Source of the DNA: a phage
Reading direction: 5' to 3' (one strand)
Assembly (NCBI GenBank): GCA_026066175.1
Contig: GCA_026066175.1_4721.2
DNA: 64,000 nt
A model generated the notes under the pieces. The model searched no databases. It worked only from the letters and a program-made list of their open reading frames with translations, and was not told where the DNA came from. Positions 1 through 64,000 of this stretch are shown one piece after another. Every line of letters begins with the position of its first letter. Within the stretch, counting starts at the first letter, position 1. The position numbers and the translations under genes were made by a program.

Positions 1-61
1 ATTGCCTCATTTCTGACTCCTCGTATCGTATCAAGGTAAGGCTTCCTTGCCGTTCCTGGGT

Positions 62-2107
62 TTACCCGTTCATTCCTTTCACGTGATGTGCAATTTCTTC
101 AACCATTGCACGCAAAGCACGGAGCTGTTGATCATGTTCGTACCAACCGCCTAACAGAACCCCGCTATACACCATGGTGTCAAGACTTAACAGCCCTTTA
201 TCTGATACGTTGATCATTTCCGGGAACTGTTCTTGAACACGCTGTGCGATAACACCGATCTTCTCGACATCAGGATCGTAGTTGTGACGGAAACGGGCAA
301 GTCCGGTATACGCCATTTCACGTAAACGATCACTGAAAGATTCCGGATGATCTTTCAGATAACGAATGTCATGTTTACTACGTTCATCCGAGCGAATGTA
401 AGCGTTAGGAACATCGATATTGCTGTTGAAGTACAGCGCACTACCACCGCCTGCAGAGTTCCCCCAATAGAAGCGTGTGATCTCACCGCCACCATTCTCC
501 GTGATGATGACATGTTTACCTAAACGCGTACCACCACTACCATCAACGAAGACCAGTTTGTTTCCGCTGTAAGAACCCCAGAACAAACGTGTATCGATGA
601 TGTGCGTTGCAGCGAGGCGGGCGTTACGTGGTGTAGAATACACGGTGTTAACATCTTGCTGCGCTTGCGCATCGGAAGCGATACCATAGTTCTGTACGTT
701 ACCTAACCCAACCTGCGCTTTCGTAACAGCATGTGGGTTGTCTCGACGGTTAGCGTGAGCGTTAACCAGATCACCCGCTAATTTCTGGATTGCCCAGTTG
801 GTAGACTGTGGCGTCATGTAACGGTTCGTCGCAGAACCACCTTGCGCTTCAGCTTGGTTAGCGGTTGGATAGTTCTCAACGCTTCCCAACCCTACTTGTG
901 CCTTAGACACTTGGTGTGGGTTGTTCTTGTCGGCGATGTGCGCATTAAGCGGAACTAACGCAAAGGTCTCAATGGACGCTTTGGTTGTGTTCGGTGCCAT
1001 TAATCGGTTAGCTGCAACACCGGCACGCGCTTCTTCTTCAGAAGCCATCGGATAGTCTTGCACATTCCCTAACCCAACCTGCGCTTTGGTTACTCTGTGT
1101 GGGTTGTTGTAATCGGCTTTATGTGCATTAAGTGGAATCAATGCGAACTGTTCAATCGCTGCAACAGTGCGTAGCGGCGTCATGAAACGGTTGTTCGCTG
1201 TTCCGGCTTTCGCCTCATCATCCGAAGCGGTCGGGAAGTTATCAACGTTCCCAAGGTTAACCTGTGCTTTGGTGACGCTATGCGGGTTGTCTCGACGGTT
1301 AGCGTGAGCGTCGACTAGATCACCCGCCAGTTTAGCAATCGCCCATCCAACCGTTTGTGCCGTCATGTAACGGTCAGGTGCAGTACCGGCTTCTGCCTCC
1401 GCCTTGTTGGCGGTAGGATAGTTCTGTACATTACCTAGTCCGACTTGGGCTTTTGTTACTTCATGCGGGTTATCGGTACGGTTAGCATGTGCGTAATGCA
1501 GATCGGTAAGGTCTTTATCCGCCGCTTGCATGTCTTTACGTAGCTGATCGATTGCCGCCCAGAGACGGTTATCGGACGCAGCATCACCGATGAGTATTGC
1601 GGCTTTTAACGAATAGATCGCTAAGCAAAGATGTTCGGTACCGTAAATCGCGCTAACGTGGTGGATGTGTGGTTCAGGCGGATAAAGTTCCGGTTTGTTC
1701 TTGATGTCGTCCCAGTTGATCGGACGATCGTCAAGTTTGAGTTCTTCGATAGCCTGATATAACGCGTCAATAAGACTTACGTAAACACCACCGATGATAC
1801 GATAGTCGTTAACTAATGTGCCCTCGATATCATCGTTGATGATGGCGATGGCTGCACAGATTTCTTTACCTGCGTAAAGCGTTGCATCCTGATACAAGAA
1901 AATGGGTTTATAATCCACGCCTCGTACCAGTGTCTTACCGGTAAGCTTTTCGGTGATGACCAAGCTTTCGGTGAAGAACGGTCCGCCATCAAGGGCGTAG
2001 CATTTATTCTCGGTTCGTGGAACGGTATGCTCTTCACCAACGATGTGGTTGCTATCGAGTGTACCGGTCCAGTCCTCGGGGTACTTCAGGGTAATTGGTG
2101 TTGACAT
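62..2107 (-). CDS. tail fibre protein with tandem fibre repeats and C-terminal self-cleaving intramolecular-chaperone-like domain
   Basis: 681-aa ORF with ATG start. About five ~60-aa tandem repeats (H-A-x-N-R-x-D-N-P-H-x-V-T-K-A-Q-V-G-L-G-N-V-x-N-Y ... E-A-x-A-G-T-A-x-x-R-Y-M-T-P) typical of phage tail-fibre repeats. C-terminal ~110 aa contains SDERSK, resembling the Ser/Lys autoproteolytic motif of endosialidase/L-shaped-fibre chaperone domains (peptidase S74 type). Confidence 0.75.
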   Translation of the reverse strand: MSTPITLKYPEDWTGTLDSNHIVGEEHTVPRTENKCYALDGGPFFTESLVITEKLTGKTLVRGVDYKPIFLYQDATLYAGKEICAAIAIINDDIEGTLVNDYRIIGGVYVSLIDALYQAIEELKLDDRPINWDDIKNKPELYPPEPHIHHVSAIYGTEHLCLAIYSLKAAILIGDAASDNRLWAAIDQLRKDMQAADKDLTDLHYAHANRTDNPHEVTKAQVGLGNVQNYPTANKAEAEAGTAPDRYMTAQTVGWAIAKLAGDLVDAHANRRDNPHSVTKAQVNLGNVDNFPTASDDEAKAGTANNRFMTPLRTVAAIEQFALIPLNAHKADYNNPHRVTKAQVGLGNVQDYPMASEEEARAGVAANRLMAPNTTKASIETFALVPLNAHIADKNNPHQVSKAQVGLGSVENYPTANQAEAQGGSATNRYMTPQSTNWAIQKLAGDLVNAHANRRDNPHAVTKAQVGLGNVQNYGIASDAQAQQDVNTVYSTPRNARLAATHIIDTRLFWGSYSGNKLVFVDGSGGTRLGKHVIITENGGGEITRFYWGNSAGGGSALYFNSNIDVPNAYIRSDERSKHDIRYLKDHPESFSDRLREMAYTGLARFRHNYDPDVEKIGVIAQRVQEQFPEMINVSDKGLLSLDTMVYSGVLLGGWYEHDQQLRALRAMVEEIAHHVKGMNG
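670..1525 (-). repeat. in-frame ~180-bp coding tandem repeats inside the fibre gene (diverged copies)
   Basis: Repeated NPHxVTKAQVGLGNVxNY peptide units are visible in the translation; the DNA copies are recognisably related but diverged (for example ...gtgtgggttgt...gcattaagcgg/tgg...). Confidence 0.6.
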
Positions 2108-2120
2108 AACCTGGAGGTCC

Positions 2121-4718
2121 TTATAACGTGACTGTACCTAATTTGGTTGTCTTATTGAGATTAATGACAGATATCTGGGTATCGCTGGTCGTGATGGTGC
2201 CAATATTAACGCGCTGTCCTTTATCATCCTCTTGCTTGTGGATGGTTAACTCCAGCTCTAACTGGTTACCGTTAGGAACAACGGAAACGTACCATGTTTT
2301 ATTACCCGGGAAGCTATTATAGTCTTTTAGGTTATAATGGCCTTTAGGTAAGGTCATGACCTTACCGGCAAACAAGCAAGTGATGTCTTCGTTGACGTAA
2401 ACGTCGAAACCGGAAGAAGCGATGACTGTTGAGGTCATTATTCGAGACGTAACCATATCAGTAATGTAGTCATCGATTGTGGTACCTATGACATTGAATA
2501 CTTGCCCACCGTTACCCATAATGGCCGACTCGCTAGTGTTTACGTAGCCGATACCCCAAGTCGGATGAATGTTCCAGCGGTACCCACTGTTTTGTAAATA
2601 TGTATACATGTCCTCATAGGCCGCATTCACCCAACTACCATCACTTTTTCGTCCAGCCCTAAATTGGAATGTGTTGCCATTTCCAGATGTCCCTCGGCCA
2701 AGCGGGACATGTCCCGCTACTAACCAACCATCCGTACTTTGCATATATGCGAACGAACCGTACGCTCTGTTATCAGCCCAAATATTCACGGTATCAACAC
2801 GCTCAACGTAGGCGATTACCTTTTGTACGCCAGTTATAGCGATTGAACCCTTGCGTGCCGACACATTAACTTCTGCGATTACAACACCCATTTTACGCTG
2901 GCTGCCACTAAACCCCAATACAACCATTAAACACGGTGCGTTTGTTGCTTCAGGAGGGATTGTTATCGATTGTTTCCAGTCAGTGATTCCGTTGAGTTTT
3001 GTTCCAGTGTATGCGTTCCAGACGGTTTGTCCAGCCGATTTCAGATTCTGTTCAGAAATAGAAATGCTATCGCCCTCAGGGATTAACGTGTCGTAATTAA
3101 GACCGGTGTTACTGGATAGACGATTGTCATTTAAGTAAGATCCACTGAGTGTGACGTTATTGTTACGATATATTGTCAAGAATGGCGCAGCCAGAGCGTC
3201 TAATACCGTAAAGTTACTTGATGGCATGAAACCATAGACATCGATACCATTACCGCGATAATGGTAGTTTGTCCAACTACCTTGATAACTTACGGTACGC
3301 CCATCGTAGTGACCTTGTCCAGCGCTACTGCTAGACAACGTGTATATCTTGGTTGCTGATAGAAATGCGAGATACCCATGAGCCGCCAAAGCTCCAACAA
3401 CCCTGTCTTTTATCTTTAACCAAGCTGAAGTATATAACGTACTGTCGGGATTCATTTTGGCTATTTCATCGTAAGCTGTGCCTGCGAAGTTTCCGATAGT
3501 GTACGTACGTATATCCGGCTGTCCGTTATTGTCGTTCTGTACAGCAATTACTTGCCCAGAATCATTGATATCGATATTACCGATACAGTTGTGAGCCCCC
3601 CACACCCAATATCCATCTTTATAATTGGATTCTCCTTGTGTGAATGTTGATGGTCCTCGCCACGCGATGCCGTTCGATTCGGCGTAGTAGGTCGCTTGCC
3701 CCGATCCGGGATTCATGGCGTATTTGTTATTGGTTGGGTCAAAATCGATGTAAAAATGATGCATTCCTTGACGTTGATGATTGTTCTGATCATTTGTCCA
3801 CCACGATGAACCGACCAGAATTCGCGCTTTACCATTTTTTACAGTGGACCATAAACGTATTGCAGCGCGCCAGATGATTTGACCGATCCCGTTAGACGGG
3901 AAACTATTCGCACTTATACGGTTACAGACTATGAGTTCGCTGCTATTGTTTACTTGAGTCCCTTCAATTGTAACACCGTTTATGTTAGTGATCAGTGTTG
4001 CCGATACACTACCCCCTGTAGGGGCGATAGAGGAACGTTGAACGGTGTAAATTTTTAGTGATAATTTATAGCCGTCCCTAACAGCAATCCCAATGTAAAT
4101 AGTCCCGTTAATTTCCCAACAACAAACATCGGGCATCGTTTCTTTGAAATCGGATAAAGCACCATCGATATACATTGCAACGTGTTTACTGGCATCGAAT
4201 GTACCATCCGTTAACGCGATGAACATTTTGGCGTTATTACCGTTGATATCAGCCGCTAATCCGAGTAGTATGTTGTTCTGATGACAGTAGATGGCTTTAG
4301 GTGCTAGATCCAACATAGCCGGTTGGTACTGTCGGCTTGTCGGTATTACGCTAGTAACTGCACCATTTTGATCCGTTTTACAAATAACGTAATATACGCC
4401 ATGTATGATGCTGTTTGTCGCCGACCTTAGTAGGACAATCGTCCCGTCAGATTCACGACATATACCGTAATGACGATAGTCGGTGATTAAGCCGATAGCA
4501 CCATCAGCAGAGCCTTCAATTGCCAGAGGAAAATAACTTTGGTCCCCAACCTGTTCGATATCGGTTACGTCGATATCGATGTATTTTTCCATCTCAGTGT
4601 TGAACTCAGCGGTACTGTAGGCACCGAGATCGCTCGCCTTTAGTCCCGTTGGGTTGTCGCGACTGGCGATACGCGTAGTAACGCTACTCACCAGTTCGCT
4701 GAACTTTTTCATTGCCAT
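2121..4718 (-). CDS. large tail fibre/tailspike-like protein (putative receptor-binding protein)
   Basis: 865-aa ORF inside the fibre cassette. N-terminus (SELVSSVTTRIASRDNPTGLKASDLG) carries the same RDNPxxVTxAQ-type motif as the neighbouring fibre genes, followed by a large non-repetitive domain. SD gaggtg 5 nt upstream of ATG. Confidence 0.55.
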   Translation of the reverse strand: MAMKKFSELVSSVTTRIASRDNPTGLKASDLGAYSTAEFNTEMEKYIDIDVTDIEQVGDQSYFPLAIEGSADGAIGLITDYRHYGICRESDGTIVLLRSATNSIIHGVYYVICKTDQNGAVTSVIPTSRQYQPAMLDLAPKAIYCHQNNILLGLAADINGNNAKMFIALTDGTFDASKHVAMYIDGALSDFKETMPDVCCWEINGTIYIGIAVRDGYKLSLKIYTVQRSSIAPTGGSVSATLITNINGVTIEGTQVNNSSELIVCNRISANSFPSNGIGQIIWRAAIRLWSTVKNGKARILVGSSWWTNDQNNHQRQGMHHFYIDFDPTNNKYAMNPGSGQATYYAESNGIAWRGPSTFTQGESNYKDGYWVWGAHNCIGNIDINDSGQVIAVQNDNNGQPDIRTYTIGNFAGTAYDEIAKMNPDSTLYTSAWLKIKDRVVGALAAHGYLAFLSATKIYTLSSSSAGQGHYDGRTVSYQGSWTNYHYRGNGIDVYGFMPSSNFTVLDALAAPFLTIYRNNNVTLSGSYLNDNRLSSNTGLNYDTLIPEGDSISISEQNLKSAGQTVWNAYTGTKLNGITDWKQSITIPPEATNAPCLMVVLGFSGSQRKMGVVIAEVNVSARKGSIAITGVQKVIAYVERVDTVNIWADNRAYGSFAYMQSTDGWLVAGHVPLGRGTSGNGNTFQFRAGRKSDGSWVNAAYEDMYTYLQNSGYRWNIHPTWGIGYVNTSESAIMGNGGQVFNVIGTTIDDYITDMVTSRIMTSTVIASSGFDVYVNEDITCLFAGKVMTLPKGHYNLKDYNSFPGNKTWYVSVVPNGNQLELELTIHKQEDDKGQRVNIGTITTSDTQISVINLNKTTKLGTVTL

Positions 4719-4730
4719 TATTCACCTCGA

Positions 4731-5216
4731 TTAAATAGGCGAGTCGGGAAGCTGACCATCATCGATCTCGATGGCGGCCACCTTACGTGTTGCAGCAAGA
4801 TGCGATGTACCCTGGACTTTGTTCCAGGTACCGATACGCATGGTGTTTTTGTAGCTGCCATCGCTATCATTCAGCGTGTAAACAAAACCACGATCGGTTA
4901 CGGCAAGATAGATCCAGCCCACAGACTCACTGATACCAGACACATCCAAAGTCGTTGCTGGTACTGTCCCTACCATCGTGTTGTATTCCGCTGTACCTTG
5001 ACCAATGCTGATCTGCCCGTTGCTGTAACTGGCTGCCGGAAGCGTTTTATTTCGGCTGAAGAAAAGAAACGGAAGGTAACGCTGAGTAACAAGCGGTGCA
5101 AGTTTAGGAGCCACTTCGGTCTTAACGTAGACATTTGTTTGTGCTGGCGTTACCTCGTGAGGGTTCTTTTGGGTGAGATACGCTCCCCATTCAGAAAGCA
5201 ATGTTGATAGCTTCAT
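4731..5216 (-). CDS. small fibre-module protein (fibre-associated, function unknown)
   Basis: 161-aa ORF; N-terminus LSEWGAYLTQKNPHEVTPAQTNV shares the fibre N-terminal motif; 4-12 nt intergenic spacing with flanking fibre genes. Confidence 0.5.
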   Translation of the reverse strand: MKLSTLLSEWGAYLTQKNPHEVTPAQTNVYVKTEVAPKLAPLVTQRYLPFLFFSRNKTLPAASYSNGQISIGQGTAEYNTMVGTVPATTLDVSGISESVGWIYLAVTDRGFVYTLNDSDGSYKNTMRIGTWNKVQGTSHLAATRKVAAIEIDDGQLPDSPI

Positions 5217-5220
5217 GCGG

Positions 5221-5736
5221 TTACCCCATGTAACGTTTTTGGCCGAGGATGAAGACTTTGTTGAATACCACTGAAGTGATTCCTGATGCGTTACAGCTCA
5301 CCTGCCCGACACGAATTGCTGTTGATGTATCGACCCCAGCACTACTCTGCCAACTCCAATCAATCGATCCGTCTTTCTGACGAATGAAAAGATAACCGGT
5401 TTTGTTCGCCCAGTCAGAAGTAAGATTTTTGATATCTAGCGTTCCTTTCGCCAGAATATAGTCGGTACCCGCAATCATGACAGGTATTTCAGGATACGAG
5501 ATGGTTGTGCCACTGGTGGTAACACCGCTGATGCGATCGGTACGGGTATCGGTGCAGTCACCAAAGTAAGCAACGGGTAATACCCCTTTGGGAAGCTTTT
5601 GGGCGATTCTTGCATCGACGGCGTTTTTGTCGGGTGCGTCAAGCTGGGCAGCGGTAACCTGATTCGGGTTATCCTTTCTTGCGTACCACGCTGTCATGCG
5701 AGCACCCAGTTCACTCATTTTTGTGCCCATTTTCAC
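5221..5736 (-). CDS. small fibre-module protein (fibre-associated, function unknown)
   Basis: 171-aa ORF; N-terminus MSELGARMTAWYARKDNPNQVTAAQLD shares the fibre N-terminal motif; SD aggatg upstream. Confidence 0.5.
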   Translation of the reverse strand: MKMGTKMSELGARMTAWYARKDNPNQVTAAQLDAPDKNAVDARIAQKLPKGVLPVAYFGDCTDTRTDRISGVTTSGTTISYPEIPVMIAGTDYILAKGTLDIKNLTSDWANKTGYLFIRQKDGSIDWSWQSSAGVDTSTAIRVGQVSCNASGITSVVFNKVFILGQKRYMG

Positions 5737-5740
5737 ATCC

Positions 5741-5782
5741 TATCGAAAAATAAAAAGAAGGAAGGGTGGGTAGAACCCACCC
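5741..5782 (-). terminator. intrinsic terminator downstream of fibre gene 5788..7941
   Basis: Hairpin gggtggg-tagaa-cccaccc (5764-5782) followed on the minus strand by a T-rich tract (plus strand aaaaataaaaagaaggaa, 5745-5763), starting 5 nt after the stop codon. Confidence 0.65.
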
Positions 5783-5787
5783 ATCCG

Positions 5788-7941
5788 TTATAGCGTTTCG
5801 AAGTCTTTTGCCTTGATGACCGACTGGAAGTTCGCCAGGAATTCTTTCAACAACGCTTGGAATACCGTGCGGAACGCTGTATTCTTCTGCAGACTGGTTA
5901 GATAATCGTTAGCGAGATAATCGCTAAGCTTACCGATCTTCTGCATCTTCTGACCGTCGTCGTTCTCTCCGGGTTCTTGGCTGTTAACGTTAGCCCATTT
6001 GATCCCTTCGAGATCGCCATCGGCAAGGAAGTTAGCCGGGGTTTCATCATCGTTCAGGATCTTAATCGTATCGCTGGATTCGATGCCACCGTAAGCTTCC
6101 AGAAGCTGGTTAACCGTCAAGGTATTCGTGTTGATGGAACCATTAGCACCATCGATGCCGATACCCGTACCGGTAATCGTGGTTGCAGAAAGATCAATCG
6201 GACCGGTTAACTTACCACCGCTGATGGGTAACGCACCGACCTGCGCAGCCGTGTGGGTGTGGTTAGCCAATGCCGCAAATGCCGCAATAGACTTGTACGT
6301 CGAATACGGCGTCATGTACGCGGTCTGGTTGGTGTTATCAGCAGCTTGAACGTCGGTTGCAACGCTGAAGTTCTGAACATTCCCTAAACCAACCTGATCC
6401 TTCGTGACTTCGTGTGGGTTCGTTTTATCGACAACGTGTGCTGCAAAACCATCCCCAGCCAAAGCGATAATCGCCGCTTTCGTTGCTGCCGGTGTCATGT
6501 AACGATCTGCCGCTGTACCAGCTTGCGCTTCAGCATCCGATGCAACAGGATAGTTACCAACATTCCCTAATCCGACTTGAGTTTTAGTAACCTCGTGCGG
6601 GTTGTTGGTGTTGGCAATGTGACTGCTGAAACCTTGACCCGCCATTTGTTCGATAGCATAACGAACCAACAGTGGTGTCATGTACTTGTTCGTGACCTGA
6701 CCGTCGATAGCTTCCTGAGTGGTTGCGATACCGAAGTTTTGAACGCTTCCTAATCCCACTTGGGTCTTGGTGACGTTATGCGGGTTGTTGGTATCAGCCA
6801 GGTGTTGTGTTACTGTCGGGGTAATCAATGCAGCAATAGCATCCGCCACCAATGCAGGTGTTACGTATTTGTTCGTTGCCGTACCGGCTTTCGCTTCCGC
6901 GCTCGTTGCGATACCGTAGTTTTGGACTGAACCCAATCCTACCTGTGCCTTCGTAACACCGTGAGGGTTACTCTTGTTTTCGGTATGCGAGGTTAACGAG
7001 GTGTTGAGTGCATCAATACGCGCGCTTAAGCCATCGGTGATTGCTTTGATTGCTGCTTTCACCCCTGCTGGGGTTGTGTACAGGTTGGTTGCTGTTCCGG
7101 TAACAGTTGTAGTGCTGTCAGCAACACCATAGTTCTCAACACTCCCCAACCCTACCTGGGCTTTTGTTACCTTGTGTGGGTTGTTAAGGTTACTGATGTG
7201 TGCAGCAGCGCTATCACCGCTCAGGTTAGCGATCATTTTACGGGTCATCGCTAACGTCATGTACAGGTTTTCACCGATGCCGTCAAGATCGCTTTCGGTA
7301 GCCAGACGGTAGTTTAATACGTTTCCTAGCCCCACCTGCTCTTTCGTCACCCCATGGGGATTGTCACGACGTTTCTCGTGTTGCAGCAATGCGGTCATTG
7401 CTTTATTGAACCCTTCTTCCAGGGGTTCTCTCAATGATTCAATTGCAGCAACCACGTCATCCCACGTCATTGTGTCGGTTTCGACATTATGTTGGTGGTT
7501 GATTGGCGGGAATACGGAAGGAACGTCGGCAACCTTTTCCCAGAACGTCACACGGGGATCGTAAAGGTTGTTGGCTAGAACGTTAAGAATTTGTTGTTGA
7601 TCAAGTGTAAACTCACCCCCCAGTGAATAGTAGTTCAGTTGCAACTGTCCACTGAATGCGGTATCCAACAGCATGATGGAACCGTATAATTCCAGGCCGG
7701 TCAGCGCAGCCATGGCACGGAAGGGGTGAGTGCATAAAAAGTCAACGCCTTCTTCCAGATACGCGTTTGTCTCCGGGTTGTAGATCTTTAACCCATTACG
7801 AAAATATGGCGCGTATTTAGGAACGAGAAAGTTAAATCCGGTCCCCGTGGAAGGACGGACAGTGACGAGTTCTTCTGGAACCCATGCGCCATCCAAATTC
7901 CCCTGCGGGTTATACGGAAGGCGTTTAATTTCATCTGTCAT
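5788..7941 (-). CDS. tail fibre protein with tandem fibre repeats
   Basis: 717-aa ORF; at least six copies of the NPHxVTKxQVGLGxVxN(Y/F)...AGTAxxxYxTP repeat. Its N-terminal ~170-aa domain is related to that of 62..2107, and it has a distinct C-terminal domain (HTHTAAQVGALPISGG...). SD-like aaaggg upstream. Confidence 0.75.
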   Translation of the reverse strand: MTDEIKRLPYNPQGNLDGAWVPEELVTVRPSTGTGFNFLVPKYAPYFRNGLKIYNPETNAYLEEGVDFLCTHPFRAMAALTGLELYGSIMLLDTAFSGQLQLNYYSLGGEFTLDQQQILNVLANNLYDPRVTFWEKVADVPSVFPPINHQHNVETDTMTWDDVVAAIESLREPLEEGFNKAMTALLQHEKRRDNPHGVTKEQVGLGNVLNYRLATESDLDGIGENLYMTLAMTRKMIANLSGDSAAAHISNLNNPHKVTKAQVGLGSVENYGVADSTTTVTGTATNLYTTPAGVKAAIKAITDGLSARIDALNTSLTSHTENKSNPHGVTKAQVGLGSVQNYGIATSAEAKAGTATNKYVTPALVADAIAALITPTVTQHLADTNNPHNVTKTQVGLGSVQNFGIATTQEAIDGQVTNKYMTPLLVRYAIEQMAGQGFSSHIANTNNPHEVTKTQVGLGNVGNYPVASDAEAQAGTAADRYMTPAATKAAIIALAGDGFAAHVVDKTNPHEVTKDQVGLGNVQNFSVATDVQAADNTNQTAYMTPYSTYKSIAAFAALANHTHTAAQVGALPISGGKLTGPIDLSATTITGTGIGIDGANGSINTNTLTVNQLLEAYGGIESSDTIKILNDDETPANFLADGDLEGIKWANVNSQEPGENDDGQKMQKIGKLSDYLANDYLTSLQKNTAFRTVFQALLKEFLANFQSVIKAKDFETL
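6339..7389 (-). repeat. in-frame coding tandem repeats inside the fibre gene
   Basis: Repeated ~45-60-aa units are visible in the translation of 5788..7941. Confidence 0.6.
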
Positions 7942-7973
7942 GATGCGCCCTTTACAAGTTGTTAGTAAGTGTG

Positions 7974-7991
7974 GGATACCCTGGGGTATCC
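7974..7991. promoter_or_regulatory. 18-bp near-perfect palindrome GGATACCC-TG-GGGTATCC in a divergent intergenic region
   Basis: 8-bp arms that are exact reverse complements, separated by 2 nt, located between the divergent starts at 7941 (minus) and 8046 (plus). Candidate operator or bidirectional regulatory hairpin. Confidence 0.4.
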
Positions 7992-8045
7992 TGTGTTAAC
8001 AGCGGTAAAATATTACTGTAACTATAAAATAAGGGGGCCTCTCCC

Positions 8046-9323
8046 ATGTATACATTGGTAAAAACTTACGGATTACCCGTAGGTTCCGGCACGGCCTGGA
8101 CAGCACTTGAAGCGGGTGAAAGCGTCCTGAGCACGTTGTTCGCAACGTATCAAAAACTCAAGATCCAGGTCCATGAAAGCTATACTGACCAGCAACAGGT
8201 TATCGATCTTTATACGTTTCAATCCGAGCTTCAAAACAGCAGCGATACGCTTAATGCTTGGCTGAAAGCGAAGTCGGATGCCCACACCAACCTTCGTGGT
8301 CAACCGGGTGAACTCTCGATTAAAGCCCACAAGCTTTATTGTCACGACGTTATCACGGTAGGCTTTCTTCCTAAAGTCGGTAATAGCGGCTATCATCCAA
8401 GCAACGCGATTCCTGAATCGGAACGTACCGATATTCTCCTAACAAAAGCAAACACGAATTACGAGAACATCGGCAAGCACTGCTTGTTCACGGTAGGGGG
8501 TTACGTACACCCTCACGTTTACGGTAAGGATGTTGGTGTCTATATCCAAGGCGGATTCAAGACAGCCCAACGCAGCCAGGAAAACGATATCGGGATGATC
8601 GATTTCAGCCGTATCGGAAGTTTGGAGATTCATGCGATCACAGAAGACATGATTGCGGATTCCACGAAGCTTTTACCGTACAAAGATGAGATGTATTTAC
8701 GCTTACCCCGTAAAGTTGCGGAAGATGAAACGGTTGCATTGGTGTTCGGAGGCTACTTACATCTCCTCGACGACTGTTACACGATCGTTAGCGATACGAC
8801 AGCAAAAATAAACTGCATCAACATGTTCTTGTACGAAAGGTATTTTCGTTCCCGTGAGTATCTTGACTTAACCTCCCTCGGTATTCTCTTGGACGAAGAA
8901 AACCCACAATCGGATATTGTTGCGAACCGTTTGCTGTCCGATAAAGCCTTGAAAGCCTGGGTGACCCATCCTTGCAGCTTTTGGGTTTATATCAAAGCAA
9001 CCTCGATTCAAGTTACGCAAGAACCGTTACCGCGCAGTGGCGTACCAGGACAGTATTTCTTAGGTAAGAAACCGGAAGGATTAATTCGCGCGGATCTTGG
9101 AGAACTGCCCGCGTACGTACAGACTTACGAGAAACCATTATGGGTACTTCATTCACGATGGGGACTTCGTAAGAACATGCTGTTTGAAAACACGTTATAC
9201 AAACACACACGTGTTAAACGCCTCAATGATACACCGTATCTCCATCAGGTGTGGTTGGAAACGCATGCGACGTTACAAACCGTACACAAGCTGGAACTGA
9301 TCGATTCCAGTCAGAAAAAATAA
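8046..9323 (+). CDS. hypothetical protein
   Basis: 425-aa ORF on the plus strand; SD aaggggg 5-6 nt before ATG; tataaaat box about 20 nt upstream; ends 16 nt before hairpin element copy 1. Confidence 0.7.
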   Translation: MYTLVKTYGLPVGSGTAWTALEAGESVLSTLFATYQKLKIQVHESYTDQQQVIDLYTFQSELQNSSDTLNAWLKAKSDAHTNLRGQPGELSIKAHKLYCHDVITVGFLPKVGNSGYHPSNAIPESERTDILLTKANTNYENIGKHCLFTVGGYVHPHVYGKDVGVYIQGGFKTAQRSQENDIGMIDFSRIGSLEIHAITEDMIADSTKLLPYKDEMYLRLPRKVAEDETVALVFGGYLHLLDDCYTIVSDTTAKINCINMFLYERYFRSREYLDLTSLGILLDEENPQSDIVANRLLSDKALKAWVTHPCSFWVYIKATSIQVTQEPLPRSGVPGQYFLGKKPEGLIRADLGELPAYVQTYEKPLWVLHSRWGLRKNMLFENTLYKHTRVKRLNDTPYLHQVWLETHATLQTVHKLELIDSSQKK

Positions 9324-9338
9324 ACAAGACAAACATAA

Positions 9339-9370
9339 CCCTCCTCCAACCCGTAAGGGAAGGAGGAGGG
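9339..9370. terminator. conserved GNRA-capped hairpin element, copy 1 (bidirectional terminator candidate)
   Basis: ccctcctcc-aa-ccc-gtaa-ggg-aa-ggaggaggg with cataa/catatg flanks, between convergent genes (stops at 9323 and 9380). Confidence 0.6.
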
Positions 9371-9379
9371 CATATGCCG

Positions 9380-10285
9380 TCAGGCTACGTATAACGTTAG
9401 ATAACCTTCAATGAGGGTGTTCATTACACTGAGTTGGAGAACGACAGCTTTACTAACATCCGTACGCACCCCGAACGGTAGCGTTTTGAAGTGCTCTGGA
9501 TCCGTAATAACTTTCGCGTTTTGTAGGTTAAGCGATCCTGGTATCGCTGACAATACCCAACGATCGTTAACCGTCAGACCAACGATCTCTTCAGAAAGTC
9601 CTAACTTCAGAGTGTTCATTTCTGCAATCAGGGCTTCTGAATGCGCATCGCCCGATGTTAACGTGTAACCATCGGTTAACGCCGTCAACACCGCATCCGA
9701 TACGAACCAGTTGTACGATACGATTGCACCTGGTAGTTTATCGCTATCCCGGTCGATGATGTAGTTAAGACCCGCCAACATGTTGTTGCGGATGAGGTTG
9801 TTCAGGTCGTTATGACCTGACGTCAACTCAACAAGCAATTGACCGATCCAGACTTGGTTACCGGGTTTCGGTGTTATTACAACCTGTATCGGCTGTTTGG
9901 ATTTGTCCAGATCAGCATCAACGATTTCGGTTTTATTCAGCAGGATGCCGTACGTTGAGGCTAAGACAGGCAATACCTCAGAAACCTTGGTCAGTGTATC
10001 TAAGGTTTCGATTTCTATCGGCCAACGATGTTGCCCACCAGACCAAATACCAAGTTTGCTAAGATCGATACGGTTGTAATAGATGTCGACGGAGTTCACG
10101 AGCCCGGAACCCGGTTGTGGGTGCACGGTTAACATACTGTTGCGTTTGTATCCCGTGCTTTCAGAAGCCTCACCGATAACCAGCTTATCCAGCGTCACAC
10201 CTCGAGCGTCGAAATCGCTATGTTTTCGAATCAGTCGGAAGAGAATCTCCTTTGATTCTAGCCCCAGGATTTCACTGTACTCCAT
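9380..10285 (-). CDS. hypothetical virion-associated protein, paralogue family A
   Basis: 301-aa ORF; shares the LPVLASTYGILL.../...VWIGQL region with 11202..12053 and 12064..12999; SD aagggg upstream. Confidence 0.65.
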   Translation of the reverse strand: MEYSEILGLESKEILFRLIRKHSDFDARGVTLDKLVIGEASESTGYKRNSMLTVHPQPGSGLVNSVDIYYNRIDLSKLGIWSGGQHRWPIEIETLDTLTKVSEVLPVLASTYGILLNKTEIVDADLDKSKQPIQVVITPKPGNQVWIGQLLVELTSGHNDLNNLIRNNMLAGLNYIIDRDSDKLPGAIVSYNWFVSDAVLTALTDGYTLTSGDAHSEALIAEMNTLKLGLSEEIVGLTVNDRWVLSAIPGSLNLQNAKVITDPEHFKTLPFGVRTDVSKAVVLQLSVMNTLIEGYLTLYVA

Positions 10286-10300
10286 TTAACACCCCTTAGG

Positions 10301-11185
10301 TTACGGTAGGATTTCTGCACCGGTTGGACCTGCCTTACGGGCTTCCAACGCACCAAGGTCGTATTTCAACGTTAATGTATCGTTGGTGGTGTAGAGGTTG
10401 TGATACGTTGAAATCAGGTCGGTAACTTGAGCTCCTACGATTTCGTTCATATCGAAGTTGGAACCCAGACCATCATCGGTGCGGACGATTTTATCGCCTG
10501 CGGAAACCATCCCAATCTCAGAGATAACGGCGTACTCCTCACCACCCTCGGTGAGTTTAGCCACATTGAGGTATTCGTTAATGTCCCACGGTGTCCAAAC
10601 CAGAGATACCTTGCAGCTGTAATCGTAATACTCACCTGTCGCCACTAAAATTCCGGTGGTCGGAATATCCGGCCGAGGCGGGTTGAGGTTCGCATCGGTG
10701 GGATGCCATTCGATGGTCTGAGCAACGCCATCAACGTATTTGGTATAACGCATGGAGCGGACAACGTTATCGAAATCGATGCGTCGACCGTAATAACAGA
10801 TATACTTTTTACCGCTTTCCAGTGTCTCAATACGACGTAACCCAAATTTAGCACGTTCGTCCGTGGTTAAATCGTTACCCACTTCACGCATTACAAACGG
10901 CTTGATCTTCCATGGTGAAAGATCGCTTGCTTCATGGGCGATCGGCATCGAGGAAGGGATACCGTTAGCGTTACGGATGAATTCATGACCCAGGTTACCG
11001 ATACAGAAGTAACGGACGGCAGGATTACCTTCAGGGTAGATCTTCGCTTGGATCTGAAGTTTTTCGTTCAGGGTGCTATGTTCTTCCCATACATGAGGAA
11101 GCCCCAACGTCAGGTTGGTTTGTACTTGACCACCGATAATCGTACGAACGATACGATCGGTAGCACGGATTTGTGTAGAAGCCAT
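10301..11185 (-). CDS. hypothetical protein
   Basis: 294-aa ORF with SD aggaaaag; no obvious similarity to its flanking paralogues. Confidence 0.65.
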   Translation of the reverse strand: MASTQIRATDRIVRTIIGGQVQTNLTLGLPHVWEEHSTLNEKLQIQAKIYPEGNPAVRYFCIGNLGHEFIRNANGIPSSMPIAHEASDLSPWKIKPFVMREVGNDLTTDERAKFGLRRIETLESGKKYICYYGRRIDFDNVVRSMRYTKYVDGVAQTIEWHPTDANLNPPRPDIPTTGILVATGEYYDYSCKVSLVWTPWDINEYLNVAKLTEGGEEYAVISEIGMVSAGDKIVRTDDGLGSNFDMNEIVGAQVTDLISTYHNLYTTNDTLTLKYDLGALEARKAGPTGAEILP

Positions 11186-11201
11186 GTCTTTTCCTATTTA
11201 A

Positions 11202-12053
11202 TCAGTTATATTGCATCAACAGGATACCGCCGTAGTTCGTGCAGTAATCTTGACTTAGTGTAACGATAACCGCATTAGCGAATGCTGGGTTAACCGGATA
11301 GCCCTGGGCGATAAGGTCGGTTGTTTTACCGGTTGCAAGCACGGTTGCCCCATACAGGTTGTTTTCGTCCTCACGACCGTTATAAACCCAAGGGGTTGGT
11401 GCAACGTTGTTGAATAAACTCACCAGTGCGCTTAAGTTACCACCAACCTTTAATCCAGCAAGATCAGAACGGATGGCTGTACAATCAATAGCGTAACTGT
11501 AAACCAATGCCTGGATACGGTTGGCTGTGTAGTACGGGAAATTGAGGCCGGTCATTACCGTGGTCCTCATCATCCCCGCAATATCGCGTGCGCTATCGAG
11601 GAGATAAAATTTAACACTCCCCGTCCAGGCTAATCCGGTTGTTTTCAATTCTACGACATGAGGGAACGGATATTCATCACCTCGAACAATCGGAGAATCA
11701 ACGCAGCTTTCCTGATCGATAACGATTCCGTAGGTTGATTGGATCAGCGGGATAAGATCGTGCGTGGTTTTAACCCCAGCATCGATTGCAAGCTTCGGCT
11801 CCATTCCCAAGAAGAAATCCTGGATTGGAATACGATCGTACCATACGTAGCTGCTTTCACGGTACTGCGCTGGTGTCACGGTTGCCGAAGGCGATACTTT
11901 AGCGCGGGTATTTCGATTATACGCGTGGTTTCCGTTTTCAGCAACATCCGTGATATCAAGTGCATCGAAGTTAAAGTCGAAGTCAGGATTGGCTACCTGA
12001 ATAAGTTCGGCGACCAGTACTTTAGGACTTTTGTTTAACAATTTCTGACTCAT
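11202..12053 (-). CDS. hypothetical virion-associated protein, paralogue family A
   Basis: 283-aa ORF; LIPLIQSTYGIVID...LAWTGSV...YCTNYGG motifs shared with the 12064..12999 product; SD aagga. Confidence 0.65.
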   Translation of the reverse strand: MSQKLLNKSPKVLVAELIQVANPDFDFNFDALDITDVAENGNHAYNRNTRAKVSPSATVTPAQYRESSYVWYDRIPIQDFFLGMEPKLAIDAGVKTTHDLIPLIQSTYGIVIDQESCVDSPIVRGDEYPFPHVVELKTTGLAWTGSVKFYLLDSARDIAGMMRTTVMTGLNFPYYTANRIQALVYSYAIDCTAIRSDLAGLKVGGNLSALVSLFNNVAPTPWVYNGREDENNLYGATVLATGKTTDLIAQGYPVNPAFANAVIVTLSQDYCTNYGGILLMQYN

Positions 12054-12063
12054 TGTTTATTCC

Positions 12064-12999
12064 TTAGCCTTGTTCTTTCGGGGAACGGCCCTGAAGGCTT
12101 GCGGTATGCCCGTCGACATTATAATAGAAAATCAACGGACCGCCAACAGCAGTACAGTAGTTTTCATCCAGACTGATTTCGATGCCGTATTGGTAACCTG
12201 CGCGAGCCGGGATACGTTCGCCTAACTCACCGTTGAAATCCACCTTCGCGTTATACAGGTTGTATGGCGCTGTGTTATCGGTTAATACCCAACGATCGGT
12301 GGTCATTTCAGCCAGAAGGTCAGCAACCATCACATCGCTAACAACGGTACCTGTTACCAGCGAAGCCAAAAGCTCACCGTACTCAGACGTATCGCGACTG
12401 TAACTGTAGATTTCACCGCTTGCACGTACACCCTGTCCAAAGAACTTAAGACCGTCCAGCTCTTTGATCGCGATGATATCATCAAGATTCGGTACACGCG
12501 ATTTCATCAGGATACGAACGCTCCCCGTCCAAGCCAGGCAACTAGATACGACGCGAAGCAACTGTCCGTTAACGGTATCCCAGTTAAGTTCATCGTTGAC
12601 GATTTCTTCAGCTGTAAGGCCAAGACCGAAACGTTCCTTGATGATAGGCCAGATATCACGCATCTTGGTGGCGTCTGGCGCATCAATAAGAATAGGCGCT
12701 ACGTTACGCAGATACGCGCCGATATTAATACGATCGTAATACAGCGTCGTCGAACCTTCATAATCGTCTAACTCAGTAAGCTTAGCGGTTGCCGTTGCCG
12801 TAATCTGGGTGTCGCGCTCGTAGGCGCTTTGGTTAGTGGTTGGTGTTCCTAAAACCAATAATTCAGGTGTCAGGACGTGTTCTCCGTTCTGAGGTGGGTT
12901 ATCGTGGTTGATAAGACCGTACACGAGATCGGATGAAGGTAAAGAGACGTCAACCGGGTAAAGTTCGGTGCCGTCAGTAGTTGTTACCGTATCACTCAC
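12064..12999 (-). CDS. hypothetical virion-associated protein, paralogue family A
   Basis: 311-aa ORF, apparently GTG-initiated with a strong SD (gaggagg 6 nt upstream); LAWTGSV and YCTAVGG motifs shared with 11202..12053. Confidence 0.6.
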   Translation of the reverse strand: MSDTVTTTDGTELYPVDVSLPSSDLVYGLINHDNPPQNGEHVLTPELLVLGTPTTNQSAYERDTQITATATAKLTELDDYEGSTTLYYDRINIGAYLRNVAPILIDAPDATKMRDIWPIIKERFGLGLTAEEIVNDELNWDTVNGQLLRVVSSCLAWTGSVRILMKSRVPNLDDIIAIKELDGLKFFGQGVRASGEIYSYSRDTSEYGELLASLVTGTVVSDVMVADLLAEMTTDRWVLTDNTAPYNLYNAKVDFNGELGERIPARAGYQYGIEISLDENYCTAVGGPLIFYYNVDGHTASLQGRSPKEQG

Positions 13000-13058
13000 G
13001 GTGGCCTCCTCGCCAGAAATTAGTTAAAAAAGAGTTTGCGATATGCTGCGCTATCACG

Positions 13059-15470
13059 TTAAGCATCCTCGGTAGGTAATGGTTTCACAATCAAACGATT
13101 GAGCGGATTCGATAGGCGCATACTGATAGGCTTATACGCAGCATGATTCGTTTCGCTCAATACAGCGGATCGGAAGCGACCTTCAACACGTTTATAGATT
13201 GGGTTTATCCAAAGACCCTGAAGACCCGGTTGACGGAAACGTTGTTCGATAGGTTTAATCGGTTTCACGGTCAAACCACGTACCGCTTCTGACGGTATAC
13301 GTTCGCTGATGTCGCGAGGTGCTCGACCTGGGAATGGAGCCAACCAGAGACCATCCAGCGGGTTCTTACGGAAACGCAACGAGATAGGATCGCTGATAAC
13401 CTGCGCCCAGTACTGCGTGCTGAACCGTACCGTCTGGGTATTCTCGTATCCGCTGCAATCGCACCAGGTGGGTTTCGGCGGGGCTTCTAAGCTCTCAACC
13501 GCGGATTCACGCCAGTTCGTCATTGGGTTGTTATCATGGACGAATTTGATAACTTCCGTAGCTTGGTTATCCGTATCGTGAACGTTTGCTTGTGCCCAGT
13601 CCTCCCACAGTTCTTCACTGCCGCTTACCAAACTTGAACCGAGCCGAACGGCAATTTTGTTCAGTGGTTTGATCGGATCGCTGTTGATTGTCTGGATAAA
13701 ATGGATGGTGTAACTGCTCAGTGTTTTAAGCAGTTGTAGCATCCCGTATTGAATATCCTTAAGACTGGTAACGTCTTCCAAGTCTTGACCGGTGGCCTTC
13801 GTGAAGATATCGAGAGCCAGAATCCCCGCTTCTTCTTGACTGATTGCGTCAAGCTCCCAATCCATCGCTAAGAACCATTCCTTGTAAAGCTGTCCAATAC
13901 CGAAATCAACCCCAACGTCCATGTAGAAGTTTTCAACGATAGCCTCAGCCATACCTCGAGCCTGGTAATGCTCCTGAAGCTGATACATGAACTGATGACG
14001 ACGCCATCCCTGATAGATTTCTGTAACGATGTTAAGAAATTCCTCAGTACTGACAATAGGACGTAATGTCACCTGTTTATCTAAACACCACCAGATCAGT
14101 TTGTCAGGAATGATAACCGGATCGGTAATGCTACGAAGATGCTCGAATGTCGGTAACGTTAAAACGCGGACGTGGTTAGCATGGATCTTAGGTACTTCAA
14201 TGAGCGTCATACCCATCGAATAGTTCAGCAAATACAAGAATAGCTTGTAGGCATCTTTCATCGACATGGTCATGGTATCACCCGTCACCGGGTTGGTGGT
14301 GGTTAACCGTGACTGATACATGCCGATGGAACTCAGATGGATCCATTCGTTGAGCAAGAAATCGTATTTCGGGTATAACTCACTGTCGGTAAGATCTTCC
14401 GCTTCACTTTCCAATACCTTGGTTGTTAAGGTATTATTGTCATGCATCGACATCTTCTCTATTGTGCGGTTAAGCTCGGTATAATACTCCGCTTCGTTAT
14501 CCCGCGCTAGAGGGAACTGTTGTTGCATTACGGTGGTGACCTTACGACGTACCGTCCCGTTACCAACGATCTCTTGAAGGTTAAGCGGTTTACGTTCCAT
14601 GTAAACAGTGGGTTTTAACGTCTGAGGTATTTCGGAAGCGTCTTGTTTGATCGAGAACGCACCGATTGGAATACCACGATCGGTGAGTACCTTCTGAATA
14701 AGCTTATCGTAGTTTTCCGTTCTACCCATGTTCCTTTCGACGTAAGCGATGTTACGATAAAACCAGAGCATTTGGGATTCTGTCATGTATCGCTTGAAAC
14801 GATCAAGGCCTTGATGGCTTGCCAGATAGCTCCAGATATGGAAGCTATGGGCATAATGGGTATGACAGTTTTCCCAACGAATACCTTTTATCATCTCAGG
14901 TATTTGTGTGAATAGAATAGCATATAACGCAGGCCAATGAAGCATATCGACGCTTTCATACGCGGGATGTTCCCAGCGCCGGAAGTAGTCGTCGATTTCT
15001 TGCTGTAATCGTGGAATAAGGTTGGCTTCGCGTGATTCAACCTCGCGGGTATCGTACCAGAGAATCTCGTGATTGCGTGCAGCAAGGGCTTTCTCGATAT
15101 CGATGGGGTTAAGGATACCCAGGATTAACATACGTTGTTCTGGGTACCGTGCAATTAGACGATTGAAATAATCTCCGCCGTACGCGTATTCCCTTGCGGT
15201 CATGCGGTGCCGTAGCATGTTTTCCTTGGTGAACTCGATCTCTTCGAGCGTATCCAGGGAATTGACGGTCATCATTGTCTGACAAGGATGATACTCGCCA
15301 GCGAGATTCATGTAGTATAACCACGTGCGTGGGTCGTCCCCGACGGCCATCTGGTAGACTTCGGAAACCTTGAGGTTTAACCGTTCTGCCGTGATGTCGC
15401 TTTTAATAATCAGGGTGTCCGTTAGACGCTGCACGCTTTCCGAATAAAGCTGATAGTCAGTGTTGGACAC
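13059..15470 (-). CDS. large hypothetical protein with C-terminal RFR/GLW short repeats (start uncertain)
   Basis: Long ORF; the track start at 15539 is a TTG with no SD, whereas the in-frame GTG at 15470 is preceded by ggagga (6-nt spacer); the first in-frame ATG is at 15350. C-terminus has repeats SLRFRKNPLDGLWLAP / EQRFRQPGLQGLWINP / EGRFRSAVL. Confidence 0.55.
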   Translation of the reverse strand: MSNTDYQLYSESVQRLTDTLIIKSDITAERLNLKVSEVYQMAVGDDPRTWLYYMNLAGEYHPCQTMMTVNSLDTLEEIEFTKENMLRHRMTAREYAYGGDYFNRLIARYPEQRMLILGILNPIDIEKALAARNHEILWYDTREVESREANLIPRLQQEIDDYFRRWEHPAYESVDMLHWPALYAILFTQIPEMIKGIRWENCHTHYAHSFHIWSYLASHQGLDRFKRYMTESQMLWFYRNIAYVERNMGRTENYDKLIQKVLTDRGIPIGAFSIKQDASEIPQTLKPTVYMERKPLNLQEIVGNGTVRRKVTTVMQQQFPLARDNEAEYYTELNRTIEKMSMHDNNTLTTKVLESEAEDLTDSELYPKYDFLLNEWIHLSSIGMYQSRLTTTNPVTGDTMTMSMKDAYKLFLYLLNYSMGMTLIEVPKIHANHVRVLTLPTFEHLRSITDPVIIPDKLIWWCLDKQVTLRPIVSTEEFLNIVTEIYQGWRRHQFMYQLQEHYQARGMAEAIVENFYMDVGVDFGIGQLYKEWFLAMDWELDAISQEEAGILALDIFTKATGQDLEDVTSLKDIQYGMLQLLKTLSSYTIHFIQTINSDPIKPLNKIAVRLGSSLVSGSEELWEDWAQANVHDTDNQATEVIKFVHDNNPMTNWRESAVESLEAPPKPTWCDCSGYENTQTVRFSTQYWAQVISDPISLRFRKNPLDGLWLAPFPGRAPRDISERIPSEAVRGLTVKPIKPIEQRFRQPGLQGLWINPIYKRVEGRFRSAVLSETNHAAYKPISMRLSNPLNRLIVKPLPTEDA

Positions 15471-15497
15471 GATCGGTCCTCCAAGGAGCCAGTGTAA

Positions 15498-18416
15498 ATG
15501 AACGATATAAATAAAGGGCGCGTCGCCCTCGAACGTCAAATGAGCAATAATGACGTTGCGAAGGCACTCATGAACAAATTTGTCGCTCCTGCTCCGCAGT
15601 CACGTCTTTATAACACACGTGAAGCGGAAGGAGCGAGCGGTCGTTTCGGGTTAGTTGTTCCCGACCAGATGACGATGAACACGGTGACGCGTGCGACCGC
15701 AACAAACGTCGAGGATAATAAAAACATCCTCGAGTTGTTCCCTGAACTTAAACGCGTGATGCAGATCTATGTTGCCGCGTTGACGAACCCTAACGATCTT
15801 AAGACGGTCGAGATGTTCATCGACAGCGAAGATTTCCCCGGCAGAGTCGCAGAAATCGTTCAGCCGATGATCGATACCATCGACACGCATTTTAAGAATA
15901 TCTATAAAATAAAGACGCTTATCCCTCGTATCATCGAAGATGTCTTCTTTATCAAGGGCAGCTATAACTTCGTTGTTCTGCCTGAAAGCACGCTCGATCG
16001 TGCTATTAACGGCAACGGCCAACTGAAACTCGAAGAATACGGATTTAAAAACAATCATTTCGCCAGCTGGGGGCTGCTGGGGAATGACAGCCGTATACGC
16101 AGTCAACATCAGTTACCGACAACGGTTTCGATGGAAGATTATTTTTCAGGCGTTAACGAAACCATCCCGTACGATCCGGTTGTCCGTATCGATAGCATCA
16201 AGTTTACCAACACGATGCTCCGTGATAAAGACGGTAAATTCATTGAAGCGAAGGTCGATATTCCGGATATGGTTACGGTTGTTGATAACCCAGACATCCT
16301 TCGCATGCCGATTTTACACCAACGTCGTGCGTCAACAGCCGTGCAACGTGCATTACGTGCAAACACCTTAGGCGGTAACGGCCTGGTGACGTTATCAGGC
16401 GATCCGACGCAAACCGCGAATCGACGTGAGCTGACACAAGAGCAAGTTAATGAGATCTGGAATAAACTAAACATCCAACGTCATACCAAGGTATCGCCTG
16501 TGTACGCACTAGCAACCCCGGATACCCTTGACCGTCAAAGCGTTGGTCATCCTGGCGTAATGCATGTACCACCTGAGTCATTAGAACCGGTTCATGCGCC
16601 TGGCGATCCAGAGAACCATATCGGTTATCTCGTCCAGCTGGATGAATTCGGTTACCCAGTACGTTTGGTTGAAGATGCTGCGTATTACAAACAGCTGGAA
16701 GGTCGACTGTCGAAGATCACGGCGGATATTGCCGGTACATCAAGCAACGGAATGGCGAGTGAGATGATCGGGGCAGCGAAGAACATGGTTCAAGGTACGT
16801 CGTGTAACCAAGTCGATATGTCAGCGTTTGTCTCGTCGTACGAATCACTGATGCAACGTTATATCGTTGAACGTATCGTTAACGGTTACCTCGGCAGTGC
16901 GGTAGAAATCGGTGCAACGTCGTCGTTCTATCTGTCGATGCTTGCCCGCAGTCTTGCTCACAAGCAAACCCGTGTTTTGTTTATTCCTCGTGAGATGGTG
17001 ACATACATCGCCTACGAATACAACAAATACGGGATTGGACGTTCCTTGCTTGAAAGTACGAAGATGATCTCATCGCAACGCGCGATGCTCATGGTTCAGG
17101 AACTGATGGCGAAAATCAAAAGTTCGTTGAACTATACGACGCTGAGCGTGATGCTCGAAGACACCGATAGAAACCCGGTTGATACCGTTGAGCAGGCATT
17201 GCACAGTTTTGCTCGTGTTTATCAATCTGGTTTCCCGTTGGGTGAAACCAACCCAATGGATATCATCAATGCATACGAACGAAGCTCGATTCGATTGAAG
17301 GTTGAAGGGAACAACCCACGCTTCCCGAAACTGAACACCGACGTTAGCGTTGAACAACGTAACTACCAATCCCCGGATGATGAGCTGATGGATCGTTACC
17401 GTCGTGATCATTTCATGGGTCTGGGTGTTTCTCCAGAGATCGTTGATACGTCCTACCAATCTGAATTCGCGGCGTCGGTGATTACGGCTAACGCGATGCA
17501 AGAGAAACAGTTCACGGTTTGTCGTGAGGTCGTCACGAATGGCTTAACTGATCACATCAAGAAGTATACGGCTTATAGTCCTGTGCTTCTGACGTCGTTA
17601 CGCAATACCGTTCGCGCGAATATGTCAAAGCTCTCTCAAGCGCAGCTGCAACAGCTCTTTGGTAGCGACTTCGAAAACGGTGTTATTCGTAACGTGAACG
17701 CGTATCAGGAGATTGATGATCGATCGGTGACAATGGATCTGGATTACACCAAACCGGAAGTCCAGGAAGTGATTGCTGACGCTTATGTCTCCATGTTCTT
17801 AAACAGCTTGCAGGTACGTTTACCGGATAGCAACGCGCGTCGCCTTGAAGATCAGGTACGTGAATATAATCAGTACAAGGAAGCGATTACAGCACAACTT
17901 GATGATTATTTAACACCGGATTATGTCATGGGTCTGGGTGGGGTCGATGAAACAACCCTGCAGATGATTCGAGCGTGCATCATTGGTACGGCGATGAGGA
18001 CATGGGCGAAAGAAAACAACTTCAATCAGGAGCTGGCCGATCTCTTTAGTCTCGACGATAAGAAGAATGCCGTCCAGGATTGGAAACGTGCATCCATGGA
18101 GCATATTGAAATCATGGGTAAATGCATGGGTGATTTCGCACTCTATATCCAAAACCTGACGAAGCAAATCGAAGAGAAGATGGGCGACCAAGCACAAGAC
18201 GGTAGCGTTTCATCTGACGGCTCATGGTCATCGGATTCCGGTTCGGATAGCGGTTCTTCCGATGATTTCGGTGGTGGTGATGACTTTGGTGGCGACGACG
18301 ATTTCGGAATGGAAGAAACCGAAGAATCCACCGAGGAAACCACTACGGAAGAAACAACCGATGAAACTGGTGATAATGCCGCATCAGAAGACGATACCGC
18401 AGGTGATATTGTCTAA
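15498..18416 (+). CDS. large hypothetical virion protein with acidic DDFGG-repeat C-terminal tail (portal-like size; function unverified)
   Basis: 972-aa ORF; SD aaggag 9 nt before ATG; C-terminus SSDDFGGGDDFGGDDDFGMEETEESTEETTTEETTDE... is low-complexity and acidic. Confidence 0.6.
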   Translation: MNDINKGRVALERQMSNNDVAKALMNKFVAPAPQSRLYNTREAEGASGRFGLVVPDQMTMNTVTRATATNVEDNKNILELFPELKRVMQIYVAALTNPNDLKTVEMFIDSEDFPGRVAEIVQPMIDTIDTHFKNIYKIKTLIPRIIEDVFFIKGSYNFVVLPESTLDRAINGNGQLKLEEYGFKNNHFASWGLLGNDSRIRSQHQLPTTVSMEDYFSGVNETIPYDPVVRIDSIKFTNTMLRDKDGKFIEAKVDIPDMVTVVDNPDILRMPILHQRRASTAVQRALRANTLGGNGLVTLSGDPTQTANRRELTQEQVNEIWNKLNIQRHTKVSPVYALATPDTLDRQSVGHPGVMHVPPESLEPVHAPGDPENHIGYLVQLDEFGYPVRLVEDAAYYKQLEGRLSKITADIAGTSSNGMASEMIGAAKNMVQGTSCNQVDMSAFVSSYESLMQRYIVERIVNGYLGSAVEIGATSSFYLSMLARSLAHKQTRVLFIPREMVTYIAYEYNKYGIGRSLLESTKMISSQRAMLMVQELMAKIKSSLNYTTLSVMLEDTDRNPVDTVEQALHSFARVYQSGFPLGETNPMDIINAYERSSIRLKVEGNNPRFPKLNTDVSVEQRNYQSPDDELMDRYRRDHFMGLGVSPEIVDTSYQSEFAASVITANAMQEKQFTVCREVVTNGLTDHIKKYTAYSPVLLTSLRNTVRANMSKLSQAQLQQLFGSDFENGVIRNVNAYQEIDDRSVTMDLDYTKPEVQEVIADAYVSMFLNSLQVRLPDSNARRLEDQVREYNQYKEAITAQLDDYLTPDYVMGLGGVDETTLQMIRACIIGTAMRTWAKENNFNQELADLFSLDDKKNAVQDWKRASMEHIEIMGKCMGDFALYIQNLTKQIEEKMGDQAQDGSVSSDGSWSSDSGSDSGSSDDFGGGDDFGGDDDFGMEETEESTEETTTEETTDETGDNAASEDDTAGDIV

Positions 18417-18451
18417 CCGTTCGTTAAAAAAAAAAAATAACACATAGTTAA

Positions 18452-18485
18452 CCTTCTCCCCAACCCGGAAGGGAAGGGGAGAAGG
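18452..18485. terminator. conserved GNRA-capped hairpin element, copy 2
   Basis: ccttctcccc-aa-ccc-ggaa-ggg-aa-ggggagaagg between convergent stops (18416 and 18503); preceded on the plus strand by an A12 run (18426-18437), which is a U-tract for the minus-strand transcript. Confidence 0.65.
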
Positions 18486-18502
18486 GCTATGCGCTATTTA
18501 AC

Positions 18503-18778
18503 TTATCTCGAGTTTAACCACGATTCAATTGTGGTGAGGTTGCTTCGCAATACGCGCCAACTAGGGTGTGGTGGGATCACAGCACCTTTGTCGATTACGG
18601 TTAGCTGAGCCTGGTACTTCTGTTTCATACGGGCTACCGTAGCGCTTACCGAAAGGAAAAGCTGGTAACGTTCGTACACCGTCAGTTCATCTTCCCGTCG
18701 AACTGCTCCTGTTGCTAACGTAATTTCGCGTAAGTCCTTTGCGTCCATCGGGACAGTAATGAGTTTATAATGACTCAT
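18503..18778 (-). CDS. small hypothetical protein
   Basis: 91-aa ORF between the hairpin element and the 18799-18820 hairpin. Confidence 0.5.
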   Translation of the reverse strand: MSHYKLITVPMDAKDLREITLATGAVRREDELTVYERYQLFLSVSATVARMKQKYQAQLTVIDKGAVIPPHPSWRVLRSNLTTIESWLNSR

Positions 18779-18798
18779 AGGGGTTTCCTTATCAACCA

Positions 18799-18820
18799 GG
18801 GTATTGCGTTAACAATACCC
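18799..18820. terminator. hairpin gggtattg-cgttaa-caataccc between genes (terminator or operator candidate)
   Basis: 8-bp perfect inverted repeat centred on a gttaac palindrome, 9 nt downstream of the stop of 18829..21420. Confidence 0.35.
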
Positions 18821-18828
18821 ATCGTCAA

Positions 18829-21420
18829 TTACTGTTCGTCGCGTTCCAACAGGTACTCGGAAGCCGTAACACCGTTTACAGTACGGATGGCTTTCAGACG
18901 TGTATCATCGTTCAGAATCACGGTAACAGACTGCAGACCTTTTACCTTGGTTTCGAAGGTTTTGAATACCTGGTCTAACATACGTGCGATGCTTGGGTTG
19001 GTGGCAGCTGATGCGTGGGTATACCCACTCTGATTAAGTTTCAGAATCTTCGCGTTGGTTGGTACACGAACGATAACATGCGGACGCATAGCGAACACGC
19101 TGTGGTTGAACCAGTACGCATCCGGGCTGTCTTCATCGGTCACGAGGTCTGGATGGGTCTGCATATCTTCAGCTGCAGCATCCGCCAAACGACGTTCGAT
19201 TTCGTCAGCATCCAGAGAACCATCTTTCTCCAGCTCAGCACGATACTCATCCATGATTGCCGCGCGACGCTCTTGATTTGCGACCATCTTATCATGAGCC
19301 GCATTCAGGTAATCGTTCATGCTGTAAAGCTCTGCCATGGAAAGACGGATGTTCCACTGACCAACACCGTCACGATTGCAGTAGAGGCATTTCAACATAT
19401 TGCCCCAGGTGTGATAGCAACGGGTGAACTCGTCTTCGATGAACTTCTGATCCATTTTAAGTTCGTTGATCAGCCAGCTATACAGCTCACCGACATCATC
19501 TACGAAGCTTGCAATGGTGGTTTCAGAGAAGTTCTTAGGTACAACACGCTTGATCCATTTGTTGATGTCTTTGGTCATGCTGTCGTTCAGGAAATGCCAG
19601 ATACGCAGAGGGATAACCTCTCTGTGTTGTTGCATGACCTGACGATAGGCTGACACACCTTCAATATGACCTTTATCAATAGACAGGGCATCCAGGAATT
19701 CCTGGATAGCATCAAGCTGTTTATCGGTGTAGGTTCCCAGGTAGGAATTGACTGTGGTCAGGAACGCCAAAGCATCGTTCTGGTTGACGTCGGTATTGGT
19801 CTGCTGGATGATCGCAACCGTCGCTTTGGTTTCAGCGTCTTCGATGCTGGATGCCGGAACCATGTCAGTGACAGTGAACAGTTTCATCTCACGCTGTTCG
19901 CCAACAACAATCGGTTCACGTCTAACCGGTTTGTTCAGGCTAACACGCACAACTTCTGCTTGCGCGATACGATCCCATTCTGCCATTTCCAGCTCCGCCA
20001 TACGACGTGCGGTTGGATCTGTTTCAAGTTGAATGTATTCCATTTCTTCCACCGTAAGTGAGGTAATATCAACAATGGTTTCATGAAGAATTCCGTTTTC
20101 GTCAATGCGAGCGCGACGAGCGAATTGCCTGAAGTCATACGCGGTTGGCCAACGGCTATCAGGCGCGTAGTCTTTGGCCTTCAGACGCATTTGCATGAAT
20201 TCTTCATGGTGAACAACACGACCGTATTGCTTCGCATCTTCGGTCGCATCAAGAGGGTCAACCGTTTTGGTTACCGTCGCAGGACGTACGCTACGTACCG
20301 GCTCAGGTTTTACCTTCACGGTTTCAGGTTGAGTAGGTGCTTTCTGCTCAGCCTTAACATGCCATTTCGGTTCTTCGTACTGCTCAGCGAATTGCTCAGC
20401 TACCGCAAAGATATCGTTGATGCCGCCAATATCTCCATCCGGATGGGTTGAGTAAATACGCGTTTGTGGTGCTTCCTGACGCGTTGCTGCTGGAGCAGGT
20501 TTATCGTCAACTGGGTCATCATCACCAACATCGTACAAACGGTTGAACGCACACTCCTTCGAATCCATATACGAAGGTGCTTGCTGCTGAACAACCGTTG
20601 GTCGAGGTTGTGTGCCGTATCCTGGCATTGTCGGAGCCATACCACGCATAACCGCTGGATTAGGTTGGTACTGCGGCTGAGGATAAGCTCCACCGTACGT
20701 GTTATACACAGGTTGTTGAGGTTGACCGTATCCGGCGTTGACCATCGCGTTTGCTTGCGGTCCGCGATAGGTCATTCCCAACTGCGTTACCTGCGCTTTT
20801 AACGCACGTGTCTTCTGCGCGATTTGATTCAGAGTCCCACCTTGATTCAGTTGTGTATACTTATTCGCTGCTTCCGGGTTAATGCGCGTTAATTCCTTTG
20901 CACGATAATACTCAGGATATTGATTGGCCTCAAAGAGCCACTGTACAAGATGCATAAGTATCGTTGTACGTACCGCGGTGTCGATAATCTGATCGACTGA
21001 TGCATTCTGAGGCGCTGGGTTGATATAAGAGAATACGTTCCAGCAGCAGTCCTCAACAAGTGACTCCATCGCCTCGTTGTTATTGGCGTAACGTGCCACG
21101 AACTGTGTTTGAATATCGTCTTGCTGAGCATGCTCTTTCAGGACATTAAAGATAGCCTGACGGATTTTGACGATATTTCCTTCGTTGGTGATGAACTGGT
21201 AGTTCTGCTGATATGCTGGATTAGGTTGGTATTGCGGTGGTTGTTGGTAACCGCCCCCGTATTGTGGATAAGCCGGTTGCTGGGGTTGGTACGGAGGTTG
21301 TTGATATTGCGGTTGCTGGTACTGTTGTTGACGCACCTGGTCAGCTGCAAATCGAACCGTGCTTGCGTACGGGTTCTCGCTATAGCCCATTTGTTGGTAT
21401 ATGTTGTTACCGTTATACAT
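18829..21420 (-). CDS. hypothetical protein with two Q/Y/P-rich low-complexity (prion-like) segments
   Basis: 863-aa ORF; residues ~28-75 (QQYQQPQYQQPPYQPQQPAYPQYGGGYQQPPQYQPNPAYQQNYQ) and ~225-270 (GYGQPQQPVYNTYGGAYPQPQYQPNP...); SD aaaagga upstream. Confidence 0.7.
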   Translation of the reverse strand: MYNGNNIYQQMGYSENPYASTVRFAADQVRQQQYQQPQYQQPPYQPQQPAYPQYGGGYQQPPQYQPNPAYQQNYQFITNEGNIVKIRQAIFNVLKEHAQQDDIQTQFVARYANNNEAMESLVEDCCWNVFSYINPAPQNASVDQIIDTAVRTTILMHLVQWLFEANQYPEYYRAKELTRINPEAANKYTQLNQGGTLNQIAQKTRALKAQVTQLGMTYRGPQANAMVNAGYGQPQQPVYNTYGGAYPQPQYQPNPAVMRGMAPTMPGYGTQPRPTVVQQQAPSYMDSKECAFNRLYDVGDDDPVDDKPAPAATRQEAPQTRIYSTHPDGDIGGINDIFAVAEQFAEQYEEPKWHVKAEQKAPTQPETVKVKPEPVRSVRPATVTKTVDPLDATEDAKQYGRVVHHEEFMQMRLKAKDYAPDSRWPTAYDFRQFARRARIDENGILHETIVDITSLTVEEMEYIQLETDPTARRMAELEMAEWDRIAQAEVVRVSLNKPVRREPIVVGEQREMKLFTVTDMVPASSIEDAETKATVAIIQQTNTDVNQNDALAFLTTVNSYLGTYTDKQLDAIQEFLDALSIDKGHIEGVSAYRQVMQQHREVIPLRIWHFLNDSMTKDINKWIKRVVPKNFSETTIASFVDDVGELYSWLINELKMDQKFIEDEFTRCYHTWGNMLKCLYCNRDGVGQWNIRLSMAELYSMNDYLNAAHDKMVANQERRAAIMDEYRAELEKDGSLDADEIERRLADAAAEDMQTHPDLVTDEDSPDAYWFNHSVFAMRPHVIVRVPTNAKILKLNQSGYTHASAATNPSIARMLDQVFKTFETKVKGLQSVTVILNDDTRLKAIRTVNGVTASEYLLERDEQ

Positions 21421-21454
21421 CTTCTTACAATCCTTTTATTTATTCGATTAGGTG

Positions 21455-23251
21455 TCAATCGATTATGTCACGATCGTTAATTTCTACAATTTCTTCATCG
21501 AATCGACCGACGTCTTTCTTCAAGCCTGCGTTTGTTGCTGCAACGTCATTTGCGATTTGTGGGGTAACGATTAACCGACCACGATCGTCAATCGGTGCGT
21601 ACATACTGAACTTCTGGCGTCCGGTTGGTTCGGAGTGCGGAAGATTCAGATAGCTCGCGCAGAACGGGATGGAACCGCTCACCAAACGACTCTCGTCAGC
21701 CAATGCGGCCCCGCCCGCATTTTGACTCTGGAGAACAACATGTGTACTTACTTTGAACAGCATGCAGTCACCAGGTGATTGAATCGAGGTTGCCACTTTC
21801 TCGCGTTTATCACGATTGCTCTGGATGTTGAGAATCGCTTCTGTTGCAACTTGATTGCGTAACGCTTTTTGTACATCGCGATTGGTCATCTCTTTCCGGT
21901 TGTTCTGTCGTTTACCACGTTCAGTGGTTTTAAGATGGAACCCCAGTTTAAAGATGCTCTTACGCACATCCTCCATGACGTATTCCAACACCATCAGTTC
22001 CTTACCGAACATCGTCGTGGTGTCGACACGACTCATTTCGATAGTGACGTTATCAATCAAATACGCCATGAATTCGTAGAAGTCGTCGCACGGAATATTT
22101 TCCTGTTTGAACTTCTTCTGTTGAATTTCGTCAACGTAAAGATCGAGGCTGTCGATGTGGTGGTTTACATCACGCAACAAACGCGCATCCGCATTGTTGT
22201 TATTAAAGATAATCAAACCGAGTAGCGTACGCCAGTGGTCTGTCGCATTCGCGAACTCTTCAACCGGATAGTCTTCTGGAAAACGATCGTAATAACGGTC
22301 GATGAGATAGAGGAACGCACCGACAAGACCGAGCACAATACGTTCCGTGCCGCCACGTCTTACCGCGATTTGAATATCAGGATGTTTATAACGTACCGCG
22401 CTAACGCTACGACTCTTACCGCTTTTGCTAATACTAAAGCCTTTAGGAATAACGCCCATGGTGCGATAGATTACCCATTGGTCGCGCGGAAAATCACGTT
22501 CAGCGAGATTCCGTCCGGTTATTGCTTCGACGCCTGCAAAACGCCGGAAACATTCACCCACGCCATATTTCGCAAAGAGATAATGGCCCAACGTGGTTAC
22601 GCTGGTGTGGTTGATGTTGTCCCCGTTCACCTTGCTTTGTTTGGTAAGGTGATAGATTTGCGACCAGGGCAATGACAAGTAATGTCGATAATCATTACCG
22701 GTTGGTGTATCATTGCTCAGGAACTGATACGGCGTACGCTTAACGGTGATTTTGTCACGCGGAAGCATGATGAACGCCATGTCTTTCGTGTAACTGATTA
22801 CCGGGTCAGCAAGCACCGCACTGAGAATGAAGTTCGCACCACGTAGACGCATCTTGCCACCCTGACCTACCGCAGGCAATAGGAGAGGATGCCGGATGAT
22901 GCAGTAATCCTTGCCGGGTTCACGACGGTCACCTGCTTCCATCGCGCCATACCAGCGGAATTCTAACATCACCATGAACACATCGGAAGGCGCAAGGTCG
23001 AACGTCAGCTTACCGCTATCCTTCCCTTTGGTTTTCTTTCCTCCGCTTAAGTAGTGAAACTGTTCGCGGGCCATACAACGACGTAGGCCATGATACACCA
23101 GATCCTTAGGTAAACTATCTTTGCTGTTCCGCCAAAGACGATCGACGTAGGACTCAACATCTTGCATCTTATCGACGACGATGTTGCGTGCTATCTTCTC
23201 GTTCATCTTCGGTGCAAGCTCAGCGACAGCTTTGCAGAATCTAGGATCCAT
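21455..23251 (-). CDS. hypothetical protein
   Basis: ~598-aa ORF; the ATG at 23251 has SD aaggag with a 6-nt spacer (the track start at 23254 is a GTG only 3 nt from the SD). Confidence 0.65.
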   Translation of the reverse strand: MDPRFCKAVAELAPKMNEKIARNIVVDKMQDVESYVDRLWRNSKDSLPKDLVYHGLRRCMAREQFHYLSGGKKTKGKDSGKLTFDLAPSDVFMVMLEFRWYGAMEAGDRREPGKDYCIIRHPLLLPAVGQGGKMRLRGANFILSAVLADPVISYTKDMAFIMLPRDKITVKRTPYQFLSNDTPTGNDYRHYLSLPWSQIYHLTKQSKVNGDNINHTSVTTLGHYLFAKYGVGECFRRFAGVEAITGRNLAERDFPRDQWVIYRTMGVIPKGFSISKSGKSRSVSAVRYKHPDIQIAVRRGGTERIVLGLVGAFLYLIDRYYDRFPEDYPVEEFANATDHWRTLLGLIIFNNNNADARLLRDVNHHIDSLDLYVDEIQQKKFKQENIPCDDFYEFMAYLIDNVTIEMSRVDTTTMFGKELMVLEYVMEDVRKSIFKLGFHLKTTERGKRQNNRKEMTNRDVQKALRNQVATEAILNIQSNRDKREKVATSIQSPGDCMLFKVSTHVVLQSQNAGGAALADESRLVSGSIPFCASYLNLPHSEPTGRQKFSMYAPIDDRGRLIVTPQIANDVAATNAGLKKDVGRFDEEIVEINDRDIID

Positions 23252-23290
23252 CACACACTCCTTACAGAAAGTTGCTTAAGCAGATTAAAG

Positions 23291-24673
23291 TTATTTCTTC
23301 GATGACACCTTCTCAAGAATCTTGAAAAAGGTCATACCTATACCGACAACGGCTGCGGTGATGCTTGCTGCAGCTTTCCAAACATCGACGTTACGTTGAC
23401 GTCGTGCTTCTTCCGCTTCACGTTGTCTTTTTGCCTCTTCATCACGTCGGCGTATTTCAGCAGCGAATTCCTCATGCTTACGTTTCGCGTCTTCGTCTCG
23501 GCGACGCATTTCAGCGATAAGTTCATCGTGCTTACGTTTCGCGTCTTCATCGCGACGTTTGAGTTCAGCCAGATGGTCATCTTGCATTTGTCGCCGAAGT
23601 TCGTCCTGACGTTTCATTTCGGCTCTATGCTGCTCATCACGCAGTTTTGCTTCAGCGCGATGGGTCTCTTGCATCCGTTCGATGATGTCTTTATGTTCAT
23701 CCGCCATACGTCGCATTTCAGCCATCACCCCTTTAAGGGTTTCTTCTGATGACTTACGTTCGTAGCTACGCTGGTCGAAATCATTTTTGTAGGCTTCCTT
23801 CTGGATGGGATCGCGCCAATGCAATGCCGATTCGCGGGTTGGAAAAACATTGTATTTCCACATTTCTTTTTCCAAATCTTCTACCGGTACGAAGACGGAA
23901 TCATTATTCCCGAAGGTAACCAACATCCCTGGAGCACCTGCCCCGTTCGTTGGTTTTATTTCGAACGCTTTCCCCAAGACGTTAACCCATAAGCTGTACG
24001 GATTATGGAAGTCTGGTGGCGTCCAATGGATGGTGAGCTGTGTTCCGAGAATCCGGAACCCCTCTGGTTTTCCTGTTAAACTTCGCGCACATGTTGCGAT
24101 ATAGGGGTGATCAATCCCTTTCGTAACATGGTCAGCGCTTTTGTATTCTCCTTTAACTTTTACGATTGCCACGTTAATTTGCGCGACATACACAGGTTGA
24201 TTAAAATTTAAGGCTGTTAGGTCTATTCGACATATCTCGTCCAAGGTGTCGTACCAATCTTCCTGGTCGAGCAACCTGGGTTTTCTCTCGACGCACGTAA
24301 TGCGTCGGATATGGGGTTTTCTTACCGCATAACCGCTTCGGTTTTTAACGCCCAGTATATCCCGTCGTCTACCGTCGTAGACGAAGTTCTTGAACGCGCC
24401 ATTCGCATTAGATATGTCATGGCTGTCAACTATTACAGGACTACGAAATTTTGAACGTCGTACGATCCTGAATGTGTTACCCTCTTCGACCCTACCTGGA
24501 ATGTATTGGAACATATTGTCGGATGTAATGACCAATACCGTATGCCCAGACTCATTAATACAACCCCACCCTAACTCTAAGTCATATAACGGTTCCTGGT
24601 ATCCGTCGATGCTATACGTGCCTGTGCCATCCCACGGCTCAAACGGCGTATCGCAAACCGGCATAGAGGACAT
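23291..24673 (-). CDS. C-terminally membrane-anchored protein with ER/K-rich charged helical stalk
   Basis: 460-aa ORF with a strong SD (gagggagga). C-terminal third is highly charged and repetitive (RRDEDAKRKHDELIAEMRRRDEDAKRKHEEFAAEIRRRDEEAKRQ), followed by a hydrophobic segment AAASITAAVVGIGMTFF and a basic tail. Confidence 0.65.
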   Translation of the reverse strand: MSSMPVCDTPFEPWDGTGTYSIDGYQEPLYDLELGWGCINESGHTVLVITSDNMFQYIPGRVEEGNTFRIVRRSKFRSPVIVDSHDISNANGAFKNFVYDGRRRDILGVKNRSGYAVRKPHIRRITCVERKPRLLDQEDWYDTLDEICRIDLTALNFNQPVYVAQINVAIVKVKGEYKSADHVTKGIDHPYIATCARSLTGKPEGFRILGTQLTIHWTPPDFHNPYSLWVNVLGKAFEIKPTNGAGAPGMLVTFGNNDSVFVPVEDLEKEMWKYNVFPTRESALHWRDPIQKEAYKNDFDQRSYERKSSEETLKGVMAEMRRMADEHKDIIERMQETHRAEAKLRDEQHRAEMKRQDELRRQMQDDHLAELKRRDEDAKRKHDELIAEMRRRDEDAKRKHEEFAAEIRRRDEEAKRQREAEEARRQRNVDVWKAAASITAAVVGIGMTFFKILEKVSSKK

Positions 24674-24885
24674 TGATTATCCTCCCTCAAACAGACAACA
24701 TACATGCATAATGCACGTCCCTTTTCTTGTTATCATCACAACGACAGTCGACGGTTTCAGCATCATTCTTAGCGCGAGAACGACCTTACGTGTTGTCTAT
24801 GCCTTTTTTCATTGAAGGCTTCTGTCACCTAGGTAATGTAAGCGTCAAATTTTTTCTAATCTAACCCAGCATAACAGCATAATAA

Positions 24886-24915
24886 CCTCCCTCAGCCCGT
24901 AAGGACCGAGGGAGG
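24886..24915. terminator. degenerate copy (3) of the conserved hairpin element, downstream of the capsid-candidate gene
   Basis: cctccctc-agcccgtaaggacc-gagggagg with cataataa and ttatg flanks, inside the 340-bp non-coding stretch after the stop at 25015. Confidence 0.5.
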
Positions 24916-25014
24916 TTGACTTATGTATCACGGTGCCGGATGAATGTCCGGTGTAATGAAACCATCCGCAACGTTGTTTTCAAGAACTTCATCCAACGAA
25001 GCAGCTCCGGTATT

Positions 25015-27237
25015 TCAGTTAGTCTGAACCGGCAGCTTGATGTTTTCAGTGTAGACCTTACGCAGGTTCACAACGTTGATCAGACCCAGCAGCGGGCAGT
25101 TGTTCACGAAACGGCAGCGCGGCTGAACCATGGTTTCTTTAGAAACCTGACCGTTACGAGTAACCTGAGCAACGGATACCAGTTCCGGTACGTACAGGAA
25201 CATACCGAAGGTCAGCGGATCCGGAGAACCCTGGATACCACGAGACAGGGTCACGAAGATCTTGTCGCGCAACATGACGTTCGGGTTGTCTACAACCACG
25301 AAGTTGAAGCTTACACCCACGGTGCGGAAGTCACCATCGGTCTGCAGGAACTGCGGGATGTAGTTGTCGGTTGCTACTACGCAACGCGGTTTCTCATCAG
25401 CGTTGGAAGACAGCAGCTGCAGAGCTGGCTGATAACCAGACTCGGAGTACATGCGGTACGCCATTTCACGAATCACGTTCATGATCGCAGCGGATACTTC
25501 AGCACGACGTTCTGCAGTGGTGGTACCCTGAACGGATTTCTCCAGGTCCAGATCGATTTCTTCGAACCACGGACGAATCAGGTAACGACCGAAACCTTCG
25601 ATCTGAATGTCACCGAACTGACGGAAGCGAGAAGTTGCAACCGCTTTCAGGGCGTCTTTGTAGCTGAACAGTTTCTCAACCATCAGGTTGTCGAAACGTG
25701 CGTTAGCTGCTTGGATCAGAACATCCAGGTCAGCAGCGTTTTCTTCCCAATCCAGCGGACGAGGAATGGAGAACGGAGCCAGCAGGCCGATTGCGTAACG
25801 TTCTTGCTTCATGTTGAAGTCAAGATGTTTACCGCGTTCACGACGGTTGCTGTTGTTACGACGGATACGCAGTTCGTAACCCACCAGTTTGAAGCTCAGG
25901 TCTTCAGCCAGATCTTTGAATTCCTGGCTCTTACGCGGTTGTTCGATGTTGTCCTGGTCAACCAGACGATACAGTTCAGCGGTAGCGCCATTAACACGCA
26001 GACCCGCTTTCTCTACGTTGGAAGAACCGTAAACTTCGATCGCCAGCTGAGCAGCAGATTTCGCATCGATGATGTCCTGCAGCGCTTCAGCTTTCGCACC
26101 TTTAACGTCAACGGTGTTCTCATCAACGAAGATGGAGTGGGTGTCGAACGCCAGGGTCATTTTGCGGAAGTCGCCTTCCAGGGATTTCTGGAAACCGTTG
26201 GTGATCAGACCGGATACGTCGAACGGAACGTAAGAGGTTTTGCTGTGCTTGGTGGATTTAATTTCCACCAGGATTTTGGTCAGCGTGATCTGAGCATCCA
26301 GCGCGTCAGTGTTGTCGCTGTAACCGTTAGCCAGAATGCTATCGTCTTCAGCGATACCGATCATGTCGATCAGTTTATCAACCGCCAGGTAAGACGTTTT
26401 GTAAGTAACGCCTTTGATTTCGATGTCGCGCGGAGCAACGATGGTTTTATCAACGAAGTACTGCGCGTTAGCATCGTCAGCACGGTAGATCGGATGCAGA
26501 TCGGTCACGTCGTTGGACAGAACGTCGTTGTACATGAACGCATCCAGCAGCGGACGACGTACCCAATCAGCCGGAGTACCATCACCGTTACGACGCAGGT
26601 GGTTGAACACCAGCGGACGACGGAAGGAAACGTCATAACCGATCTGGTTCGGAGCCAGAACGATGGTGTTGTACAGTTCGTTACCCATGCGGCTCAGACG
26701 AGACGCCTTCACGTTGAACACAACGGAGTACGGCATCATGTCACGCAGTTCTTTCTGGTCGTAGGACAGCTGAACCAGTTCTTCAGATTCACAACCGCAG
26801 GAATCCGCAGCCATCATGACGAAGTTAGCGCTGTCAACATCACGGCCGGACGGCGAGGTGCTGATGTTCATGGAACGTGCTTGTTTAGCATATTCCACCG
26901 GGTTGCCATGTGCCAGCATGATCAGCGCTGCAGCGCGAGCCTGCTGTGCGTTCATGGTGAACAGCTGTTCTTCAATACGTTGCTTCTCTTCCGGAGTTGT
27001 GGTTTCGAAGCCCAGCATGGACAGAACCGGTTCTTCAGCTTTACGGATGTCGCTGCTGAAGCTCTTAACATCCATTTCGTTAACCAGTTTGTCCATGGAT
27101 TTGAAATCAACCTTAGAAGCAGATTCCATAGACAGGAAGGTGTTTTCCAGACCTTTGTCTGCTGGTTTGCTACCATTAGCGGTCAGGAACTGGCGAGTGG
27201 CCGCGACCTGTTGGCTAAGAAGGGTTTTATCATTCAT
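25015..27237 (-). CDS. putative major capsid protein (highly expressed virion protein)
   Basis: 740-aa ORF with markedly optimised codon usage (CTG, CGT, GGT, AAC, TTC, GAA) compared with its neighbours; size matches jumbo-phage major capsid proteins; SD taaagga. The opposite strand carries a long stop-free antisense ORF, typical of highly biased genes. Identity not verified by similarity search. Confidence 0.5.
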   Translation of the reverse strand: MNDKTLLSQQVAATRQFLTANGSKPADKGLENTFLSMESASKVDFKSMDKLVNEMDVKSFSSDIRKAEEPVLSMLGFETTTPEEKQRIEEQLFTMNAQQARAAALIMLAHGNPVEYAKQARSMNISTSPSGRDVDSANFVMMAADSCGCESEELVQLSYDQKELRDMMPYSVVFNVKASRLSRMGNELYNTIVLAPNQIGYDVSFRRPLVFNHLRRNGDGTPADWVRRPLLDAFMYNDVLSNDVTDLHPIYRADDANAQYFVDKTIVAPRDIEIKGVTYKTSYLAVDKLIDMIGIAEDDSILANGYSDNTDALDAQITLTKILVEIKSTKHSKTSYVPFDVSGLITNGFQKSLEGDFRKMTLAFDTHSIFVDENTVDVKGAKAEALQDIIDAKSAAQLAIEVYGSSNVEKAGLRVNGATAELYRLVDQDNIEQPRKSQEFKDLAEDLSFKLVGYELRIRRNNSNRRERGKHLDFNMKQERYAIGLLAPFSIPRPLDWEENAADLDVLIQAANARFDNLMVEKLFSYKDALKAVATSRFRQFGDIQIEGFGRYLIRPWFEEIDLDLEKSVQGTTTAERRAEVSAAIMNVIREMAYRMYSESGYQPALQLLSSNADEKPRCVVATDNYIPQFLQTDGDFRTVGVSFNFVVVDNPNVMLRDKIFVTLSRGIQGSPDPLTFGMFLYVPELVSVAQVTRNGQVSKETMVQPRCRFVNNCPLLGLINVVNLRKVYTENIKLPVQTN

Positions 27238-27386
27238 TGAAAGTATCCTTTACAGATTTAACTTATATAAGTCGGTCGATAGACCATAGCGTACACGCGT
27301 GCATGCGCCACTATAGTATCAGTAAACACTTACCGTTATTGAGGTTGTGATACAACACTAAAAATGCCGCATAACTTTTCCCTACG

Positions 27387-28007
27387 TCACAAACGACGCA
27401 GGCGATAATGGATGGAACGATTGGTGCAATATGAACGGAACAGCGGTAATTGCGCAACTTCCGCAAGACTCATATTAATTCGCAGATGTTCGATAACCGC
27501 GCTGTAGTTATCGGCGATACGATCGCTCAGTAACTCTTCTGCCAATAAAGGAAGACAATCGACAACGATGGCGATCACATCCTCATTAACATAACGCACC
27601 CGAACATTGAGTGGACGTTTGTCTGGGCCGTAAGTTGGATCCGCCAAACGACGTTCAATATCGCGTGGATAGCTCGTCAGTAAATGGTAATAACCATTGT
27701 CATAACGATTGATGTACTCACACAGCACATCAACATTCTTCTCTGGCGGCAAACCTGTTTCGTCATAGTGATACGCAAACATACCACCAAGCAGGTTGTT
27801 AAGATGAACCGCAGGGTTCGCTTGTTCGTGTTCTTTCGTGATGAAGAAAGGCACGTTCTGGGCTGCGAAATAAAAACCTACATCATTGGGCGATAGTATG
27901 CCGAAAAGACTTTTAGGGTCTAATAACACCTGTAAGTCATCACGCGCATTTCGAATAATCGCGTGTTCTACCCAATTCGGAACGACGAGATATCGGAGTT
28001 CCTTCAT
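27387..28007 (-). CDS. hypothetical protein
   Basis: 206-aa ORF; SD agagg 8 nt upstream. Confidence 0.6.
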   Translation of the reverse strand: MKELRYLVVPNWVEHAIIRNARDDLQVLLDPKSLFGILSPNDVGFYFAAQNVPFFITKEHEQANPAVHLNNLLGGMFAYHYDETGLPPEKNVDVLCEYINRYDNGYYHLLTSYPRDIERRLADPTYGPDKRPLNVRVRYVNEDVIAIVVDCLPLLAEELLSDRIADNYSAVIEHLRINMSLAEVAQLPLFRSYCTNRSIHYRLRRL

Positions 28008-28045
28008 TATGATTACCTCTTTGCAAGTATCGAAAGGATTGAGTC

Positions 28046-29657
28046 GATGGACCCAAAACAGATAGCCATTAAGATTATTACGTTACTGTTTCGTAATGCA
28101 CAATTGAACCATCCCGATCCCAGTACGATCGAACATGTTAAATCCGTCTTAGATAAAATCGAACCCCCGAAAAACCATCTCACCGTTGATGTGGATAGAG
28201 AGGTTTTCAACAACCTGATGAACACCATTCATTGGATGTTGGAACAACCGTTATCGGAACCTTTCGATAAACAACAGTTGCTACAAAGGATACGTTTAGA
28301 TTGCCTGGAACAAAGCCACGTTTACGAAATTCTCGCCGACGGATTGTACGATATCGAAGACGATGCTCATATCAGTAAGGTCTGTTCGCTTTACTACAAT
28401 GAATTACGTAATCTGATTACCCGTCGTCGTGTATTTGAAACCTTTAAAAACACGTACATGGATATCAGTAACGGCCGCCTTGGGGACAAAGAATTTTTCG
28501 ACGCGATGGCGAATTTGAAACTATCGCTAGATACCATCGAAATGGATACTGAAAACCCCGAAGAAATGTCCTGTATGATTGACGGCTTCATCGCTGATAG
28601 TGAAGACGATATTGAAAAAGTCGAACGTATGTTCGTTAAGGCGATGGAGCGTAACAGTCCTGAAGGGGGATTTGTCACCGGCTGGCAGGGGTTTAATAAA
28701 ATGTTGGGGTCGGTCGGCGTATTACGTCGTGGTACTCTAGGATTGATTGGCGCGATGCAACACCGTAATAAATCAGGGGTGTTATTAAAACTTTTCACCC
28801 ACCTGGCGTTGTACAATAAACCCCATTTCTTTTTTCCGGAGCGCGCAAAGAAAGCCTTATTGATTCATCTCTCAACAGAGAACGAAGTTGAAGAAAACAC
28901 GCTTCAAATCTACAAGAACATGCGAGAACAGGAAACAGGTGAATATGTCGATATTCGTAAGATTGACCCACGTGAAGCTTCACGCTATGTACTGAACGTT
29001 TTCAATAATGCGGGGTTCTCTGTCTGCATGCGTCGTGTTGATGGAATGAGCTATAAACAACTTGCTAACCTTATCGACCATTTTGAACGTATGGGTTATG
29101 AAGTTATGGCTTTGTTCATCGACTATCTAAAAATGTTCTCGTCAGAAGGATTAGATAGGAATGGGCCTACGGGCGCTTGGCTGCAAGAACTCTTCAACAA
29201 AGTACGTAACCTCTGTAGCGTTAAACGTATTTTAGGTATGACCGTACACCAGTTGTCTTCTGATGCGAAGATGCGGGCACGTGATGGTAACGATGAAGAA
29301 TTTGTTGACCAAGTCGCCGGTTTAAGTTACTGGGATGGATGTAAAGGGATTGACCGTGAGATTGACCTTGAGGTAATTGTTGATATCGTTAAGGAACCTG
29401 GCAAACGTCAAAGCTGGCAGGTCTTTGCGCTAGGGAAAGACCGTCAACCGGATAACGGCTCAACAAAACCTGAAGATAAACATTTTGCGATGCCGTTCCA
29501 AACCATCGGGATGCTTCCTGACGATTACGGTAAGAAAGCGGTGTATTGCCGCAAGGTTGGCGGACAACCGGTCTCTGAAGGAGGCAAAGGTCCGTGGAAC
29601 AAGTTTGATGAACATGCCGCACCGAGTAATGAACTACAATTTGATTTAGAATTCTAA
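28046..29657 (+). CDS. hypothetical protein
   Basis: The ATG at 28046 (MDPKQIAIK...) is preceded by aaagga; the upstream in-frame extension from 27963 overlaps the divergent minus-strand gene and lacks an SD. Ends 26 nt before hairpin copy 4. Confidence 0.65.
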
Positions 29658-29682
29658 AACGCAAAAAAAAAATCGTACGGTT

Positions 29683-29714
29683 CCCTCCTCCAACCCGGAA
29701 GGGAAGGAGGAGGG
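29683..29714. terminator. conserved GNRA-capped hairpin element, copy 4
   Basis: ccctcctcc-aa-ccc-ggaa-ggg-aa-ggaggaggg between convergent stops (29657 and 29732); an A10 run lies upstream on the plus strand. Confidence 0.65.
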
Positions 29715-29731
29715 TTATGACCGTTATGGTG

Positions 29732-30058
29732 TTAACTTATCGTCATGAATTCCGTAGGTGAGAATTTCCAACCGTTTTCATTGAGAAGCGTGTTAAGTTT
29801 CGCTGCAACGATAAGCCATGCGTGCATGGCTGTCACATCGTATTGGCGATTAACACGGCGTTGGTTTTCGATATCGATTTGCTCCCGTTCGGTGATGTTT
29901 GGGTAGAGCGCGACGGCGCTGGGCTTCCCTAACGCATCACTCATTACCGCCTGACATTCACTGATGATGTTATTGAGATGATAATTGTAAACCGTTCCAC
30001 GCATAACACGATGACGGCATTCAATAATAGCGTCGTAAATAATTTCTCTTGTTGTCAT
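29732..30058 (-). CDS. small hypothetical protein
   Basis: 108-aa ORF with ATG start, 6 nt from the stop of the next gene. Confidence 0.55.
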   Translation of the reverse strand: MTTREIIYDAIIECRHRVMRGTVYNYHLNNIISECQAVMSDALGKPSAVALYPNITEREQIDIENQRRVNRQYDVTAMHAWLIVAAKLNTLLNENGWKFSPTEFMTIS

Positions 30059-30064
30059 GATCGA

Positions 30065-30466
30065 TTAAAACACACGTTCGTTTTTAGCACGGGCATCCAT
30101 AACCAAATCGTAGATACCAGCTGTTCGTAAACATTCTTCGTAATAACGGTGCGTACCTTCCTCCGCCATCCACGATAACCCACGACTATCGGCAACAATA
30201 ACCAGTTTGTTATTGTTGAATGCGCATACCACACGGTAAGTCGCATTGTTGTTTGGATCACGTGTAATCAGTTCGTAAACACCATTAACCGGTTTACTGA
30301 ATTCACCGTTCAGCGGAATAAGTTCCGTTGTACCTTCAGCAAACGTTACATTGATTGATGCTGGCTCTTTAGCAATGACGGTGTATTCCACGTTGTGTTC
30401 TTTACTGGTCATGATACCGAAATAAGAACTTACTGGAGAACGTGGTACACTAAGAATATTAAACAT
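30065..30466 (-). CDS. small hypothetical protein
   Basis: 133-aa ORF with ATG start. Confidence 0.55.
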   Translation of the reverse strand: MFNILSVPRSPVSSYFGIMTSKEHNVEYTVIAKEPASINVTFAEGTTELIPLNGEFSKPVNGVYELITRDPNNNATYRVVCAFNNNKLVIVADSRGLSWMAEEGTHRYYEECLRTAGIYDLVMDARAKNERVF

Positions 30467-30529
30467 GAATGTTGTCCTCTTAATTGGATATAGATTGTTG
30501 GTATGTATTTGAATAAGGTTGGTTTACTT

Positions 30530-31099
30530 TTAGACGATGAGCGTCCAGGTGGTCAGTACACCGCTTGCGAATTCAAGCTTAAGACGTTTACCAATAAGCT
30601 GTTGTTGGATCATCTTTTCCGTGATCCGACGATCGTGTTGAACGGCTTTATCGAATGCCTCTTTTGCTTCGGCTTGATAAAAGTTCGTTTCTTCGTTCTC
30701 GTCGATATCTTCGAATGCATCATCGTCGATATCAGCAAGTTTTACACGGCCGTTTTCATCGGGTTGTTCGGCCGGTTCGTTGTCGTAAGGCGTGTCTTTT
30801 GTCGGTGCGACACGGTGCTGTAGTTCAACCTGGGTTAGCATCACTTCCATCTCACCGTCGATAGGGATGATGTCATCAGCACTACCGTTTTCGGTTAGCT
30901 CTCGACTTTCCAGTAACGTCGTAGTAACAGTGAACACCTCCTCGACAGGAACCTCATCATCGTCGATGGTGTTAACCGTACCGCTGGTCACTTCGGCAAC
31001 AACCATCAAATCGAATGCGTGAGGGTCGCCGGGCATTTTGATCCCAGGAAGTTTGTTGAGATACCAAGGATCAAGAATCATGATTTCGGGATTAAACAT
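30530..31099 (-). CDS. acidic hypothetical protein
   Basis: 189-aa ORF, D/E-rich (DIDDDAFEDIDENEE); SD aaaagg. Confidence 0.55.
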   Translation of the reverse strand: MFNPEIMILDPWYLNKLPGIKMPGDPHAFDLMVVAEVTSGTVNTIDDDEVPVEEVFTVTTTLLESRELTENGSADDIIPIDGEMEVMLTQVELQHRVAPTKDTPYDNEPAEQPDENGRVKLADIDDDAFEDIDENEETNFYQAEAKEAFDKAVQHDRRITEKMIQQQLIGKRLKLEFASGVLTTWTLIV

Positions 31100-31174
31100 C
31101 GTATTTACCTTTTTATGTTAGGTGGGTTGCGGATGGAAGAATCAATGCATAGTCTGATTTAAGTTTGTTAAGAC

Positions 31175-32008
31175 TTACTTAGCTTTCGGATTATACGGAC
31201 TAACATGTTGTTGCATTCGTTGGATTGTTTCGTAGTACGGGTTATAATGAGTGAACATATTGTTGTATGGATGGTAGCCGTAAAGCGCATTTTGCCTTGC
31301 CGGTGAGAAACCTTTTTGAGAAGGACGATTTGAATTTACTGCGAGCACGTAGTAAACCAAATTTTGATGGTCGAATGTTCCTTCGTTTTTGAAGGTGTCA
31401 GCATAGGCGCTTACCGCAGGAGCAAGTCTATCACCATCGGTTGTAATGATCGTACCATCCGGGTAAACTTCTCGAACGATACACCATGTTCCGATGAGAA
31501 CATCTTCGGGTGTCTTATTACTGTATCCGACTGTAACGGTAAGGTAAGTATCGAATCCTCCTGAGCGCTGCGGATGTCGATAAATTGGGCCAGTCGTTTC
31601 TGCTTTATCGGTTACGGTTTTTTCGTAAGGACACTTCTTGATTGCTTTGATGTAAATATCGGGAATCTCTAATACCGCCTTATCAGGATGAATTCTAAAA
31701 TGATTCTTGAGTAAGCCCAAAAGGTTGGTTGCTACCACGTCGTGAGGTAGTACCCAATAACTGGTAGGGGAGTCATCGCCGTCTCTCTTGGAGAAGATGA
31801 CTGCCTTGTTATCGTCGTCTGGTAGACTGAAGAAAACGATTGACTCAATAGGCATAGCCAGCTCACCACAACAGGGGTCAGCGGATAACACCCAATTGTA
31901 TTTGTTGTCCGTTTCGTATAAATGTTCTGTTCTGTCGATACTACGATCCTTCAATTGGATGTAGCGTTCACGTTGTTTCTTGGTTAATTTACGGTAGATA
32001 GTGGTCAT
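31175..32008 (-). CDS. hypothetical protein, paralogue family B
   Basis: 277-aa ORF with SD aaggag; shares the N-terminal MT(D/T)(I/V)Y(R/T)KL and the PIY(R/V)HP...YPDG(T/R)I motifs with 32094..32867. Confidence 0.65.
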   Translation of the reverse strand: MTTIYRKLTKKQRERYIQLKDRSIDRTEHLYETDNKYNWVLSADPCCGELAMPIESIVFFSLPDDDNKAVIFSKRDGDDSPTSYWVLPHDVVATNLLGLLKNHFRIHPDKAVLEIPDIYIKAIKKCPYEKTVTDKAETTGPIYRHPQRSGGFDTYLTVTVGYSNKTPEDVLIGTWCIVREVYPDGTIITTDGDRLAPAVSAYADTFKNEGTFDHQNLVYYVLAVNSNRPSQKGFSPARQNALYGYHPYNNMFTHYNPYYETIQRMQQHVSPYNPKAK

Positions 32009-32093
32009 GTTAAGCTCCTTGATTACGGTAAGGATGATTTCGGTTTTGTGATGATGGTAGGACCACTTTGTTTAGGATCCTACCAGTACGGGA

Positions 32094-32867
32094 TTATTCA
32101 TGATCAGTGTAGAAATGGTGAGGATAGCCGGAGTACGATCCTGCGTTACCGGCTATGGATTCTTTCTGGGAATCGACGACGAGCGCGTAGAACTGTCGGG
32201 AATTTGTTAACGTTGAGAAATAAGAGGAAAGGACTTTTTCGTTCAACGCATCGCACGGTAGACAGGTACGCCCACAGAACGTCGTAATACGGCCATCCGG
32301 ATAGATCTCACGGATCATACGCCATTCACCGATATCAACCGGCGATGGCGCTGCTACACCACCTGTTATCGTTAAATAACGATCATACGTGGTATGACAT
32401 TCTGGATGTACGTAAATTGGCTTATTGGCCTCAACTTCTTCAGGAGCATAGCGTCGACCGAGAAGTTCAATAACCTCCAGATAGATTGTAGGCAGATCGC
32501 AAAGAACCCCTTCCTCTTTACGTTTCTTCGTGATTCGAGGACGAACCTCATTGATAACGTAGGCGAGTTCATTCAGCGCTTCTTGCGCTGGTAGCACGAA
32601 TAAACGGTCCGGTTTGTCGGACAAGTCTTCATTTACGTAAACGTAACAAACATCGTCTTTAGGCGCGTAGAAGAAGCGAGAGACCTTAAAGGTTTCCGTA
32701 GTACGATAACCGAGACGCGTTTGGTCCTGCACCAGAGAAAATATCCAGCGACGTCCTTCGTCCTGTTCAATGATATCATTGAACATCTTTGTTTGATCAG
32801 GAAGTTGATATTCTTCCTGTAATTTAGCAAGTGCTTCATTATCCAGTTTGGTGTAAACATCAGTCAT
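32094..32867 (-). CDS. hypothetical protein, paralogue family B
   Basis: 257-aa ORF; related to the 31175..32008 product over its full length. Confidence 0.65.
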   Translation of the reverse strand: MTDVYTKLDNEALAKLQEEYQLPDQTKMFNDIIEQDEGRRWIFSLVQDQTRLGYRTTETFKVSRFFYAPKDDVCYVYVNEDLSDKPDRLFVLPAQEALNELAYVINEVRPRITKKRKEEGVLCDLPTIYLEVIELLGRRYAPEEVEANKPIYVHPECHTTYDRYLTITGGVAAPSPVDIGEWRMIREIYPDGRITTFCGRTCLPCDALNEKVLSSYFSTLTNSRQFYALVVDSQKESIAGNAGSYSGYPHHFYTDHE

Positions 32868-32894
32868 GATAGTATCCTCGATTAGTAAGGTTGG

Positions 32895-33299
32895 CTAGTC
32901 TATCTTAAGCCAGATTGATGGTAAATGGAAATAGACACCGTCGTCTATTTGTTTTTGTGTTAACGGGGTTGGAAGTTTAGTGATGATGTTGTCGATCGAT
33001 TCCTCAATGTCACTTGTTAGAACGTCGATGTGGTAATAGCGAGCGATGCGTCCGTTACGTTCTAGCCAAAACAGACGAACGAAATCACTATTTTTATTAA
33101 TCGCATTCATAAACACGATTTGATGAAGCAGGATCATTCTTGACGAGGGGTAATCGTCAGGACGCGGAGTCATCACCAGTTCCCAACGTTTCCGTCGCAC
33201 GCCTTTTTTGAATTGACTCGTTACATTTGAACCACTTTTACCTAAGTTTATAACAAATTGCTTTAGACGATACGGTGTGTTTCTGTAAATATCGGTCAT
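32895..33299 (-). CDS. hypothetical protein, paralogue family B (N-terminal-domain-only member)
   Basis: 134-aa ORF; N-terminus MTDIYRNTPYRLKQF and C-terminal ...HLPSIWLKID align with the first ~130 aa of the two longer paralogues and stop at the LP(S/T/D)IY(L/I)K domain boundary. Confidence 0.55.
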   Translation of the reverse strand: MTDIYRNTPYRLKQFVINLGKSGSNVTSQFKKGVRRKRWELVMTPRPDDYPSSRMILLHQIVFMNAINKNSDFVRLFWLERNGRIARYYHIDVLTSDIEESIDNIITKLPTPLTQKQIDDGVYFHLPSIWLKID

Positions 33300-33383
33300 T
33301 GATTATAGCTCCAGGTTATTATCACTAAGGTAATATAGTCGTGAAATAAACTGGAGTAATAGAAATAATAAGACGGCATAAGA

Positions 33384-33414
33384 CCCTCTCCCAACCCGGA
33401 AGGGAAGGGAGAGG
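33384..33414. terminator. conserved GNRA-capped hairpin element, copy 5
   Basis: gcataaga-ccctctccc-aa-ccc-ggaa-ggg-aa-gggagagg, 6 nt downstream of the stop of 33420..34787; identical over ~39 nt to copy 7. Confidence 0.6.
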
Positions 33415-33419
33415 AAGTA

Positions 33420-34787
33420 TTAAACGGTTGGACGAACGGTGTTGTCTTTTTCCGGTGCAAGCCAGAGTGTGACGGTACCGTGGCAGGTCCATTGGGGTTC
33501 ACGTACAGAAGAACCCGCCATCGTAACAGCGCAATCGGTACGCATAACAACGCCGTAAGCTTCGCAAAGGTTATTGTCTTGCATCCAAACAACTTTAGCA
33601 GGCATGCCAGGATACAGTAAATCCATGTTGGCATGTTCCCATACCAACTGCATCGTTCGACCGCGTAACCCAGCAGTATTACTTAATTCCCGCCAACGGT
33701 TATCCGTTACCCGGCCCATCCCTTTTGCTACCTTCACGTTATCACTACGTTCTTCCGTCACATACTCGCTTACGTTCACGGTACGACTGATGATCGTATC
33801 ACCGCCCTTCGATAACGTCATTCCCTGGCTCATCTGACTCGCTGAAACAAAGCGTCCACCCGCATTACCTAACAATGAAGCTGCGTTGCTGATATCGCTG
33901 ACCGACGCACCTCGTGTACACGCGATCTCCACGTATTTGTCACGATTGATCCAGGTATTTTCCATGCCGGGAAACATATCGGCCGGATAATTGTAAAAAA
34001 TCGCCGTACGTCGACCGTCGGAGAAACGGGTTTCGTCATACAGAGGGTAGATATACAAATACGGTGATTGGTAATAGCAACCAACGTCCGCTGAATAAAT
34101 ACCGACCTGGTTCTGGATCTTATCAACAAGATCCATCGCGTTGGTACCATGAGGAAGAATCAATAACTTGAACAAATCATTGTTATTCGGTGCGACAATA
34201 TCAACACCCTGCATTTTGAAGCCGGTATCCGCTTCAACAGCAGAAAGGATTTTACTGAATTCGAGTCGCAGTACATCCAGAACTTTCGATCCAGTATAGT
34301 TCTCACCGGTTTCTGACTGCATGAAGCTTTCAAGAACAGGATCGAACAACTGGAATTGAAGATCGACCATCTGCTCGTAATCTTTCTTCGCAGAATCGGT
34401 TGCAGTACGTTCATCGGTTGCGGACATACGACTGTCTACGGTGGTTAAACAAACTGCCCGATAGACATAAGCTTGTGCGGCATCGTCTACGGTTTGGCGT
34501 TGTCCACGCATCAGACTGTACGCCTGCACGATGACGCGCATTTTAAGTTGTTGCTGGTACGGTAAAATGTATTTTCCGTAACTGCCCGGAGGGAACTTTA
34601 CAGAGATATAAAGTTCATCTCCTGCGTTACGTTCATAGTCTCGATACGTGTGGACTTGAGTCACTAAAGGAACAGACACCGTCATTGACGGCGTGATTAA
34701 TTCCGCGGTGACTTTATACGCAACAGCAACTGCTTCCTGCGCAAATGTACCGATATACCGTCCTAACGGCGTCTGTTTGTAATCCAT
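33420..34787 (-). CDS. hypothetical virion protein
   Basis: 455-aa ORF with ATG start, followed by the hairpin element. Confidence 0.65.
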   Translation of the reverse strand: MDYKQTPLGRYIGTFAQEAVAVAYKVTAELITPSMTVSVPLVTQVHTYRDYERNAGDELYISVKFPPGSYGKYILPYQQQLKMRVIVQAYSLMRGQRQTVDDAAQAYVYRAVCLTTVDSRMSATDERTATDSAKKDYEQMVDLQFQLFDPVLESFMQSETGENYTGSKVLDVLRLEFSKILSAVEADTGFKMQGVDIVAPNNNDLFKLLILPHGTNAMDLVDKIQNQVGIYSADVGCYYQSPYLYIYPLYDETRFSDGRRTAIFYNYPADMFPGMENTWINRDKYVEIACTRGASVSDISNAASLLGNAGGRFVSASQMSQGMTLSKGGDTIISRTVNVSEYVTEERSDNVKVAKGMGRVTDNRWRELSNTAGLRGRTMQLVWEHANMDLLYPGMPAKVVWMQDNNLCEAYGVVMRTDCAVTMAGSSVREPQWTCHGTVTLWLAPEKDNTVRPTV

Positions 34788-34789
34788 GT

Positions 34790-35395
34790 TTAACGACCCC
34801 GTTGCTGTTGTTGAATGATGAATTCTTCGATCTTCGTACCACGGAATTCGCTGTGACGAACCGCTTGCAGTTGCTCTTCAACGGTTGGGCCTGCATTGAG
34901 ACCACCACGACGTGCACGGTGGATACCGATTTTACGTCGCTGACCGATTTCACGTAAACGTGAGGTTAACCCGCTCATTTCCGTCGGATCTTTAATACGT
35001 CCACGTGCAACGTTCCATAGACCACCCATGAACTCTTCGAGGATACGACTTGCTTCAAGCGAAGGCGCACGTGCGTTAGGATCGTTTTCAAGATTGTACT
35101 TTACATACTCCGTGTGCTCCAGAAGAAGCGTGAACATTTTCATCGCGTTGACATCAGGATTAGCGATACGCATCGGAACACCACGAGAGTGCTTTTCAGC
35201 GGCTTGTGGGATGGTAAGCTGTGCCGGTACCTCTTCGTTCATCGTCATATCGTCGATTTCTGCAACCCCTGACGAGTAGACACCACTGACTTCGTTGGTA
35301 TAGTTATCCACCATGAATTTACGGGGGATCCAGAATTCGAATTTACGTTCGAAAAGACGTTTGGTTGGGGTATCTTTAACGTGTTGTAGACTCAT
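34790..35395 (-). CDS. hypothetical protein
   Basis: 201-aa ORF; its start overlaps the upstream stop (ATGA), suggesting translational coupling. Confidence 0.6.
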   Translation of the reverse strand: MSLQHVKDTPTKRLFERKFEFWIPRKFMVDNYTNEVSGVYSSGVAEIDDMTMNEEVPAQLTIPQAAEKHSRGVPMRIANPDVNAMKMFTLLLEHTEYVKYNLENDPNARAPSLEASRILEEFMGGLWNVARGRIKDPTEMSGLTSRLREIGQRRKIGIHRARRGGLNAGPTVEEQLQAVRHSEFRGTKIEEFIIQQQQRGR

Positions 35396-36708
35396 GGTTC
35401 AATAGCTCCTGCTCGTAACAGCATAATAACGAACGGTGTGAAATAATAACGATCTAACGGAGAAAGCAGTGGTATAGCGTCAACCATCTGCTTCAGTGCC
35501 GGATGACTGATTGCCTTTTCATCAATCATGTCGCGCACCATACTTTCAATAATCGTCATTGGTGCTTGGTTGCGATAGAACGCCTCGGTGAAAACGTAGT
35601 ACGGGTCATCGGCGACCGACGGGAATAACGGAATGCCGTCATACTCCATTGAGGTAAGGTTGGTCACCAATGGGTTCGTCGGTGGTGTGCTTTCAGGAAC
35701 AGCCAACGTTTTACCTACATCCTCACCCAGCGACGTGGTCGCAGGCCATATACAGAACCGTGCGCCACTAAAACGAATTCCACCCGCCGCCGGATACTGA
35801 TAGAAACGCTTTGTTGACAACAGCGTGAATTTCACCGTCAACCGCGCCTCGTCTTCCCGACGTCCGTCCATTACCCATTCAAAGACAGAAATCGCATTCG
35901 CTTCCTGGCTGTCGTCTACGTTAAGACGTCCGAAGTTCCATGAAGGTTTTCCTTCAAGCGACGACCATAATTTCGTAAACGCGTTAACACACCAGGGATC
36001 GTAGGTTGCAGCATCTTGACCAGGAACAAGCAGTGTGTTGAGTTCACGGCTGTAGAATTCATGGTAATACGCGTGACAAAGTCCCAGTGCACGACGGAGA
36101 TAATCGTACTTACGATTGTATTTCTCCGTTGCCATTACGGGATGTTTTCCGTGCTTTAACTGGTCTTGGTCGTATAGCGTATCCTCAACGATTTTTGCTT
36201 CCAGTTCGATAAGCTGTTTTTCGTCAAGAATACGTTGGAAGGAAATATCGCATTCGTAAGCCGGTGCTAAGCTGATGTTCTTCGGCGTGATTCGGGTGAT
36301 CGTGTACACCGCGATACGATGATCGAGACCGGAGATTAACAGCATGTTACCTAAAAGAGGAACCGATACCGCCGGAAGTATACACGTACCCTCTGATTGA
36401 AAACGTGCGGTCCCGTTGTCGTACGACGGCGTCAATGATGACATTAACTTGATAGGGTAATGTCTGATGCGACGGTACTGCTGTTCAGCGATGTCTCGGT
36501 TAGCTTGAAAACTGCTTTGTTCATCATCGCGACCGAGAATCTGTTCGTAATAATCACATTCTACGGAATAACCGGATGCGTAATTCACTAACCCGATTTG
36601 ACTATTGTATTGCTCATCTACCACCGCAGAACGATAAACATCGTCGCGAGCCTTCGCGGGTTGTTGGGGGTTGATGATGGGTTTCGCGGGCTTCTTAGCG
36701 AGCGCCAT
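35392..36708 (-). CDS. hypothetical virion protein
   Basis: 438-aa ORF with ATG start; overlaps the upstream gene by 14 nt. Confidence 0.65.
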   Translation of the reverse strand: MALAKKPAKPIINPQQPAKARDDVYRSAVVDEQYNSQIGLVNYASGYSVECDYYEQILGRDDEQSSFQANRDIAEQQYRRIRHYPIKLMSSLTPSYDNGTARFQSEGTCILPAVSVPLLGNMLLISGLDHRIAVYTITRITPKNISLAPAYECDISFQRILDEKQLIELEAKIVEDTLYDQDQLKHGKHPVMATEKYNRKYDYLRRALGLCHAYYHEFYSRELNTLLVPGQDAATYDPWCVNAFTKLWSSLEGKPSWNFGRLNVDDSQEANAISVFEWVMDGRREDEARLTVKFTLLSTKRFYQYPAAGGIRFSGARFCIWPATTSLGEDVGKTLAVPESTPPTNPLVTNLTSMEYDGIPLFPSVADDPYYVFTEAFYRNQAPMTIIESMVRDMIDEKAISHPALKQMVDAIPLLSPLDRYYFTPFVIMLLRAGAIEP

Positions 36709-38260
36709 AGCGTTTCACTCCTACGATGGTACCGACAAGGATTCTCGGTACGAATAAACTACGATGTTTGAACCACGAAGCGGTTGTTGGGATACGTTTG
36801 ATGGCTTCGATAAGCCCGATTAGCGTATAGCACCCCCGACTGTTCTTCTTAGGCCAGTACTTTTTATCTAGACCTAATACTGCAAACAGTTCATCCACCA
36901 GATTGGGATAACAACACAACGCTTCAAGTGTTTCAACCTGTAACTGACTTAAATCTAACAGTATCGCTAGACGAACGTGGTAATCACTCCGTAGGTCTAA
37001 TGGATCTTTCGCTTCAAGATCACCAACGTCGGTTAATGTCCACGCGTCTCTTGCGTAGCGGTATTTACCCTTCCAAACCTCAAGGAAAAAAGGAGACCGG
37101 TAATGACATTTTGACCATTCTGGGTACTCACGGAACCACCGAACAAGATCGGGATGGAATTCACCTTCTTCGGCTAACGAGTCCAACGTCACCAACAGGT
37201 TAGGTTGTTCAGGATCGATGGCAAGCAGCGCGGTGAAAAGCGTGCTTGATGGAAGTTCGGTTTCCACACTTGATGGCGGTAGCCATTCATCCAGATCAGG
37301 ATACCGATACGCTTGAATCGATGCACCCTGCTCGGGCAAGAACGAATCACGAAGAATGTCCTGATACTGCACCACCATACCACCACGACGCGCACGGGAT
37401 TTATCACGCACCGAAAGGCTCGGTTTGTAAAGGTACTCTTCGGGGAGTATCTGTTGGTGTACTTGAACAGGATACCGCGCTACGATGTGTGTTGGCGTGT
37501 CGTATGTGTAACGGTAAGAGAAGGTTGCGTTGTACGAAGAACTGTTCTCATTCTTCTCGGGTTTCGGAGCGTCGGTGAAATCAAATTGACCAGAGATCTC
37601 TTCTTGCATTTCCCTGATAACCAATTTAACGCTCTTACCGTCACCTGCAACCGTCGTCATGGTGGTTGCGCGGTTGTCGAACCCGTCTCTAAGGTATTCG
37701 CTGAACTTATCCCCGTAACCCGCTATTGCTTCCCGGTGTGTATGAATAACTTTTAACAACATGAGAAACTGTGTTGGGATCGCATAGCTGTATTCGGCGC
37801 TAAGGAAGGCAGCGACGTGCTGACTTGTCAGCAAACGTTTCATGTCGTACCACCAACGTTCGGCGGTGACCTGATCCTCGAAACGTTTGGTGATTTGCAT
37901 GGTCGCAACCATCGTACTGTAAACAGGCACTAACGACACACCAAGGTTACGGTCTTCAAATACTGGAAGACTGTTTCGTTTGTAAACGGTATCGTACATG
38001 GACGCCTGTTCTTCAGGGACAACGTTAAGCTCGATTTGGATAAACCCGTCAGCAGGCCCCTTTACATCCTGATCAACAACTTGCGGTGGTTGCTCGTTCG
38101 CGGCGCTCATTTTAGCGTGAAGCGCTTCCCCTCGAAAAAGAATGTTCTCCCGACTATAATCCCACCCGCAAAGCTCGCTGATCTGCCGTAACACCGCGAT
38201 TGCAACCGGACGTGTTACCGTCGCGTATACGTCATTGATTTTTCGATCAAGTTTAGGCAT
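36695..38260 (-). CDS. hypothetical virion protein (start uncertain)
   Basis: The ATG at 38260 (MPKLDRK...) has SD gagga with a 9-nt spacer; the track start at 38287 is a GTG placed directly against an aaggag. Confidence 0.6.
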   Translation of the reverse strand: MPKLDRKINDVYATVTRPVAIAVLRQISELCGWDYSRENILFRGEALHAKMSAANEQPPQVVDQDVKGPADGFIQIELNVVPEEQASMYDTVYKRNSLPVFEDRNLGVSLVPVYSTMVATMQITKRFEDQVTAERWWYDMKRLLTSQHVAAFLSAEYSYAIPTQFLMLLKVIHTHREAIAGYGDKFSEYLRDGFDNRATTMTTVAGDGKSVKLVIREMQEEISGQFDFTDAPKPEKNENSSSYNATFSYRYTYDTPTHIVARYPVQVHQQILPEEYLYKPSLSVRDKSRARRGGMVVQYQDILRDSFLPEQGASIQAYRYPDLDEWLPPSSVETELPSSTLFTALLAIDPEQPNLLVTLDSLAEEGEFHPDLVRWFREYPEWSKCHYRSPFFLEVWKGKYRYARDAWTLTDVGDLEAKDPLDLRSDYHVRLAILLDLSQLQVETLEALCCYPNLVDELFAVLGLDKKYWPKKNSRGCYTLIGLIEAIKRIPTTASWFKHRSLFVPRILVGTIVGVKRYGAR

Positions 38261-38636
38261 CGATGTCGTCCTCGCTAATTTCCTCACCTCCTTGTTGTCG
38301 ATATCCGGTATAATGAATCAGACTGCTCTGTAGAAGCTCTTTAACGAGCCCTAGACGCGTTTTATCTGTTTCATTGGACGTTTCCATTAATGTTTCTATT
38401 TCGTTGTTTAAAACAGCGTATAGCGCTTCTAACGGCAATCCTTGGATGATTGGTTTGATGGTACCTTCCGGTAGTGCCGCAACAGGAATCTGCACGACGG
38501 TTTCGTGTGCGGTATGTGGGTTAATACGGCAAATATACATACCGGGTACTGAATGTCGCGGGCACGCCGCTACCAAGCATGTCTGTTGCTGCGCACCGTT
38601 AAGTGCGAGTGAAAGAAATTTTGCTTCACGTGTCAT
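38253..38636 (-). CDS. small hypothetical protein
   Basis: 127-aa ORF with ATG start; ends in an acidic tail EEISEDDIDA. Confidence 0.55.
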   Translation of the reverse strand: MTREAKFLSLALNGAQQQTCLVAACPRHSVPGMYICRINPHTAHETVVQIPVAALPEGTIKPIIQGLPLEALYAVLNNEIETLMETSNETDKTRLGLVKELLQSSLIHYTGYRQQGGEEISEDDIDA

Positions 38637-38682
38637 CGCAGATTCCTGTTTGAAAGATAAGATATCACATGATGGTCGACAG

Positions 38683-38716
38683 CATAAAGCCCACCCCGAA
38701 GGGCGGGCTGTTTATG
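38683..38716. terminator. hairpin cataa-agcccaccc-cgaa-gggcgggct-g-tttatg downstream of the 1127-aa gene
   Basis: 9-bp GC-rich stem (one mismatch) plus 5-bp A/T flanks that extend the stem, 9 nt after the stop at 38725; it has the same CATAA...TTATG flanks as the conserved element family. Confidence 0.5.
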
Positions 38717-38724
38717 CGTACGGA

Positions 38725-41700
38725 TTACTTGTAGGCACCGCAATGGGCTTTGATGAGGAAAAGCACCGCTTGCATCGGTTTATTGAACTGTTGCCATAAC
38801 GTTAATGCCGGATGGAACAGCCAATCTTCCAGGCCGAGAACAATACCGTAGTTAACGACATTATTAACATCGTTCTCAACGTTGAGTTCGCTATCCAGGA
38901 ATTTATCGATTGAACGCAGGGTCTGCATGGCGTTGTCAGCAATAAGCCAAGCTTCATGCGCTTCACGAGCCGCACGCAGCACTGCCTCCAGTTCGCTGAT
39001 AGTAGCTACCGGTAATTCCTCACTGGTGAGGTCGTCAGAAACCGTAAACTGGCGATTGATACCGGTGTAGATCCACTGCATCAGTTTCGCTGCTTCCTCG
39101 TTCGGGTTGTTACGCGTTGTCGCATAGGTCGCGCTCATCTTCACGATATGCGTTTCACCAAGATACGCTTTGGACCCAACGCCTTTACGATCGCTGTCTT
39201 TCCACGGTTGTACGGTAGCGACCATGAGCTTATCCCATTTCTGAATAGGAATACGCTTCAGACCAACAACCGATCCGGCCGATGTTTCGGACTGGTTGCT
39301 CTTCCGCACTTCGCTGAGCTCGCGATCGATAGCAACGATTAATTCACGCGTCATGTTACCAAGCATTTTGATTTCACCCAACGCAGCGATGAGCTTCTTC
39401 ACATCGGTAATAGGTTCACCACCGATGGTAAGATGACGGATGAAACGTTTCAGAATAATCCGTTCTGCTGCTGGGTTACCACGACGCGCTTTAGCCAACG
39501 CTTGCTGTGTTTCGGCGAACAGCTTATCCCATGGAGCCGTAGCGGCGGTATAGTAACGGTGGTTGGTTTCAATCCAGTTACCGATACGGTTGACCGCACT
39601 CTTAACGGTATCCATGAACCCTTCCATCGCAATTTCGGTGGCTTCGACGTTACCCTGGAAGTTATCAGGACCGATCTCACGCGCCGCCACCAGAATACCT
39701 TCCACCGCACTCACCGCATGCCGACCGATAGCCAGATTTCGCTGCGCTTCTTCAGCACGCTCAACGAATTCTACAACCGCAGGATCGTCAACGATTTCCG
39801 CCTCAGCAACAACACGAGTACCAGCATCGCCTTCCAGTGTCTCGATGGTGACAACCGGATCGTTTTCACCAGCAACATCCTGGTACTCTTCCTGTTTGAG
39901 ATCGCCGTTATCAGCCGCTGCGACAGCGGTGAGTATACGGACGGTAACATCACCGAGTTCTTTCGCAGCGAATCCGTAGACGGTACATGCTGTTGTCGCA
40001 AAGTTCATCAGTGTGCGCGTGCGTTTAACGATGTAACCAACATCGTAATCGTTGCCGCTCTTATCGATGTCGCGGATTAACCGTTCAGCTGTCTCCTGAA
40101 GCTGTGTAGCTGCTTTCAGAAGGTCTTCGTTAAACAGTTTCGTTGACGCATCGATCAGCATATCAACACTAACGTTAGACGGTACGGCATCATCCTGCTG
40201 TTTCATGGCGCTAAGTTCGTCACGGAACTTACGAATACCGTCTAAAGCGGCGTCGGCGCTATGTCCGAACGCGGCCACGCCAGACATTGTTGTTGCTGTC
40301 AGCATGTCCGTATCAGCGTTTGGACTTTCGCCTTCTTTAAGATCCTTCAGCTGGTCGAAGAACTTACGGGATGCTTCAGCGATACGTTTGCTGTCTTTGA
40401 CTGCGTTTACGATTTTATCAACCGATTTAGCATCGTTCGCAAGCAGCGTATCGAGTTTGTTCCATTCGACGTTGACTTTCTTTTCATCCGAAGTATTACT
40501 CGGCGGAGGAAGCAGTTTCATCACCGGTGCTGTGCGTTGTTCTTTGGTCAGCTTGTTGGCCTTCCCTTCGATTTTTTTCTTATTAACACCAAAGAGATTT
40601 TTCAAACGCGCCACGAGGGCTTTTAAGAACTTCGCGACCGCTTCGTAAACCGATTTCAGAATCTGTTTAAAGCGACCCGGCTGCTTTTCCCCGTCTTCCA
40701 GATTAAGATCGCTGTTCAGCGCGACATCAAGCTGTTTGTACGATTCCATGATGTATTCGTCTTTGATTTCAGGACGAATCTCGAAGCTTTCCATCGGACC
40801 TTCAGCCGGACGGAATTCCATTTTCAGTTCGCCTTGCAGAGTAGGGTCGACAATGGCGATCGCTTCACCCTGACCATCAGCGTTAAAGCGTTCAGCGTAA
40901 CGAGTACGGCGAACAATAACACTCTTATCCCCATCAAGACGACGTACCACCATGGTGCCAGGAATGTATGGTTGTTCTGTTTCAATGACGGTTACATCTG
41001 CCTCACCTTCGCCGAGAATAACCGATGCACGCTGTTCAACAACAGGAACATCTAATACGCCACGTGCTTCCAGCTCTTGATGAATTTCGAACGACTCTTG
41101 TTTCAGATCTTCATCTTCTTCGTTTTCGTCTTCATCACCGTCACCTTTGGTGTCTTCATTACCCTCGGTGGTTTTGGTGTCGGTAGCATCAGCGTCGGCG
41201 TCTGTGTTGGTAGGTTCTTCGGACGCGGGTTCGGTGGTGCTATCCTCGGTGGACGTTTCGTCGGCGTTATCGACGTCAACATCACCTTGCAGCTCCGTTT
41301 CTTGAGCAACGGCGTCGGCTTTCTGCTCACCAGTATTGCCGTCATTAGCGTCGACAACAGGTTGTTCGTCAGCGACGGTATCTTCAACCTTTTCTACTTT
41401 CTCCACAACACGTTTAATCACGGTGACTTTGATGGGTTCTTCCGTCGTTTTGGTTTCTGGCGTCGCCTCGGCTACCTCAGCTGCTGTTTCAGCAACAGGT
41501 TCTGCTTTTTCCGGTTCGACGACATTGCCTTTAACACCTTCGGTGGTTTCTGCAGGTTGCGTCGCCTGTTCGATTTGTGCCGGATTGGTTGGATCGATGG
41601 CGTTAGCCGCATCCTGAATCTTGTTCTTCAGGTTGTCACGGTCAGCGTTAACGGTCGGATCATTGGTCACTTTCGGTGCCGGTGTTTCGGTCGGTGCGTT

Positions 41701-42108
41701 TGCTGGATATGGGTTCTTCGGCTCTTCACCAGGTGCGGTCGGTACGGCGATCAGCACGAACGGCTGCACGTCGTTACCGTCTTCCATGGTAACGCCACCG
41801 TTGCTCGGTGTGAAACGAATTCGTAAACTACCATCGATAGGACGGGTCACAATAACAGCACGTACGACATCCTCGCCGTTCTCATCCGTGCTACGAATTA
41901 CGCGAACGGCATCATCAACAGTAGCCCCTTCCTCGAGCGTATCTGATTCGATCGTCGCTTCGATGCTGTCTGGCCGTGCCGCTGTAGGTAATGCGATCAC
42001 CTGCTCTTCTTTATCAGTAGAAAGCGTTGCTTTGACTTCGATCGGTGTATCGCCGCTTTCCAGGTTAAGATGCGACTTACGCATCAAATCAGCTAACGAT
42101 TTTTTCAT
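38725..42108 (-). CDS. large virion protein with long acidic low-complexity region and internal duplication
   Basis: 1127-aa ORF with SD gagga. Residues ~130-330 are T/E/D/A/P-rich (...TEDSTTEPASEEPTNTDADADATDTKTTEGNEDTKGDGDEDENEEDED...). Two related segments (VVRAVIVTRPIDGSLRIRFTPSNGG and MVVRRLDGDKSVIVRRTRYAERFNADG) flank the acidic region. Confidence 0.65.
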   Translation of the reverse strand: MKKSLADLMRKSHLNLESGDTPIEVKATLSTDKEEQVIALPTAARPDSIEATIESDTLEEGATVDDAVRVIRSTDENGEDVVRAVIVTRPIDGSLRIRFTPSNGGVTMEDGNDVQPFVLIAVPTAPGEEPKNPYPANAPTETPAPKVTNDPTVNADRDNLKNKIQDAANAIDPTNPAQIEQATQPAETTEGVKGNVVEPEKAEPVAETAAEVAEATPETKTTEEPIKVTVIKRVVEKVEKVEDTVADEQPVVDANDGNTGEQKADAVAQETELQGDVDVDNADETSTEDSTTEPASEEPTNTDADADATDTKTTEGNEDTKGDGDEDENEEDEDLKQESFEIHQELEARGVLDVPVVEQRASVILGEGEADVTVIETEQPYIPGTMVVRRLDGDKSVIVRRTRYAERFNADGQGEAIAIVDPTLQGELKMEFRPAEGPMESFEIRPEIKDEYIMESYKQLDVALNSDLNLEDGEKQPGRFKQILKSVYEAVAKFLKALVARLKNLFGVNKKKIEGKANKLTKEQRTAPVMKLLPPPSNTSDEKKVNVEWNKLDTLLANDAKSVDKIVNAVKDSKRIAEASRKFFDQLKDLKEGESPNADTDMLTATTMSGVAAFGHSADAALDGIRKFRDELSAMKQQDDAVPSNVSVDMLIDASTKLFNEDLLKAATQLQETAERLIRDIDKSGNDYDVGYIVKRTRTLMNFATTACTVYGFAAKELGDVTVRILTAVAAADNGDLKQEEYQDVAGENDPVVTIETLEGDAGTRVVAEAEIVDDPAVVEFVERAEEAQRNLAIGRHAVSAVEGILVAAREIGPDNFQGNVEATEIAMEGFMDTVKSAVNRIGNWIETNHRYYTAATAPWDKLFAETQQALAKARRGNPAAERIILKRFIRHLTIGGEPITDVKKLIAALGEIKMLGNMTRELIVAIDRELSEVRKSNQSETSAGSVVGLKRIPIQKWDKLMVATVQPWKDSDRKGVGSKAYLGETHIVKMSATYATTRNNPNEEAAKLMQWIYTGINRQFTVSDDLTSEELPVATISELEAVLRAAREAHEAWLIADNAMQTLRSIDKFLDSELNVENDVNNVVNYGIVLGLEDWLFHPALTLWQQFNKPMQAVLFLIKAHCGAYK

Positions 42109-42123
42109 AAAACGTTGTTCCTC

Positions 42124-43227
42124 TTAAAAGTAATATTTCAGCGCCTCGCGAGAGACGTCAAGCATAGCCGCCGTTGAGTTCGTGAAGAACTCGGCATAGC
42201 CCACAAGCGGCACCTTGATCCACGCGGTATACGCTGTAAGGTATCGAGAAAGGGCTACCATAGCATCATCAGAAGCTGTAATGGATAACTGACCTTGTTG
42301 ACGATACACATCGTTCAGTTTTGCTTGCAGGTTCCCTGCGATCTCAAGTAATTCGTTGGCGTACTTTTTACGATGGTACGTAATAAGCAGATCAACACCG
42401 GTATTTACCGATTCGAGTAAAACGCCAATCTGCTCCAACGACGGCATGGTTACAACCATATCACGCTCAACAGACACGACGTCCTGAACTTCAAATCGTG
42501 CTGATTGAATCGCGAGAGATTGTTGGATTGCTCCAGAACCCGTTGCGGTAACCTGATCAAGTCGTAGCATCCGGTTACCTAACAACGTCGTGTTAACCAG
42601 CCGCGATTCATTCAACGCACTGTACACCTTGTTCAACAGCGTGTGTGCATCACGATTAATCACATCGATTAATGCGGTATCCGTCTGTTTTAAGATGATG
42701 TCAAGCGCTCTGTCTAACGTGTTTGCGAACTGTTTGAAGTCATCACGGAACGACGTTGACAACAGGTATTCTGCGATCTTCAGGTTTTGTTTGTATAACG
42801 TGTTTCCGGTGGTGAAGTCGAACCCGAAACTGTTTCCATAACGCAAATGTGGTGCGAGCGTGGGTGAGGCTTCAAAACTTTGCGCGATGGGTTTATGTCC
42901 AACCGCTTTCGTGTATTGACGACGGATATTACTCAGCTCGATTTGCAACGCACGACTGCGGTCGATATACCGTGCGATGAAAGCAGTGATATTCCGCAAC
43001 GTTGTCCAAATCGCATCGATGATCGCTTTGATGATTTTCATCGCAAGCTGGTTGTATGATTCCAGGGTAAGGAGATCAGCGCTTTCTGTAGCATAACCGG
43101 TTGCCAGAGCGCCGCCCGCTTGCTGATAAATAAGCTGATGGATTTGTCGTTGTGTTGCCGTCTCAGGTAGAGGTAAGGTTTTTAACAAGCTTAAGGCTTG
43201 GATTTGTCCATCATTGGTCTGCAGCAT
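42124..43227 (-). CDS. virion protein, paralogue family C (head-internal/ejection-type protein candidate)
   Basis: The ATG at 43227 (MLQTNDGQ...) has SD gagga with an 8-nt spacer; the track start at 43290 would overlap the upstream gene by 80 nt. Shares the central A..A(L)..W....I helix region with 43211..48721 genes. Confidence 0.55.
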   Translation of the reverse strand: MLQTNDGQIQALSLLKTLPLPETATQRQIHQLIYQQAGGALATGYATESADLLTLESYNQLAMKIIKAIIDAIWTTLRNITAFIARYIDRSRALQIELSNIRRQYTKAVGHKPIAQSFEASPTLAPHLRYGNSFGFDFTTGNTLYKQNLKIAEYLLSTSFRDDFKQFANTLDRALDIILKQTDTALIDVINRDAHTLLNKVYSALNESRLVNTTLLGNRMLRLDQVTATGSGAIQQSLAIQSARFEVQDVVSVERDMVVTMPSLEQIGVLLESVNTGVDLLITYHRKKYANELLEIAGNLQAKLNDVYRQQGQLSITASDDAMVALSRYLTAYTAWIKVPLVGYAEFFTNSTAAMLDVSREALKYYF

Positions 43228-44512
43228 TGCGGGTTTCCTCAAGTTCGAGATGTGCATCAAGGTAATCGTTAAGACCATCGATGACGTCACAGACCGTTAA
43301 CAGGAATCGAGCAAAAGCAACGGCCTGGAAGCCAACGACATTACGAGCAATGCTAACACGTTGCACAATGGCGGTTGAAGCCGCTTGGTCATCGTAGATC
43401 TGATGCAACAAACGTTCGTAGGGCTGAATCCATTCATCTTGATCAGCGAGGCTTGCCTCAAGACAACGTTTAAATTCCAATTGACGTAGCGTTGACCATA
43501 AGGTGCTTAATGCGCCGATGATGGCGTTGGTTCCATCAAGAACATCGTTCAAGGGCAGGAAACGGAATCCGTCCTTCGCTGACTGGAAAGGAATGGCTTC
43601 CCATACAACGCTAAACTGTGCGCCAGTATAATCATCGACGTTCAGTACTTTTAACTGCGAAGCGCCAACCGGTGCGTTTATGATGACGTCATTGGTTTCA
43701 GTGTTCTCCAACGGCTTTTCACACAACGCGTCGTTGATCGCCTTAAGGATGTTTTCCCAACATGCCTCATTTTCAGCCGCGATGTTATCTTTGTTCTCCA
43801 ACACCGGTGCTTTTAATAACCGCATCAGTAACGGATCAAGCTGACGATGCCATGCCGCCAGTATCCCGGTATTTGTCATGATGTTTTCTGCGGTCTGTTG
43901 TAAATCCGCAACGCTGCTTACCGCACCGCCTCTTGGATGGAGATATCGCCAGTTATACGGGAAGTTCTCCCAGAAGGCATTATCTTCGTTAACCGTATAT
44001 GCAGGAAGATTTTTCAGTTTTACGGCTTTCTTCAGCAACGGTTTTACTTGACGCACAAAACGACGATAACTGCGGTTGCAAATATCAATGGCGTAGCGAT
44101 ACAACTCGTTCATGTAAAGCCATAACGCTCGGGTTGCCTCTTTCGCGGTTTTGTCAAAACTTTCCATGTTAAGACTCATCCCACCTGAGGTTTCCTCTTC
44201 CATCCCATCGATGATCTGATTGGGATCCATTCCCATCCCAGCCGCTGCGGTTGAAGCGATATGTTTGATGGTATTAATATCACGTTCTTCAACTTCGGTC
44301 ATGTTAGGGACAATATCTAACCGGAGTTTGTTTAATGTTTGAAGGTGTTGTTCACCTTCCTTCATGACGGTGTTCGTTTCATCGAGTGAGCGAAGCTGAT
44401 TTTCGATATTACCGACATCGAGGATGTTGCCAGCGACACCGAATGATTCTACAGGTTCATCATCTATCCCTTGAAACAACGCGGTCATGGGTTGTTGCAA
44501 CACGTTTTCCAT
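43211..44512 (-). CDS. virion protein, paralogue family C
   Basis: 433-aa ORF with SD aggag; DINTIKHIASTAAAGMGMDPNQ...TAKEATRALWLYMNEL aligns with DVALIRQIASTSAANLGMSDED...KERAAQALYAVWVTI in 44666..45958. Confidence 0.65.
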   Translation of the reverse strand: MENVLQQPMTALFQGIDDEPVESFGVAGNILDVGNIENQLRSLDETNTVMKEGEQHLQTLNKLRLDIVPNMTEVEERDINTIKHIASTAAAGMGMDPNQIIDGMEEETSGGMSLNMESFDKTAKEATRALWLYMNELYRYAIDICNRSYRRFVRQVKPLLKKAVKLKNLPAYTVNEDNAFWENFPYNWRYLHPRGGAVSSVADLQQTAENIMTNTGILAAWHRQLDPLLMRLLKAPVLENKDNIAAENEACWENILKAINDALCEKPLENTETNDVIINAPVGASQLKVLNVDDYTGAQFSVVWEAIPFQSAKDGFRFLPLNDVLDGTNAIIGALSTLWSTLRQLEFKRCLEASLADQDEWIQPYERLLHQIYDDQAASTAIVQRVSIARNVVGFQAVAFARFLLTVCDVIDGLNDYLDAHLELEETRNAADQ

Positions 44513-44568
44513 TTAGGACTCCTACGTAGGAAAGATCATGGTGGGTGATCATGTCCACCATTGTGCGC

Positions 44569-44591
44569 GGTATGGAGCGTGGCTCCATACC
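44569..44591 (-). promoter_or_regulatory. perfect 10-bp stem / 3-nt loop hairpin in the 5' leader of 43211..44512
   Basis: ggtatggagc-gtg-gctccatacc, about 60 nt upstream of the start codon. Confidence 0.4.
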
Positions 44592-44626
44592 CAAGTCAAA
44601 AGATAACCGGATATTAACGGCATATA

Positions 44627-44658
44627 CCCTCCTCCTTCCCTTCCGGGTTGGAGGAGGG
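44627..44658. terminator. conserved GNRA-capped hairpin element, copy 6 (canonical sequence on the minus strand)
   Basis: Plus strand reads ccctcctcc-tt-ccc-ttcc-ggg-tt-ggaggaggg, the reverse complement of the canonical element; 8 nt downstream of the stop of 44666..45958. Confidence 0.6.
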
Positions 44659-44665
44659 ATTTAGC

Positions 44666-45958
44666 TTATTTTGCTTTCTCGGTTACCGCGTTGAAGTATT
44701 TCGCTGCAGCAAATACCGCCTCCGCATACTGACGGACAGAGGCACGGAGGATCTTGGTTCCTAATACCGAGCTTAAACGAGCCATTTCTGTTACAGCCGC
44801 GATATAAGGACGTACGGTTTCACGATCGGCCTCAGGTAACTTGTCGAGCATTTCGCCCCACTTCGTTTTGATTTTCATTCCGTTGAGTTTAGCATCTCGT
44901 CCTACAGTGCTTGCCAAACTTTCAACTTTATGCAAATATGTCGGCTCCACCCTATGGAATGCCTTCAGATATGCCGTCAATGCGCTTTTCAGCTCATTCC
45001 CATCGTGGAAAATATTCACATTTTCGATATTATCTGTTACGGTGTCAACAACTTCGATATGAACATCCTTCACCAAAGCACATGCTTTAATGACATCTTT
45101 CTCTTTTTCTAACGCATCCAGCCCTTTAACGACATATTGTTTTCCGCCGCTTTCTGGAAGTCTGAACGCTCTCAGCGCAGCTTTAGTGGTCTGAAGATAC
45201 TTATCTAGAACACTATCGAGCGTTGTTAAATCAGTTAGGACATTGATGTCGTAGTTGATGTCACCGATCATAGTAAATAGGAAATCTGACGTCGCCGCAC
45301 TTGCAGCTAATTGTTCGATATGTTTGCTAACGGATGTTGCATTAACCGATTTTGCGTTCGGGAACATATTAACCATATTCCCGGTAGGCTTCTCTAGCTG
45401 CTTGATCTGACGTTCCCCTTTATTGACTTCGGATGCGATTTTGGTGATCTCAGCATAAGCCAGAACGAGATTCTTGAAAAGCGTCTGGAGCAACTTAAAC
45501 AATTGTTCAGCAATATTCGCGATGGTGACCCAGACCGCATACAGTGCTTGCGCTGCACGTTCCTTGAAGCCTTCCAGCACGATAGCTTGGCCTTCGACTA
45601 ACTTATCATTAGCCTGGAACATGTCTTCATCAGACATACCCAGGTTAGCTGCCGATGTTGATGCGATTTGGCGGATAAGCGCAACGTCGCTGGCGCGGGC
45701 TTCTGTGATCGTTGATGCGATTACGTAGGCGGTATCTTCCAACGTTGCTGATGTCCGTACAGCGATTTCAGCCAGTTCGCTGTTCTCGTCGATGCTGTCG
45801 TCGGTATGTCGAATCACCAACTCAACTTCATCTTCCTCAATTTCTGCGTTGGGGTCTTGTTGCTCGGGTGAAATCGATGCAAGAACATCTTCAGCGCTGA
45901 GTAGTGCGAGTTCAAAAGCGTTTTTATTGATGTTATCAAAAAGAGAAATACGGGCCAT
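44666..45958 (-). CDS. virion protein, paralogue family C
   Basis: 430-aa ORF with SD aaggaa; acidic N-terminal region (PEQQDPNAEIEEDEVELV...) followed by the conserved family core. Confidence 0.65.
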   Translation of the reverse strand: MARISLFDNINKNAFELALLSAEDVLASISPEQQDPNAEIEEDEVELVIRHTDDSIDENSELAEIAVRTSATLEDTAYVIASTITEARASDVALIRQIASTSAANLGMSDEDMFQANDKLVEGQAIVLEGFKERAAQALYAVWVTIANIAEQLFKLLQTLFKNLVLAYAEITKIASEVNKGERQIKQLEKPTGNMVNMFPNAKSVNATSVSKHIEQLAASAATSDFLFTMIGDINYDINVLTDLTTLDSVLDKYLQTTKAALRAFRLPESGGKQYVVKGLDALEKEKDVIKACALVKDVHIEVVDTVTDNIENVNIFHDGNELKSALTAYLKAFHRVEPTYLHKVESLASTVGRDAKLNGMKIKTKWGEMLDKLPEADRETVRPYIAAVTEMARLSSVLGTKILRASVRQYAEAVFAAAKYFNAVTEKAK

Positions 45959-45967
45959 GTGGGTTCC

Positions 45968-47287
45968 TTAACCTTTAGTATAGGCTTTAACGAGGGTGTT
46001 AATAAAAGAAGTTAATGCACGAAGGTACTGATAAGCGAATTGGTTTTCAATACGTTGCTCTTTACTGCAGAGCATGATCGCCCGTTTCACCAGTTTGGGA
46101 TATATTTCAACGTACGGTTTATAACTGTCGTCGTATTGCTGCGTATCGAATTTTTTCATGGCTTCATACTGCAGCTTTTCCATCTGACGAACACGAGCAC
46201 GATCGAAGATCTTGGAGAACGCACGTCCGCGTTGGGTGATCGCAATCAGATCTTTCGCTAACGAAAGCGGTTTAACGCTACGGAAATCATCCGGTGTGGG
46301 TAGCGTGTAGTTTTCTGGATCGCTATCCCATTCGGTCGCTGCGTCTTCAACCACGACATCCAATTTCAGATAATTTTCAATCGCGGCAAGAACGTTGTCT
46401 TTTGCCGCATTGAATTCTTTTAAGAACACAGCAGCATTAACATAACGAATACGTTTACCAGAAACCGCCGGTGTAACCACATCACTCCCGTCAACGGAAC
46501 CTCTGTTCTCCAATGCGGTTTTCAGTGTATCCAGAAACGACATGTAGTCCACAGGAAGTTGGTCAACACGATCTAAACGAAAATCGAATGTCTTCACACC
46601 AAGACCGGTGGTAAGGTCGTAACGTGCACCGCCTGCCATGATTCGGTTATAGTTCTCAAGGTTCTTCTTGATTTCGTCAACACCACCGACATGATTGCGA
46701 TTGGAAAAGAGGATACGCCAACCGGCTTTGAACGGCACGGTAACCGTTTCTTCTTTACCTTTCGGAAGTTTTTCTAACGCTTTGATCGCATTCTGGAAAT
46801 TGCGGGTTTCATCATAGATGATCCGCGTTAATCCTTCCAGGACAGCAGCCAGTTGCAGAACAATATCAACAATGATATCCCAGATCTTTTTCAACGCTCG
46901 AACGACGGTGTCTTTGAACCCTTCAACAACCAACGCTTCACCCACGGTGATGTTGTCAGTAGGACGAAGCATTGCATCGGAAGGCAGACCTAAAGCGATT
47001 GAGGCGGATTCTTGAACGTTACGTACCAATGCAACGTCGCTGTAGTTAGCCGTCTCAATCGTTGGTGCAACATCAAAACTGATTTCTCGTAATGCTTCAA
47101 CAGCAGGGAAAGCACGATCGAGCGCCTCTTCATGTTCATCGATGTTCGCTAAACGGAGTTCAACCCCATCAGCGTCAATGACTTCGGTGGTAGGCTCTGC
47201 TGCAAGCGCCTCGGCAACGATGGGATCCTTCTCAAAAGCTTCAAGGCTAATATCGCCTTGTGTAGCAAATAGTGGTATACGTACCAT
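45968..47287 (-). CDS. virion protein, paralogue family C
   Basis: The ATG at 47287 (MVRIPLFATQGDISLEAF...) is preceded by tggaga; the track start at 47311 is a TTG with no SD. Collinear with 44666..45958 (RI(S/P)LF...DVAL(I/V)R...EGFK(E/D)). Confidence 0.65.
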   Translation of the reverse strand: MVRIPLFATQGDISLEAFEKDPIVAEALAAEPTTEVIDADGVELRLANIDEHEEALDRAFPAVEALREISFDVAPTIETANYSDVALVRNVQESASIALGLPSDAMLRPTDNITVGEALVVEGFKDTVVRALKKIWDIIVDIVLQLAAVLEGLTRIIYDETRNFQNAIKALEKLPKGKEETVTVPFKAGWRILFSNRNHVGGVDEIKKNLENYNRIMAGGARYDLTTGLGVKTFDFRLDRVDQLPVDYMSFLDTLKTALENRGSVDGSDVVTPAVSGKRIRYVNAAVFLKEFNAAKDNVLAAIENYLKLDVVVEDAATEWDSDPENYTLPTPDDFRSVKPLSLAKDLIAITQRGRAFSKIFDRARVRQMEKLQYEAMKKFDTQQYDDSYKPYVEIYPKLVKRAIMLCSKEQRIENQFAYQYLRALTSFINTLVKAYTKG

Positions 47288-47335
47288 GTGATGTCTCCAG
47301 TAATAATTCAAAAGATAAATCAGCGCAGCATAAGA

Positions 47336-47367
47336 CCCTCTCCCAACCCGGAAGGGAAGGGAGAGGG
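47336..47367. terminator. conserved GNRA-capped hairpin element, copy 7
   Basis: gcataaga-ccctctccc-aa-ccc-ggaa-ggg-aa-gggagaggg-aatatg, 23 nt downstream of the stop of 47390..48721. Confidence 0.6.
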
Positions 47368-47389
47368 AATATGTCAGTTTACTAACTGA

Positions 47390-48721
47390 TTATTTCTGTG
47401 CTGCGTCAGCCGGTTTTTCAGCCGCCTGGCCGCTGTACTCTTTCAGCATTTTAGCAACGCCGTCCAGTACTGCGTTACCCGCCTGAACACCGTACTTCAT
47501 CAGGCTAACCTGCGGGTTGATGTAGCAAGAACGTGCGTCTTTCAGTGCAGACAGCACAGTTTTAACACGCTGTTTCTCTTGAGCAGAAACTTCGCCTTTC
47601 TTAGCCAGTTCAGCTTCCATATCGTCGCCGAATTTAACAGCGTCTTTGAAGCCCTGGGATTTCTTACCGATGTTACCTTTCGCAGCCAGCAGTTTATCGG
47701 CCAGCGCTTCAACGCTGTTGATCACCGCAGCCATCTGGTTCGGGGACAGTACATCGGCTTCCTGTTCCATCACGGTGATTGCGTTATTGCCGCGTTCCCA
47801 GGTCACTTTACCGTCGGTGGTTTTGAATCCCCAACCGTTCGGACCTTTCACATCAGCGATCGCAGGCGCGTTCAGTTTGTCGGTGTACTCAGTATGTGAT
47901 TTAGACTTAACGAGTTCAACGAATTTATCCGCACGATCGTCAGCCGCCTTCATTGCTTTCTCGAAGGTATCTGCGATTTTGCTTGATGCACCAGCGATAT
48001 CGATATCGCCAATATAACCGGTAACAGTGGTGCCCAGTTTAACTTTCGCGTTCTTCGGAGAGCCTTTACGTTTGGCGATCATTTCTTTCAGTTTAGCCGC
48101 ACGTGCTTTCAGTTTGGTTGCACCGTCGAAGATACGATCGATGAACTTCACGAAGTTGTCCCAGGTGGATTTCAGGAAGTTCTTAATTGCAGTCCACAGT
48201 TTCTGCCACCATTTCTGTTCTTCCAGGAAGATCATGTTGGTTGCATCATAACGGGAAGCGGAACCGCCGAAGCTTTCGAAGGAAGGCATGGTTTCCGGCA
48301 GTTTGAAGCCGATAGTACCACACAGACGTTTCAGATTACGCATGTGTTCTTGCGCGGTCTGTGCAGACATACCACCGTCTTTCAGATAGCTTTCGGTCGC
48401 AACAACGGTTTCCGTCATTTCGTCCATGGCTTCGTCCATGGCTTCAGCGGTTTCGTCGTCTTTTGCGATTTCGATAACAACAGCATCAACCTGCTCGATG
48501 TCACCACGGACTTCGATAGCCAGTTCGGTTTCAGCAGCGGTGTCTTCAGCGATTTCAGCACGTTCGGTCAGTTCAGCCACAACGGTTTCATCGCCTGCAG
48601 CAGCATCGGCTGCCGGTTCTGCTTCAACGGTTGCCGCAGCTTCCGGATCGATCTCAGCAGCCAGTTGAACCAGCTGTGCGTTAGATGGATTTGCGACAAG
48701 ACGATCAAAAATAGAAGGCAT
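47390..48721 (-). CDS. abundant virion protein, paralogue family C, with acidic AxE-rich N-terminal region (propeptide-like)
   Basis: 443-aa ORF with SD taaagga; strongly optimised codon usage; N-terminal ~100 aa are acidic and alanine-rich with many A-x-E triplets (AAEIDPEAAATVEAEPAADAAAGDETVVAELTERAEIAEDTAAETELAIE...). Confidence 0.65.
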   Translation of the reverse strand: MPSIFDRLVANPSNAQLVQLAAEIDPEAAATVEAEPAADAAAGDETVVAELTERAEIAEDTAAETELAIEVRGDIEQVDAVVIEIAKDDETAEAMDEAMDEMTETVVATESYLKDGGMSAQTAQEHMRNLKRLCGTIGFKLPETMPSFESFGGSASRYDATNMIFLEEQKWWQKLWTAIKNFLKSTWDNFVKFIDRIFDGATKLKARAAKLKEMIAKRKGSPKNAKVKLGTTVTGYIGDIDIAGASSKIADTFEKAMKAADDRADKFVELVKSKSHTEYTDKLNAPAIADVKGPNGWGFKTTDGKVTWERGNNAITVMEQEADVLSPNQMAAVINSVEALADKLLAAKGNIGKKSQGFKDAVKFGDDMEAELAKKGEVSAQEKQRVKTVLSALKDARSCYINPQVSLMKYGVQAGNAVLDGVAKMLKEYSGQAAEKPADAAQK

Positions 48722-48764
48722 AATTTTGTTTCCTTTACAATAAATTGCACATTAGCTAATGCGG

Positions 48765-48791
48765 CTTAAGCAAGGCTAAAGCTTGCTTAAA
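48765..48791. terminator. hairpin cttaagcaag-gctaaag-cttgcttaa overlapping the stop codon of 48787..49317
   Basis: 9-bp inverted repeat with a 7-nt loop, lying between the stop of the 176-aa gene and the start of the highly expressed 47390..48721 gene. Confidence 0.4.
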
Positions 48792-49317
48792 AGCCCTTAA
48801 AACCCGGTGCCATAGGTTGCCCAAACACCGCATTTAAAGTACATATGATGTCCTGGATGCCATTGTCCCAATGGAGCCAAGTACGCACCATCTCTTCGTC
48901 TGACAACGTGATATAACTCATAAGTTTACCGCTGCTTTCCAGACGTTGGTGTGAACTTAACGACTGACGATCTGACCAGTTATCGATCAGCTGTCCTGCA
49001 ATCTGAACGTTCGTGTCCCGTCGACCCGTGTGAATGAACCGTAATGTATCACGGATAAACTCCAGGCTCGCGAAGTTCAGGTTGGGGTTATGGCTGTTCA
49101 TTTCCACCCAATCGGTGATGGGGTACATCAAACGATAAAGGGTAGAAAGTACCTGACGTTCATATTTCCAGTCATCCAGAGGAGTACCATCGACCAGACG
49201 CTGATACAAACTTACCACGTCACGGTCGTAGTTCTCCTGCCGCTTTACACCGTTAACCGGGAAACCAAAGAACCCAGTACCGTATAAAGTTAAAGGTACG
49301 TCACGGAGTGCACTCAT
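48787..49317 (-). CDS. hypothetical protein
   Basis: 176-aa ORF; ATGA start/stop overlap with the upstream gene. Confidence 0.6.
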   Translation of the reverse strand: MSALRDVPLTLYGTGFFGFPVNGVKRQENYDRDVVSLYQRLVDGTPLDDWKYERQVLSTLYRLMYPITDWVEMNSHNPNLNFASLEFIRDTLRFIHTGRRDTNVQIAGQLIDNWSDRQSLSSHQRLESSGKLMSYITLSDEEMVRTWLHWDNGIQDIICTLNAVFGQPMAPGFKGF

Positions 49318-50213
49318 ACAGCCGCCTCTTCTTTTCGTTTGATGTTGTAACGAAGTGTCTTCAGACGGTCTTCATGATATTCGATCTGTTGTTGGATCTT
49401 CGGATCGTTACCCGCGTTCTGTTGCTGTTGCTTCAACGAAAGAATCCAGTATTCCAGCGCTTGCGCTTCTTCTTTAGCCACCTGTAATGCGGCTTCTTCT
49501 TTCTCGCTACGATAGATGCGGAAACGATAAATCCATGAGTTGGTCATCTGTGGGTTCCACATCCCCAGACGCATCGGGTCGGTATTACCTGCGTTGTATA
49601 ATCCGTTACCCACACCGTCTTCATCAGAAACGATGACGTCAGGGATTTTATCCAGACCGGCAAGGATCTGTTGTTTCTGCCCACACAACACTTCGGTAGC
49701 GGTGGCGAAACCGTACATATTCGCTGTCAGGTAAGCGATGTCGTTTTTGGTGAAGAATTCACCAAGGGCTTTATCCCCACCAGGCATACTTTCACAGATG
49801 ATTGTTGCGCGTAGCAGTGTACGAGCATAGCCGACGTAGAAACTCAAAGATTCAACAAGACGTACCAACGCGGCTTCTTTGAAGCTCAACCCGTCAGCGG
49901 CAACATCGATCTCCAGGTTTTTATTCACACGTTTAACGATTTCTGGAATCAGATCAACCGCGTTACGTAACGCGAGATGAACGTTTTCAACCCAGCTGCC
50001 AGAACGCACACGTGTTAAACGTTGATGGAGGTCTTTATCCGCCAGTTTCCATAAGGCGCTTTCCCCTTTCTGAAGAAGGGGTGCGGATGTTTCGTAGTAA
50101 GGGATGGCGGTGTTGCTGATTTCGTCGCGAATCGACTCCAGTGCGTCAGCAACGCCGTTGCGTTTAAACAGCGGTTTTAAACCGCGAATGAATTCTTTAA
50201 AATCGATCGCCAT
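49314..50213 (-). CDS. hypothetical protein
   Basis: 299-aa ORF with ATG start. Confidence 0.6.
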   Translation of the reverse strand: MAIDFKEFIRGLKPLFKRNGVADALESIRDEISNTAIPYYETSAPLLQKGESALWKLADKDLHQRLTRVRSGSWVENVHLALRNAVDLIPEIVKRVNKNLEIDVAADGLSFKEAALVRLVESLSFYVGYARTLLRATIICESMPGGDKALGEFFTKNDIAYLTANMYGFATATEVLCGQKQQILAGLDKIPDVIVSDEDGVGNGLYNAGNTDPMRLGMWNPQMTNSWIYRFRIYRSEKEEAALQVAKEEAQALEYWILSLKQQQQNAGNDPKIQQQIEYHEDRLKTLRYNIKRKEEAAV

Positions 50214-50251
50214 GGATAAGCACCTATGCTATTTCAAAACGGTTTTGTATA

Positions 50252-51358
50252 TCAACGGATCTGTGGGATGTTTCCGGTGCGTAAAGCCTGAAGAATCGCC
50301 AACAAATCGGAACCTGAGGTTGAAGAACTGTTGGCTTTCTCCAGCTGTTTGAAGCTGACGGTGGTTCCCTGATCCATGCTGTGGAAATAGAAGGTCGCCA
50401 TCTCTTCTGCTTCATCGATGATGATCAGCTGCATCGCAAGGGCTTCAGCCATGACTTTCTGACGCACGCTGTAATCCGATAAACGACGTCCGATCTTACG
50501 CTCGATGGCTTCTTGGTTAGCCTTAGAGATGATATAGGTGGAGGCGATGGCTCCAGAAGAAGGGATCTTTGTGCTGGCTGCGGCTTTTGCTGCGTTGATA
50601 CGCGCCGCGTTAACCGCTTTGCGAATACCTTCTTTATCCATACGCGAAATGCGTTTATGCTCACGAACCAGATCACTCAACAGAATGATGTCACTCCAGA
50701 AGGACAGTTCACCCGCCATCATGCGATGCCAGCGTGCACGCCAGGTGTTCTGTGGGCCACCAATCGCGAGAATAGAGGCGAGCACTTCTGCTGGGGAGCT
50801 TGCGATACGCATGCTGATGTTCAACGGCATTTTCATCGTGGCCTGACCATCGGTCAACGTAACCGTCAGGAACTTCCCGGTCACCGCGTTCGCATCTTTG
50901 TTCAGCATTTCAATGGCGGCATCGCTAGCACCGACATCAAGGCTATTTTTCTGTTTTCCTTGTAAGTTAAAGCCTTTCTCATCAAGGAAGACAAGACTTT
51001 TGCTATCCGCGCTTTCGAATGCGATTTTTGCGGCTTTACCGAACAGATCGGCGTTACGATTTGGGTTAACACGACCCAGGGTTTTATCCACGCTGATGTT
51101 ACCGACCTGCATGATGGTATTCAACGCCAACAGATAAAAACCGGTATACATGTTTTCGGCGGTACGCATGCAGTTGCCTAACGCATTGCGTGCGTCGCTG
51201 TAGTACAGTTCACGTTCGAAAATAAGCGGAGCAATGACACGTGACGGTTGCGAGAGTTCAACCAGCGAACCCGGCTGGATAAGTTTATTGACTTCGTAGA
51301 CTTTAGCGATACCGGACGCAACAACGTTAACGGCGTCGGCAATTTCTGATGCTACCAT
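50252..51358 (-). CDS. hypothetical protein
   Basis: 368-aa ORF; SD aaggat; only 35 bp separate its start from the divergent plus-strand gene. Confidence 0.6.
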   Translation of the reverse strand: MVASEIADAVNVVASGIAKVYEVNKLIQPGSLVELSQPSRVIAPLIFERELYYSDARNALGNCMRTAENMYTGFYLLALNTIMQVGNISVDKTLGRVNPNRNADLFGKAAKIAFESADSKSLVFLDEKGFNLQGKQKNSLDVGASDAAIEMLNKDANAVTGKFLTVTLTDGQATMKMPLNISMRIASSPAEVLASILAIGGPQNTWRARWHRMMAGELSFWSDIILLSDLVREHKRISRMDKEGIRKAVNAARINAAKAAASTKIPSSGAIASTYIISKANQEAIERKIGRRLSDYSVRQKVMAEALAMQLIIIDEAEEMATFYFHSMDQGTTVSFKQLEKANSSSTSGSDLLAILQALRTGNIPQIR

Positions 51359-51393
51359 ATTGAAATCCTTAGTTACAAATAAAGGAAAGAAGA

Positions 51394-52602
51394 ATGTCTA
51401 ATTACTACGACCAAGCTATTCAAACCATTCAGGAGAATAATGCGTCGTTAACACCCGAAGCGGTGGAGGCGGCGGGCAACACAGCGTTATTCACTGATTC
51501 GGATTGGGCAATAGCGCGGAAGAATATTCGTACCAGTGTCGGTCAGGGGACATACGAGGACAGTATCGCCAGACGGTATCGAAATGTCTCCCCGATTCCA
51601 GGGAACAGCCCGATTCCGATCAACCGCGATCATGCCGGTATCACCTTCTTTACACGACCCAATTTAAATCTTACCGACGCGAATTTAAAACGCGATCGTC
51701 GCTTATGGTCGTTACGTACGGATAACCCCAATAGTATCCAGGCGGTTGTCCGTGACTATTTAGACCCTGTAGGAGCCAGAAAGCGTAACCATCGAGGACG
51801 TGCCATCGTCGACGAGCGCAATCCATTCATAAGTATACTGACGGATAACCTGACGGATATCAGTGGTTTTAACGACATGGAGATGCAGGTTTATCAAGGT
51901 AAACCCGGATTACGGCAAGAAACCGTGGTGATGGCCGACGGTTCGGTGGATATGTTTCAGCCTTATAATCTTAACGCGACGTTCAAGAACATCATGGGTA
52001 ACCCCATCATGTTCCTTCATTATATTTGGCTGATTTACATTGCAGGCGTGCATAACGGTGAATTGTCGCCAAGCCCGCAGGCCATCATCGATAACGAGAT
52101 GGATTATTGGACACGGTGCTATCGCATCATTCTCGATCCTACTGGCATGTATGTTCGTTACATCTTTGCACCAACAGCGATGTTCCCTGTGGGGCTACCG
52201 ATTGGTAACATGGCCAACTACAGCATTGATAAGCCATTCACGCAGGATAACGAACGTATCACCATTCCGTATCAAGCGGTGGGGAACAACGCGTTCGATG
52301 AAATCCTGAAGGACGAATTCAACCGTTTGGTGTTGATGTTCTATTACGGTGATAATGATACCCGTACGTTCCTTGAGGACGAAGAGGTCGTCCCGATTTC
52401 ACCCTACGAACGTCGGATTATGTCCTATCGTGTCGATATGTATCCCTTCATCCATCCATTAACCTCGGAGCTGCTCTGGTTTGTTCCGGCTGATGACTAT
52501 AATGAATTCTATCTGGATCTTGAACCATCTGCATTACCGCCGGATACGTTCAGTCGCGATCTTGTCCGTACCACTATTCCGCAAAGTTACGAGGGAGAAT
52601 AA
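51394..52602 (+). CDS. hypothetical virion protein
   Basis: 402-aa ORF with SD aaagga; its stop is immediately followed by the ATG of the next gene (taaATG). Confidence 0.65.
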   Translation: MSNYYDQAIQTIQENNASLTPEAVEAAGNTALFTDSDWAIARKNIRTSVGQGTYEDSIARRYRNVSPIPGNSPIPINRDHAGITFFTRPNLNLTDANLKRDRRLWSLRTDNPNSIQAVVRDYLDPVGARKRNHRGRAIVDERNPFISILTDNLTDISGFNDMEMQVYQGKPGLRQETVVMADGSVDMFQPYNLNATFKNIMGNPIMFLHYIWLIYIAGVHNGELSPSPQAIIDNEMDYWTRCYRIILDPTGMYVRYIFAPTAMFPVGLPIGNMANYSIDKPFTQDNERITIPYQAVGNNAFDEILKDEFNRLVLMFYYGDNDTRTFLEDEEVVPISPYERRIMSYRVDMYPFIHPLTSELLWFVPADDYNEFYLDLEPSALPPDTFSRDLVRTTIPQSYEGE

Positions 52603-55596
52603 ATGAGCGTAACCAACAAAGATCTTGCCGAACAGCTCAATCGCTATATGCTCTCACCGATTGAGATGCAAGCTGTTGCAAGTGATATGATTCGCCTGGC
52701 CTCCGACGGAGAATTAACTTTGGTTGACCCAAGCTGTCCGTTTGTGTATCTGTTGGAAGTTGCCACCGCCACAGCCGCCAACCAGAATGCGCGTGATGAG
52801 TCACGGGTGCGCGAACTGTATCCGAAGTTAGCAACGACCTGGAGCCAACTCTACCGTTGGATGTACGATGAGTCTTACGTGGGCCGGTTCGCAACACCCG
52901 GCAAAACCGAAATCATCTATTCATTAGGTTACCAGGAAATCCTTGATCGCGCTGTTGAAATCCCAAGCACCGCCGCATCGAACGATTTAAGTCGTTCTTA
53001 TAGCCGTAAGTTGGTGATTCCACGTACCACGGTGTTTACGGTTGCCGGTATGGATTTTGGGGTGCATTACCCGATTGAGATTCAGGTACAAGCGCACGAT
53101 CAAATACGTGCTGTATATAACACGGATACCATCAGCCCGTTACAAACCCTGGAAAGCAACCAGGTTGAATACGGTGTTGTTCGTGTAAAAGCAGGTAAAG
53201 TGCTGGTGATGCGTATTCCGTTATACCAGTTTAAGACGTTAACGAAAGATGTGCCGTTTAACAGCGTTCACGGGATGAACAGCAGTATCACCTTTGAGGA
53301 TCAATTCTATCATTGTCGTGCGTATATGTCATCGAACAACGATACCTGGACGGAAATCGCAACGACACACAGCCAGCAGATTTACGATCCATTAACACCA
53401 ACCATCGCATTACAGGTTGAAGGCAATACCCTGAACTGGCGCGTACCTGAAATCTACCTTTCTCAAGGGACGATGGATAAAAGCACGATACGGCTTGAAG
53501 TTCTCACCACGAAAGGTAAGATAAGTGTCGATCCGTCCGATTACGATGTAACGGATTGGAAAGATAACTACATCGATCTGTCGCCAAAAGCAGAGCAGAA
53601 ATACAGTGCGCCGTTAAGCGCATTCAACATTAAGGGTATTTACAGCGAAGGTGCGTTGTCAGGTGGGCGATCGGCGCTGACTTTTGAAGAACAGCGCGAA
53701 CGCGTTATGGCGGGTGTGAACAAAACCAAGGTACCGATTACAGGAACGCAGGTGGAACTGGTGTTGCAAGACGCCGGTTACGGGATGGTCACCACGATCG
53801 ATAACGTCACGAATCGTTCGTTCCTGGCAACGCGAGATCTTCCGCAGCTGAGCGACAGCGTACCGCAGGCAGGTTCGTTGATGGGATCTTTCTATACATC
53901 GGCTGCTGCGTTGGTGAAAAGCAAATTCGTTGCGGATAATGGCGATCGTATTACGATTAAACCGGATTGCCTGTACCGGGATAGTAACGGTAACATCACG
54001 TTAATGACAGATGACGAGATCGACCGTATTAATGCCGGGAACTCCGACGTCAAACTGAACGCGGTTAATAATGCGATGGTCATGTATAGCCCGTTCCATT
54101 ACGTGTTGGACGCAACAAGTGATTTTGATATCCATGCTTATTACTTAGACGCACCGAAAATTGGTACGCAAGCGTTTCTTGATGCGAACGAAACCATCCC
54201 ATTAACGGCGATGGTAACCGGTTATCGCCTCGATCGTAATGCTGAAGGATACCGTTTAAATCTTATCGTTGAAGGTAACGACGCGTGGAAAGCGCTTGAC
54301 GATAAGAACGTGCACGTGCAGCTTGCGTTCAACCCGCGCGGTGAAGGTGATTATGCAACGATGGTTGCATCGCCAACCACGGATGAACAGGGTCGTCGTT
54401 TGTTTACGTTTGATATCACGACGAACTACGACTTCACACGGGTGTTGGCTGATGACTCTACAGCGTACGAGCCGTATATCGCATTGACGTCTTTCTCGAT
54501 GTATGAATCCACACCACGCGATTACTGGGCGTCATTACAACAGTACCTGGAAATCTTCCATGTGGTGACGGATTACGCGCCGGAGGACGTTGATGGTATT
54601 CTGCATAGTGCTTCCGACAATTACCTGGTTAAGAAACTGACGCTTCAGAATGGTTATTGCTTCTATCGTGAACGCCTCACCGCAACCTTCGGTTACGATT
54701 TGGACGGTCTCTGGATGCGCTCAAGAACGGTGGCTTCGGAAATCACGTATAAGCGTTACACCGAGAACATTCCGTGGGTATACGAAGAAGATATTCCAGC
54801 TACGGATGAAACAGGTTCGGTGATCATCGAACAAGGTGATGGTGGTACGTTGTCAGTGAAATACCTGCACCGTAAAGGGGATCCGAAATTAAACAGTGAT
54901 GGTAGCCAAGCGTATCGTTATTTGAAAGGCGACATCATGAGAGATAATTACGGGAATCCTATTCCGGTCGATGAACGTGAGGTTCTGCGTAATCTGGATA
55001 TGTTCTTTATTGACGCGTCGTATCTCCTGGCGAACGATACCGACGTTGCAGATTACCGTAACGCGATCCCCACACAACTGATTGAATGGATCCAAAACGA
55101 TATCAGTACCTTCAGAACGTTCTGTTACGAAGAGACCGAGATCTCACTGTATCCGAAACAATCGTTGGGTTACGTCGATGTTATCGTTGAAAACGGGTTG
55201 GAAACCACACTGCCTGCTGCTTTGTCGTTCAACGTGACGTTGTATTTACCGGCGAAGCAATACGCTGACCTGGATTTACGTCAGGTACTACAATCGATGG
55301 TTTCTAAAGTCATCAATGAGTGCTTAACGTCGCGTACGGTAGCAAAAGCAGAGATGATTGCAATGATCCGTGAAGAAGGTGGGGAAGATATCCTGAACGT
55401 TGAAATCGATGATTTCGGTCCAGGTAGGAACCTCAGTGTGTATACGGCGAAGAACGACGGTGTTCGTTGTGCGGTGAAGAAAGAGCTTTACGTGAAAGCA
55501 GATGGTATCTTATCTGTACGTGAAGCGATTGACGTGAGCTTTGTAAAACACGCACAAAGCAACAGTTCTGCATTAGCACAGGGTCTTCGTATCTAA
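52603..55596 (+). CDS. large hypothetical virion protein
   Basis: 997-aa ORF tightly coupled to the upstream gene; ends 20 nt before hairpin copy 8. Confidence 0.65.
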   Translation: MSVTNKDLAEQLNRYMLSPIEMQAVASDMIRLASDGELTLVDPSCPFVYLLEVATATAANQNARDESRVRELYPKLATTWSQLYRWMYDESYVGRFATPGKTEIIYSLGYQEILDRAVEIPSTAASNDLSRSYSRKLVIPRTTVFTVAGMDFGVHYPIEIQVQAHDQIRAVYNTDTISPLQTLESNQVEYGVVRVKAGKVLVMRIPLYQFKTLTKDVPFNSVHGMNSSITFEDQFYHCRAYMSSNNDTWTEIATTHSQQIYDPLTPTIALQVEGNTLNWRVPEIYLSQGTMDKSTIRLEVLTTKGKISVDPSDYDVTDWKDNYIDLSPKAEQKYSAPLSAFNIKGIYSEGALSGGRSALTFEEQRERVMAGVNKTKVPITGTQVELVLQDAGYGMVTTIDNVTNRSFLATRDLPQLSDSVPQAGSLMGSFYTSAAALVKSKFVADNGDRITIKPDCLYRDSNGNITLMTDDEIDRINAGNSDVKLNAVNNAMVMYSPFHYVLDATSDFDIHAYYLDAPKIGTQAFLDANETIPLTAMVTGYRLDRNAEGYRLNLIVEGNDAWKALDDKNVHVQLAFNPRGEGDYATMVASPTTDEQGRRLFTFDITTNYDFTRVLADDSTAYEPYIALTSFSMYESTPRDYWASLQQYLEIFHVVTDYAPEDVDGILHSASDNYLVKKLTLQNGYCFYRERLTATFGYDLDGLWMRSRTVASEITYKRYTENIPWVYEEDIPATDETGSVIIEQGDGGTLSVKYLHRKGDPKLNSDGSQAYRYLKGDIMRDNYGNPIPVDEREVLRNLDMFFIDASYLLANDTDVADYRNAIPTQLIEWIQNDISTFRTFCYEETEISLYPKQSLGYVDVIVENGLETTLPAALSFNVTLYLPAKQYADLDLRQVLQSMVSKVINECLTSRTVAKAEMIAMIREEGGEDILNVEIDDFGPGRNLSVYTAKNDGVRCAVKKELYVKADGILSVREAIDVSFVKHAQSNSSALAQGLRI

Positions 55597-55616
55597 AACA
55601 AATAGCGCAAACATAA

Positions 55617-55648
55617 CCCTCCTCCAACCCGTAAGGGAAGGAGGAGGG
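55617..55648. terminator. conserved GNRA-capped hairpin element, copy 8
   Basis: acataa-ccctcctcc-aa-ccc-gtaa-ggg-aa-ggaggaggg-aatatg between convergent stops (55596 and 55658); identical to copy 1 over ~40 nt. Confidence 0.6.
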
Positions 55649-55657
55649 AATATGCTG

Positions 55658-58600
55658 TTATCTTACGTTATTGCTATTCTGCTGTTCACTGAACCAACCA
55701 TAGACTTTGAGATCGGTACCGTATCTCAGTGCAAGGTATGCGTTCATCGCAGCACAGAACAACGTCGCGTAGTGCCATAAGAGCTCAACATCCATGTCAT
55801 CGGGAGTCTTGGTAAAACCAGCACCTGGTACAAAGCGTGACGGTTCATGCATGAACGTGCGGTACCAGTCGTGCTGTTGTTGTTTCGTCGTGAAATCACG
55901 GTGTGGTTCTAACGCTTCTCTTGCAAGACGACGATACTCGAGAAGATGGTGATTAGCCCGATTATTGCGAGGGTAACTGACTTCGTAGTTAGGATCGACA
56001 GCTTGGCATAGCGCTGTTGAGTCTAATAACTCGATGGCTTTGACTAACTTATCGCTCGCGTTGGTGATGAGCGCCGATCTGTAATACTCGATCGAATTAG
56101 CAAGTTGCGAATAGAAGTCATCTAAGGCATCTGGATTTGATACCTGCAGATCAAGACCTAATGTCCACGGATAGCTGCTTTCATCATTGAGTTGCGGTAC
56201 GACACCCAGGAGATGTTGGCAGATAGCTGCGTGATTATTGAACTGATCGTGGAAAATAGCTCGTGCAACTTCAATCGCATGATGATAACTCAAACGCCGT
56301 TCCTGACGTGTCGTCCTAAATGAGTTAACGGCGAGCAGTCCCGCGGTAGCCGCGCAAACATCAGTGTCGTTGACGTTGTTAAGCACATAGTTACTAAGCT
56401 GGAAAGATTCTTGCTTCAACGTTCCATTGGTCGCCGTTGCTTCGCTATTCGCTTTATCAACGATGGTGCTTAGCGCGTTAATATAACGTTTAGCGCGAAC
56501 TTCCAACCACTGTGCGATCCCAAGCACATCCACAGCCGCTTTAGCAAGGTCACGTGCGTTCACGATTTCGTTCTTCAATGCACCCAGCCCTTTATTTTCA
56601 GGTGAGGAGGCTTGTTGTCGAATCATGCTGTTCAACATGGTAAGCAGGTTATCCAGCTCGTGTCCGCTGACCTTGTTACGTGCGTCAGTAATCGGCCCTT
56701 GCAGGAATTTACGACAACCGTCATTATACCGAATCAGTTTATCCACGTCGATGGATTCGTTCGCGGTTTCCTTGAACTGATTCTTTAATTCTTCACGGTA
56801 GTCGTGTATCTCGCTTGTAAGATTATCAACGGTGATACCATTGTGACCAAGAAGAACTTTACTGAAGTTGCCCTTCTCGAACGCCAGTGCGATGCCTTCA
56901 CGAATCTTAGCCAGCTTATCCTGATCTAACTCACGACCGTTTGACAGTTCTTTCACTTCAGCGCTGATTATTGCTGCAACTGTTCCAAGGTTATCGGTAA
57001 CCCCTTTGAACGTGCTTGACCAAACACTTCCCGCTTCAGCGTATTTTGCGATGGTCTGGATACCGACGCTATGTAGCGACGCTAAACGTTTCTTCGTACC
57101 TTCGGTAAGCAATGCATCTTTAGCTCGCGTAAGTTGACTGTTATTGGCTTCCGCTTGCTGGATGGCCGCTTTCGCATTCCCGTTACGCCAGCTCTTAACC
57201 AACCAATCGACTAAACGTTTCAGGATATTGATGGTATATTCCATCGTACGTCGTAACGTTTCCCACGCGCTTTCAGCGGTATAGATCCCACCAACAGTGT
57301 ACCCTTCCATCTTCAGCGCTTTGGTATCGGTTTGACGTGCCAACCATTCTACCGTCGCAGAACAAACGTTTACGAACGCCTCCAGGTAGTTGTAATAGGC
57401 CTCTGTTGCGGAGGTTTCGTTGAGCTTGGAATGCAGATAAAACTGTTCGTATAGCTCGTCGTCATCACCGAAGGCGTCGTAGTTCCACAGTTCGGTATCG
57501 CAGCCGGTACCACAGAAGACATCCGCCGTTGTAAACTCCTTAAGTGCTTTCGTTGCGTCGTTGGTCAGGAATTTACCTGTCTCAAGTACGTCGTCAACAT
57601 TAAGTCTCGGGAGTTCGTCAGTAATTGGGTTTTCCAGCATCAACGTATTGAAGAACACGCTGTACTTGTATCCAAGCCATTTTGGATAACTGTTTTCAGA
57701 TATCGTAGACGCCGGTTTGATTTTCTTGGCTTCAGCCAACGTGTCTTCTGCAACCTGATATTGGTTTTCCCCAGCTTTGATACGTCGTAATGCTTTTTCT
57801 TCCAACTGTTTGAGTTTGGTGTGCCGTGCTTGAGCTGGAGCCTCAACCAGTTTTTGTACCGACCGCATGGCGGAAATCGCTTCTTTCAATGTGGTGATCG
57901 GCATACGAACTTTACCGTCATCGAAACTCAGCGCGCGAGCAATACGTCGACTTACAACAGGTTCGGTATGGATGTTTCTTTCTACCCACGATTTGTTTGC
58001 GTAGGTTTGCGTGATTTGCTGCTGGATCTTTTCAAGATAGCCCCAGCTTTTGGATGCTTTGCCGTCCAAAAGCGGATTAGGTCCTTTCTTATCAAAAAGC
58101 TTTTTGATAGGATCAAAGAAACCTTCTTGCACGAGATCGATACGGGTGTAACCATCAGCTGCTTCGATTTCTTCTTGGGTTTTATCCCAGAAGTCGTCGC
58201 TCTTTGCAGCAACCGCTGTATCTTTAATGTCCAGGATGATCTGACCCACCGTTTGCGCAAACAGCAAGGCCGCACGTACCGATTGTGCGAACATCCGCTG
58301 ATATTTGATTCGAACGCATTGCATCTGGGTTAGCAGATTCAGTTGCGCGATCCCATCCAAGGTGCTATCTTGAGCAAGTCCTTCAGCCTTAGCGATAACC
58401 TGTTTTACACGTTCAGCGACATCAACGTATTGCTGGCATACATCCCGCAGAATACGTGCTGCGAAGACCCCGGTACCGATATAGTTCAACAGGTCTTTTA
58501 ATGACCATTCAGACGGACAATCGGCTGGTGCGGTAGGGAGTAAGCAACCATCACCGTCCATGAATCGCTCTAATGCGCTAATATCCTGATTTTCTACGCT

Positions 58601-59263
58601 CATGGGGATATCGACATCAGCCGCTTGCAGATCCAGCATCTGTTGTAGGATGTTGGTGTCGGCTTGTACGAGCGTTGCAAGCGCTCGGCTGTGTGAGATT
58701 ATTGGTAACGCTGGTGACCATACTGCAGCAAGCTTGTCGGCGTGACGTTGAATGGCATACCCCATATCCTCGATCACATCGGGATGCTCGATAACCCCCT
58801 GAAGCGTTTGATGCAGCTCACCGAGTTGCTGAGACAGATCGACCATCATGGTGTTGAAGGTTTCGCCATCCTCTTTGTGGTTGTCCAGACGCTCGAGTTC
58901 ATGTTGCAGCAATGCGACGAGCTGTCCGTTGCCTTCTTGCTTCAGCTTGCTTTCCATTAATGTAATGGCTTTATCGACGATCTGACGCGCTTCACGAAAA
59001 CCGGTTGTGGAAGGAAGCTCTGTCCATAACGCCAGCGGTTTACCGTCAAGGGCTTCCGGCATCGATAACGAAAGCATAGTCAGTTGTTGGCGTGATACTT
59101 GCTGTTCACGGTGTAATGTTTCTTTTAACGCCAGGAGATCGTCAAGAAACGCGCCGTTAAGGGCGGTCGTACGCGGTGTTGAATTAATACCGTCAGTTAA
59201 TGATTCAAGCACCAGGAGACCGTTATCAGCTGAAGAGAGTCCCGCGGCAAGATATTTGTTCAT
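55658..59263 (-). CDS. very large, mostly alpha-helical hypothetical virion protein (start revised)
   Basis: ~1201-aa ORF; the ATG at 59263 (MNKYLAAGL...) has SD ggag with an 8-nt spacer. The track start at 59320 would translate through a perfect 12-bp-stem hairpin (59279-59309) and gives a P/G-rich leader. Confidence 0.6.
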   Translation of the reverse strand: MNKYLAAGLSSADNGLLVLESLTDGINSTPRTTALNGAFLDDLLALKETLHREQQVSRQQLTMLSLSMPEALDGKPLALWTELPSTTGFREARQIVDKAITLMESKLKQEGNGQLVALLQHELERLDNHKEDGETFNTMMVDLSQQLGELHQTLQGVIEHPDVIEDMGYAIQRHADKLAAVWSPALPIISHSRALATLVQADTNILQQMLDLQAADVDIPMSVENQDISALERFMDGDGCLLPTAPADCPSEWSLKDLLNYIGTGVFAARILRDVCQQYVDVAERVKQVIAKAEGLAQDSTLDGIAQLNLLTQMQCVRIKYQRMFAQSVRAALLFAQTVGQIILDIKDTAVAAKSDDFWDKTQEEIEAADGYTRIDLVQEGFFDPIKKLFDKKGPNPLLDGKASKSWGYLEKIQQQITQTYANKSWVERNIHTEPVVSRRIARALSFDDGKVRMPITTLKEAISAMRSVQKLVEAPAQARHTKLKQLEEKALRRIKAGENQYQVAEDTLAEAKKIKPASTISENSYPKWLGYKYSVFFNTLMLENPITDELPRLNVDDVLETGKFLTNDATKALKEFTTADVFCGTGCDTELWNYDAFGDDDELYEQFYLHSKLNETSATEAYYNYLEAFVNVCSATVEWLARQTDTKALKMEGYTVGGIYTAESAWETLRRTMEYTINILKRLVDWLVKSWRNGNAKAAIQQAEANNSQLTRAKDALLTEGTKKRLASLHSVGIQTIAKYAEAGSVWSSTFKGVTDNLGTVAAIISAEVKELSNGRELDQDKLAKIREGIALAFEKGNFSKVLLGHNGITVDNLTSEIHDYREELKNQFKETANESIDVDKLIRYNDGCRKFLQGPITDARNKVSGHELDNLLTMLNSMIRQQASSPENKGLGALKNEIVNARDLAKAAVDVLGIAQWLEVRAKRYINALSTIVDKANSEATATNGTLKQESFQLSNYVLNNVNDTDVCAATAGLLAVNSFRTTRQERRLSYHHAIEVARAIFHDQFNNHAAICQHLLGVVPQLNDESSYPWTLGLDLQVSNPDALDDFYSQLANSIEYYRSALITNASDKLVKAIELLDSTALCQAVDPNYEVSYPRNNRANHHLLEYRRLAREALEPHRDFTTKQQQHDWYRTFMHEPSRFVPGAGFTKTPDDMDVELLWHYATLFCAAMNAYLALRYGTDLKVYGWFSEQQNSNNVR

Positions 59264-59278
59264 AAAACACTCCGTTGG

Positions 59279-59309
59279 CCTAGGGGAAGGCTGAAAACCT
59301 TCCCCTAGG
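59279..59309 (-). promoter_or_regulatory. perfect 12-bp-stem hairpin cctaggggaagg-ctgaaaa-ccttcccctagg between two large genes
   Basis: Exact 12-bp inverted repeat with a 7-nt loop, 13 nt after the stop of 59323..62118 and 15 nt before the ATG at 59263; the SD lies 4 nt downstream of the stem. Confidence 0.55.
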
Positions 59310-59322
59310 GTTATAAACACAA

Positions 59323-62118
59323 TTAAGCTAATTTACCGAAACCGGCTTTCTGCAGTTTCTCGTTGATGATTTTCGCTTCAGCGAAGACGTAATCGCGGTA
59401 GGCGGTCACTAACGCATCCACGCGTGAACGCAAGGCTTCTTCGAAGCTATACCAGGCGGCGATTTCACGAATCTGCACGCTGATATAATCAACGGTTGAG
59501 CGAAGCTCGGTTGCGTTTTCTTGCGGGATGGCTTTCACTTGGCGAGCAACATCGCTTAAACGGCGGAACTGTGTTTCGATTTCTTTAAACTTACTGTCGG
59601 CAAGTTTGCTGAATTCGTCACCAGAACGGGTAAATAACAGATAGCTGTTGCCGTCAAGTGCGGTCGCTAACTGCTGAAGTACGTTGGTGTCCGGATACAC
59701 AGGAGTACCGCTTTGCAGTACTTTCTCACCGAATTCCGCGAAGTCCTTCGGTGGTAAGTGTGCAGACGTTGTCAATTCGTTGAAACGGAAAGTCAGCGAA
59801 TTATCATACAGCATCCGGTACGCTTCCATACCCTGTTTCATGGTACCGGCCAGGTTAGCCAGACGCGGAGCAATCTCGCCTTCTTTAGCGCGTTTCTGGT
59901 CTTCTAACGCCCCTTCGAGTTCTTTACACTGGTCGTTCAGATACACGATACGATCAGGACGTAGACGACGCATCTCACGAAGAATAGTATCCAGCTTACC
60001 TTCCTGGAAATAACCCAACGTTAAAGACGTACACGCTTGCTGAAGACGATCGAACACCGGTAAGGTTACCATCTCCTTACGGATACCATCAACAATCGCA
60101 GAAACAGCCGAAAGTTTCTGTTCTGTAGTCAATGGAACATCAGAGGCCGACTTGCTGGGTGCACCAACAACGTTACGCATTGCGTCGGTATCCTCGGTTT
60201 TATCAACCTCTTTACGAACATGCTCATCAGGAACATAAACGTTCGCGTTACGTTTCGCCTGCTTGATGGCGTCGTTGGCCGCTTTTTCGGTGGCCGCTAC
60301 GCTATCGGCACGTTTCTTCAAGAGTTCAATAATCCAGAGCAACAGACGACGAATCGCAGTGTAGGCTGTCGTGATGATGACACCGATAACAGCCATCTTC
60401 ATGATACCGAACGATTCCATGGTCGGCTCTAACGCTTGGTCTGGCATATACCGTTCACGCAGCTCCAGATAGATCTGCTCATCTGGTTTGCTGACCTCAC
60501 CACGATGCGAAGTCCGATAAATGGCTTCGTCAATCTCAACAAGATCTTTGCGTGCCTGACGGTCAGATTCTGTTAGGTAAGCACAACCGGATACGTCGTC
60601 TTCGAAGCTTAAGAATTTGAAAAAGTCACTGACGTCGATCTTGATCTTCTTCGCTTCATTATCGACATCGATAACATCTTTTTTCTGTGCCTGATATTCC
60701 GCTTTGATGTCGTTCACCGGCTTCAACGCACGTTCTTTTAATACCTGCACGATCTGTTTCCAGTCGGCGTCACGCTCAAGAACAAGGAAGTAATTCTTGA
60801 GTTCAAAAGCACGGTAACGCGCAACGAGTTGTTCTACCTGAATATGAGCGAGTTGCACATCCATCAGCCAACGCGACATTGCTGAGATCAAACGGCTATA
60901 AGCAAGCAATGTCTGATATGTTAGCTTCATGTGCTTTTCGTACAGCTCAATATCGCCGTCTTGAATATCAGCCGTTGGGTTCATTTCCTTCGTTGCTTTG
61001 AAGATCTGTTCGGCCTCATTTAACGTTTGTTCGAATTTGACTTCATTAAACGTGTCAAACGGTTCAGCCAACTCCATCATTCGATCGTGAAGCTCACGAA
61101 CCCAGGCTTCCTTATTGTTGCGAATAGCTGCGTCATCGTGAAGTTCAGTTTGATGTTTCTGTACCCATTCTTCGACGATATCAGCGGCGGCAACAATTCC
61201 TGTACCATCGGAAACTAACGGAACAACTCCAGCAAGTACGCCTACACACGCCGGGGTTTTCCAATAATCGTTCAAAGCGTTTCTGAATTCAACGATGGAT
61301 TGTACGTTTGGTACCGTATCCAAAAACGTACTGCCGTTACGGCTCATTGTCGTTACGATATCAGCGAATTCCTTCTGCTTAGCGGTAACAAAAGGAACCA
61401 GGACCATAAGCCATTCAGCAACCGACTTCGCTTTCTCTTTCAGATTTTTGTCAGCGATTTCCTTAAGGTTTATCGCACCACCGTAACCTGCAAGCTCTTT
61501 ATATACGTCGCTAAGGGTCATCTGTTTATCCAACATTTCTTTGAAACGTGGGTAATCAGCACCTAACGCATCGACAATATCGTTGATTACGTCATCAGTT
61601 GTTGCGATAAACTTCTTCGTATCAACGTTTGAATATTTCCAGACGTATCGTACTGCTTTCTTGATTCCTGCAAAGATAAACGCCCAGATACGCTTGATGA
61701 GTTCCCAGACTTTCTTCGCGCCATCGACAAACAGTTTAGAGACCTTGGCAACGAATCCTTCCTGCACCAATTCAACGCCGTTACGTGATGGGATTTCCGT
61801 GAAGAAAGCATCCGGCAGTTGTTTCGGGAATGCGTCACCAAGACGCATACGCAGTTCCGGTACATCAGCACGAGAAATACCGCGTGTTACTAATTGTTCG
61901 TGAAGACGAACGTTTTCTTCACCAGAGGTCACGAATTCGTCAACATCGAAGGAGACCATTGTTTCCTGATCTTCGGTGGTAACGACGCTTGAACCATCAC
62001 TGGTTTGGATGTCTTCGTCAGGGAATGCCATGAGCATACCGTGACGCATTTCAACCACCCCGTAATCGGTTGCTAAACCGAATTCGTTGTGGTCTGGGGT
62101 AATAACTGGGATACTCAT
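59323..62118 (-). CDS. large hypothetical virion protein with internal hydrophobic segment
   Basis: 931-aa ORF with ATGA overlap to the upstream gene; hydrophobic stretch MKMAVIGVIITTAYTAIRRLLLWIIELL; predicted largely helical. Confidence 0.6.
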   Translation of the reverse strand: MSIPVITPDHNEFGLATDYGVVEMRHGMLMAFPDEDIQTSDGSSVVTTEDQETMVSFDVDEFVTSGEENVRLHEQLVTRGISRADVPELRMRLGDAFPKQLPDAFFTEIPSRNGVELVQEGFVAKVSKLFVDGAKKVWELIKRIWAFIFAGIKKAVRYVWKYSNVDTKKFIATTDDVINDIVDALGADYPRFKEMLDKQMTLSDVYKELAGYGGAINLKEIADKNLKEKAKSVAEWLMVLVPFVTAKQKEFADIVTTMSRNGSTFLDTVPNVQSIVEFRNALNDYWKTPACVGVLAGVVPLVSDGTGIVAAADIVEEWVQKHQTELHDDAAIRNNKEAWVRELHDRMMELAEPFDTFNEVKFEQTLNEAEQIFKATKEMNPTADIQDGDIELYEKHMKLTYQTLLAYSRLISAMSRWLMDVQLAHIQVEQLVARYRAFELKNYFLVLERDADWKQIVQVLKERALKPVNDIKAEYQAQKKDVIDVDNEAKKIKIDVSDFFKFLSFEDDVSGCAYLTESDRQARKDLVEIDEAIYRTSHRGEVSKPDEQIYLELRERYMPDQALEPTMESFGIMKMAVIGVIITTAYTAIRRLLLWIIELLKKRADSVAATEKAANDAIKQAKRNANVYVPDEHVRKEVDKTEDTDAMRNVVGAPSKSASDVPLTTEQKLSAVSAIVDGIRKEMVTLPVFDRLQQACTSLTLGYFQEGKLDTILREMRRLRPDRIVYLNDQCKELEGALEDQKRAKEGEIAPRLANLAGTMKQGMEAYRMLYDNSLTFRFNELTTSAHLPPKDFAEFGEKVLQSGTPVYPDTNVLQQLATALDGNSYLLFTRSGDEFSKLADSKFKEIETQFRRLSDVARQVKAIPQENATELRSTVDYISVQIREIAAWYSFEEALRSRVDALVTAYRDYVFAEAKIINEKLQKAGFGKLA

Positions 62119-62555
62119 GCATTCTCTCCTTGCAGTGCGTTAGCGAAAGCCGTTGCGAGTTGCGCAACCAGCTTAGGATCAACACCTTCGATAACGTCGG
62201 GCAGCCCTGCGGTTTCTTGGTCACGAACGGCGGAGGCTAATAACAGCATGGTTTCAGGTGCGGTCGGCTCATGCACCATGCGGTAACGCAGGCACCAGAA
62301 GTAGCGGGCAACGTCTAACGCATCGGCCAGCCCAATAACCAGTACCTTGTTCAGCTTATCCAGCCCTTCACGGATTTTAGGGAGATGTTCGCGAACGAAA
62401 ATGCTATCTGCGGTCAGATCTTCTTTTTCAGCGAATACGGGCATGCTGTAACCAGCGATATAACCTGCGGCAATACTTAGCGCACGGGTCTGTTGTTCGG
62501 CTGGGAAATCACGTACCAGGTCTTTCAGTTGAACAGCGAAATCAGAAATATTCAT
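62115..62555 (-). CDS. hypothetical protein
   Basis: 146-aa ORF with SD taaaggaat. Confidence 0.6.
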   Translation of the reverse strand: MNISDFAVQLKDLVRDFPAEQQTRALSIAAGYIAGYSMPVFAEKEDLTADSIFVREHLPKIREGLDKLNKVLVIGLADALDVARYFWCLRYRMVHEPTAPETMLLLASAVRDQETAGLPDVIEGVDPKLVAQLATAFANALQGENA

Positions 62556-62588
62556 GTTAAATTCCTTTATAGTAGAAGGTGAATTAGG

Positions 62589-63899
62589 TTACGCGATGAT
62601 GGAGTCGAGTTTCGCTGACGCTTTGAACAGATCGTTGTTCATTGTTGAAGAAAGGACTTGCTGAATCTCTTCCTGTTTAACGGCTTTACGAACCCCAGGA
62701 CGAAGGATAAGCGTAACCATCTGCGAGAAGGTACGATTATTGTTCATCACACTCAGTGTTTCATCGATTGTTTTGATGGTATCCAACGTCATGGAACGAA
62801 CATCGCTTGGGATATCACGATCTTTCAGGCGTATGATTAAATCTTGTTTGATTTTACGGAATCGTTCCATGTCGTTATCGTAAATGTTGTATGTTGGATC
62901 TAACCAAACCGAAAGCGCGGTTACCGCTACAACAACTAACACGCCGATAGCACCAACAGAAGCTAAACCTATCGCCATCATGGAGACGATAGTAGCATCC
63001 ATGATGAAGGAGAGCCAGAACATCGTTTTGGACTTCATGGAGTTGGTACCATAAAGTCGAAACATTTTAGCAAGCCCGCTAACGAGATACTCCCCACCAC
63101 CATGACGCGTAGCGAACTGATCAGCCATGAATTCGGAAGAAACGTCGGTATAGCGTCCAGCGTTGTTGACATTTCTTAACTGCATCGCTTTGTTAGAAAC
63201 ATAAACCGTGTACCAGACATTACCATCGTCTGAATCGCTGATTTTGTTTACGTCGACGTTAGTATCCAGCGTTTTGTTTAACGCCTTAGCCAGTTCAATA
63301 CGTTTTACCTTATCGGTTGTCCCTAGCAGTTCACGCTGTACAGTCATGATTGAGGCTTCAACACGAACCGTTTCCGATAATGTTTCAAGGAAAGTAAATG
63401 CGTGCCCGATTTCATGCAGCATTATGGCCGCTTTTTCTTCCGGAATAAATGGTTCTGTCGCTGTTAGCAATTCATACGTGATGGCGGAACGAATCTTCAA
63501 TTCCTCAAAGATACCGTAAACACGACCTTTTTCTAAATCGACATAACCGACAGGCGTATCTTTAATCTTCTTAAGGAGTGTGACACCATCGGCACCGCGC
63601 ATCCATAATCGATGATAGTCTGCCATGATCGTGTTGTTTGTCGAAATATCCGGCGGGTACACGTAGGCGTTCATCTGGCCCATTTTCACATCAACCGAAA
63701 ATTCGATGTTCAACCCCGTATAGCGTTTAACCATCTCGGTTAAATGACCGTCCTTGAAAACGTTTAAAACCTCTTTTTTATCCAGTCCTTGTTTGCTTCT
63801 GAAGAACTCGGTCATTTCCTTGAACAAAGAACCATCCTGGAATTTGATGGCCTCCATCGTTAACTCGTCATGACCATACACACGTTGTAGTAATGACAT
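62589..63899 (-). CDS. putative membrane-associated zinc metallopeptidase (M48/HtpX-like motifs)
   Basis: 436-aa ORF with HEIGH (HExxH zinc-binding motif) at ~152, a downstream SSEFMADQFA (ExxAD-type third-ligand motif as in M48 peptidases) at ~245, and a ~40-residue hydrophobic region (MFWLSFIMDATIVSMMAIGLASVGAIGVLVVVAVTALSVWL) consistent with two TM helices. Confidence 0.5.
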   Translation of the reverse strand: MSLLQRVYGHDELTMEAIKFQDGSLFKEMTEFFRSKQGLDKKEVLNVFKDGHLTEMVKRYTGLNIEFSVDVKMGQMNAYVYPPDISTNNTIMADYHRLWMRGADGVTLLKKIKDTPVGYVDLEKGRVYGIFEELKIRSAITYELLTATEPFIPEEKAAIMLHEIGHAFTFLETLSETVRVEASIMTVQRELLGTTDKVKRIELAKALNKTLDTNVDVNKISDSDDGNVWYTVYVSNKAMQLRNVNNAGRYTDVSSEFMADQFATRHGGGEYLVSGLAKMFRLYGTNSMKSKTMFWLSFIMDATIVSMMAIGLASVGAIGVLVVVAVTALSVWLDPTYNIYDNDMERFRKIKQDLIIRLKDRDIPSDVRSMTLDTIKTIDETLSVMNNNRTFSQMVTLILRPGVRKAVKQEEIQQVLSSTMNNDLFKASAKLDSIIA

Positions 63900-63910
63900 T
63901 TTACACTCTC

Positions 63911-63928
63911 TAAATTTACGTAAATTTA
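63911..63928. promoter_or_regulatory. perfect 18-bp AT-rich palindrome TAAATTTACGTAAATTTA upstream of the metallopeptidase gene
   Basis: Exact reverse-complement symmetry, 12-29 nt upstream of the ATG at 63899; candidate operator or promoter element. Confidence 0.45.
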
Positions 63929-64000
63929 AGGGTTGGTTAAAAGCAGGTTGGCTGGCCTCGCCAATCTGTCACAGCCGTTGTGCTGCAACGGCATTCATAG

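What the first reader, a model, noticed from the sequence alone, without database searches (positions are those of the whole stretch)
31175..33299. Third paralogue array (family B) including an N-terminal-domain-only member
31175..32008 and 32094..32867 are full-length paralogues (shared MT(D/T)(I/V)Y.KL N-terminus and PIY.HP...YPDG.I core). 32895..33299 encodes only the N-terminal ~130 aa and terminates exactly at the conserved LP.IY(L/I)K domain boundary. It could be a domain-swapped regulator or decoy, or a decaying duplicate. These small, fast-evolving duplicated genes lie between structural blocks, a typical location for accessory or anti-defence genes.
Basis: partly seen in the sequence, partly recalled or inferred. 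Interest (0 to 1): 0.5.

Follow-up and report, generated by a model that had tools for sequence, protein, structure and literature searches.

The report
Early variable gene cassettes, orphan family
Three neighbouring genes of a Goslar-like giant E. coli/Salmonella phage encode a protein family with no known relatives (two full two-domain copies and one conserved half-length copy); they lie in a swap-prone, dispensable spot that appears to be switched on in the first minutes of infection, which makes them candidates for host-manipulation or anti-defence factors, although their function is untested.

Summary
All three genes are on the minus strand. A277 (31175..32008) and B257 (32094..32867) are paralogues (30% identity, E=3e-21). 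C134 (32895..33299) is homologous to their N-terminal domain only (HHalign 93.9%, E=1.6e-7) and stops at the end of that domain's last predicted strand.

C134 does not look like a decaying duplicate. It is an intact 134-codon ORF in relatives down to 75% identity, with dN/dS of 0.24-0.39. AlphaFold2 predicts a stand-alone domain (pLDDT 86).

The window is a Goslar-like nucleus-forming jumbo phage. The array sits in a hypervariable island with 0-4 family genes. Reference Goslar keeps only a 25-codon deletion scar. N-domains are swapped as alleles (about 30% aa identity) on nearly identical C-domains (96-98%). Flanking genes are 94-100% identical.

The array follows a strong terminator hairpin and a 26-nt motif. 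In Goslar this motif heads operons, including the homologous gp47-gp44 operon, that are still transcribed when nucleus formation is blocked. It also precedes chmA. The array is therefore probably early-expressed, not structural.

Sequence and fold searches found nothing outside Goslar-like phages. Function is untested; an early host-interaction or counter-defence role is my inference.

The parts
33420..34787 (-). Upstream neighbour: homologue of Goslar gp48, the baseplate spike-cap protein (T4 gp27-like). A late gene and not part of the array; it marks the conserved left border of the island.
   Evidence: 97-100% aa identical in all relatives. PHROG 3245, E=4e-95. gp48 is named spike cap in the Goslar virion structure preprint 10.64898/2026.04.21.720040. 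Goslar gp48 falls log2FC -3.2 on ChmA knockdown.
33384..33414 (-). Strong RNA hairpin (CCUCUCCC...GGGAGAGG) followed by a U-rich tail. Candidate terminator closing the late baseplate/neck operon.
   Evidence: dG -23.5 kcal/mol, z = -4.65, 0 of 200 shuffles fold as well. Conserved at this position in all loci. Related stem words (AAGGGAAGG, GGAGGAGGG) are over-represented in the window.
33319..33349 (-). Candidate early (virion RNA polymerase / EPI-vesicle stage) promoter: TTATTTCACGACTATATTACCTTAGTGATAA. The core ends 30 nt upstream of the C134 ATG.
   Evidence: Unique in the window and conserved upstream of the first family gene in every locus. In Goslar the core occurs 8 times with <=1 mismatch, against 0.35 in shuffles; all copies are on the minus strand and intergenic. 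A PWM adds 4 sites, including one upstream of chmA/gp189. Operons behind the motif stay expressed when ChmA is knocked down, while adjacent genes drop 8- to 100-fold.
32895..33299 (-). C134: stand-alone N-domain member of the family (134 aa, pI 9.7). First gene of the array. GGAG Shine-Dalgarno 9 nt before the ATG.
32094..32867 (-). B257: full-length member. N-domain aa 1-135 (nt 32463..32867, type I allele), disordered linker aa 136-148, conserved C-domain aa 149-235 (nt 32163..32423; PIYVHP...YDRYLTITGG...GEWRMIREIYPDGRITT), Tyr/Pro/His-rich tail aa 236-257.
32055..32085 (-). Conserved RNA hairpin in the B-to-A intergenic spacer (GGUAGGAUCC...GGUCCUACC). Role unknown; possibly an attenuator, processing site or stabiliser.
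   Evidence: dG -19.5 kcal/mol, z = -3.0. The same hairpin is present in L002 and L005 with changes on both arms that keep pairing.
31175..32008 (-). A277: full-length member. N-domain aa 1-122 (nt 31643..32008), linker, conserved C-domain aa 140-228 (nt 31325..31591; PIYRHP...FDTYLTVT...GTWCIVREVYPDGTIIT), 49-aa Tyr/Asn/Pro/His-rich basic tail (nt 31178..31324).
29732..31099 (-). Downstream genes of the same putative early operon: homologues of Goslar gp46 (30530..31099, 189 aa, acidic), gp45 (30065..30466, 133 aa) and gp44 (29732..30058, 108 aa). Function unknown. They form the conserved right border of the island.
   Evidence: 94-99% aa identical in relatives. No Pfam or PHROG family. Goslar gp44-gp46 log2FC +1.0 to +1.3 on ChmA knockdown.

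Best explanation
The three genes form a tandem array of accessory cassettes at the head of an early operon of a Goslar-like nucleus-forming jumbo phage. The operon order is terminator, early promoter, C134, B257, A277, then the gp46, gp45 and gp44 homologues.

The family is an orphan found only in Goslar-like phages. Its modular build is:
- an alpha/beta N-domain of about 125-135 aa that exists as highly divergent, recombinationally swapped alleles;
- a disordered linker of variable length;
- a strongly conserved beta-rich C-domain of about 87 aa;
- a Tyr/Pro/His/Asn-rich tail.

C134 is a free-standing copy of the N-domain that arose once and has since been kept by purifying selection.

Shown here: paralogy and domain limits; conservation and selection on C134; copy-number variation, domain swapping and deletion scars; dispensability in reference Goslar; and the presence of the same promoter-like motif that heads Goslar operons transcribed without a phage nucleus.

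Inferred: the proteins are made in the host cytoplasm in the first minutes of infection and act on host or competitor components, as host take-over or counter-defence factors. In this reading the variable N-domain is the specificity or recognition surface and the C-domain supplies a constant activity or anchoring partner. C134 would then work as a stand-alone binder: a sequestering inhibitor or decoy, or a competitor or regulator of the full-length proteins. It is basic (pI 9.7), whereas the adjacent B257 N-domain is acidic (pI 4.7).
For: Paralogy and domain structure; AF2 models.

C134 is conserved:
- Seven 90%-identity clusters at 75-99% identity. Six are 134 aa; one is 126 aa through an in-frame deletion. 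They were found on dozens of contigs from E. coli O157, several Salmonella serovars and wastewater metagenomes.
- dN/dS 0.24-0.39, with binomial p=5e-5 to 1e-3 for excess synonymous change.

The island is hypervariable between conserved flanks. Layouts seen include 455|C|B|A|189, 455|B|A|189, 455|B|D|E|189, 455|C|B|D|E|189, 455|X210|E|189 and 455|scar|189. Flanks are 94-100% aa identical with dN/dS 0.01-0.10.

Domain swapping: W versus L005 B genes have N-domains 31% aa / 45% nt identical and C-domains 98% aa / 96% nt identical. P0004 combines the window's N allele with another C allele. Three N allele classes were found. C-domain dN/dS is 0.03-0.25, against up to 0.70 in N-domains.

Dispensability: Goslar gp47 is the fusion of the first 15 and last 10 codons of an E-type member.

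Early expression:
- Motif statistics and positions.
- The motif lies upstream of chmA, which is gp189.
- RNA-seq of Goslar with ChmA knocked down, from Supplementary Table 2 of bioRxiv 10.1101/2023.09.20.558163: gp44-47 +0.7 to +1.3, against gp48-50 -2.5 to -3.8 and gp41-43 -3.9 to -5.5. The same switch occurs at the gp4/5, gp21/22, gp40/41 and gp75/76 boundaries, each marked by the motif. The authors interpret these as early genes expressed from the EPI vesicle.

Against: - No functional evidence of any kind exists. 'Counter-defence / host take-over' rests on timing, variability and dispensability only.
- Early timing is inferred from Goslar, which carries only the scar at this position. No transcript data exist for a phage that has the array. 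Late read-through from the same-strand gp48 operon is not excluded.
- The motif-to-promoter assignment is correlative: no transcription start sites have been mapped in Goslar.
- The same B N-domain allele occurs in phages from E. coli O157 and from Salmonella serovars, so alleles do not track host genus.
- No site-level test for positive selection was run; pairwise dN/dS is <1 everywhere.
- C134 is present in only a minority of relatives, and rare copies carry a frameshift, an N-terminal truncation or an 8-aa deletion in a predicted core strand. Its contribution must therefore be conditional.
- The fold searches used predicted models. The C-domain pLDDT is only about 75, and AFDB was not searched.
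Confidence: 0.5

Rival explanations
1. Virion-delivered proteins in the manner of T4 internal proteins or jumbo-phage ejection proteins. The conserved N-terminus MT.IY.KL would be a packaging or targeting signal, and the variable bodies would be injected anti-host effectors. The position next to baseplate and head genes would reflect late co-expression.
For: - The array lies between structural gene blocks: gp48 spike cap upstream, major capsid protein gene nearby.
- All members, even the very divergent C134, share the first 5-8 residues.
- T4 internal-protein loci are likewise hyperplastic (own knowledge).
Against: - A strong terminator and an early-type promoter motif separate the array from gp48.
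- The homologous Goslar operon gp47-gp44 behaves as early and nucleus-independent, whereas structural genes drop 8- to 100-fold.
- Goslar builds complete virions without any family member.
- No S/A/G-x-E or L/I-x-E protease motif follows the conserved N-terminus (read directly from the sequences).
- In both AF2 models residues 2-5 are predicted as a beta-strand at pLDDT 85-89, so they appear to belong to the folded N-domain rather than to a removable leader.
Confidence: 0.08
2. Factors for phage-phage competition or for the persistent (carrier-state) lifestyle of Goslar-like phages. Examples would be superinfection exclusion or modulation of host physiology during long-term association, rather than inhibition of bacterial immune systems.
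For: - Early expression, dispensability and allele diversity (as listed for the best explanation) fit this equally well.
- Goslar-like phages are found almost only inside bacterial isolate assemblies, which has been interpreted as persistent infection (10.1101/2024.12.31.630880 and PMC12768965).
- The one plaque-isolated member, Goslar, has lost the array.
Against: - Only one isolate exists, so the correlation with lifestyle has n=1.
- Relatives recovered from assemblies and metagenomes also carry the scar (L016, L022).
- No homology to known exclusion proteins, and no membrane segments or signal peptides are evident in the sequences.
Confidence: 0.17
3. C134 specifically is a non-functional leftover of a deletion that removed the linker and C-domain. 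It persists only because it lies between the promoter and the next gene. The full-length genes are the only functional units.
For: - The island is deletion-prone: a scar in Goslar, L016 and L022, and a C-domain-only remnant in L018.
- C134 is absent from most relatives.
- Individual copies have a frameshift in an A-run (P0046), an N-terminal truncation (P0045) or an 8-aa in-frame deletion in a predicted core strand (P0021, L014).
Against: - The ORF is intact and of identical length across lineages that have accumulated dS up to 0.57, with dN/dS 0.24-0.39. That is similar to the full-length genes and significantly below neutrality.
- It has its own Shine-Dalgarno sequence.
- It has a confidently predicted, complete domain fold (pLDDT 86, pTM 0.82).
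- It is less diverged between its two subgroups (about 76% aa) than the adjacent B N-domains in the same genomes (about 30% aa).
Confidence: 0.15
4. The whole array is selectively neutral or selfish duplicated DNA with no benefit to the phage.
For: - Complete loss in Goslar without loss of viability.
- Extreme copy-number variation.
Against: - C-domains are under strong purifying selection (dN/dS 0.03-0.25) and stay 96-98% identical across swapped N-domains.
- 23 invariant columns were found among 17 diverse full-length members.
- No homing-endonuclease or transposase features were found.
Confidence: 0.05

Closest known systems
Hyperplastic accessory regions of T4-like phages, in particular the internal-protein (IPI/IPII/IPIII) locus (own knowledge)
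   Same: A short genome segment between conserved genes holds a variable number of small, rapidly diversifying genes. These share a short conserved N-terminus and differ between otherwise near-identical phages. At least one T4 member (IPI*) is an anti-restriction protein. Members are dispensable in the laboratory.
   Different: T4 internal proteins are late, carry a cleavable capsid-targeting sequence and are packaged. Here the operon is of the early class, no protease motif is present, and the conserved N-terminus is part of the predicted fold. There is no sequence or structural similarity. The family here has a two-domain build with a conserved C-domain.
Early, vRNAP-transcribed accessory genes of phiKZ-like (Chimalliviridae) phages and their AT-rich early promoters (PMC7598289, PMC8244752)
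   Same: A conserved AT-rich element of about 10 nt preceded by a T-rich stretch, found upstream of operons of small genes of unknown function and of the chimallin gene. Expression is independent of the phage nucleus.
   Different: The extended Goslar motif (tTTCACGrCTAyATTACyTwnrTGA) was derived here and has not been mapped to transcription start sites. The proteins have no homologues in phiKZ, SPN3US, RAY or any other chimallivirus.
Phage anti-defence gene islands (own knowledge: anti-CRISPR and other counter-defence loci cluster in variable regions next to conserved anchors)
   Same: A variable cassette content at a fixed genomic address bounded by conserved genes; small orphan proteins; mosaic exchange between close relatives; dispensability.
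   Different: No member matches any known anti-defence family or structure. No associated regulator of the Aca type is evident. No activity has been shown.
NHL-repeat beta-propeller proteins (the only non-family hits of the exhaustive profile search)
   Same: A stretch of 17-20 residues (..REIYPDGxIxT..) resembles one blade motif of NHL repeats.
   Different: The hits are sums of 4-8 short matches to repeated blades, with E of 3e-5 to 5e-4. The family has a single copy of the motif in an 87-aa domain. Pfam NHL does not hit the family, and the AF2 model is not a propeller. This is a chance motif resemblance.

Membership tests
Family B (this orphan family): is C134 a member? | Homology to the N-terminal domain over its full length, with the same secondary-structure order | tested here: met
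   HHalign 93.9%, E=1.6e-7, columns 1-133 against 1-132. BLASTP E=4.8e-6 to L006 271-aa member. AF2 element order is identical.
Family B (this orphan family): is C134 a member? | Conserved C-domain (PIYxHP...YDxYLTI...GxWxxxRExxxDGxxxT) | tested here: not met
   The ORF stops after LPSIWLKID. B257 starts 27 nt later, so no remnant is present. C134 is an N-domain-only derivative.
T4-type internal proteins / jumbo-phage ejection proteins | Late expression together with head genes | tested here: not met
   An early-type motif and a terminator separate the array from late genes. The Goslar operon at this site is nucleus-independent. This is indirect, because it comes from the Goslar homologous locus.
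T4-type internal proteins / jumbo-phage ejection proteins | N-terminal targeting or propeptide ending in a prohead-protease site (L/I-x-E in T4; S/A/G-x-E in phiKZ-like phages) | tested here: not met
   No such motif directly follows the conserved MT.IY.KL in A277, B257 or C134 (sequences). Residues 2-5 are a predicted strand of the domain.
T4-type internal proteins / jumbo-phage ejection proteins | Presence in the virion | not testable with these tools
   This needs mass spectrometry of an array-bearing phage. Goslar virions lack the family by definition.
Known anti-defence protein families | Sequence or fold similarity to a characterised inhibitor | tested here: not met
Known anti-defence protein families | Demonstrated inhibition of a defence system | not testable with these tools
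   Requires an experiment.
Anti-phage defence systems (PADLOC) | Match to a defence-protein model | tested here: not met
   0 families at E<=1 for six family members and the neighbour X210.
NHL-repeat / beta-propeller proteins | Multiple tandem blade repeats recognised by the Pfam NHL model | tested here: not met
   A single motif copy, no Pfam hit, and the model is a small beta domain.
Chimalliviridae early (vRNAP) transcription units | Conserved AT-rich promoter element shared with other early operons, including chmA | tested here: met
   8 core plus 4 PWM sites in Goslar, against 0.35 expected. One site is upstream of chmA, and one is at the array position in every locus.
Chimalliviridae early (vRNAP) transcription units | Transcription in the absence of the phage nucleus / at 5 min post infection | tested here: inconclusive
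   Met for the homologous Goslar operon gp47-gp44 in published RNA-seq. No data exist for a phage that carries the array.

The most novel reading that the evidence does not exclude
Family B is a previously unrecognised class of modular early effectors of E. coli/Salmonella nucleus-forming phages, built from two folds without detectable relatives. A constant C-terminal effector or anchor domain is re-targeted by exchangeable N-terminal recognition domains. A free N-domain (C134) acts as a decoy or competitive regulator. Together they would neutralise protein-sensing host immunity during the vulnerable pre-nucleus (EPI vesicle) stage.
Probability: 0.22. Interest if true: 0.72.

Novelty: new variant of a known kind. 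Interest (0 to 1): 0.45.

Why it matters
Nucleus-forming jumbo phages shield their DNA. Their exposed stage is therefore the first minutes of infection, when early proteins are made in the host cytoplasm and protein-sensing defences such as Avs5 act (PMC12931631). A hypervariable, early-class cassette site holding an orphan modular protein family is a rational place to look for the counter-measures and host-range determinants of this group.

Goslarviruses have recently been found in hundreds of clinical E. coli, Shigella and Salmonella assemblies, yet only one has been isolated. Reference Goslar has lost the array. That gives a ready experiment: add the genes back in trans and look for gained plating.

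Two by-products are directly usable. The candidate Goslar early-promoter motif can guide annotation and engineering. Recognising gp47 as a deletion scar corrects the reference annotation.

Tried and rejected
- Sequence family searches gave nothing for any family member: Pfam, PHROGs, NCBIfam and PADLOC.
- tblastn of B257 and C134 against 50,697 phage records gave no hit.
- Megablast of the array against complete E. coli genomes and PLSDB plasmids gave no hit.
- The PDB sequence profile search gave only E=1.6 noise.
- The exhaustive profile search produced NHL-repeat proteins. I rejected these as multi-blade matches to the short YPDG motif.
- The sigma-70 promoter and intrinsic-terminator scan was uninformative, with counts equal to shuffles.
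- The Rfam scan of 28-36 kb gave only a sub-threshold chance hit.
- DNA-level repeats within the array show only the conserved C-domain core, so there has been no recent gene conversion.
- Stop-codon read-through fusing C134 to B257 was considered, because the two ORFs are in frame with no intervening stop in both spacer variants. I set it aside because the stop is TAG in one lineage and TAA in the other.
- The GTDB representative genomes scan for the gp48 anchor found nothing.
- A literature search for the motif string was useless.
- RefSeq HOV27 locus tags above about gp100 are not listed collinearly in the RNA-seq table. I relied mainly on gp1-gp76, where gene lengths and strands confirm the mapping.
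Full report
**1. What is at the coordinates**

The region 31175..33299 holds three same-strand (minus) ORFs of 277, 257 and 134 aa, here called A277, B257 and C134. Each has a Shine-Dalgarno sequence at normal spacing.

- A277 and B257 align end to end: 30% identity, E=3e-21.
- C134 is only marginally similar to the window's own paralogues (E=9e-4 and 0.014).
- C134 matches full-length members from relatives better (E=4.8e-6, residues 41-133).
- A profile of nine C134 orthologues aligns with a profile of 17 full-length proteins over C134 1-133 against B257 1-132 (HHalign 93.9%, E=1.6e-7).
- C134 ends ...LPSIWLKID, in register with LPTIYLEV (B257) and IPDIYIKA (A277).

AlphaFold2 models:
- B257, with a 17-sequence alignment, has mean pLDDT 72.9. 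The N-domain (residues 1-135) scores 75-93, the linker 138-158 scores below 50, the beta-rich C-domain (about 160-232) scores roughly 55-77, and the tail is disordered.
- C134 alone gives pLDDT 86 and pTM 0.82, with the same order of secondary-structure elements as the B257 N-domain. Its stop codon follows the last strand directly.

No other family member occurs in the 64-kb window.

**2. Genomic and evolutionary context**

The flanks are 87% identical in DNA to Escherichia phage vB_EcoM_Goslar, a nucleus-forming chimallivirus. Only 37% of a 3.5-kb query matched, because Goslar lacks the array.

In Goslar, the gap between gp48 and gp46 holds only 'gp47'. These two genes correspond to the window's 455-aa gene at 33420..34787 and its 189-aa gene at 30530..31099. 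The last 25 codons of gp47 (MTLLIRDPSEYENTRYNHNQFGNNF) are the first 15 and last 10 codons of a 291-aa family member found in a relative. gp47 is therefore an in-frame deletion scar.

Family members were found only on Goslar-like contigs of about 240 kb. These come from E. coli, Shigella and Salmonella isolate assemblies and from metagenomes. The window's three proteins are identical to 'hypothetical proteins' of an E. coli O157 assembly. This fits two recent reports that Goslarviruses are common in bacterial assemblies although only one has been isolated.

Across 25 fetched loci the island between the two conserved genes shows these layouts:
- C|B|A (this window and L014)
- X210|C|B|A
- B|A
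- X210|B|A
- B|D|E
- C|B|D|E
- X210|B|D|E-remnant (C-domain only)
- X210|E
- X210|scar, or scar alone

The flanking genes are 94-100% identical in protein, with dN/dS of 0.01-0.10. Array genes range from 45 to 100% identity, with dN/dS of 0.08-0.44.

**3. Modular evolution**

Splitting the genes by domain shows a sharp contrast. Between the window and L005, the B N-domains are 31% aa / 45% nt identical, while the C-domains are 98% aa / 96% nt identical. C-domain dN/dS is 0.03-0.25. N-domain dN/dS is 0.13-0.70.

B N-domains fall into three allele classes that are about 30-59% identical to each other. P0004 joins the window's N allele to a different C allele. Recombination at or near the linker therefore shuffles N-domains onto a conserved C-domain.

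Full-length members share 23 invariant positions, nearly all in the C-domain (I151, Y152, H154, P155, D162, Y164, L165, G170, V177, G180, W182, R186, E187, D191, G192, T196, G199, P204, Y227 in B257 numbering). At the DNA level the window's paralogues retain similarity only in this core, so the duplication is old.

**4. Is the short gene alive?**

Evidence that it is:
- C134 orthologues form seven 90%-identity clusters at 75-99% identity to the window copy. Six are exactly 134 aa. All end in the same LPSIWLKID stop and all lie directly upstream of a B-type gene.
- Pairwise dN/dS is 0.24-0.39 at dS up to 0.57. Synonymous changes are significantly over-represented (p=5e-5 to 1e-3).
- The two C134 subgroups are about 76% identical, while the adjacent B N-domains in the same genomes are only about 30% identical.

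A single old truncation that has since been kept by selection is the simplest reading.

Evidence that it is dispensable:
- The gene is absent from most relatives: 2 of 9 informative loci retrieved through the gp48 anchor carry it.
- Single contigs carry a frameshift in an A-run, an N-terminally truncated copy, or an 8-aa in-frame deletion within a predicted core strand.

The gene is therefore useful but conditional.

**5. Expression class**

Directly after the gp48 homologue lies a strong hairpin with a U-rich tail (dG -23.5 kcal/mol, z -4.65). It is followed by a conserved element, TTATTTCACGACTATATTACCTTAGTGATAA (33349..33319). This element precedes the first family gene in every locus, whichever gene that is.

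In the complete Goslar genome:
- The core CACGrCTAyATTAC occurs 8 times with at most 1 mismatch, against 0.35 in shuffles. All copies are on the minus strand and intergenic.
- A weight matrix adds four sites, one of them upstream of gp189, which is chimallin ChmA.

Published RNA-seq of Goslar with ChmA knocked down arrests infection at the early vesicle stage, where only the first transcriptional programme runs. That data set shows a switch at the motif positions:

| Genes | log2 fold change | Motif |
|---|---|---|
| gp44-gp47 | +0.7 to +1.3 | motif upstream of gp47 |
| gp48-gp50 | -2.5 to -3.8 | |
| gp41-gp43 | -3.9 to -5.5 | |
| gp4-gp1, gp21-gp14, gp40-gp37, gp75 | about +0.2 to +1.4 | each operon headed by the motif |
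| gp5-13, gp22-36, gp76-77 | -3 to -7 | |

This matches the general description of jumbo-phage early promoters: a T-rich stretch followed by a conserved AT-rich element near -10. I recall the phiKZ early consensus containing TATATTAC, but could not verify this in the held texts.

I therefore read the element as an early promoter, and the array as the head of an early operon continuing through the gp46, gp45 and gp44 homologues (31099..29732). This step is inferred for the window's phage, because Goslar has only the scar at that place.

**6. What the proteins are**

Nothing known was found:
- No Pfam, PHROG, NCBIfam or PADLOC match.
- No tblastn hit in 50,697 phage genomes.
- An exhaustive profile search of 1.84 billion representative proteins found four clusters, all from Goslar-like phages. 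The remaining hits were NHL-repeat proteins that match only the short ..REIYPDGxIxT.. motif many times over.
- No PDB relative by sequence.

No hydrophobic segments are evident in the sequences, so the proteins are probably soluble. C134 is basic (pI 9.7), the B257 N-domain is acidic (4.7), and the tails are Tyr/Pro/His/Asn-rich.

**7. Interpretation**

Five properties together place the array among phage accessory host-interaction genes rather than structural genes:
- early class;
- dispensability in the laboratory phage;
- a fixed address with variable cassette content;
- allele swapping of one domain on a constant partner domain;
- restriction to one phage genus.

The most likely mechanism is an inference. 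These would be cytoplasmic early proteins in which the N-domain provides specificity and the C-domain provides a constant activity or docking function. C134 would be a free specificity module: a binder, decoy or competitor.

Rivals, in my order of likelihood:
1. A role in phage-phage competition or the persistent lifestyle.
2. C134 as an inert leftover.
3. Packaged effectors of the T4 internal-protein type. This is disfavoured by the terminator, the promoter class, the lack of protease motifs and Goslar's complete virions.
4. Neutral DNA. This is disfavoured by strong constraint on the C-domain.

**8. Novelty and score**

The kind of locus is familiar: a hypervariable accessory island in a large lytic phage. 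The protein family, its two apparently unmatched folds, the domain-swapping pattern and the conserved N-only member have not been described. The family is absent from the one studied genome of the genus.

Function remains unknown and all functional statements are inference. I rate interest at 0.45. The most novel reading still open is a modular early counter-defence family with a decoy or regulator subunit, at a probability of about 0.2.

Noticed in passing
window 33319..33349 (-); Goslar MK327938 minus-strand sites at 2573, 15073, 43284, 49738, 86711, 113803, 142806, 160809, 166075, 172996, 201962, 226701: There is a 26-nt motif, tTTCACGrCTAyATTACyTwnrTGA. It marks the starts of Goslar operons that stay transcribed when ChmA is knocked down, and it also precedes chmA. 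It is probably the Goslarvirus early (virion RNA polymerase) promoter. I found no description of it in the papers read.
   Followed up: partly
L001 6641..6829 (Goslar MK327938 49584..49772, gp47); also L016 8060..8248 and L022 about 8170..8248: The annotated 62-aa Goslar gp47 is a deletion scar. Its last 25 codons fuse the first 15 and last 10 codons of a 291-aa family member, and the annotated N-terminal 37 codons are the translated promoter/5'UTR region. The scar is still transcribed (94-137 reads in published RNA-seq).
   Followed up: yes
L002 5226..5858; L010 3170..3880; L012 3247..3879; L016, L018, L020, L022, L023, L025 (not in the window): Many relatives carry an extra 210-aa gene (X210) between gp48 and the terminator, that is, on the late side of the terminator. 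It has no family match, only weak sub-threshold TusA-like Pfam hits (E=0.002-0.017). By eye it contains YRG...SFT...QxE, reminiscent of ADP-ribosyltransferase R-S-E motifs; this was not verified.
   Followed up: partly
window 32868..32897 (-) and equivalent spacers in L008, L009, L010, L012, L014, L021, L024: C134 and the following B gene are always in the same reading frame with no stop in the spacer, in both the 27-nt and the 42-nt spacer versions. This would allow a read-through fusion, but the stop codon is TAG in one lineage and TAA in the other, so it is probably coincidence or a trace of the gene's origin.
   Followed up: partly
window 32055..32085 (-); L002, L005 B-to-A spacers; a different hairpin in L006/L024 D-to-E and L010 B-to-A spacers: Conserved intergenic RNA hairpins precede the A- and E-type genes (dG -19.5 kcal/mol, z -3.0 in the window). 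Between loci, arm changes preserve pairing. No U-tract follows, and the role is unknown.
   Followed up: partly
L018 10003..10449: A 148-aa ORF keeps only the linker, C-domain and tail of an E-type member, with the N-domain deleted. It is the mirror image of C134. It was seen in one contig only, so it may be a recent deletion product.
   Followed up: no
window-wide, e.g. 33384..33414: Words from C/T-rich hairpin stems are strongly over-represented in the window: GGAGGAGGG/CCCTCCTCC 8 observed against 0.38 expected, and AAGGGAAGG/CCTTCCCTT 9 against 0.46. This suggests a repeated family of terminator hairpins.
   Followed up: no
window 9380..12999 (-) and 43211..48721 (-): Two further tandem arrays of similar-sized ORFs (301/294/283/311 aa and 433/430/447/443 aa) correspond in position to Goslar gp31-34 and gp55-58. 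gp31, gp32 and gp34 are annotated as weakly similar to virion structural proteins; gp33 and gp55-58 carry no such note.
   Followed up: no
window 33296..33634 (-): A 112-aa ORF overlaps the 3' end of the gp48 homologue, the terminator and the promoter region. It is almost certainly spurious.
   Followed up: no
window 28001..32000: G+C drops to 43-44% across the early operon and array, against 47-50% in the surrounding structural regions.
   Followed up: no

Follow-up and report, generated by a model that had tools for sequence, protein, structure and literature searches.

The window analysed here, a 64,000-nucleotide stretch of DNA from a phage (GCA_026066175.1), contains a tandem array that is the already-described phiKZ-type internal head/ejection protein gene cluster (PF12699) of a Goslar-like jumbo phage. 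We give a probability of roughly 85% to the reading that the region is the internal-head/ejection-protein operon block of a Goslar-type chimallivirus, with six diverged PF12699 (phiKZ_IP) paralogues, including the scheme of packaging, processing, and ejection proposed below. The genes are labeled A–F, and the order E, D, C, B, A, F corresponds to Goslar gp58 to gp53. The predicted junction between the N-terminal region and the body is marked by a bar.

47390..48721, minus strand: E, 443 aa, the major PF12699 internal head/ejection protein; Goslar gp58 orthologue and phiKZ gp93 counterpart; acidic N-region (aa 1-149), then a predicted ~294-aa helical body after SFE149|SF
45968..47287, minus strand: D, 439 aa, Goslar gp57 orthologue; N-region aa 1-122, junction VVE122|GF
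44666..45958, minus strand: C, 430 aa, Goslar gp56 orthologue; N-region aa 1-129, junction VLE129|GF
43211..44512, minus strand: B, 433 aa, Goslar gp55 orthologue; N-region aa 1-~120 (low-confidence), junction NME117|SF
42124..43227, minus strand: A, 367 aa, the most diverged paralogue, Goslar gp54 orthologue; N-region short (56 aa) and not acidic, junction TLE56|SY
38725..42108, minus strand: F, 1127 aa, Goslar gp53 orthologue in the position of phiKZ gp97; its first ~340 aa are very acidic, and a middle region leads to the PF12699 core at the C-terminus, which follows AME829|GF

The original prediction described an array of five genes, A to E. Their coordinates and lengths were confirmed, and all of them lie on the minus strand, which had not been stated; the 3′ end of B and the start of A overlap by 17 nt. 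The array itself had been mis-delimited. The adjacent gene F carries a C-terminal PF12699 domain (E=8.6e-6; core at approximately aa 815-1057, window 38938-39666) and is therefore the sixth member. The identity as phiKZ/SPN3US-type internal head/ejection proteins was supported by PF12699 and by synteny after the gp89/gp90/gp91 homologues, but the claim that five members are unusually many was wrong: there are six here, eight PF12699 proteins in phiKZ (six in tandem), seven in phiPA3, and two in SPN3US.

Three flanking genes anchor the location of the array.

48787-49317, minus strand: gp91-like vertex-binding protein (PF25618 PhiKZ_gp91, 2.1e-46)
49314-50213, minus strand: gp90-like gene, a syntenic anchor upstream of E
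50252-51358, minus strand: gp89-like gene, a syntenic anchor and orthologue of Goslar_00061, which is annotated as matching phiKZ ORF089

PHROGs 3187 and 3239 were matched in these anchor genes (48787..51358), and the annotation notes of Goslar_00061-00063 record matches to phiKZ ORF089, ORF088, and ORF087. The array thus lies where the phiKZ-type block is located, directly downstream of the gp89-gp90-gp91 homologues and beside divergent gp88/gp87 homologues. The gene order is that of phiKZ gp87-97 and SPN3US gp48-54, and the six-gene PF12699 array is syntenic with phiKZ gp89-gp97 and SPN3US gp50-gp54.

The closest known system is Goslar, a nucleus-forming jumbo phage of E. coli with approximately 80% overall nucleotide identity to the window. 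Its PF12699 proteins gp53-gp58 (bioRxiv 10.64898/2026.04.21.720040) each have a single orthologue in the array, with gene order and strand conserved and amino acid identities of 97% (96.6%) for F, 92% for A, 85% for B, 74% for C, 71% (or 72%) for D, and 86% for E. In C and D, the bodies have diverged strongly from their Goslar counterparts (65-69% amino acid identity, dS >2 or saturated); F has diverged far less, and so, to a smaller extent, has E (dS 0.1-0.5). These contrasting dS values indicate a mosaic history. In phiKZ, gp92-gp97 (as well as gp162 and gp163) belong to the same Pfam family and occupy the same place after gp89-gp91, and the last member is also long (gp97, 816 aa, compared with 1127 aa for F).

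Judged from sequence, PF12699 (phiKZ-like internal head proteins; gathering score 27 bits) membership is firm for E; D, F, B, C, and A are borderline cases or are linked indirectly. In the Pfam search, E was the sole member outright above the cutoff (69.9 bits), and it also matched PHROG 5750 'internal head protein' (1.5e-8). D lies just under the cutoff (26.7 bits, E=4e-6), and most of its 438-439-aa orthologues carry a precomputed PF12699.14 annotation. The C-terminal 347 aa of F scored 25.6 bits. B is linked to the family through its only remote homologue, P0034 (28.6 bits), and C, for which Pfam profile searches gave no direct match, is linked to D (BLASTP 5e-19; hhalign 98%). The original prediction of a conserved core shared by all members held in part. 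B, C, and D are mutually related (BLASTP C-D 5e-19, B-C 1e-6, B-D 7e-7) and are the only members detectable from one another by pairwise BLASTP and shallow profile-profile comparison, and a Trp-containing helix directly follows an x-x-E-[S/G]-[F/Y] junction in every member. However, A and E have no pairwise link and are tied to the rest only through the PF12699 profile, and the DVAL[IV]R...EGFK motif is a feature of C and D, with a degenerate form in B, rather than of the whole array. The helix-rich ~300-aa body of phiKZ gp92-97 was recovered for B from its own AF2 model (overall pLDDT 61.8, moderate; core 70-90) and a BFVD search. The confident fold starts exactly at the predicted junction, and the core gave 56 BFVD matches at E<=1e-3, the named ones all being jumbo-phage virion or internal head proteins.

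The membership of A rests on a sub-threshold Pfam score (20.0 bits, E=4.4e-4), since its structure prediction failed (AF2 model unusable, pLDDT 37). It could therefore be asked whether the array is one family at all, or whether unrelated helical proteins, namely A and perhaps C, sit among the PF12699 genes and owe their weak profile matches to coiled-coil or compositional artefacts. Neither BLAST nor hhalign connects A with the other members, its N-terminus is not acidic, and the missing Pfam match of C points the same way. However, PF12699 is the only Pfam match of A at E<=0.1, it spans model positions 92-384 of 387, and it is reproduced in three A orthologues (18.9-20.8 bits); P0002, which is 91% identical to A, is annotated with PF12699.14 in the database. 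A also resembles the others in its junction motif, its Trp helix, and its body of 311 aa, and the strong match of C to D stands against a separate origin of C. Moreover, all six Goslar orthologues, including gp54 and gp56, are reported to have the PF12699 fold by AlphaFold3 (bioRxiv 10.64898/2026.04.21.720040). We consider it highly improbable that the array is not a single family.

The extreme codon optimisation noted for E was borne out: it is by far the most biased of the 43 genes in the window (Fop 0.80, mean 0.55, SD 0.06; Nc 32.7, mean 48), and practically matches the major capsid protein (Fop 0.84, Nc 30.9), while the other five members have Fop values of 0.48-0.60. This capsid-level bias fits the published mass spectrometry of Goslar virions, in which gp58, the E orthologue, is the dominant member. 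A good Shine-Dalgarno sequence precedes E. Three hairpins, found in the same places in Goslar, divide the array.

47335..47378, minus strand: GC-rich palindrome directly after the E stop codon, followed by TATG...TTATCTTTTGA; RNA fold -25.9 kcal/mol
44625..44668, minus strand: second copy, which overlaps the stop codon of C (44666-44668) and extends just past it, with the same downstream motif
38681..38724, minus strand: a different strong hairpin directly after the F stop codon; RNA fold -25.3 kcal/mol

An exact 11-mer at the first element occurs only there and after C, and Goslar, L002, and L004 keep the hairpin in the equivalent position; it is a putative terminator (with a downstream promoter) that would isolate the E transcript from D-C. 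The second hairpin is conserved with a compensatory stem change, and the Goslar record carries a 'putative transcriptional terminator' where its counterpart lies; this hairpin probably separates D-C from B-A-F. A terminator is also annotated in Goslar at the site equivalent to the third, which would mark the end of the B-A-F unit. With its codon optimisation, Shine-Dalgarno sequence, and own hairpin terminator directly downstream, E would be the bulk component, and the other five would be low-copy variants expressed from two compact, hairpin-bounded units, D-C and B-A-F.

All six orthologues were detected by LC-MS/MS in purified Goslar virions, at roughly estimated copy numbers per virion of ~2,150 for gp58, ~330 for gp53, ~70 for gp54, ~60 for gp56, and ~50 for gp57 (~50-70 for gp54-57) (bioRxiv 10.64898/2026.04.21.720040). 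One member dominates in the Goslar type, whereas in phiKZ the abundance is spread over several members of ~100-200 copies, and the two SPN3US members, gp53 and gp54 (paralog family A, ejection proteins with PF12699), both exceed 600 copies. Among the Goslar members, gp58 is the one followed by microscopy: gp58-sfGFP is packaged and injected, and it associates with both the incoming DNA and the EPI vesicle. Injection is documented for phiKZ gp92, gp93, gp95, and gp97. An inner body has been reported in phiKZ, but cryo-EM of Goslar showed no density for such a body, be it in micrographs, the C1 map, or the symmetry-expanded data (bioRxiv 10.64898/2026.04.21.720040). Therefore, we class the members as PF12699 head/ejection proteins and not as inner-body components; the label 'inner body' may not apply.

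The N-terminal regions had been described as acidic in several members and dense in A-x-E triplets. The former holds for four members, B to E, whose net charge is between -8 and -15 per 50 aa, and not for A (-1, +1). The latter is not: the [S/A/G]-x-E counts are at the expectation of composition-preserving shuffles (E, 10 vs 10.4; C, 7 vs 8.4; B, 3 vs 6.3; A, 6 vs 3.2, P=0.08), and only D exceeds it (11 vs 6.3, P=0.03). For this phage, cleavage after Glu in S/A/G-x-E motifs by an S80-type protease is inferred. The cleavage sites mapped in SPN3US align with a conserved junction of the form x-x-E|[S/G][F/Y]. The six junctions lie in the same place, before the Trp helix, as the maturation sites AQE125|GW of SPN3US gp53 and AQE124|SY and ARE137|SL of gp54, and the predicted mature lengths are 294-317 aa, compared with 295-300 aa measured in SPN3US. 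P1 is Glu in 6/6, but P3 falls within the published S/A/G set only in E (S) and F (A); the residues there in A, B, C, and D are T, N, V, and V. SPN3US, in contrast, follows a strict A-x-E motif; its propeptides of 125 and 137 aa are cut at several A-x-E sites, and gp53 and gp54 have an identical 15-aa N-terminus with no equivalent here. In phiKZ, where proteolysis is documented, the junction is [V/I]-S-x-E|[D/E/S], with the Glu ~280-306 aa from the C-terminus. The gene for the S80 prohead protease (phiKZ gp175/SPN3US gp245) is not in the 64,000-nt window; its homologues occur in 280 phage records.

By analogy with phiKZ and SPN3US, the proteins would be made late and enter the prohead via the N-terminal region, and the S80-type protease would then cut after Glu between this region and the ~300-aa helix-rich body. 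In phiKZ, gp93 residues 14-84 and gp162 residues 19-134 were located on the capsid wall by cryo-EM, with the helix-rich domains split off by the protease; these N-terminal segments remain on the inner wall as cement. The freed helical bodies would fill the head alongside the DNA and be ejected with it into the early-infection vesicle. The internal proteins of T4 (IPI-III and Alt) are likewise located inside the head: an N-terminal sequence targets them, the prohead protease cleaves them after Glu, and they leave the head together with the DNA (PMC5694885). However, they have no homology to the array, and their targeting sequences are ~10-20 aa long, compared with 56-149 aa or more here.

Instead of being removed, the acidic N-regions might stay on proteins packaged approximately full-length, which would act in the head as DNA counter-ions or spacers, or as anchors on the capsid wall. 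The peptide table of Goslar bears on this; the peptides listed run to 'ELK', and semi-tryptic ones starting with S or G are outside the list. Among those listed, gp58 N-region peptides 55-72 and 115-128 were seen, spanning AAE64, AIE70, and AQE125 uncut at trace level, and gp55 peptide 52-62 was detected. A listed gp53 peptide crosses the equivalent of AME829|GF intact, and this peptide, together with 63% coverage of gp53 in the virion, indicates that F is largely retained. The lack of enrichment of canonical cleavage motifs, the stronger constraint on the N-region of E (dN/dS 0.06, compared with 0.22 for its body), and the N-terminal segments of phiKZ gp93 and gp162 on the capsid wall also favor retention. 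However, the listed peptides from the gp58 N-region have areas of 5-9 thousand, summing to ~0.2% of the protein total of 10.8 million, whereas good core peptides of the paralogues reach ~10% of their own protein's area. Among the peptides listed, N-region peptides were 0/3 for gp57 and 0/1 for gp56, with core peptides present in both, and the capsid protein, as a control, behaved as a processed protein (0/3, first core peptide present). These listed peptides suggest depletion of the N-regions in virions for gp56-58, and the phiKZ and SPN3US homologues are cleaved experimentally. Retention of the acidic N-regions seems unlikely.

A somewhat less remote alternative, though still a doubtful one, concerns the position of the low-copy members. 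A-D, and perhaps F, may be stoichiometric capsid-lining vertex proteins at approximately 5 per non-portal vertex (55 per virion), structurally akin to phiKZ gp86/Goslar gp65, with E as the only bulk ejected cargo. The vertex-binding complex proteins phiKZ gp86/SPN3US gp47/Goslar gp65 have 55 copies in a fixed position at the capsid vertex; they form a separate Pfam family (PF25617), and hhalign gave no link between them and A-F, and hence none at the sequence level with A-D. The copy numbers that suggest this placement are rough, the B model is of only moderate confidence, and the low- and mid-copy phiKZ paralogues gp92, gp95, and gp97 are injected. In a tentative extension, the PF12699 body and gp86, whose structure is solved in the phiKZ capsid, would form one structural superfamily (a common Glu|small-hydrophobic/aromatic junction, the Trp helix, and a ~300-aa module), A-D (~55 copies each) would line the capsid at its vertices, leaving E as the only bulk cargo, and the protease would also take T, N, or V at P3. 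If this is true, the vertex location of A-D would account for the unassigned helical density beside Goslar gp65, and the specificity of the Goslar-type protease would be broader than the published S/A/G-x-E.

The five open reading frames of the original prediction were found at their coordinates, every one on the minus strand. They do not make up the whole array, because a sixth member (F) was recognized by a C-terminal match to PF12699 (phiKZ_IP), the Pfam family of internal head proteins of phiKZ-like phages.

Genes of the array and its upstream neighborhood, with amino acid identities to the Goslar orthologues
42124-43227, minus strand: A, 367 aa, orthologue of Goslar gp54 (92%)
43211-44512, minus strand: B, 433 aa, orthologue of Goslar gp55 (85%)
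44666-45958, minus strand: C, 430 aa, orthologue of Goslar gp56 (74%)
45968-47287, minus strand: D, 439 aa, orthologue of Goslar gp57 (71%)
47390-48721, minus strand: E, 443 aa, orthologue of Goslar gp58 (86%)
38725-42108: F, 1127 aa, orthologue of Goslar gp53 (97%)
Directly upstream of E by transcription: gp91-type vertex-binding protein gene (PF25618, 2e-46)
Upstream of E, beyond the gp91-type gene: gp90-like and gp89-like genes
Next beyond the gp89-like gene, in divergent orientation: gp88-like and gp87-like genes

Across 96% of its length, the region shares 80.3% nucleotide identity with Escherichia phage vB_EcoM_Goslar, a jumbo phage of the Chimalliviridae that forms a nucleus. The Goslar counterparts of A-E (Goslar_00054-00058) are all labelled "hypothetical protein" in the record. 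The same gene order is found in phiKZ (gp87-gp91, then gp92-gp97) and SPN3US (gp48-gp52, then gp53-gp54).

A core shared by the five ORFs had been proposed. This holds in part, through their common link to PF12699. In pairwise BLASTP, B, C, and D were related to each other (C-D, 5e-19; B-C, 1e-6; B-D, 7e-7), and A and E matched no other member of the array. Profile-profile comparison of shallow orthologue alignments gave probabilities of 98% (C-D), 91% (B-C), and 80% (B-D), and hhalign with these orthologue-only alignments left A, E, and F unlinked to each other or to single phiKZ/SPN3US sequences. Against PF12699 (gathering score, 27 bits), E scored 69.9 bits, D 26.7 bits, and the C-terminal 347 residues of F 25.6 bits (E=8.6e-6). 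The score of A was 20.0 bits (E=4.4e-4, model positions 92-384 of 387), its sole Pfam match at E<=0.1. Three orthologues of A scored 19-21 bits. The precomputed annotation PF12699.14 is attached to an A orthologue of 91% identity and to most D-type orthologues but not to the C-type ones. An exhaustive HMMER search of 1.84 billion representative proteins found a single distant relative of B (P0034; phmmer 1.6e-25), which scored 28.6 bits against PF12699. In the AlphaFold2 model of B (pTM 0.67), residues 1-120 have low confidence, and the helix-rich core has a pLDDT of 70-90. A Foldseek search of viral predicted structures with this model gave 56 matches at E<=1e-3. The named matches all belong to phiKZ-like jumbo phages (201phi2-1, PhiPA3, Noxifer, Psa21, PhiEaH1, RP12, and Vibrio pTD1/VP4B), and the annotated ones are virion structural or internal head proteins. 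The AlphaFold2 model of A (pLDDT 37) was too poor for a fold search. With A and B as queries, word-indexed protein searches retrieved orthologues only (86-100% identity). For E, tblastn across 50,697 phage records reached no phage beyond Goslar except a single Pseudomonas phage, weakly matched. No internal duplication was detected within F, where the sole match was a trivial segment overlap. We take all six members of the array to be one family. Assignment to PF12699 is firm for E and good for B, D, and F; for C it is indirect, and for A probable.

The feature had already been described, in the family at large and at the orthologous Goslar locus, which was characterized in 2026. [quoted passage not shown] A gp58-sfGFP fusion is packaged and injected, and it remains with the injected DNA and the early-infection vesicle. 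In phiKZ, most of the PF12699 proteins are proteolysed, several are injected, and several (orf92, 93, 96, 162, and 163) tolerate transposon insertions. SPN3US has two members ("paralog family A", >600 copies each). Tandem paralogy, variable copy number, proteolysis, and injection have thus already been published for the family. The observation behind the original prediction was largely real, and its reading as internal head or ejection proteins of the phiKZ/SPN3US type was right in kind, as PF12699 and the shared gene order indicate; the cleavage that it proposed is unproven. It was wrong on rarity: phiKZ has eight PF12699 proteins (gp92-97, 162, and 163) and phiPA3 has seven; therefore, the claim that five members are unusually many is unsupported.

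The prohead protease (gp175 in phiKZ, gp245 in SPN3US) cleaves on the C-terminal side of Glu in S/A/G-x-E or A-x-E motifs. In SPN3US, propeptides of 125 residues (gp53) and 137 residues (gp54) are removed, and these are also cleaved at several sites of their own. In phiKZ, cleavage splits off helix-rich domains that presumably make up the internal mass and are injected, and the capsid structure shows that residues 14-84 of gp93 and 19-134 of gp162 stay on the inner capsid wall, bridging hexamers. All six proteins of the array have an x-x-E↓[S/G][F/Y] junction at a conserved position, with a conserved Trp 14-22 residues later. The segment before the junction is called the N-region, and the helix-rich part after it is called the body.

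Predicted cleavage junctions (arrow) and bodies
A: TLE56↓SY, body of 311 aa
B: NME117↓SF, body of 316 aa
C: VLE129↓GF, body of 301 aa
D: VVE122↓GF, body of 317 aa
E: SFE149↓SF, body of 294 aa
F: AME829↓GF, body of 298 aa

The predicted junction coincides with mapped SPN3US sites (AQE125↓GW, AQE124↓SY, and ARE137↓SL), and a protease cut there would leave bodies of ~300 aa. The predicted range of 294-317 aa compares with SPN3US bodies of 300 and 295 aa, and phiKZ gp93-97 have a [V/I]-S-x-E↓ junction located 279-306 aa from the C-terminus. In B, the confident AlphaFold2 fold begins at the predicted junction. The P3 residues of A-D (T, N, V, and V) are outside the published motif; a T-F-E cleavage site has been reported in 201phi2-1. 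The prohead protease gene is absent from the window, and homologues of the protease occur in 280 phage records, four of which are Escherichia phage records. Several N-termini had also been described as acidic and dense in A-x-E triplets. Acidity was found in B, C, D, and E but not in A, and the triplets are no commoner than an Ala- and Glu-rich composition gives. Enrichment of A-x-E or S/A/G-x-E was rejected because the counts equal those of composition-preserving shuffles (in E, 10 S/A/G-x-E against 10.4 expected), with a nominal excess in D only (P=0.03).

The virion peptide list of Goslar (Table S4 of bioRxiv 10.64898/2026.04.21.720040) was consulted up to the peptides beginning "ELK"; the predicted new N-termini start with S or G and lie outside this range. 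The capsid protein was used as a control. Among the peptides listed, none of its three N-region peptides was found, although a sequence difference in Goslar could yield false negatives because the query strings were taken from the window, and the first core peptide, DMMPYSVVFNVK, was present. Two candidate sites of the capsid protein, GCE150↓S and SEE153↓L, stand just ahead of the first ordered residue (~158) in the Goslar cryo-EM map. This position and the lack of N-region peptides among those listed would both fit the prohead protease cutting off ~150 residues at the N-terminus. In the same part of the list, core peptides of gp57 were present (areas 2,600-33,300) with none of three N-region peptides, and a core peptide of gp56 (area 31,600) with no match to the one N-region peptide sought. 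Two N-region peptides of gp58 (55-72 and 115-128) were present, and their sum is ~0.2% of the protein's area of 10.8 million; good core peptides of the paralogues listed account for ~10% of their protein's area each. An N-region peptide of gp55 was detected, and a peptide across AME829↓GF of gp53 (coverage 63%) was seen intact. In this partial peptide pattern, the Goslar counterparts of C, D, and E seem to have depleted N-regions, and that of F escapes cleavage at least in part.

Extreme codon optimization had been noted in E, and the values bear this out. With the optimal-codon set of E. coli, E has an Fop of 0.80 and an Nc of 32.7 (window means, 0.55 with SD 0.06 and 48), which are near those of the major capsid protein gene (25015-27237, minus strand; Fop 0.84, Nc 30.9). 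The Fop of the five other paralogues is 0.48-0.60. The codon bias of E is in line with measurements in Goslar, where abundance differs ~40-fold. A 774-aa stop-free ORF (24916-27240, plus strand) lies on the strand opposite the major capsid gene. No family matches it and its composition is odd; it almost certainly results from the extreme codon bias of the capsid gene.

The low-copy paralogues might be lining proteins associated with the vertices. The estimates for gp54-57 (~50-70 copies) lie near the 55 copies of the vertex-complex proteins, and the Goslar map contains unassigned helical-bundle density beside gp65, the homologue of the phiKZ vertex protein gp86. This reading is based on a single model of medium confidence and on approximate copy numbers, and we consider it rather unlikely.

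The array has diverged unevenly from Goslar. Synonymous divergence varies more than tenfold along 38725-51358: dS is 0.1-0.35 in F and the gp91-like gene (F C-terminus, 0.11; gp91-like, 0.35) and 0.2-0.5 in E, while in C and D it is 0.8-1.2 in the N-regions and >2 or saturated in the bodies. The amino acid identity of C, D, and E to Goslar is 88-97% in the N-regions versus 65-82% in the bodies. Selection as the cause of this higher N-region conservation was rejected for C; with dS rising as well and a dN/dS of 0.09 in N-region and body alike, the difference is mostly one of divergence time. The saturated core dS of D gives no ratio. Since dS rises in parallel in C and D and is low in F and the gp91-like gene, the sequence comparison indicates mosaic ancestry or recombination centered on the low-copy paralogues rather than differing selection. 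A true difference in constraint between N-region and body is found only in E (dN/dS 0.06 versus 0.22 in a single pairwise comparison), which would fit an N-region that must match the conserved capsid lattice.

Outside the array, the ORF at 55658-59263 (minus strand) encodes 1201 aa versus 930 aa for its positional Goslar equivalent, Goslar_00064. It has no Pfam match, and its length implies an insertion of ~270 aa or else a fusion in this phage. Relatives of B, C, and D (P0003-P0033 and P0035-P0154) were near-identical copies on 236-250-kb contigs of assemblies labelled E. coli (including O157), Salmonella enterica, Shigella sonnei, and S. flexneri, with at least one further match labelled Enterobacter hormaechei. 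It therefore seems that Goslar-type jumbo phages often accompany sequenced enterobacterial isolates, in a carrier state or as contaminants.

The genes of the array are tightly packed, with a 9-nt gap between D and C and a 17-nt overlap and a 15-nt gap along B-A-F. The two larger intergenic gaps hold near-identical hairpins.

Hairpins of the array
47335-47378: GC-rich palindrome directly after the E stop codon
44625-44668: GC-rich palindrome directly after the C stop codon
38681-38724: strong hairpin after F, different from the other two

The post-E and post-C hairpins are each followed by TATG and an 11-mer, TTATCTTTTGA, that has no other perfect copy in the window. Goslar and two relatives from metagenomes retain both hairpins, with a compensatory change in the stem, and the downstream motif; the Goslar record has putative terminators annotated at the equivalents after gp56 and gp53. 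We infer three expression units, one ending with E, one of D and C, and one of B, A, and F, in which the hairpins would terminate transcription. TATG may mark a late promoter, a role that we presume from phiKZ promoter work. A scan for consensus sigma-70 promoters and intrinsic terminators gave nothing above the shuffle expectation; the hairpins have no U-tracts and were revealed by folding, not by the terminator scan.

The post-C and post-E hairpins belong to a recurrent family of intergenic palindromes (CATA-CCCTCYYCC-NN-CCC-(4-nt loop)-GGG-NN-GGRRGAGGG-TATG), in which they span ~44617-44668 and 47325-47378, with other copies at ~9333-9376, 18443-18494, 24883-24926, 29679-29724, 33373-33426, and 55611-55654; the post-F hairpin (38675-38724 in this listing) and one at 59267-59320 were noted with them. 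RNA fold energies in the family range from -22 to -30 kcal/mol, and a U-tract is missing from most copies. A variant copy sits immediately downstream of the major capsid gene, and some copies have the inner segment reversed between orthologous sites (AA..CCC..GGG..AA versus TT..CCC..GGG..TT). These hairpins are probably the bidirectional terminators of the phage.

Our analysis mainly confirms that a reader of the sequence alone can recognize arrays of jumbo-phage internal head proteins. It adds a conserved cleavage-junction motif predicted to give a uniform ~300-aa module, a proposed structural relationship with gp86, a vertex protein of solved structure, a putative three-unit operon structure with conserved hairpins, and a mosaic divergence centered on the bodies of C and D. 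The role of PF12699 proteins after injection is a key question in chimallivirus biology, and these four additions could aid the design of decisive proteomic and cryo-EM experiments.

Follow-up and report, generated by a model that had tools for sequence, protein, structure and literature searches.

Intercistronic stem-loops that stabilise mRNA are exemplified by the REP elements of the E. coli malEFG operon and by stem-loops in phage polycistronic mRNAs, and unequal expression within one operon by means of an intercistronic hairpin would, by analogy with such cases, follow a classical scheme. Processing sites form a second group of hairpins found between co-transcribed genes; the usual substrates of E. 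coli RNase III span about two helical turns (~20 bp or more), and sites of the T7 type often contain an internal loop.

For the nucleus-forming phages, hairpin terminators have been described. The 3′ ends mapped in phiKZ by ONT-cappable-seq share the motif BCCYCCCC..GGGRRGG followed by BYTTATKYYGT (PMC10914365), and a strongly similar terminator motif was obtained with the same technique in 201phi2-1 (PMC11512511). At late promoters of phiKZ the core used by the non-virion RNA polymerase is TATG, and transcription begins at its G (PMC4666361). Termination and the fate of mRNA under the phage RNA polymerases of chimalliviruses are poorly understood.

The window analysed here, a stretch of 64,000 nucleotides, comes from a Goslar-like E. 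coli jumbo phage, with an identity to Goslar of 96.5% locally and ~87% over the whole window. The original prediction described a perfect hairpin with a 12-bp stem at the junction of two large genes, and all 12 of the 12 stem positions were indeed found to be complementary. The Shine-Dalgarno (SD) sequence had been placed 4 nt from the stem; the actual distance is 5 nt, a trivial discrepancy. The features of the junction are as follows.

59323..62118, minus strand: upstream gene, homologue of Goslar gp65 (open reading frame list and PDB sequence match; 85% amino acid identity to Goslar)
59325-59323, minus strand: stop codon TAA of the upstream gene, in mRNA-strand reading
59264..59322, minus strand: untranslated intercistronic spacer of 59 nt (in-frame loop stops in 6 of 10 relatives)
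directly after TAA and before the 5′ arm, minus strand: spacer stretch TTGTGTTTATAAC
59311..59319, minus strand: weak candidate pairing, UGUUUAUAA just 5′ of the hairpin, complementary to UUAUGAACA (59265-59257, start codon within)
59298..59309, minus strand: 5′ arm of the stem, CCTAGGGGAAGG (100% pairing in all genomes, two pairs altered on both sides)
59291..59297, minus strand: 7-nt loop, TTTTCAG on the mRNA strand (exact reverse complement CTGAAAA in Goslar and three other relatives)
59279..59290, minus strand: 3′ arm of the stem, CCTTCCCCTAGG
minus strand: CCAAC between the 3′ arm and the SD, and TGTTTT between the SD and ATG
59270..59273, minus strand: SD GGAG of the gp64 homologue, 5 nt past the stem and 6 nt ahead of the ATG
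59263-59261, minus strand: start codon ATG of the gp64 homologue
55658..59263, minus strand: downstream gene, homologue of Goslar gp64 (1201 amino acids here, 930 in Goslar)
55617..55648: canonical family terminator hairpin CCCTCCTCC..GGAGGAGGG with CATA/TATG flanks, at the convergent end of gp64 and common to gp63, closing the transcription unit

Against PDB sequences, the product of 59323..62118 matched ‘PVC Protein gp65’ (11fg, E = 0); its C-terminus is conserved at 97-99%, and a tblastn search of the deposited-phage collection gave no sequence relatives beyond Goslar. Goslar gp65 belongs to the vertex-binding complex on the inside of the capsid and is structurally homologous to phiKZ gp86 (10.64898/2026.04.21.720040); it is a stoichiometric capsid component. 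The downstream gp64 is an ORFan, mosaic and hypervariable. Its first ~1 kb exists as two alleles that are ~50% identical, an indel of ~800 nt (~57314-58110) is present in the window and in L005 and absent from Goslar and L007, and a third variable block lies near the 3′ end. Searches with gp64 in Pfam, PHROGs, NCBIfam and PDB sequences gave no match, and tblastn against deposited phages returned Goslar only, together with a weak central-domain match in three jumbo phages; amino acids 372-655 are similar to hypothetical proteins from jumbo phages of Erwinia, Klebsiella and Serratia. In the text of the preprint on Goslar virion structure, gp64 goes unmentioned (10.64898/2026.04.21.720040).

The inverted repeat at 59279-59309, with its 12/12 bp stem and 7-nt loop, is the sole perfect stem of at least 12 bp in the 64-kb window and hence the longest perfect one there. 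Stems of 12 bp arose in 2 of 60 dinucleotide-preserving shuffles (mean 0.05 per shuffle), and the stem 12-mer was found only at the two arm positions of the window, against 0.09 expected; in the genome the stem sequence is single-copy. The stem comprises 12 bp, or 14 when the U-A and U.G pairs available in one loop orientation are counted. With a folding energy of -25.3 kcal/mol, the hairpin is one of about six local folds that stand out as the strongest in the window, almost all of them intergenic, and its 101-nt context gave z = -3.0.

The original prediction had also held that the hairpin is intergenic and masked by naive extension of the open reading frame, and this was borne out. The six-frame open reading frame 55658..59320 begins at a GTG and reads through the hairpin. 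However, in 6 of 10 genomes, those with one of the loop orientations, the loop contains a TGA or TAA in frame ahead of the ATG, and the type B junctions described below have no in-frame start codon upstream of the hairpin; the hairpin is therefore untranslated and gp64 starts at ATG 59263, its product beginning with Met-Asn-Lys-Tyr. The annotated start of Goslar gp64 is the same ATG, and the 25-nt block around the SD and ATG (CAACGGAGTGTTTTATGAACAAATA) is identical in 10/10 genomes. That the GTG at 59320 might instead start an N-terminal extension of gp64, with the hairpin translated, is scarcely credible: the frame is open in the window and three other genomes, but this GTG has no preceding SD, while the SD-ATG at 59273-59261 is perfectly conserved, and together with the loop stops and the type B junctions this leaves the translated reading effectively refuted as far as the compared sequences can tell. 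Judged on the same comparison, the six-frame extension is an artefact, and the start of a large phage gene is corrected.

Conservation was examined in a set comprising the window and nine further Goslar-like genomes from viral and metagenome collections, ten in total. The hairpin is present in 10/10, with its 5′ end always 46 nt before the gp64 ATG, and since it is conserved in nine further genomes at this constant distance from the ATG, it is beyond chance. Two forms of the junction were distinguished, type A (the window, Goslar, L008, L010 and L012) and type B (L005, L007, L009, L011 and L013). Type A has the stem GGGGAAGG/CCTTCCCC and the 59-nt spacer; type B has the stem GGTGGAGG/CCTCCACC and 22 extra nt, which form a second small hairpin just past the stop codon. 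Over the 24 stem positions the two types differ by two compensated pairs only (G:C to U:A and A:U to G:C), and stem pairing is 100% in every one of the ten genomes. This covariation comes from only two lineages, and in view of the template switching discussed below it is weaker evidence than usual.

The junction lies within two old alleles, which are 45-75% identical between about 200 nt upstream and 1050 nt downstream of the ATG; the flanks are 93-99% identical. The hairpin and the 25-nt SD/ATG block stand as conserved islands inside this diverged stretch. The distance from stem to SD is constant, whereas that from the stop codon to the hairpin varies (13 vs 35 nt). The additional 8-bp hairpin of type B, (A/G)TGCGTAC-N9-GTACG(C/T)GT, lies right past the gp65 stop codon (5203-5227 in L005, with equivalents in L007, L009, L011 and L013), and both of its substitutions preserve pairing only as G.U on the sense-strand RNA.

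We compared the hairpin with the terminators of the phage itself. The window contains seven clear counterparts of the phiKZ terminator motif, of the form CCCTCCTCC-NN-CCC-NNNN-GGG-NN-GGAGGAGGG followed by N0-3 and TATG, mostly at convergent junctions and all flanked by CATA...TATG.

9339-9370: terminator-family copy
18452-18485: terminator-family copy
24884-24917: terminator-family copy
29683-29714: terminator-family copy
44627-44658: terminator-family copy
47336-47367: terminator-family copy
55617-55648: terminator-family copy, the one that closes the gp64 transcription unit

The TATG after the family terminators is also the phiKZ non-virion RNA polymerase late-promoter core, and because it flanks every family copy, terminator and restart signals may overlap. 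At co-directional junctions of Goslar, most strong hairpins end in ..TTTATGCC. Among the strong intergenic hairpins of the window phage, the majority combine a pyrimidine-rich 5′ arm with a following TTATG, as in the mapped phiKZ terminators.

The hairpin between gp65 and gp64 shares with phiKZ-like terminators its position in a chimallivirus genome, as a GC-rich, very stable hairpin few nt past a stop codon, but differs from them in three respects. The phiKZ-type arms are pyrimidine-rich on the 5′ side and purine-rich on the 3′ side, whereas the arms here, CCTA-GGGGAAGG and CCTTCCCC-TAGG, have the reversed polarity: on either strand it is the 5′ arm that contains the purine-rich core. In place of a TTAT(K) tail, or of TTATG, the sense strand continues CCAACGGAG, i.e. 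CCAAC-GGAG. The hairpin is also single-copy and not a repeated family. As for bacterial Rho-independent termination, the GC-rich hairpin is there but no T-run follows it, and a scan for E. coli-type promoters and terminators left the hairpin uncalled on either strand, with counts at shuffle level. The suggestion that it could act as a terminator is consequently not supported in the canonical sense, lacking as it does the T-run, the TTATG tail and the arm polarity of the family; by its sequence features the element is a conserved intercistronic stem-loop and not a canonical terminator.

Past the stem, the antisense strand reads GTTATAAA in type A and GTTGAAC in type B. A terminator acting on the plus strand, where G-TTAT-AAAC follows the stem, would draw on this type A TTAT, which phiKZ-type terminators bear at that place. 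Nonetheless, such a role is very unlikely, as the invariant family tail in this phage is TATG(CC) and not TTATA, type B has GTTGAAC instead, no promoter-like TATATTAC motif points that way inside gp64, and a canonical bidirectional terminator located 3.6 kb earlier already closes the plus-strand genes.

Several other identities were considered. An RNase III processing site, also raised in the original prediction, is unlikely because the stem has only 12-14 bp; the resemblance to T7-type sites lies in its being a hairpin between co-transcribed phage genes, but a perfect stem of this size falls far below the usual length. A stimulator of programmed -1 frameshifting was rejected, the hairpin lying past the stop codon and no X XXY YYZ heptamer being found. 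An Rfam search of the hairpin returned sub-threshold chance matches only, among them HIV_FS2 with 17 bits, where the gathering score is 44 (E = 1.4). The target hairpin of a diversity-generating retroelement was likewise dismissed, in view of the conserved gp65 C-terminus (97-99%) and with no reverse transcriptase annotated. The limits of the gp64 alleles, ~200 nt upstream and ~1050 nt downstream, do not coincide with the hairpin, so it was rejected as a recombination boundary. As a promoter, the AT-rich flank with CCTAGG resembles AAAAATTT-N5-TTAYATTACCTAGGTGA (upstream of chimallin and gp040), but the match is poor and the spacing wrong.

With regard to promoters elsewhere, the motif AAAAATTT-N5-TTAYATTACCT(A/T)(G/T)GTGA was noted upstream of chimallin (gp189), gp040 and gp175 (window 24811-24850, equivalent to Goslar 43254, and Goslar 172966 and 160806). 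The most enriched word upstream of Goslar genes is TATATTAC.

The genes gp67, gp66, gp65 and gp64 follow one another in this order and are co-directional. Within the spacer and the last 180 nt of gp65 the only TATG core is one that overlaps the gp64 start codon itself; because no TATG late-promoter core lies between gp65 and gp64, gp64 is most likely expressed through read-through of the gp67-gp65 transcript, the basis on which we infer co-transcription. The hairpin thus has the attributes of an intercistronic stabilising stem-loop, being stable, conserved, tail-less and placed between co-directional genes that are probably co-transcribed.

The explanation that we favour, tentatively and at a little less than an even chance, is an untranslated RNA stem-loop within a polycistronic late mRNA. 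This stem-loop would chiefly hinder 3′ exonucleases, besides serving as a pause site or partial stop, and would thereby make the expression of gp65 and gp64 unequal. One late mRNA would run through gp67, gp66, gp65, the hairpin and gp64 and end at the canonical terminator at 55617-55648. The RNA polymerase would pass the hairpin, perhaps pausing or partly stopping there, and once in the cytoplasm the very stable stem would block 3′-to-5′ exonucleases, so that the gp67/gp66/gp65 segment of the mRNA would outlive, or differ in amount from, the accessory gp64 segment. In such a scheme the stem would matter and the loop would not. Both its action as barrier or pause and the way in which it would shift gp65 relative to gp64 are putative and are proposed from sequence.

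Several observations point in this direction. The stoichiometric capsid role of gp65, set against the absence of gp64 from the preprint text, suggests differing demand for the two products. The pairing of the small type B hairpin, preserved only as G.U, suggests a role for the sense-strand RNA. Approximately five other tail-less hairpins in Goslar would make this a recurring architecture. Like the REP/malEFG type of stem-loop, the hairpin is stable and tail-less, lies between co-directional genes whose products are needed in differing amounts, and is conserved in its stem alone; it differs in not being a repeated REP-type sequence, in that stabilisation is a predicted effect, and in its unusual setting, in which the mRNA is exported from the phage nucleus. 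An attenuator or translational regulator between co-transcribed genes, as also put forward in the original prediction, would be possible. On the other side, a perfect stem with compensated changes can arise without selection through template switching (PMC8794818, PMC8604942), RNA decay during infection by a nucleus-forming phage may not follow the E. coli textbook pattern, and the fixed distance to the SD combined with the variable distance to the stop codon is at least as compatible with a function that serves the downstream gene.

Such a role, in which the hairpin serves the ribosome-binding site of gp64 as an insulator, 5′ stabiliser or coupling device, is considerably less probable than not but has several points in its favour. 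The stem-SD distance (5 nt) and that to the ATG (-46) are invariant while the 22-nt indel falls on the stop-codon side, the 25-nt SD/ATG block shows 100% conservation although the segment around it has diverged, and other tail-less hairpins lie 8-15 nt ahead of start codons. The position of the indel is, however, statistically uninformative, given target sizes of 13 vs 5 nt. In one variant it would prevent the SD and AUG from pairing with distant parts of an mRNA that is not translated while it is being transcribed in the phage nucleus, and in a second it would shield the 5′ end left when an endonuclease cleaves the AU-rich stretch upstream. In a third, the 5′ flank of the hairpin and the start codon would form a weak helix, clamped by the hairpin and opened by the ribosome terminating on gp65. 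Complementarity of this kind is present in both types (UGUUUAUAA with UUAUGAACA in the window, UUGUUCA/UGAACAA in type B), and the helix forms in folds of 89-111 nt, but its pair probability is only ~0.2 when more context is folded, and in type B its 5′ strand lies 27-33 nt past the stop codon, outside the reach of the terminating ribosome. A start-codon-sequestering helix closed by the hairpin, seen in the short folds and not robust in larger contexts, was accordingly rejected.

Comparison of the loops separates the stem from the loop as the conserved component. Within type A the loop reads either TTTTCAG or CTGAAAA and within type B either TTATTGG or CCAATAA, in each case exact reverse complements. 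The two orientations are equally stable (-25.3 vs -26.0 kcal/mol), and point substitutions within either type were absent from the hairpin in all ten genomes. Because the closest pairs of genomes by flanking sequence have opposite orientations (window/L010, 98.1% identical; L011/L007, 94.6%; L013/L009, 93.2%), at least three independent inversions of the loop are required. A protein-binding translational operator of the MS2 coat or T4 gp43 type depends on specific conserved loop or bulge nucleotides, which are not found here; recognition specific to the loop, by a protein or as an operator, is disfavoured since the loop is reverse-complemented within both types. The loop sequence therefore appears not to be read specifically by anything, which argues for a function of the stem alone. 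In this sense the flips provide a free comparative test, the loop carrying neither coding nor sequence-specific information.

Small inversions of a similar kind are known in chloroplast spacers. When replication switches template between the arms of an inverted repeat, the spacer ends up inverted and the two arms homogenised (PMC8604942, PMC8794818), and the hairpin shows what this process predicts, a 7-nt loop exactly reverse-complemented between perfect 12-bp arms, recurrent and homoplasious, together with compensated stem changes. What the likeness describes is a mutational process and not a function. The literature searched gave no description of template-switch inversion in phage intergenic hairpins, and the repeated exact flips offer a clean natural case of it in a phage. 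Since template switching also yields compensated stem changes, such changes are not proof of selection for pairing, and the flips caution against taking them as such.

Taken to its end, this argument would make the hairpin a largely functionless, self-perpetuating palindrome, its arms kept complementary and its spacer flipped by template switching without selection. We consider this unlikely. At least three independent exact loop inversions with zero point substitutions within an allele class, arm homogenisation with spacer inversion as the known signature of template switching (PMC8604942, PMC8794818), and the flipping of the inner parts of two other hairpins between the window phage and Goslar all fit it well. 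Nevertheless, both allele classes keep the element at exactly the same position although the flanks are now only 45-75% identical between them and have gained indels, two CCTAGG sites are retained although CTAG is ~8-fold depleted in the genome, and the strong hairpins of the genome concentrate at gene junctions.

As to the other flipped hairpins, those at 44627-44658 and 24884-24917 of the window have the inner stem and tetraloop reverse-complemented relative to Goslar. Altogether, 3 of ~14 intergenic hairpins are flipped between the window phage and Goslar (~87% identical).

The symmetry of the element and its indifference to loop orientation would equally suit a palindrome acting in DNA, either as the site of a dimeric protein (two CCTAGG half-sites 25 bp apart) or as a hairpin or cruciform for replication or recombination near the hypervariable gp64. 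The retention of the two CCTAGG sites against the ~8-fold depletion of CTAG, the intergenic position of 5/7 CCTAGG sites in Goslar, the pairing of the arms in DNA that the loop flips imply at some stage, and the SbcC-like and RuvC-like proteins encoded by Goslar are all in keeping with this. A DNA-level role is still distinctly improbable: the hairpin occurs once in the genome and is not located at a promoter, an unrelated promoter-like motif accounts for two of the other CCTAGG sites, the divergent gp64 alleles have their boundaries away from the hairpin, and a 12-bp stem counts as short for cruciform extrusion.

Returning to the favoured stem-loop in a late mRNA, the hairpin would mark a control point internal to an operon, lying between the genes of a stoichiometric capsid component and of an accessory protein that is hypervariable. 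Intercistronic RNA hairpins are a known kind of element, of which this one is a new case that carries no annotation. In Goslar, about five further tail-less hairpins at junctions of co-directional genes end 8-15 nt ahead of a start codon (e.g. 191781-191809, 110086-110156 and 222176-222224). It is conceivable, but a long shot, that these and the present hairpin form a distinct functional class of nucleus-forming phages, serving as mRNA landmarks for export, for the loading of RNA-binding proteins or for internal translation initiation, with their loop DNA flipping far above the rate of point mutation.

Tail-less hairpins directly ahead of an SD at co-directional junctions were also seen at 9781-9809 of L018 (equivalent to Goslar 191781-191809) and at 18791-18829 of the window. 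The hairpin at the gp214-to-gp213 junction of Goslar varies only at loop positions 1 and 3 (CCG, TCG, TCA) over 121 nt in three genomes.

Among bacterial genomes, an identical stem was found in a multi-copy Pedobacter repeat and rejected as a relative of the hairpin, independent matches being at about chance level in 596 Gb. This repeat (L022-L040; P. westerhofensis, P. cryoconitis and P. hartonius) is frequently located at contig ends and has the stem CCTAGGTGGAGG-N7-CCTCCACCTAGG as part of a larger inverted repeat; probably it is a mobile or repeat element with no relation to the hairpin, and the match is due to chance.

Elsewhere in the window, ~2.1 kb at 31158-33319 with three open reading frames (277, 257 and 134 amino acids; no Pfam match) replaces ~140 nt of Goslar. 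Positions 2432-3549, inside a large gene of the tail-fibre region, showed no DNA-level alignment to Goslar. In the same region, two internal segments of ~213 nt (710-922 and 1260-1473) cross-match as repeats.
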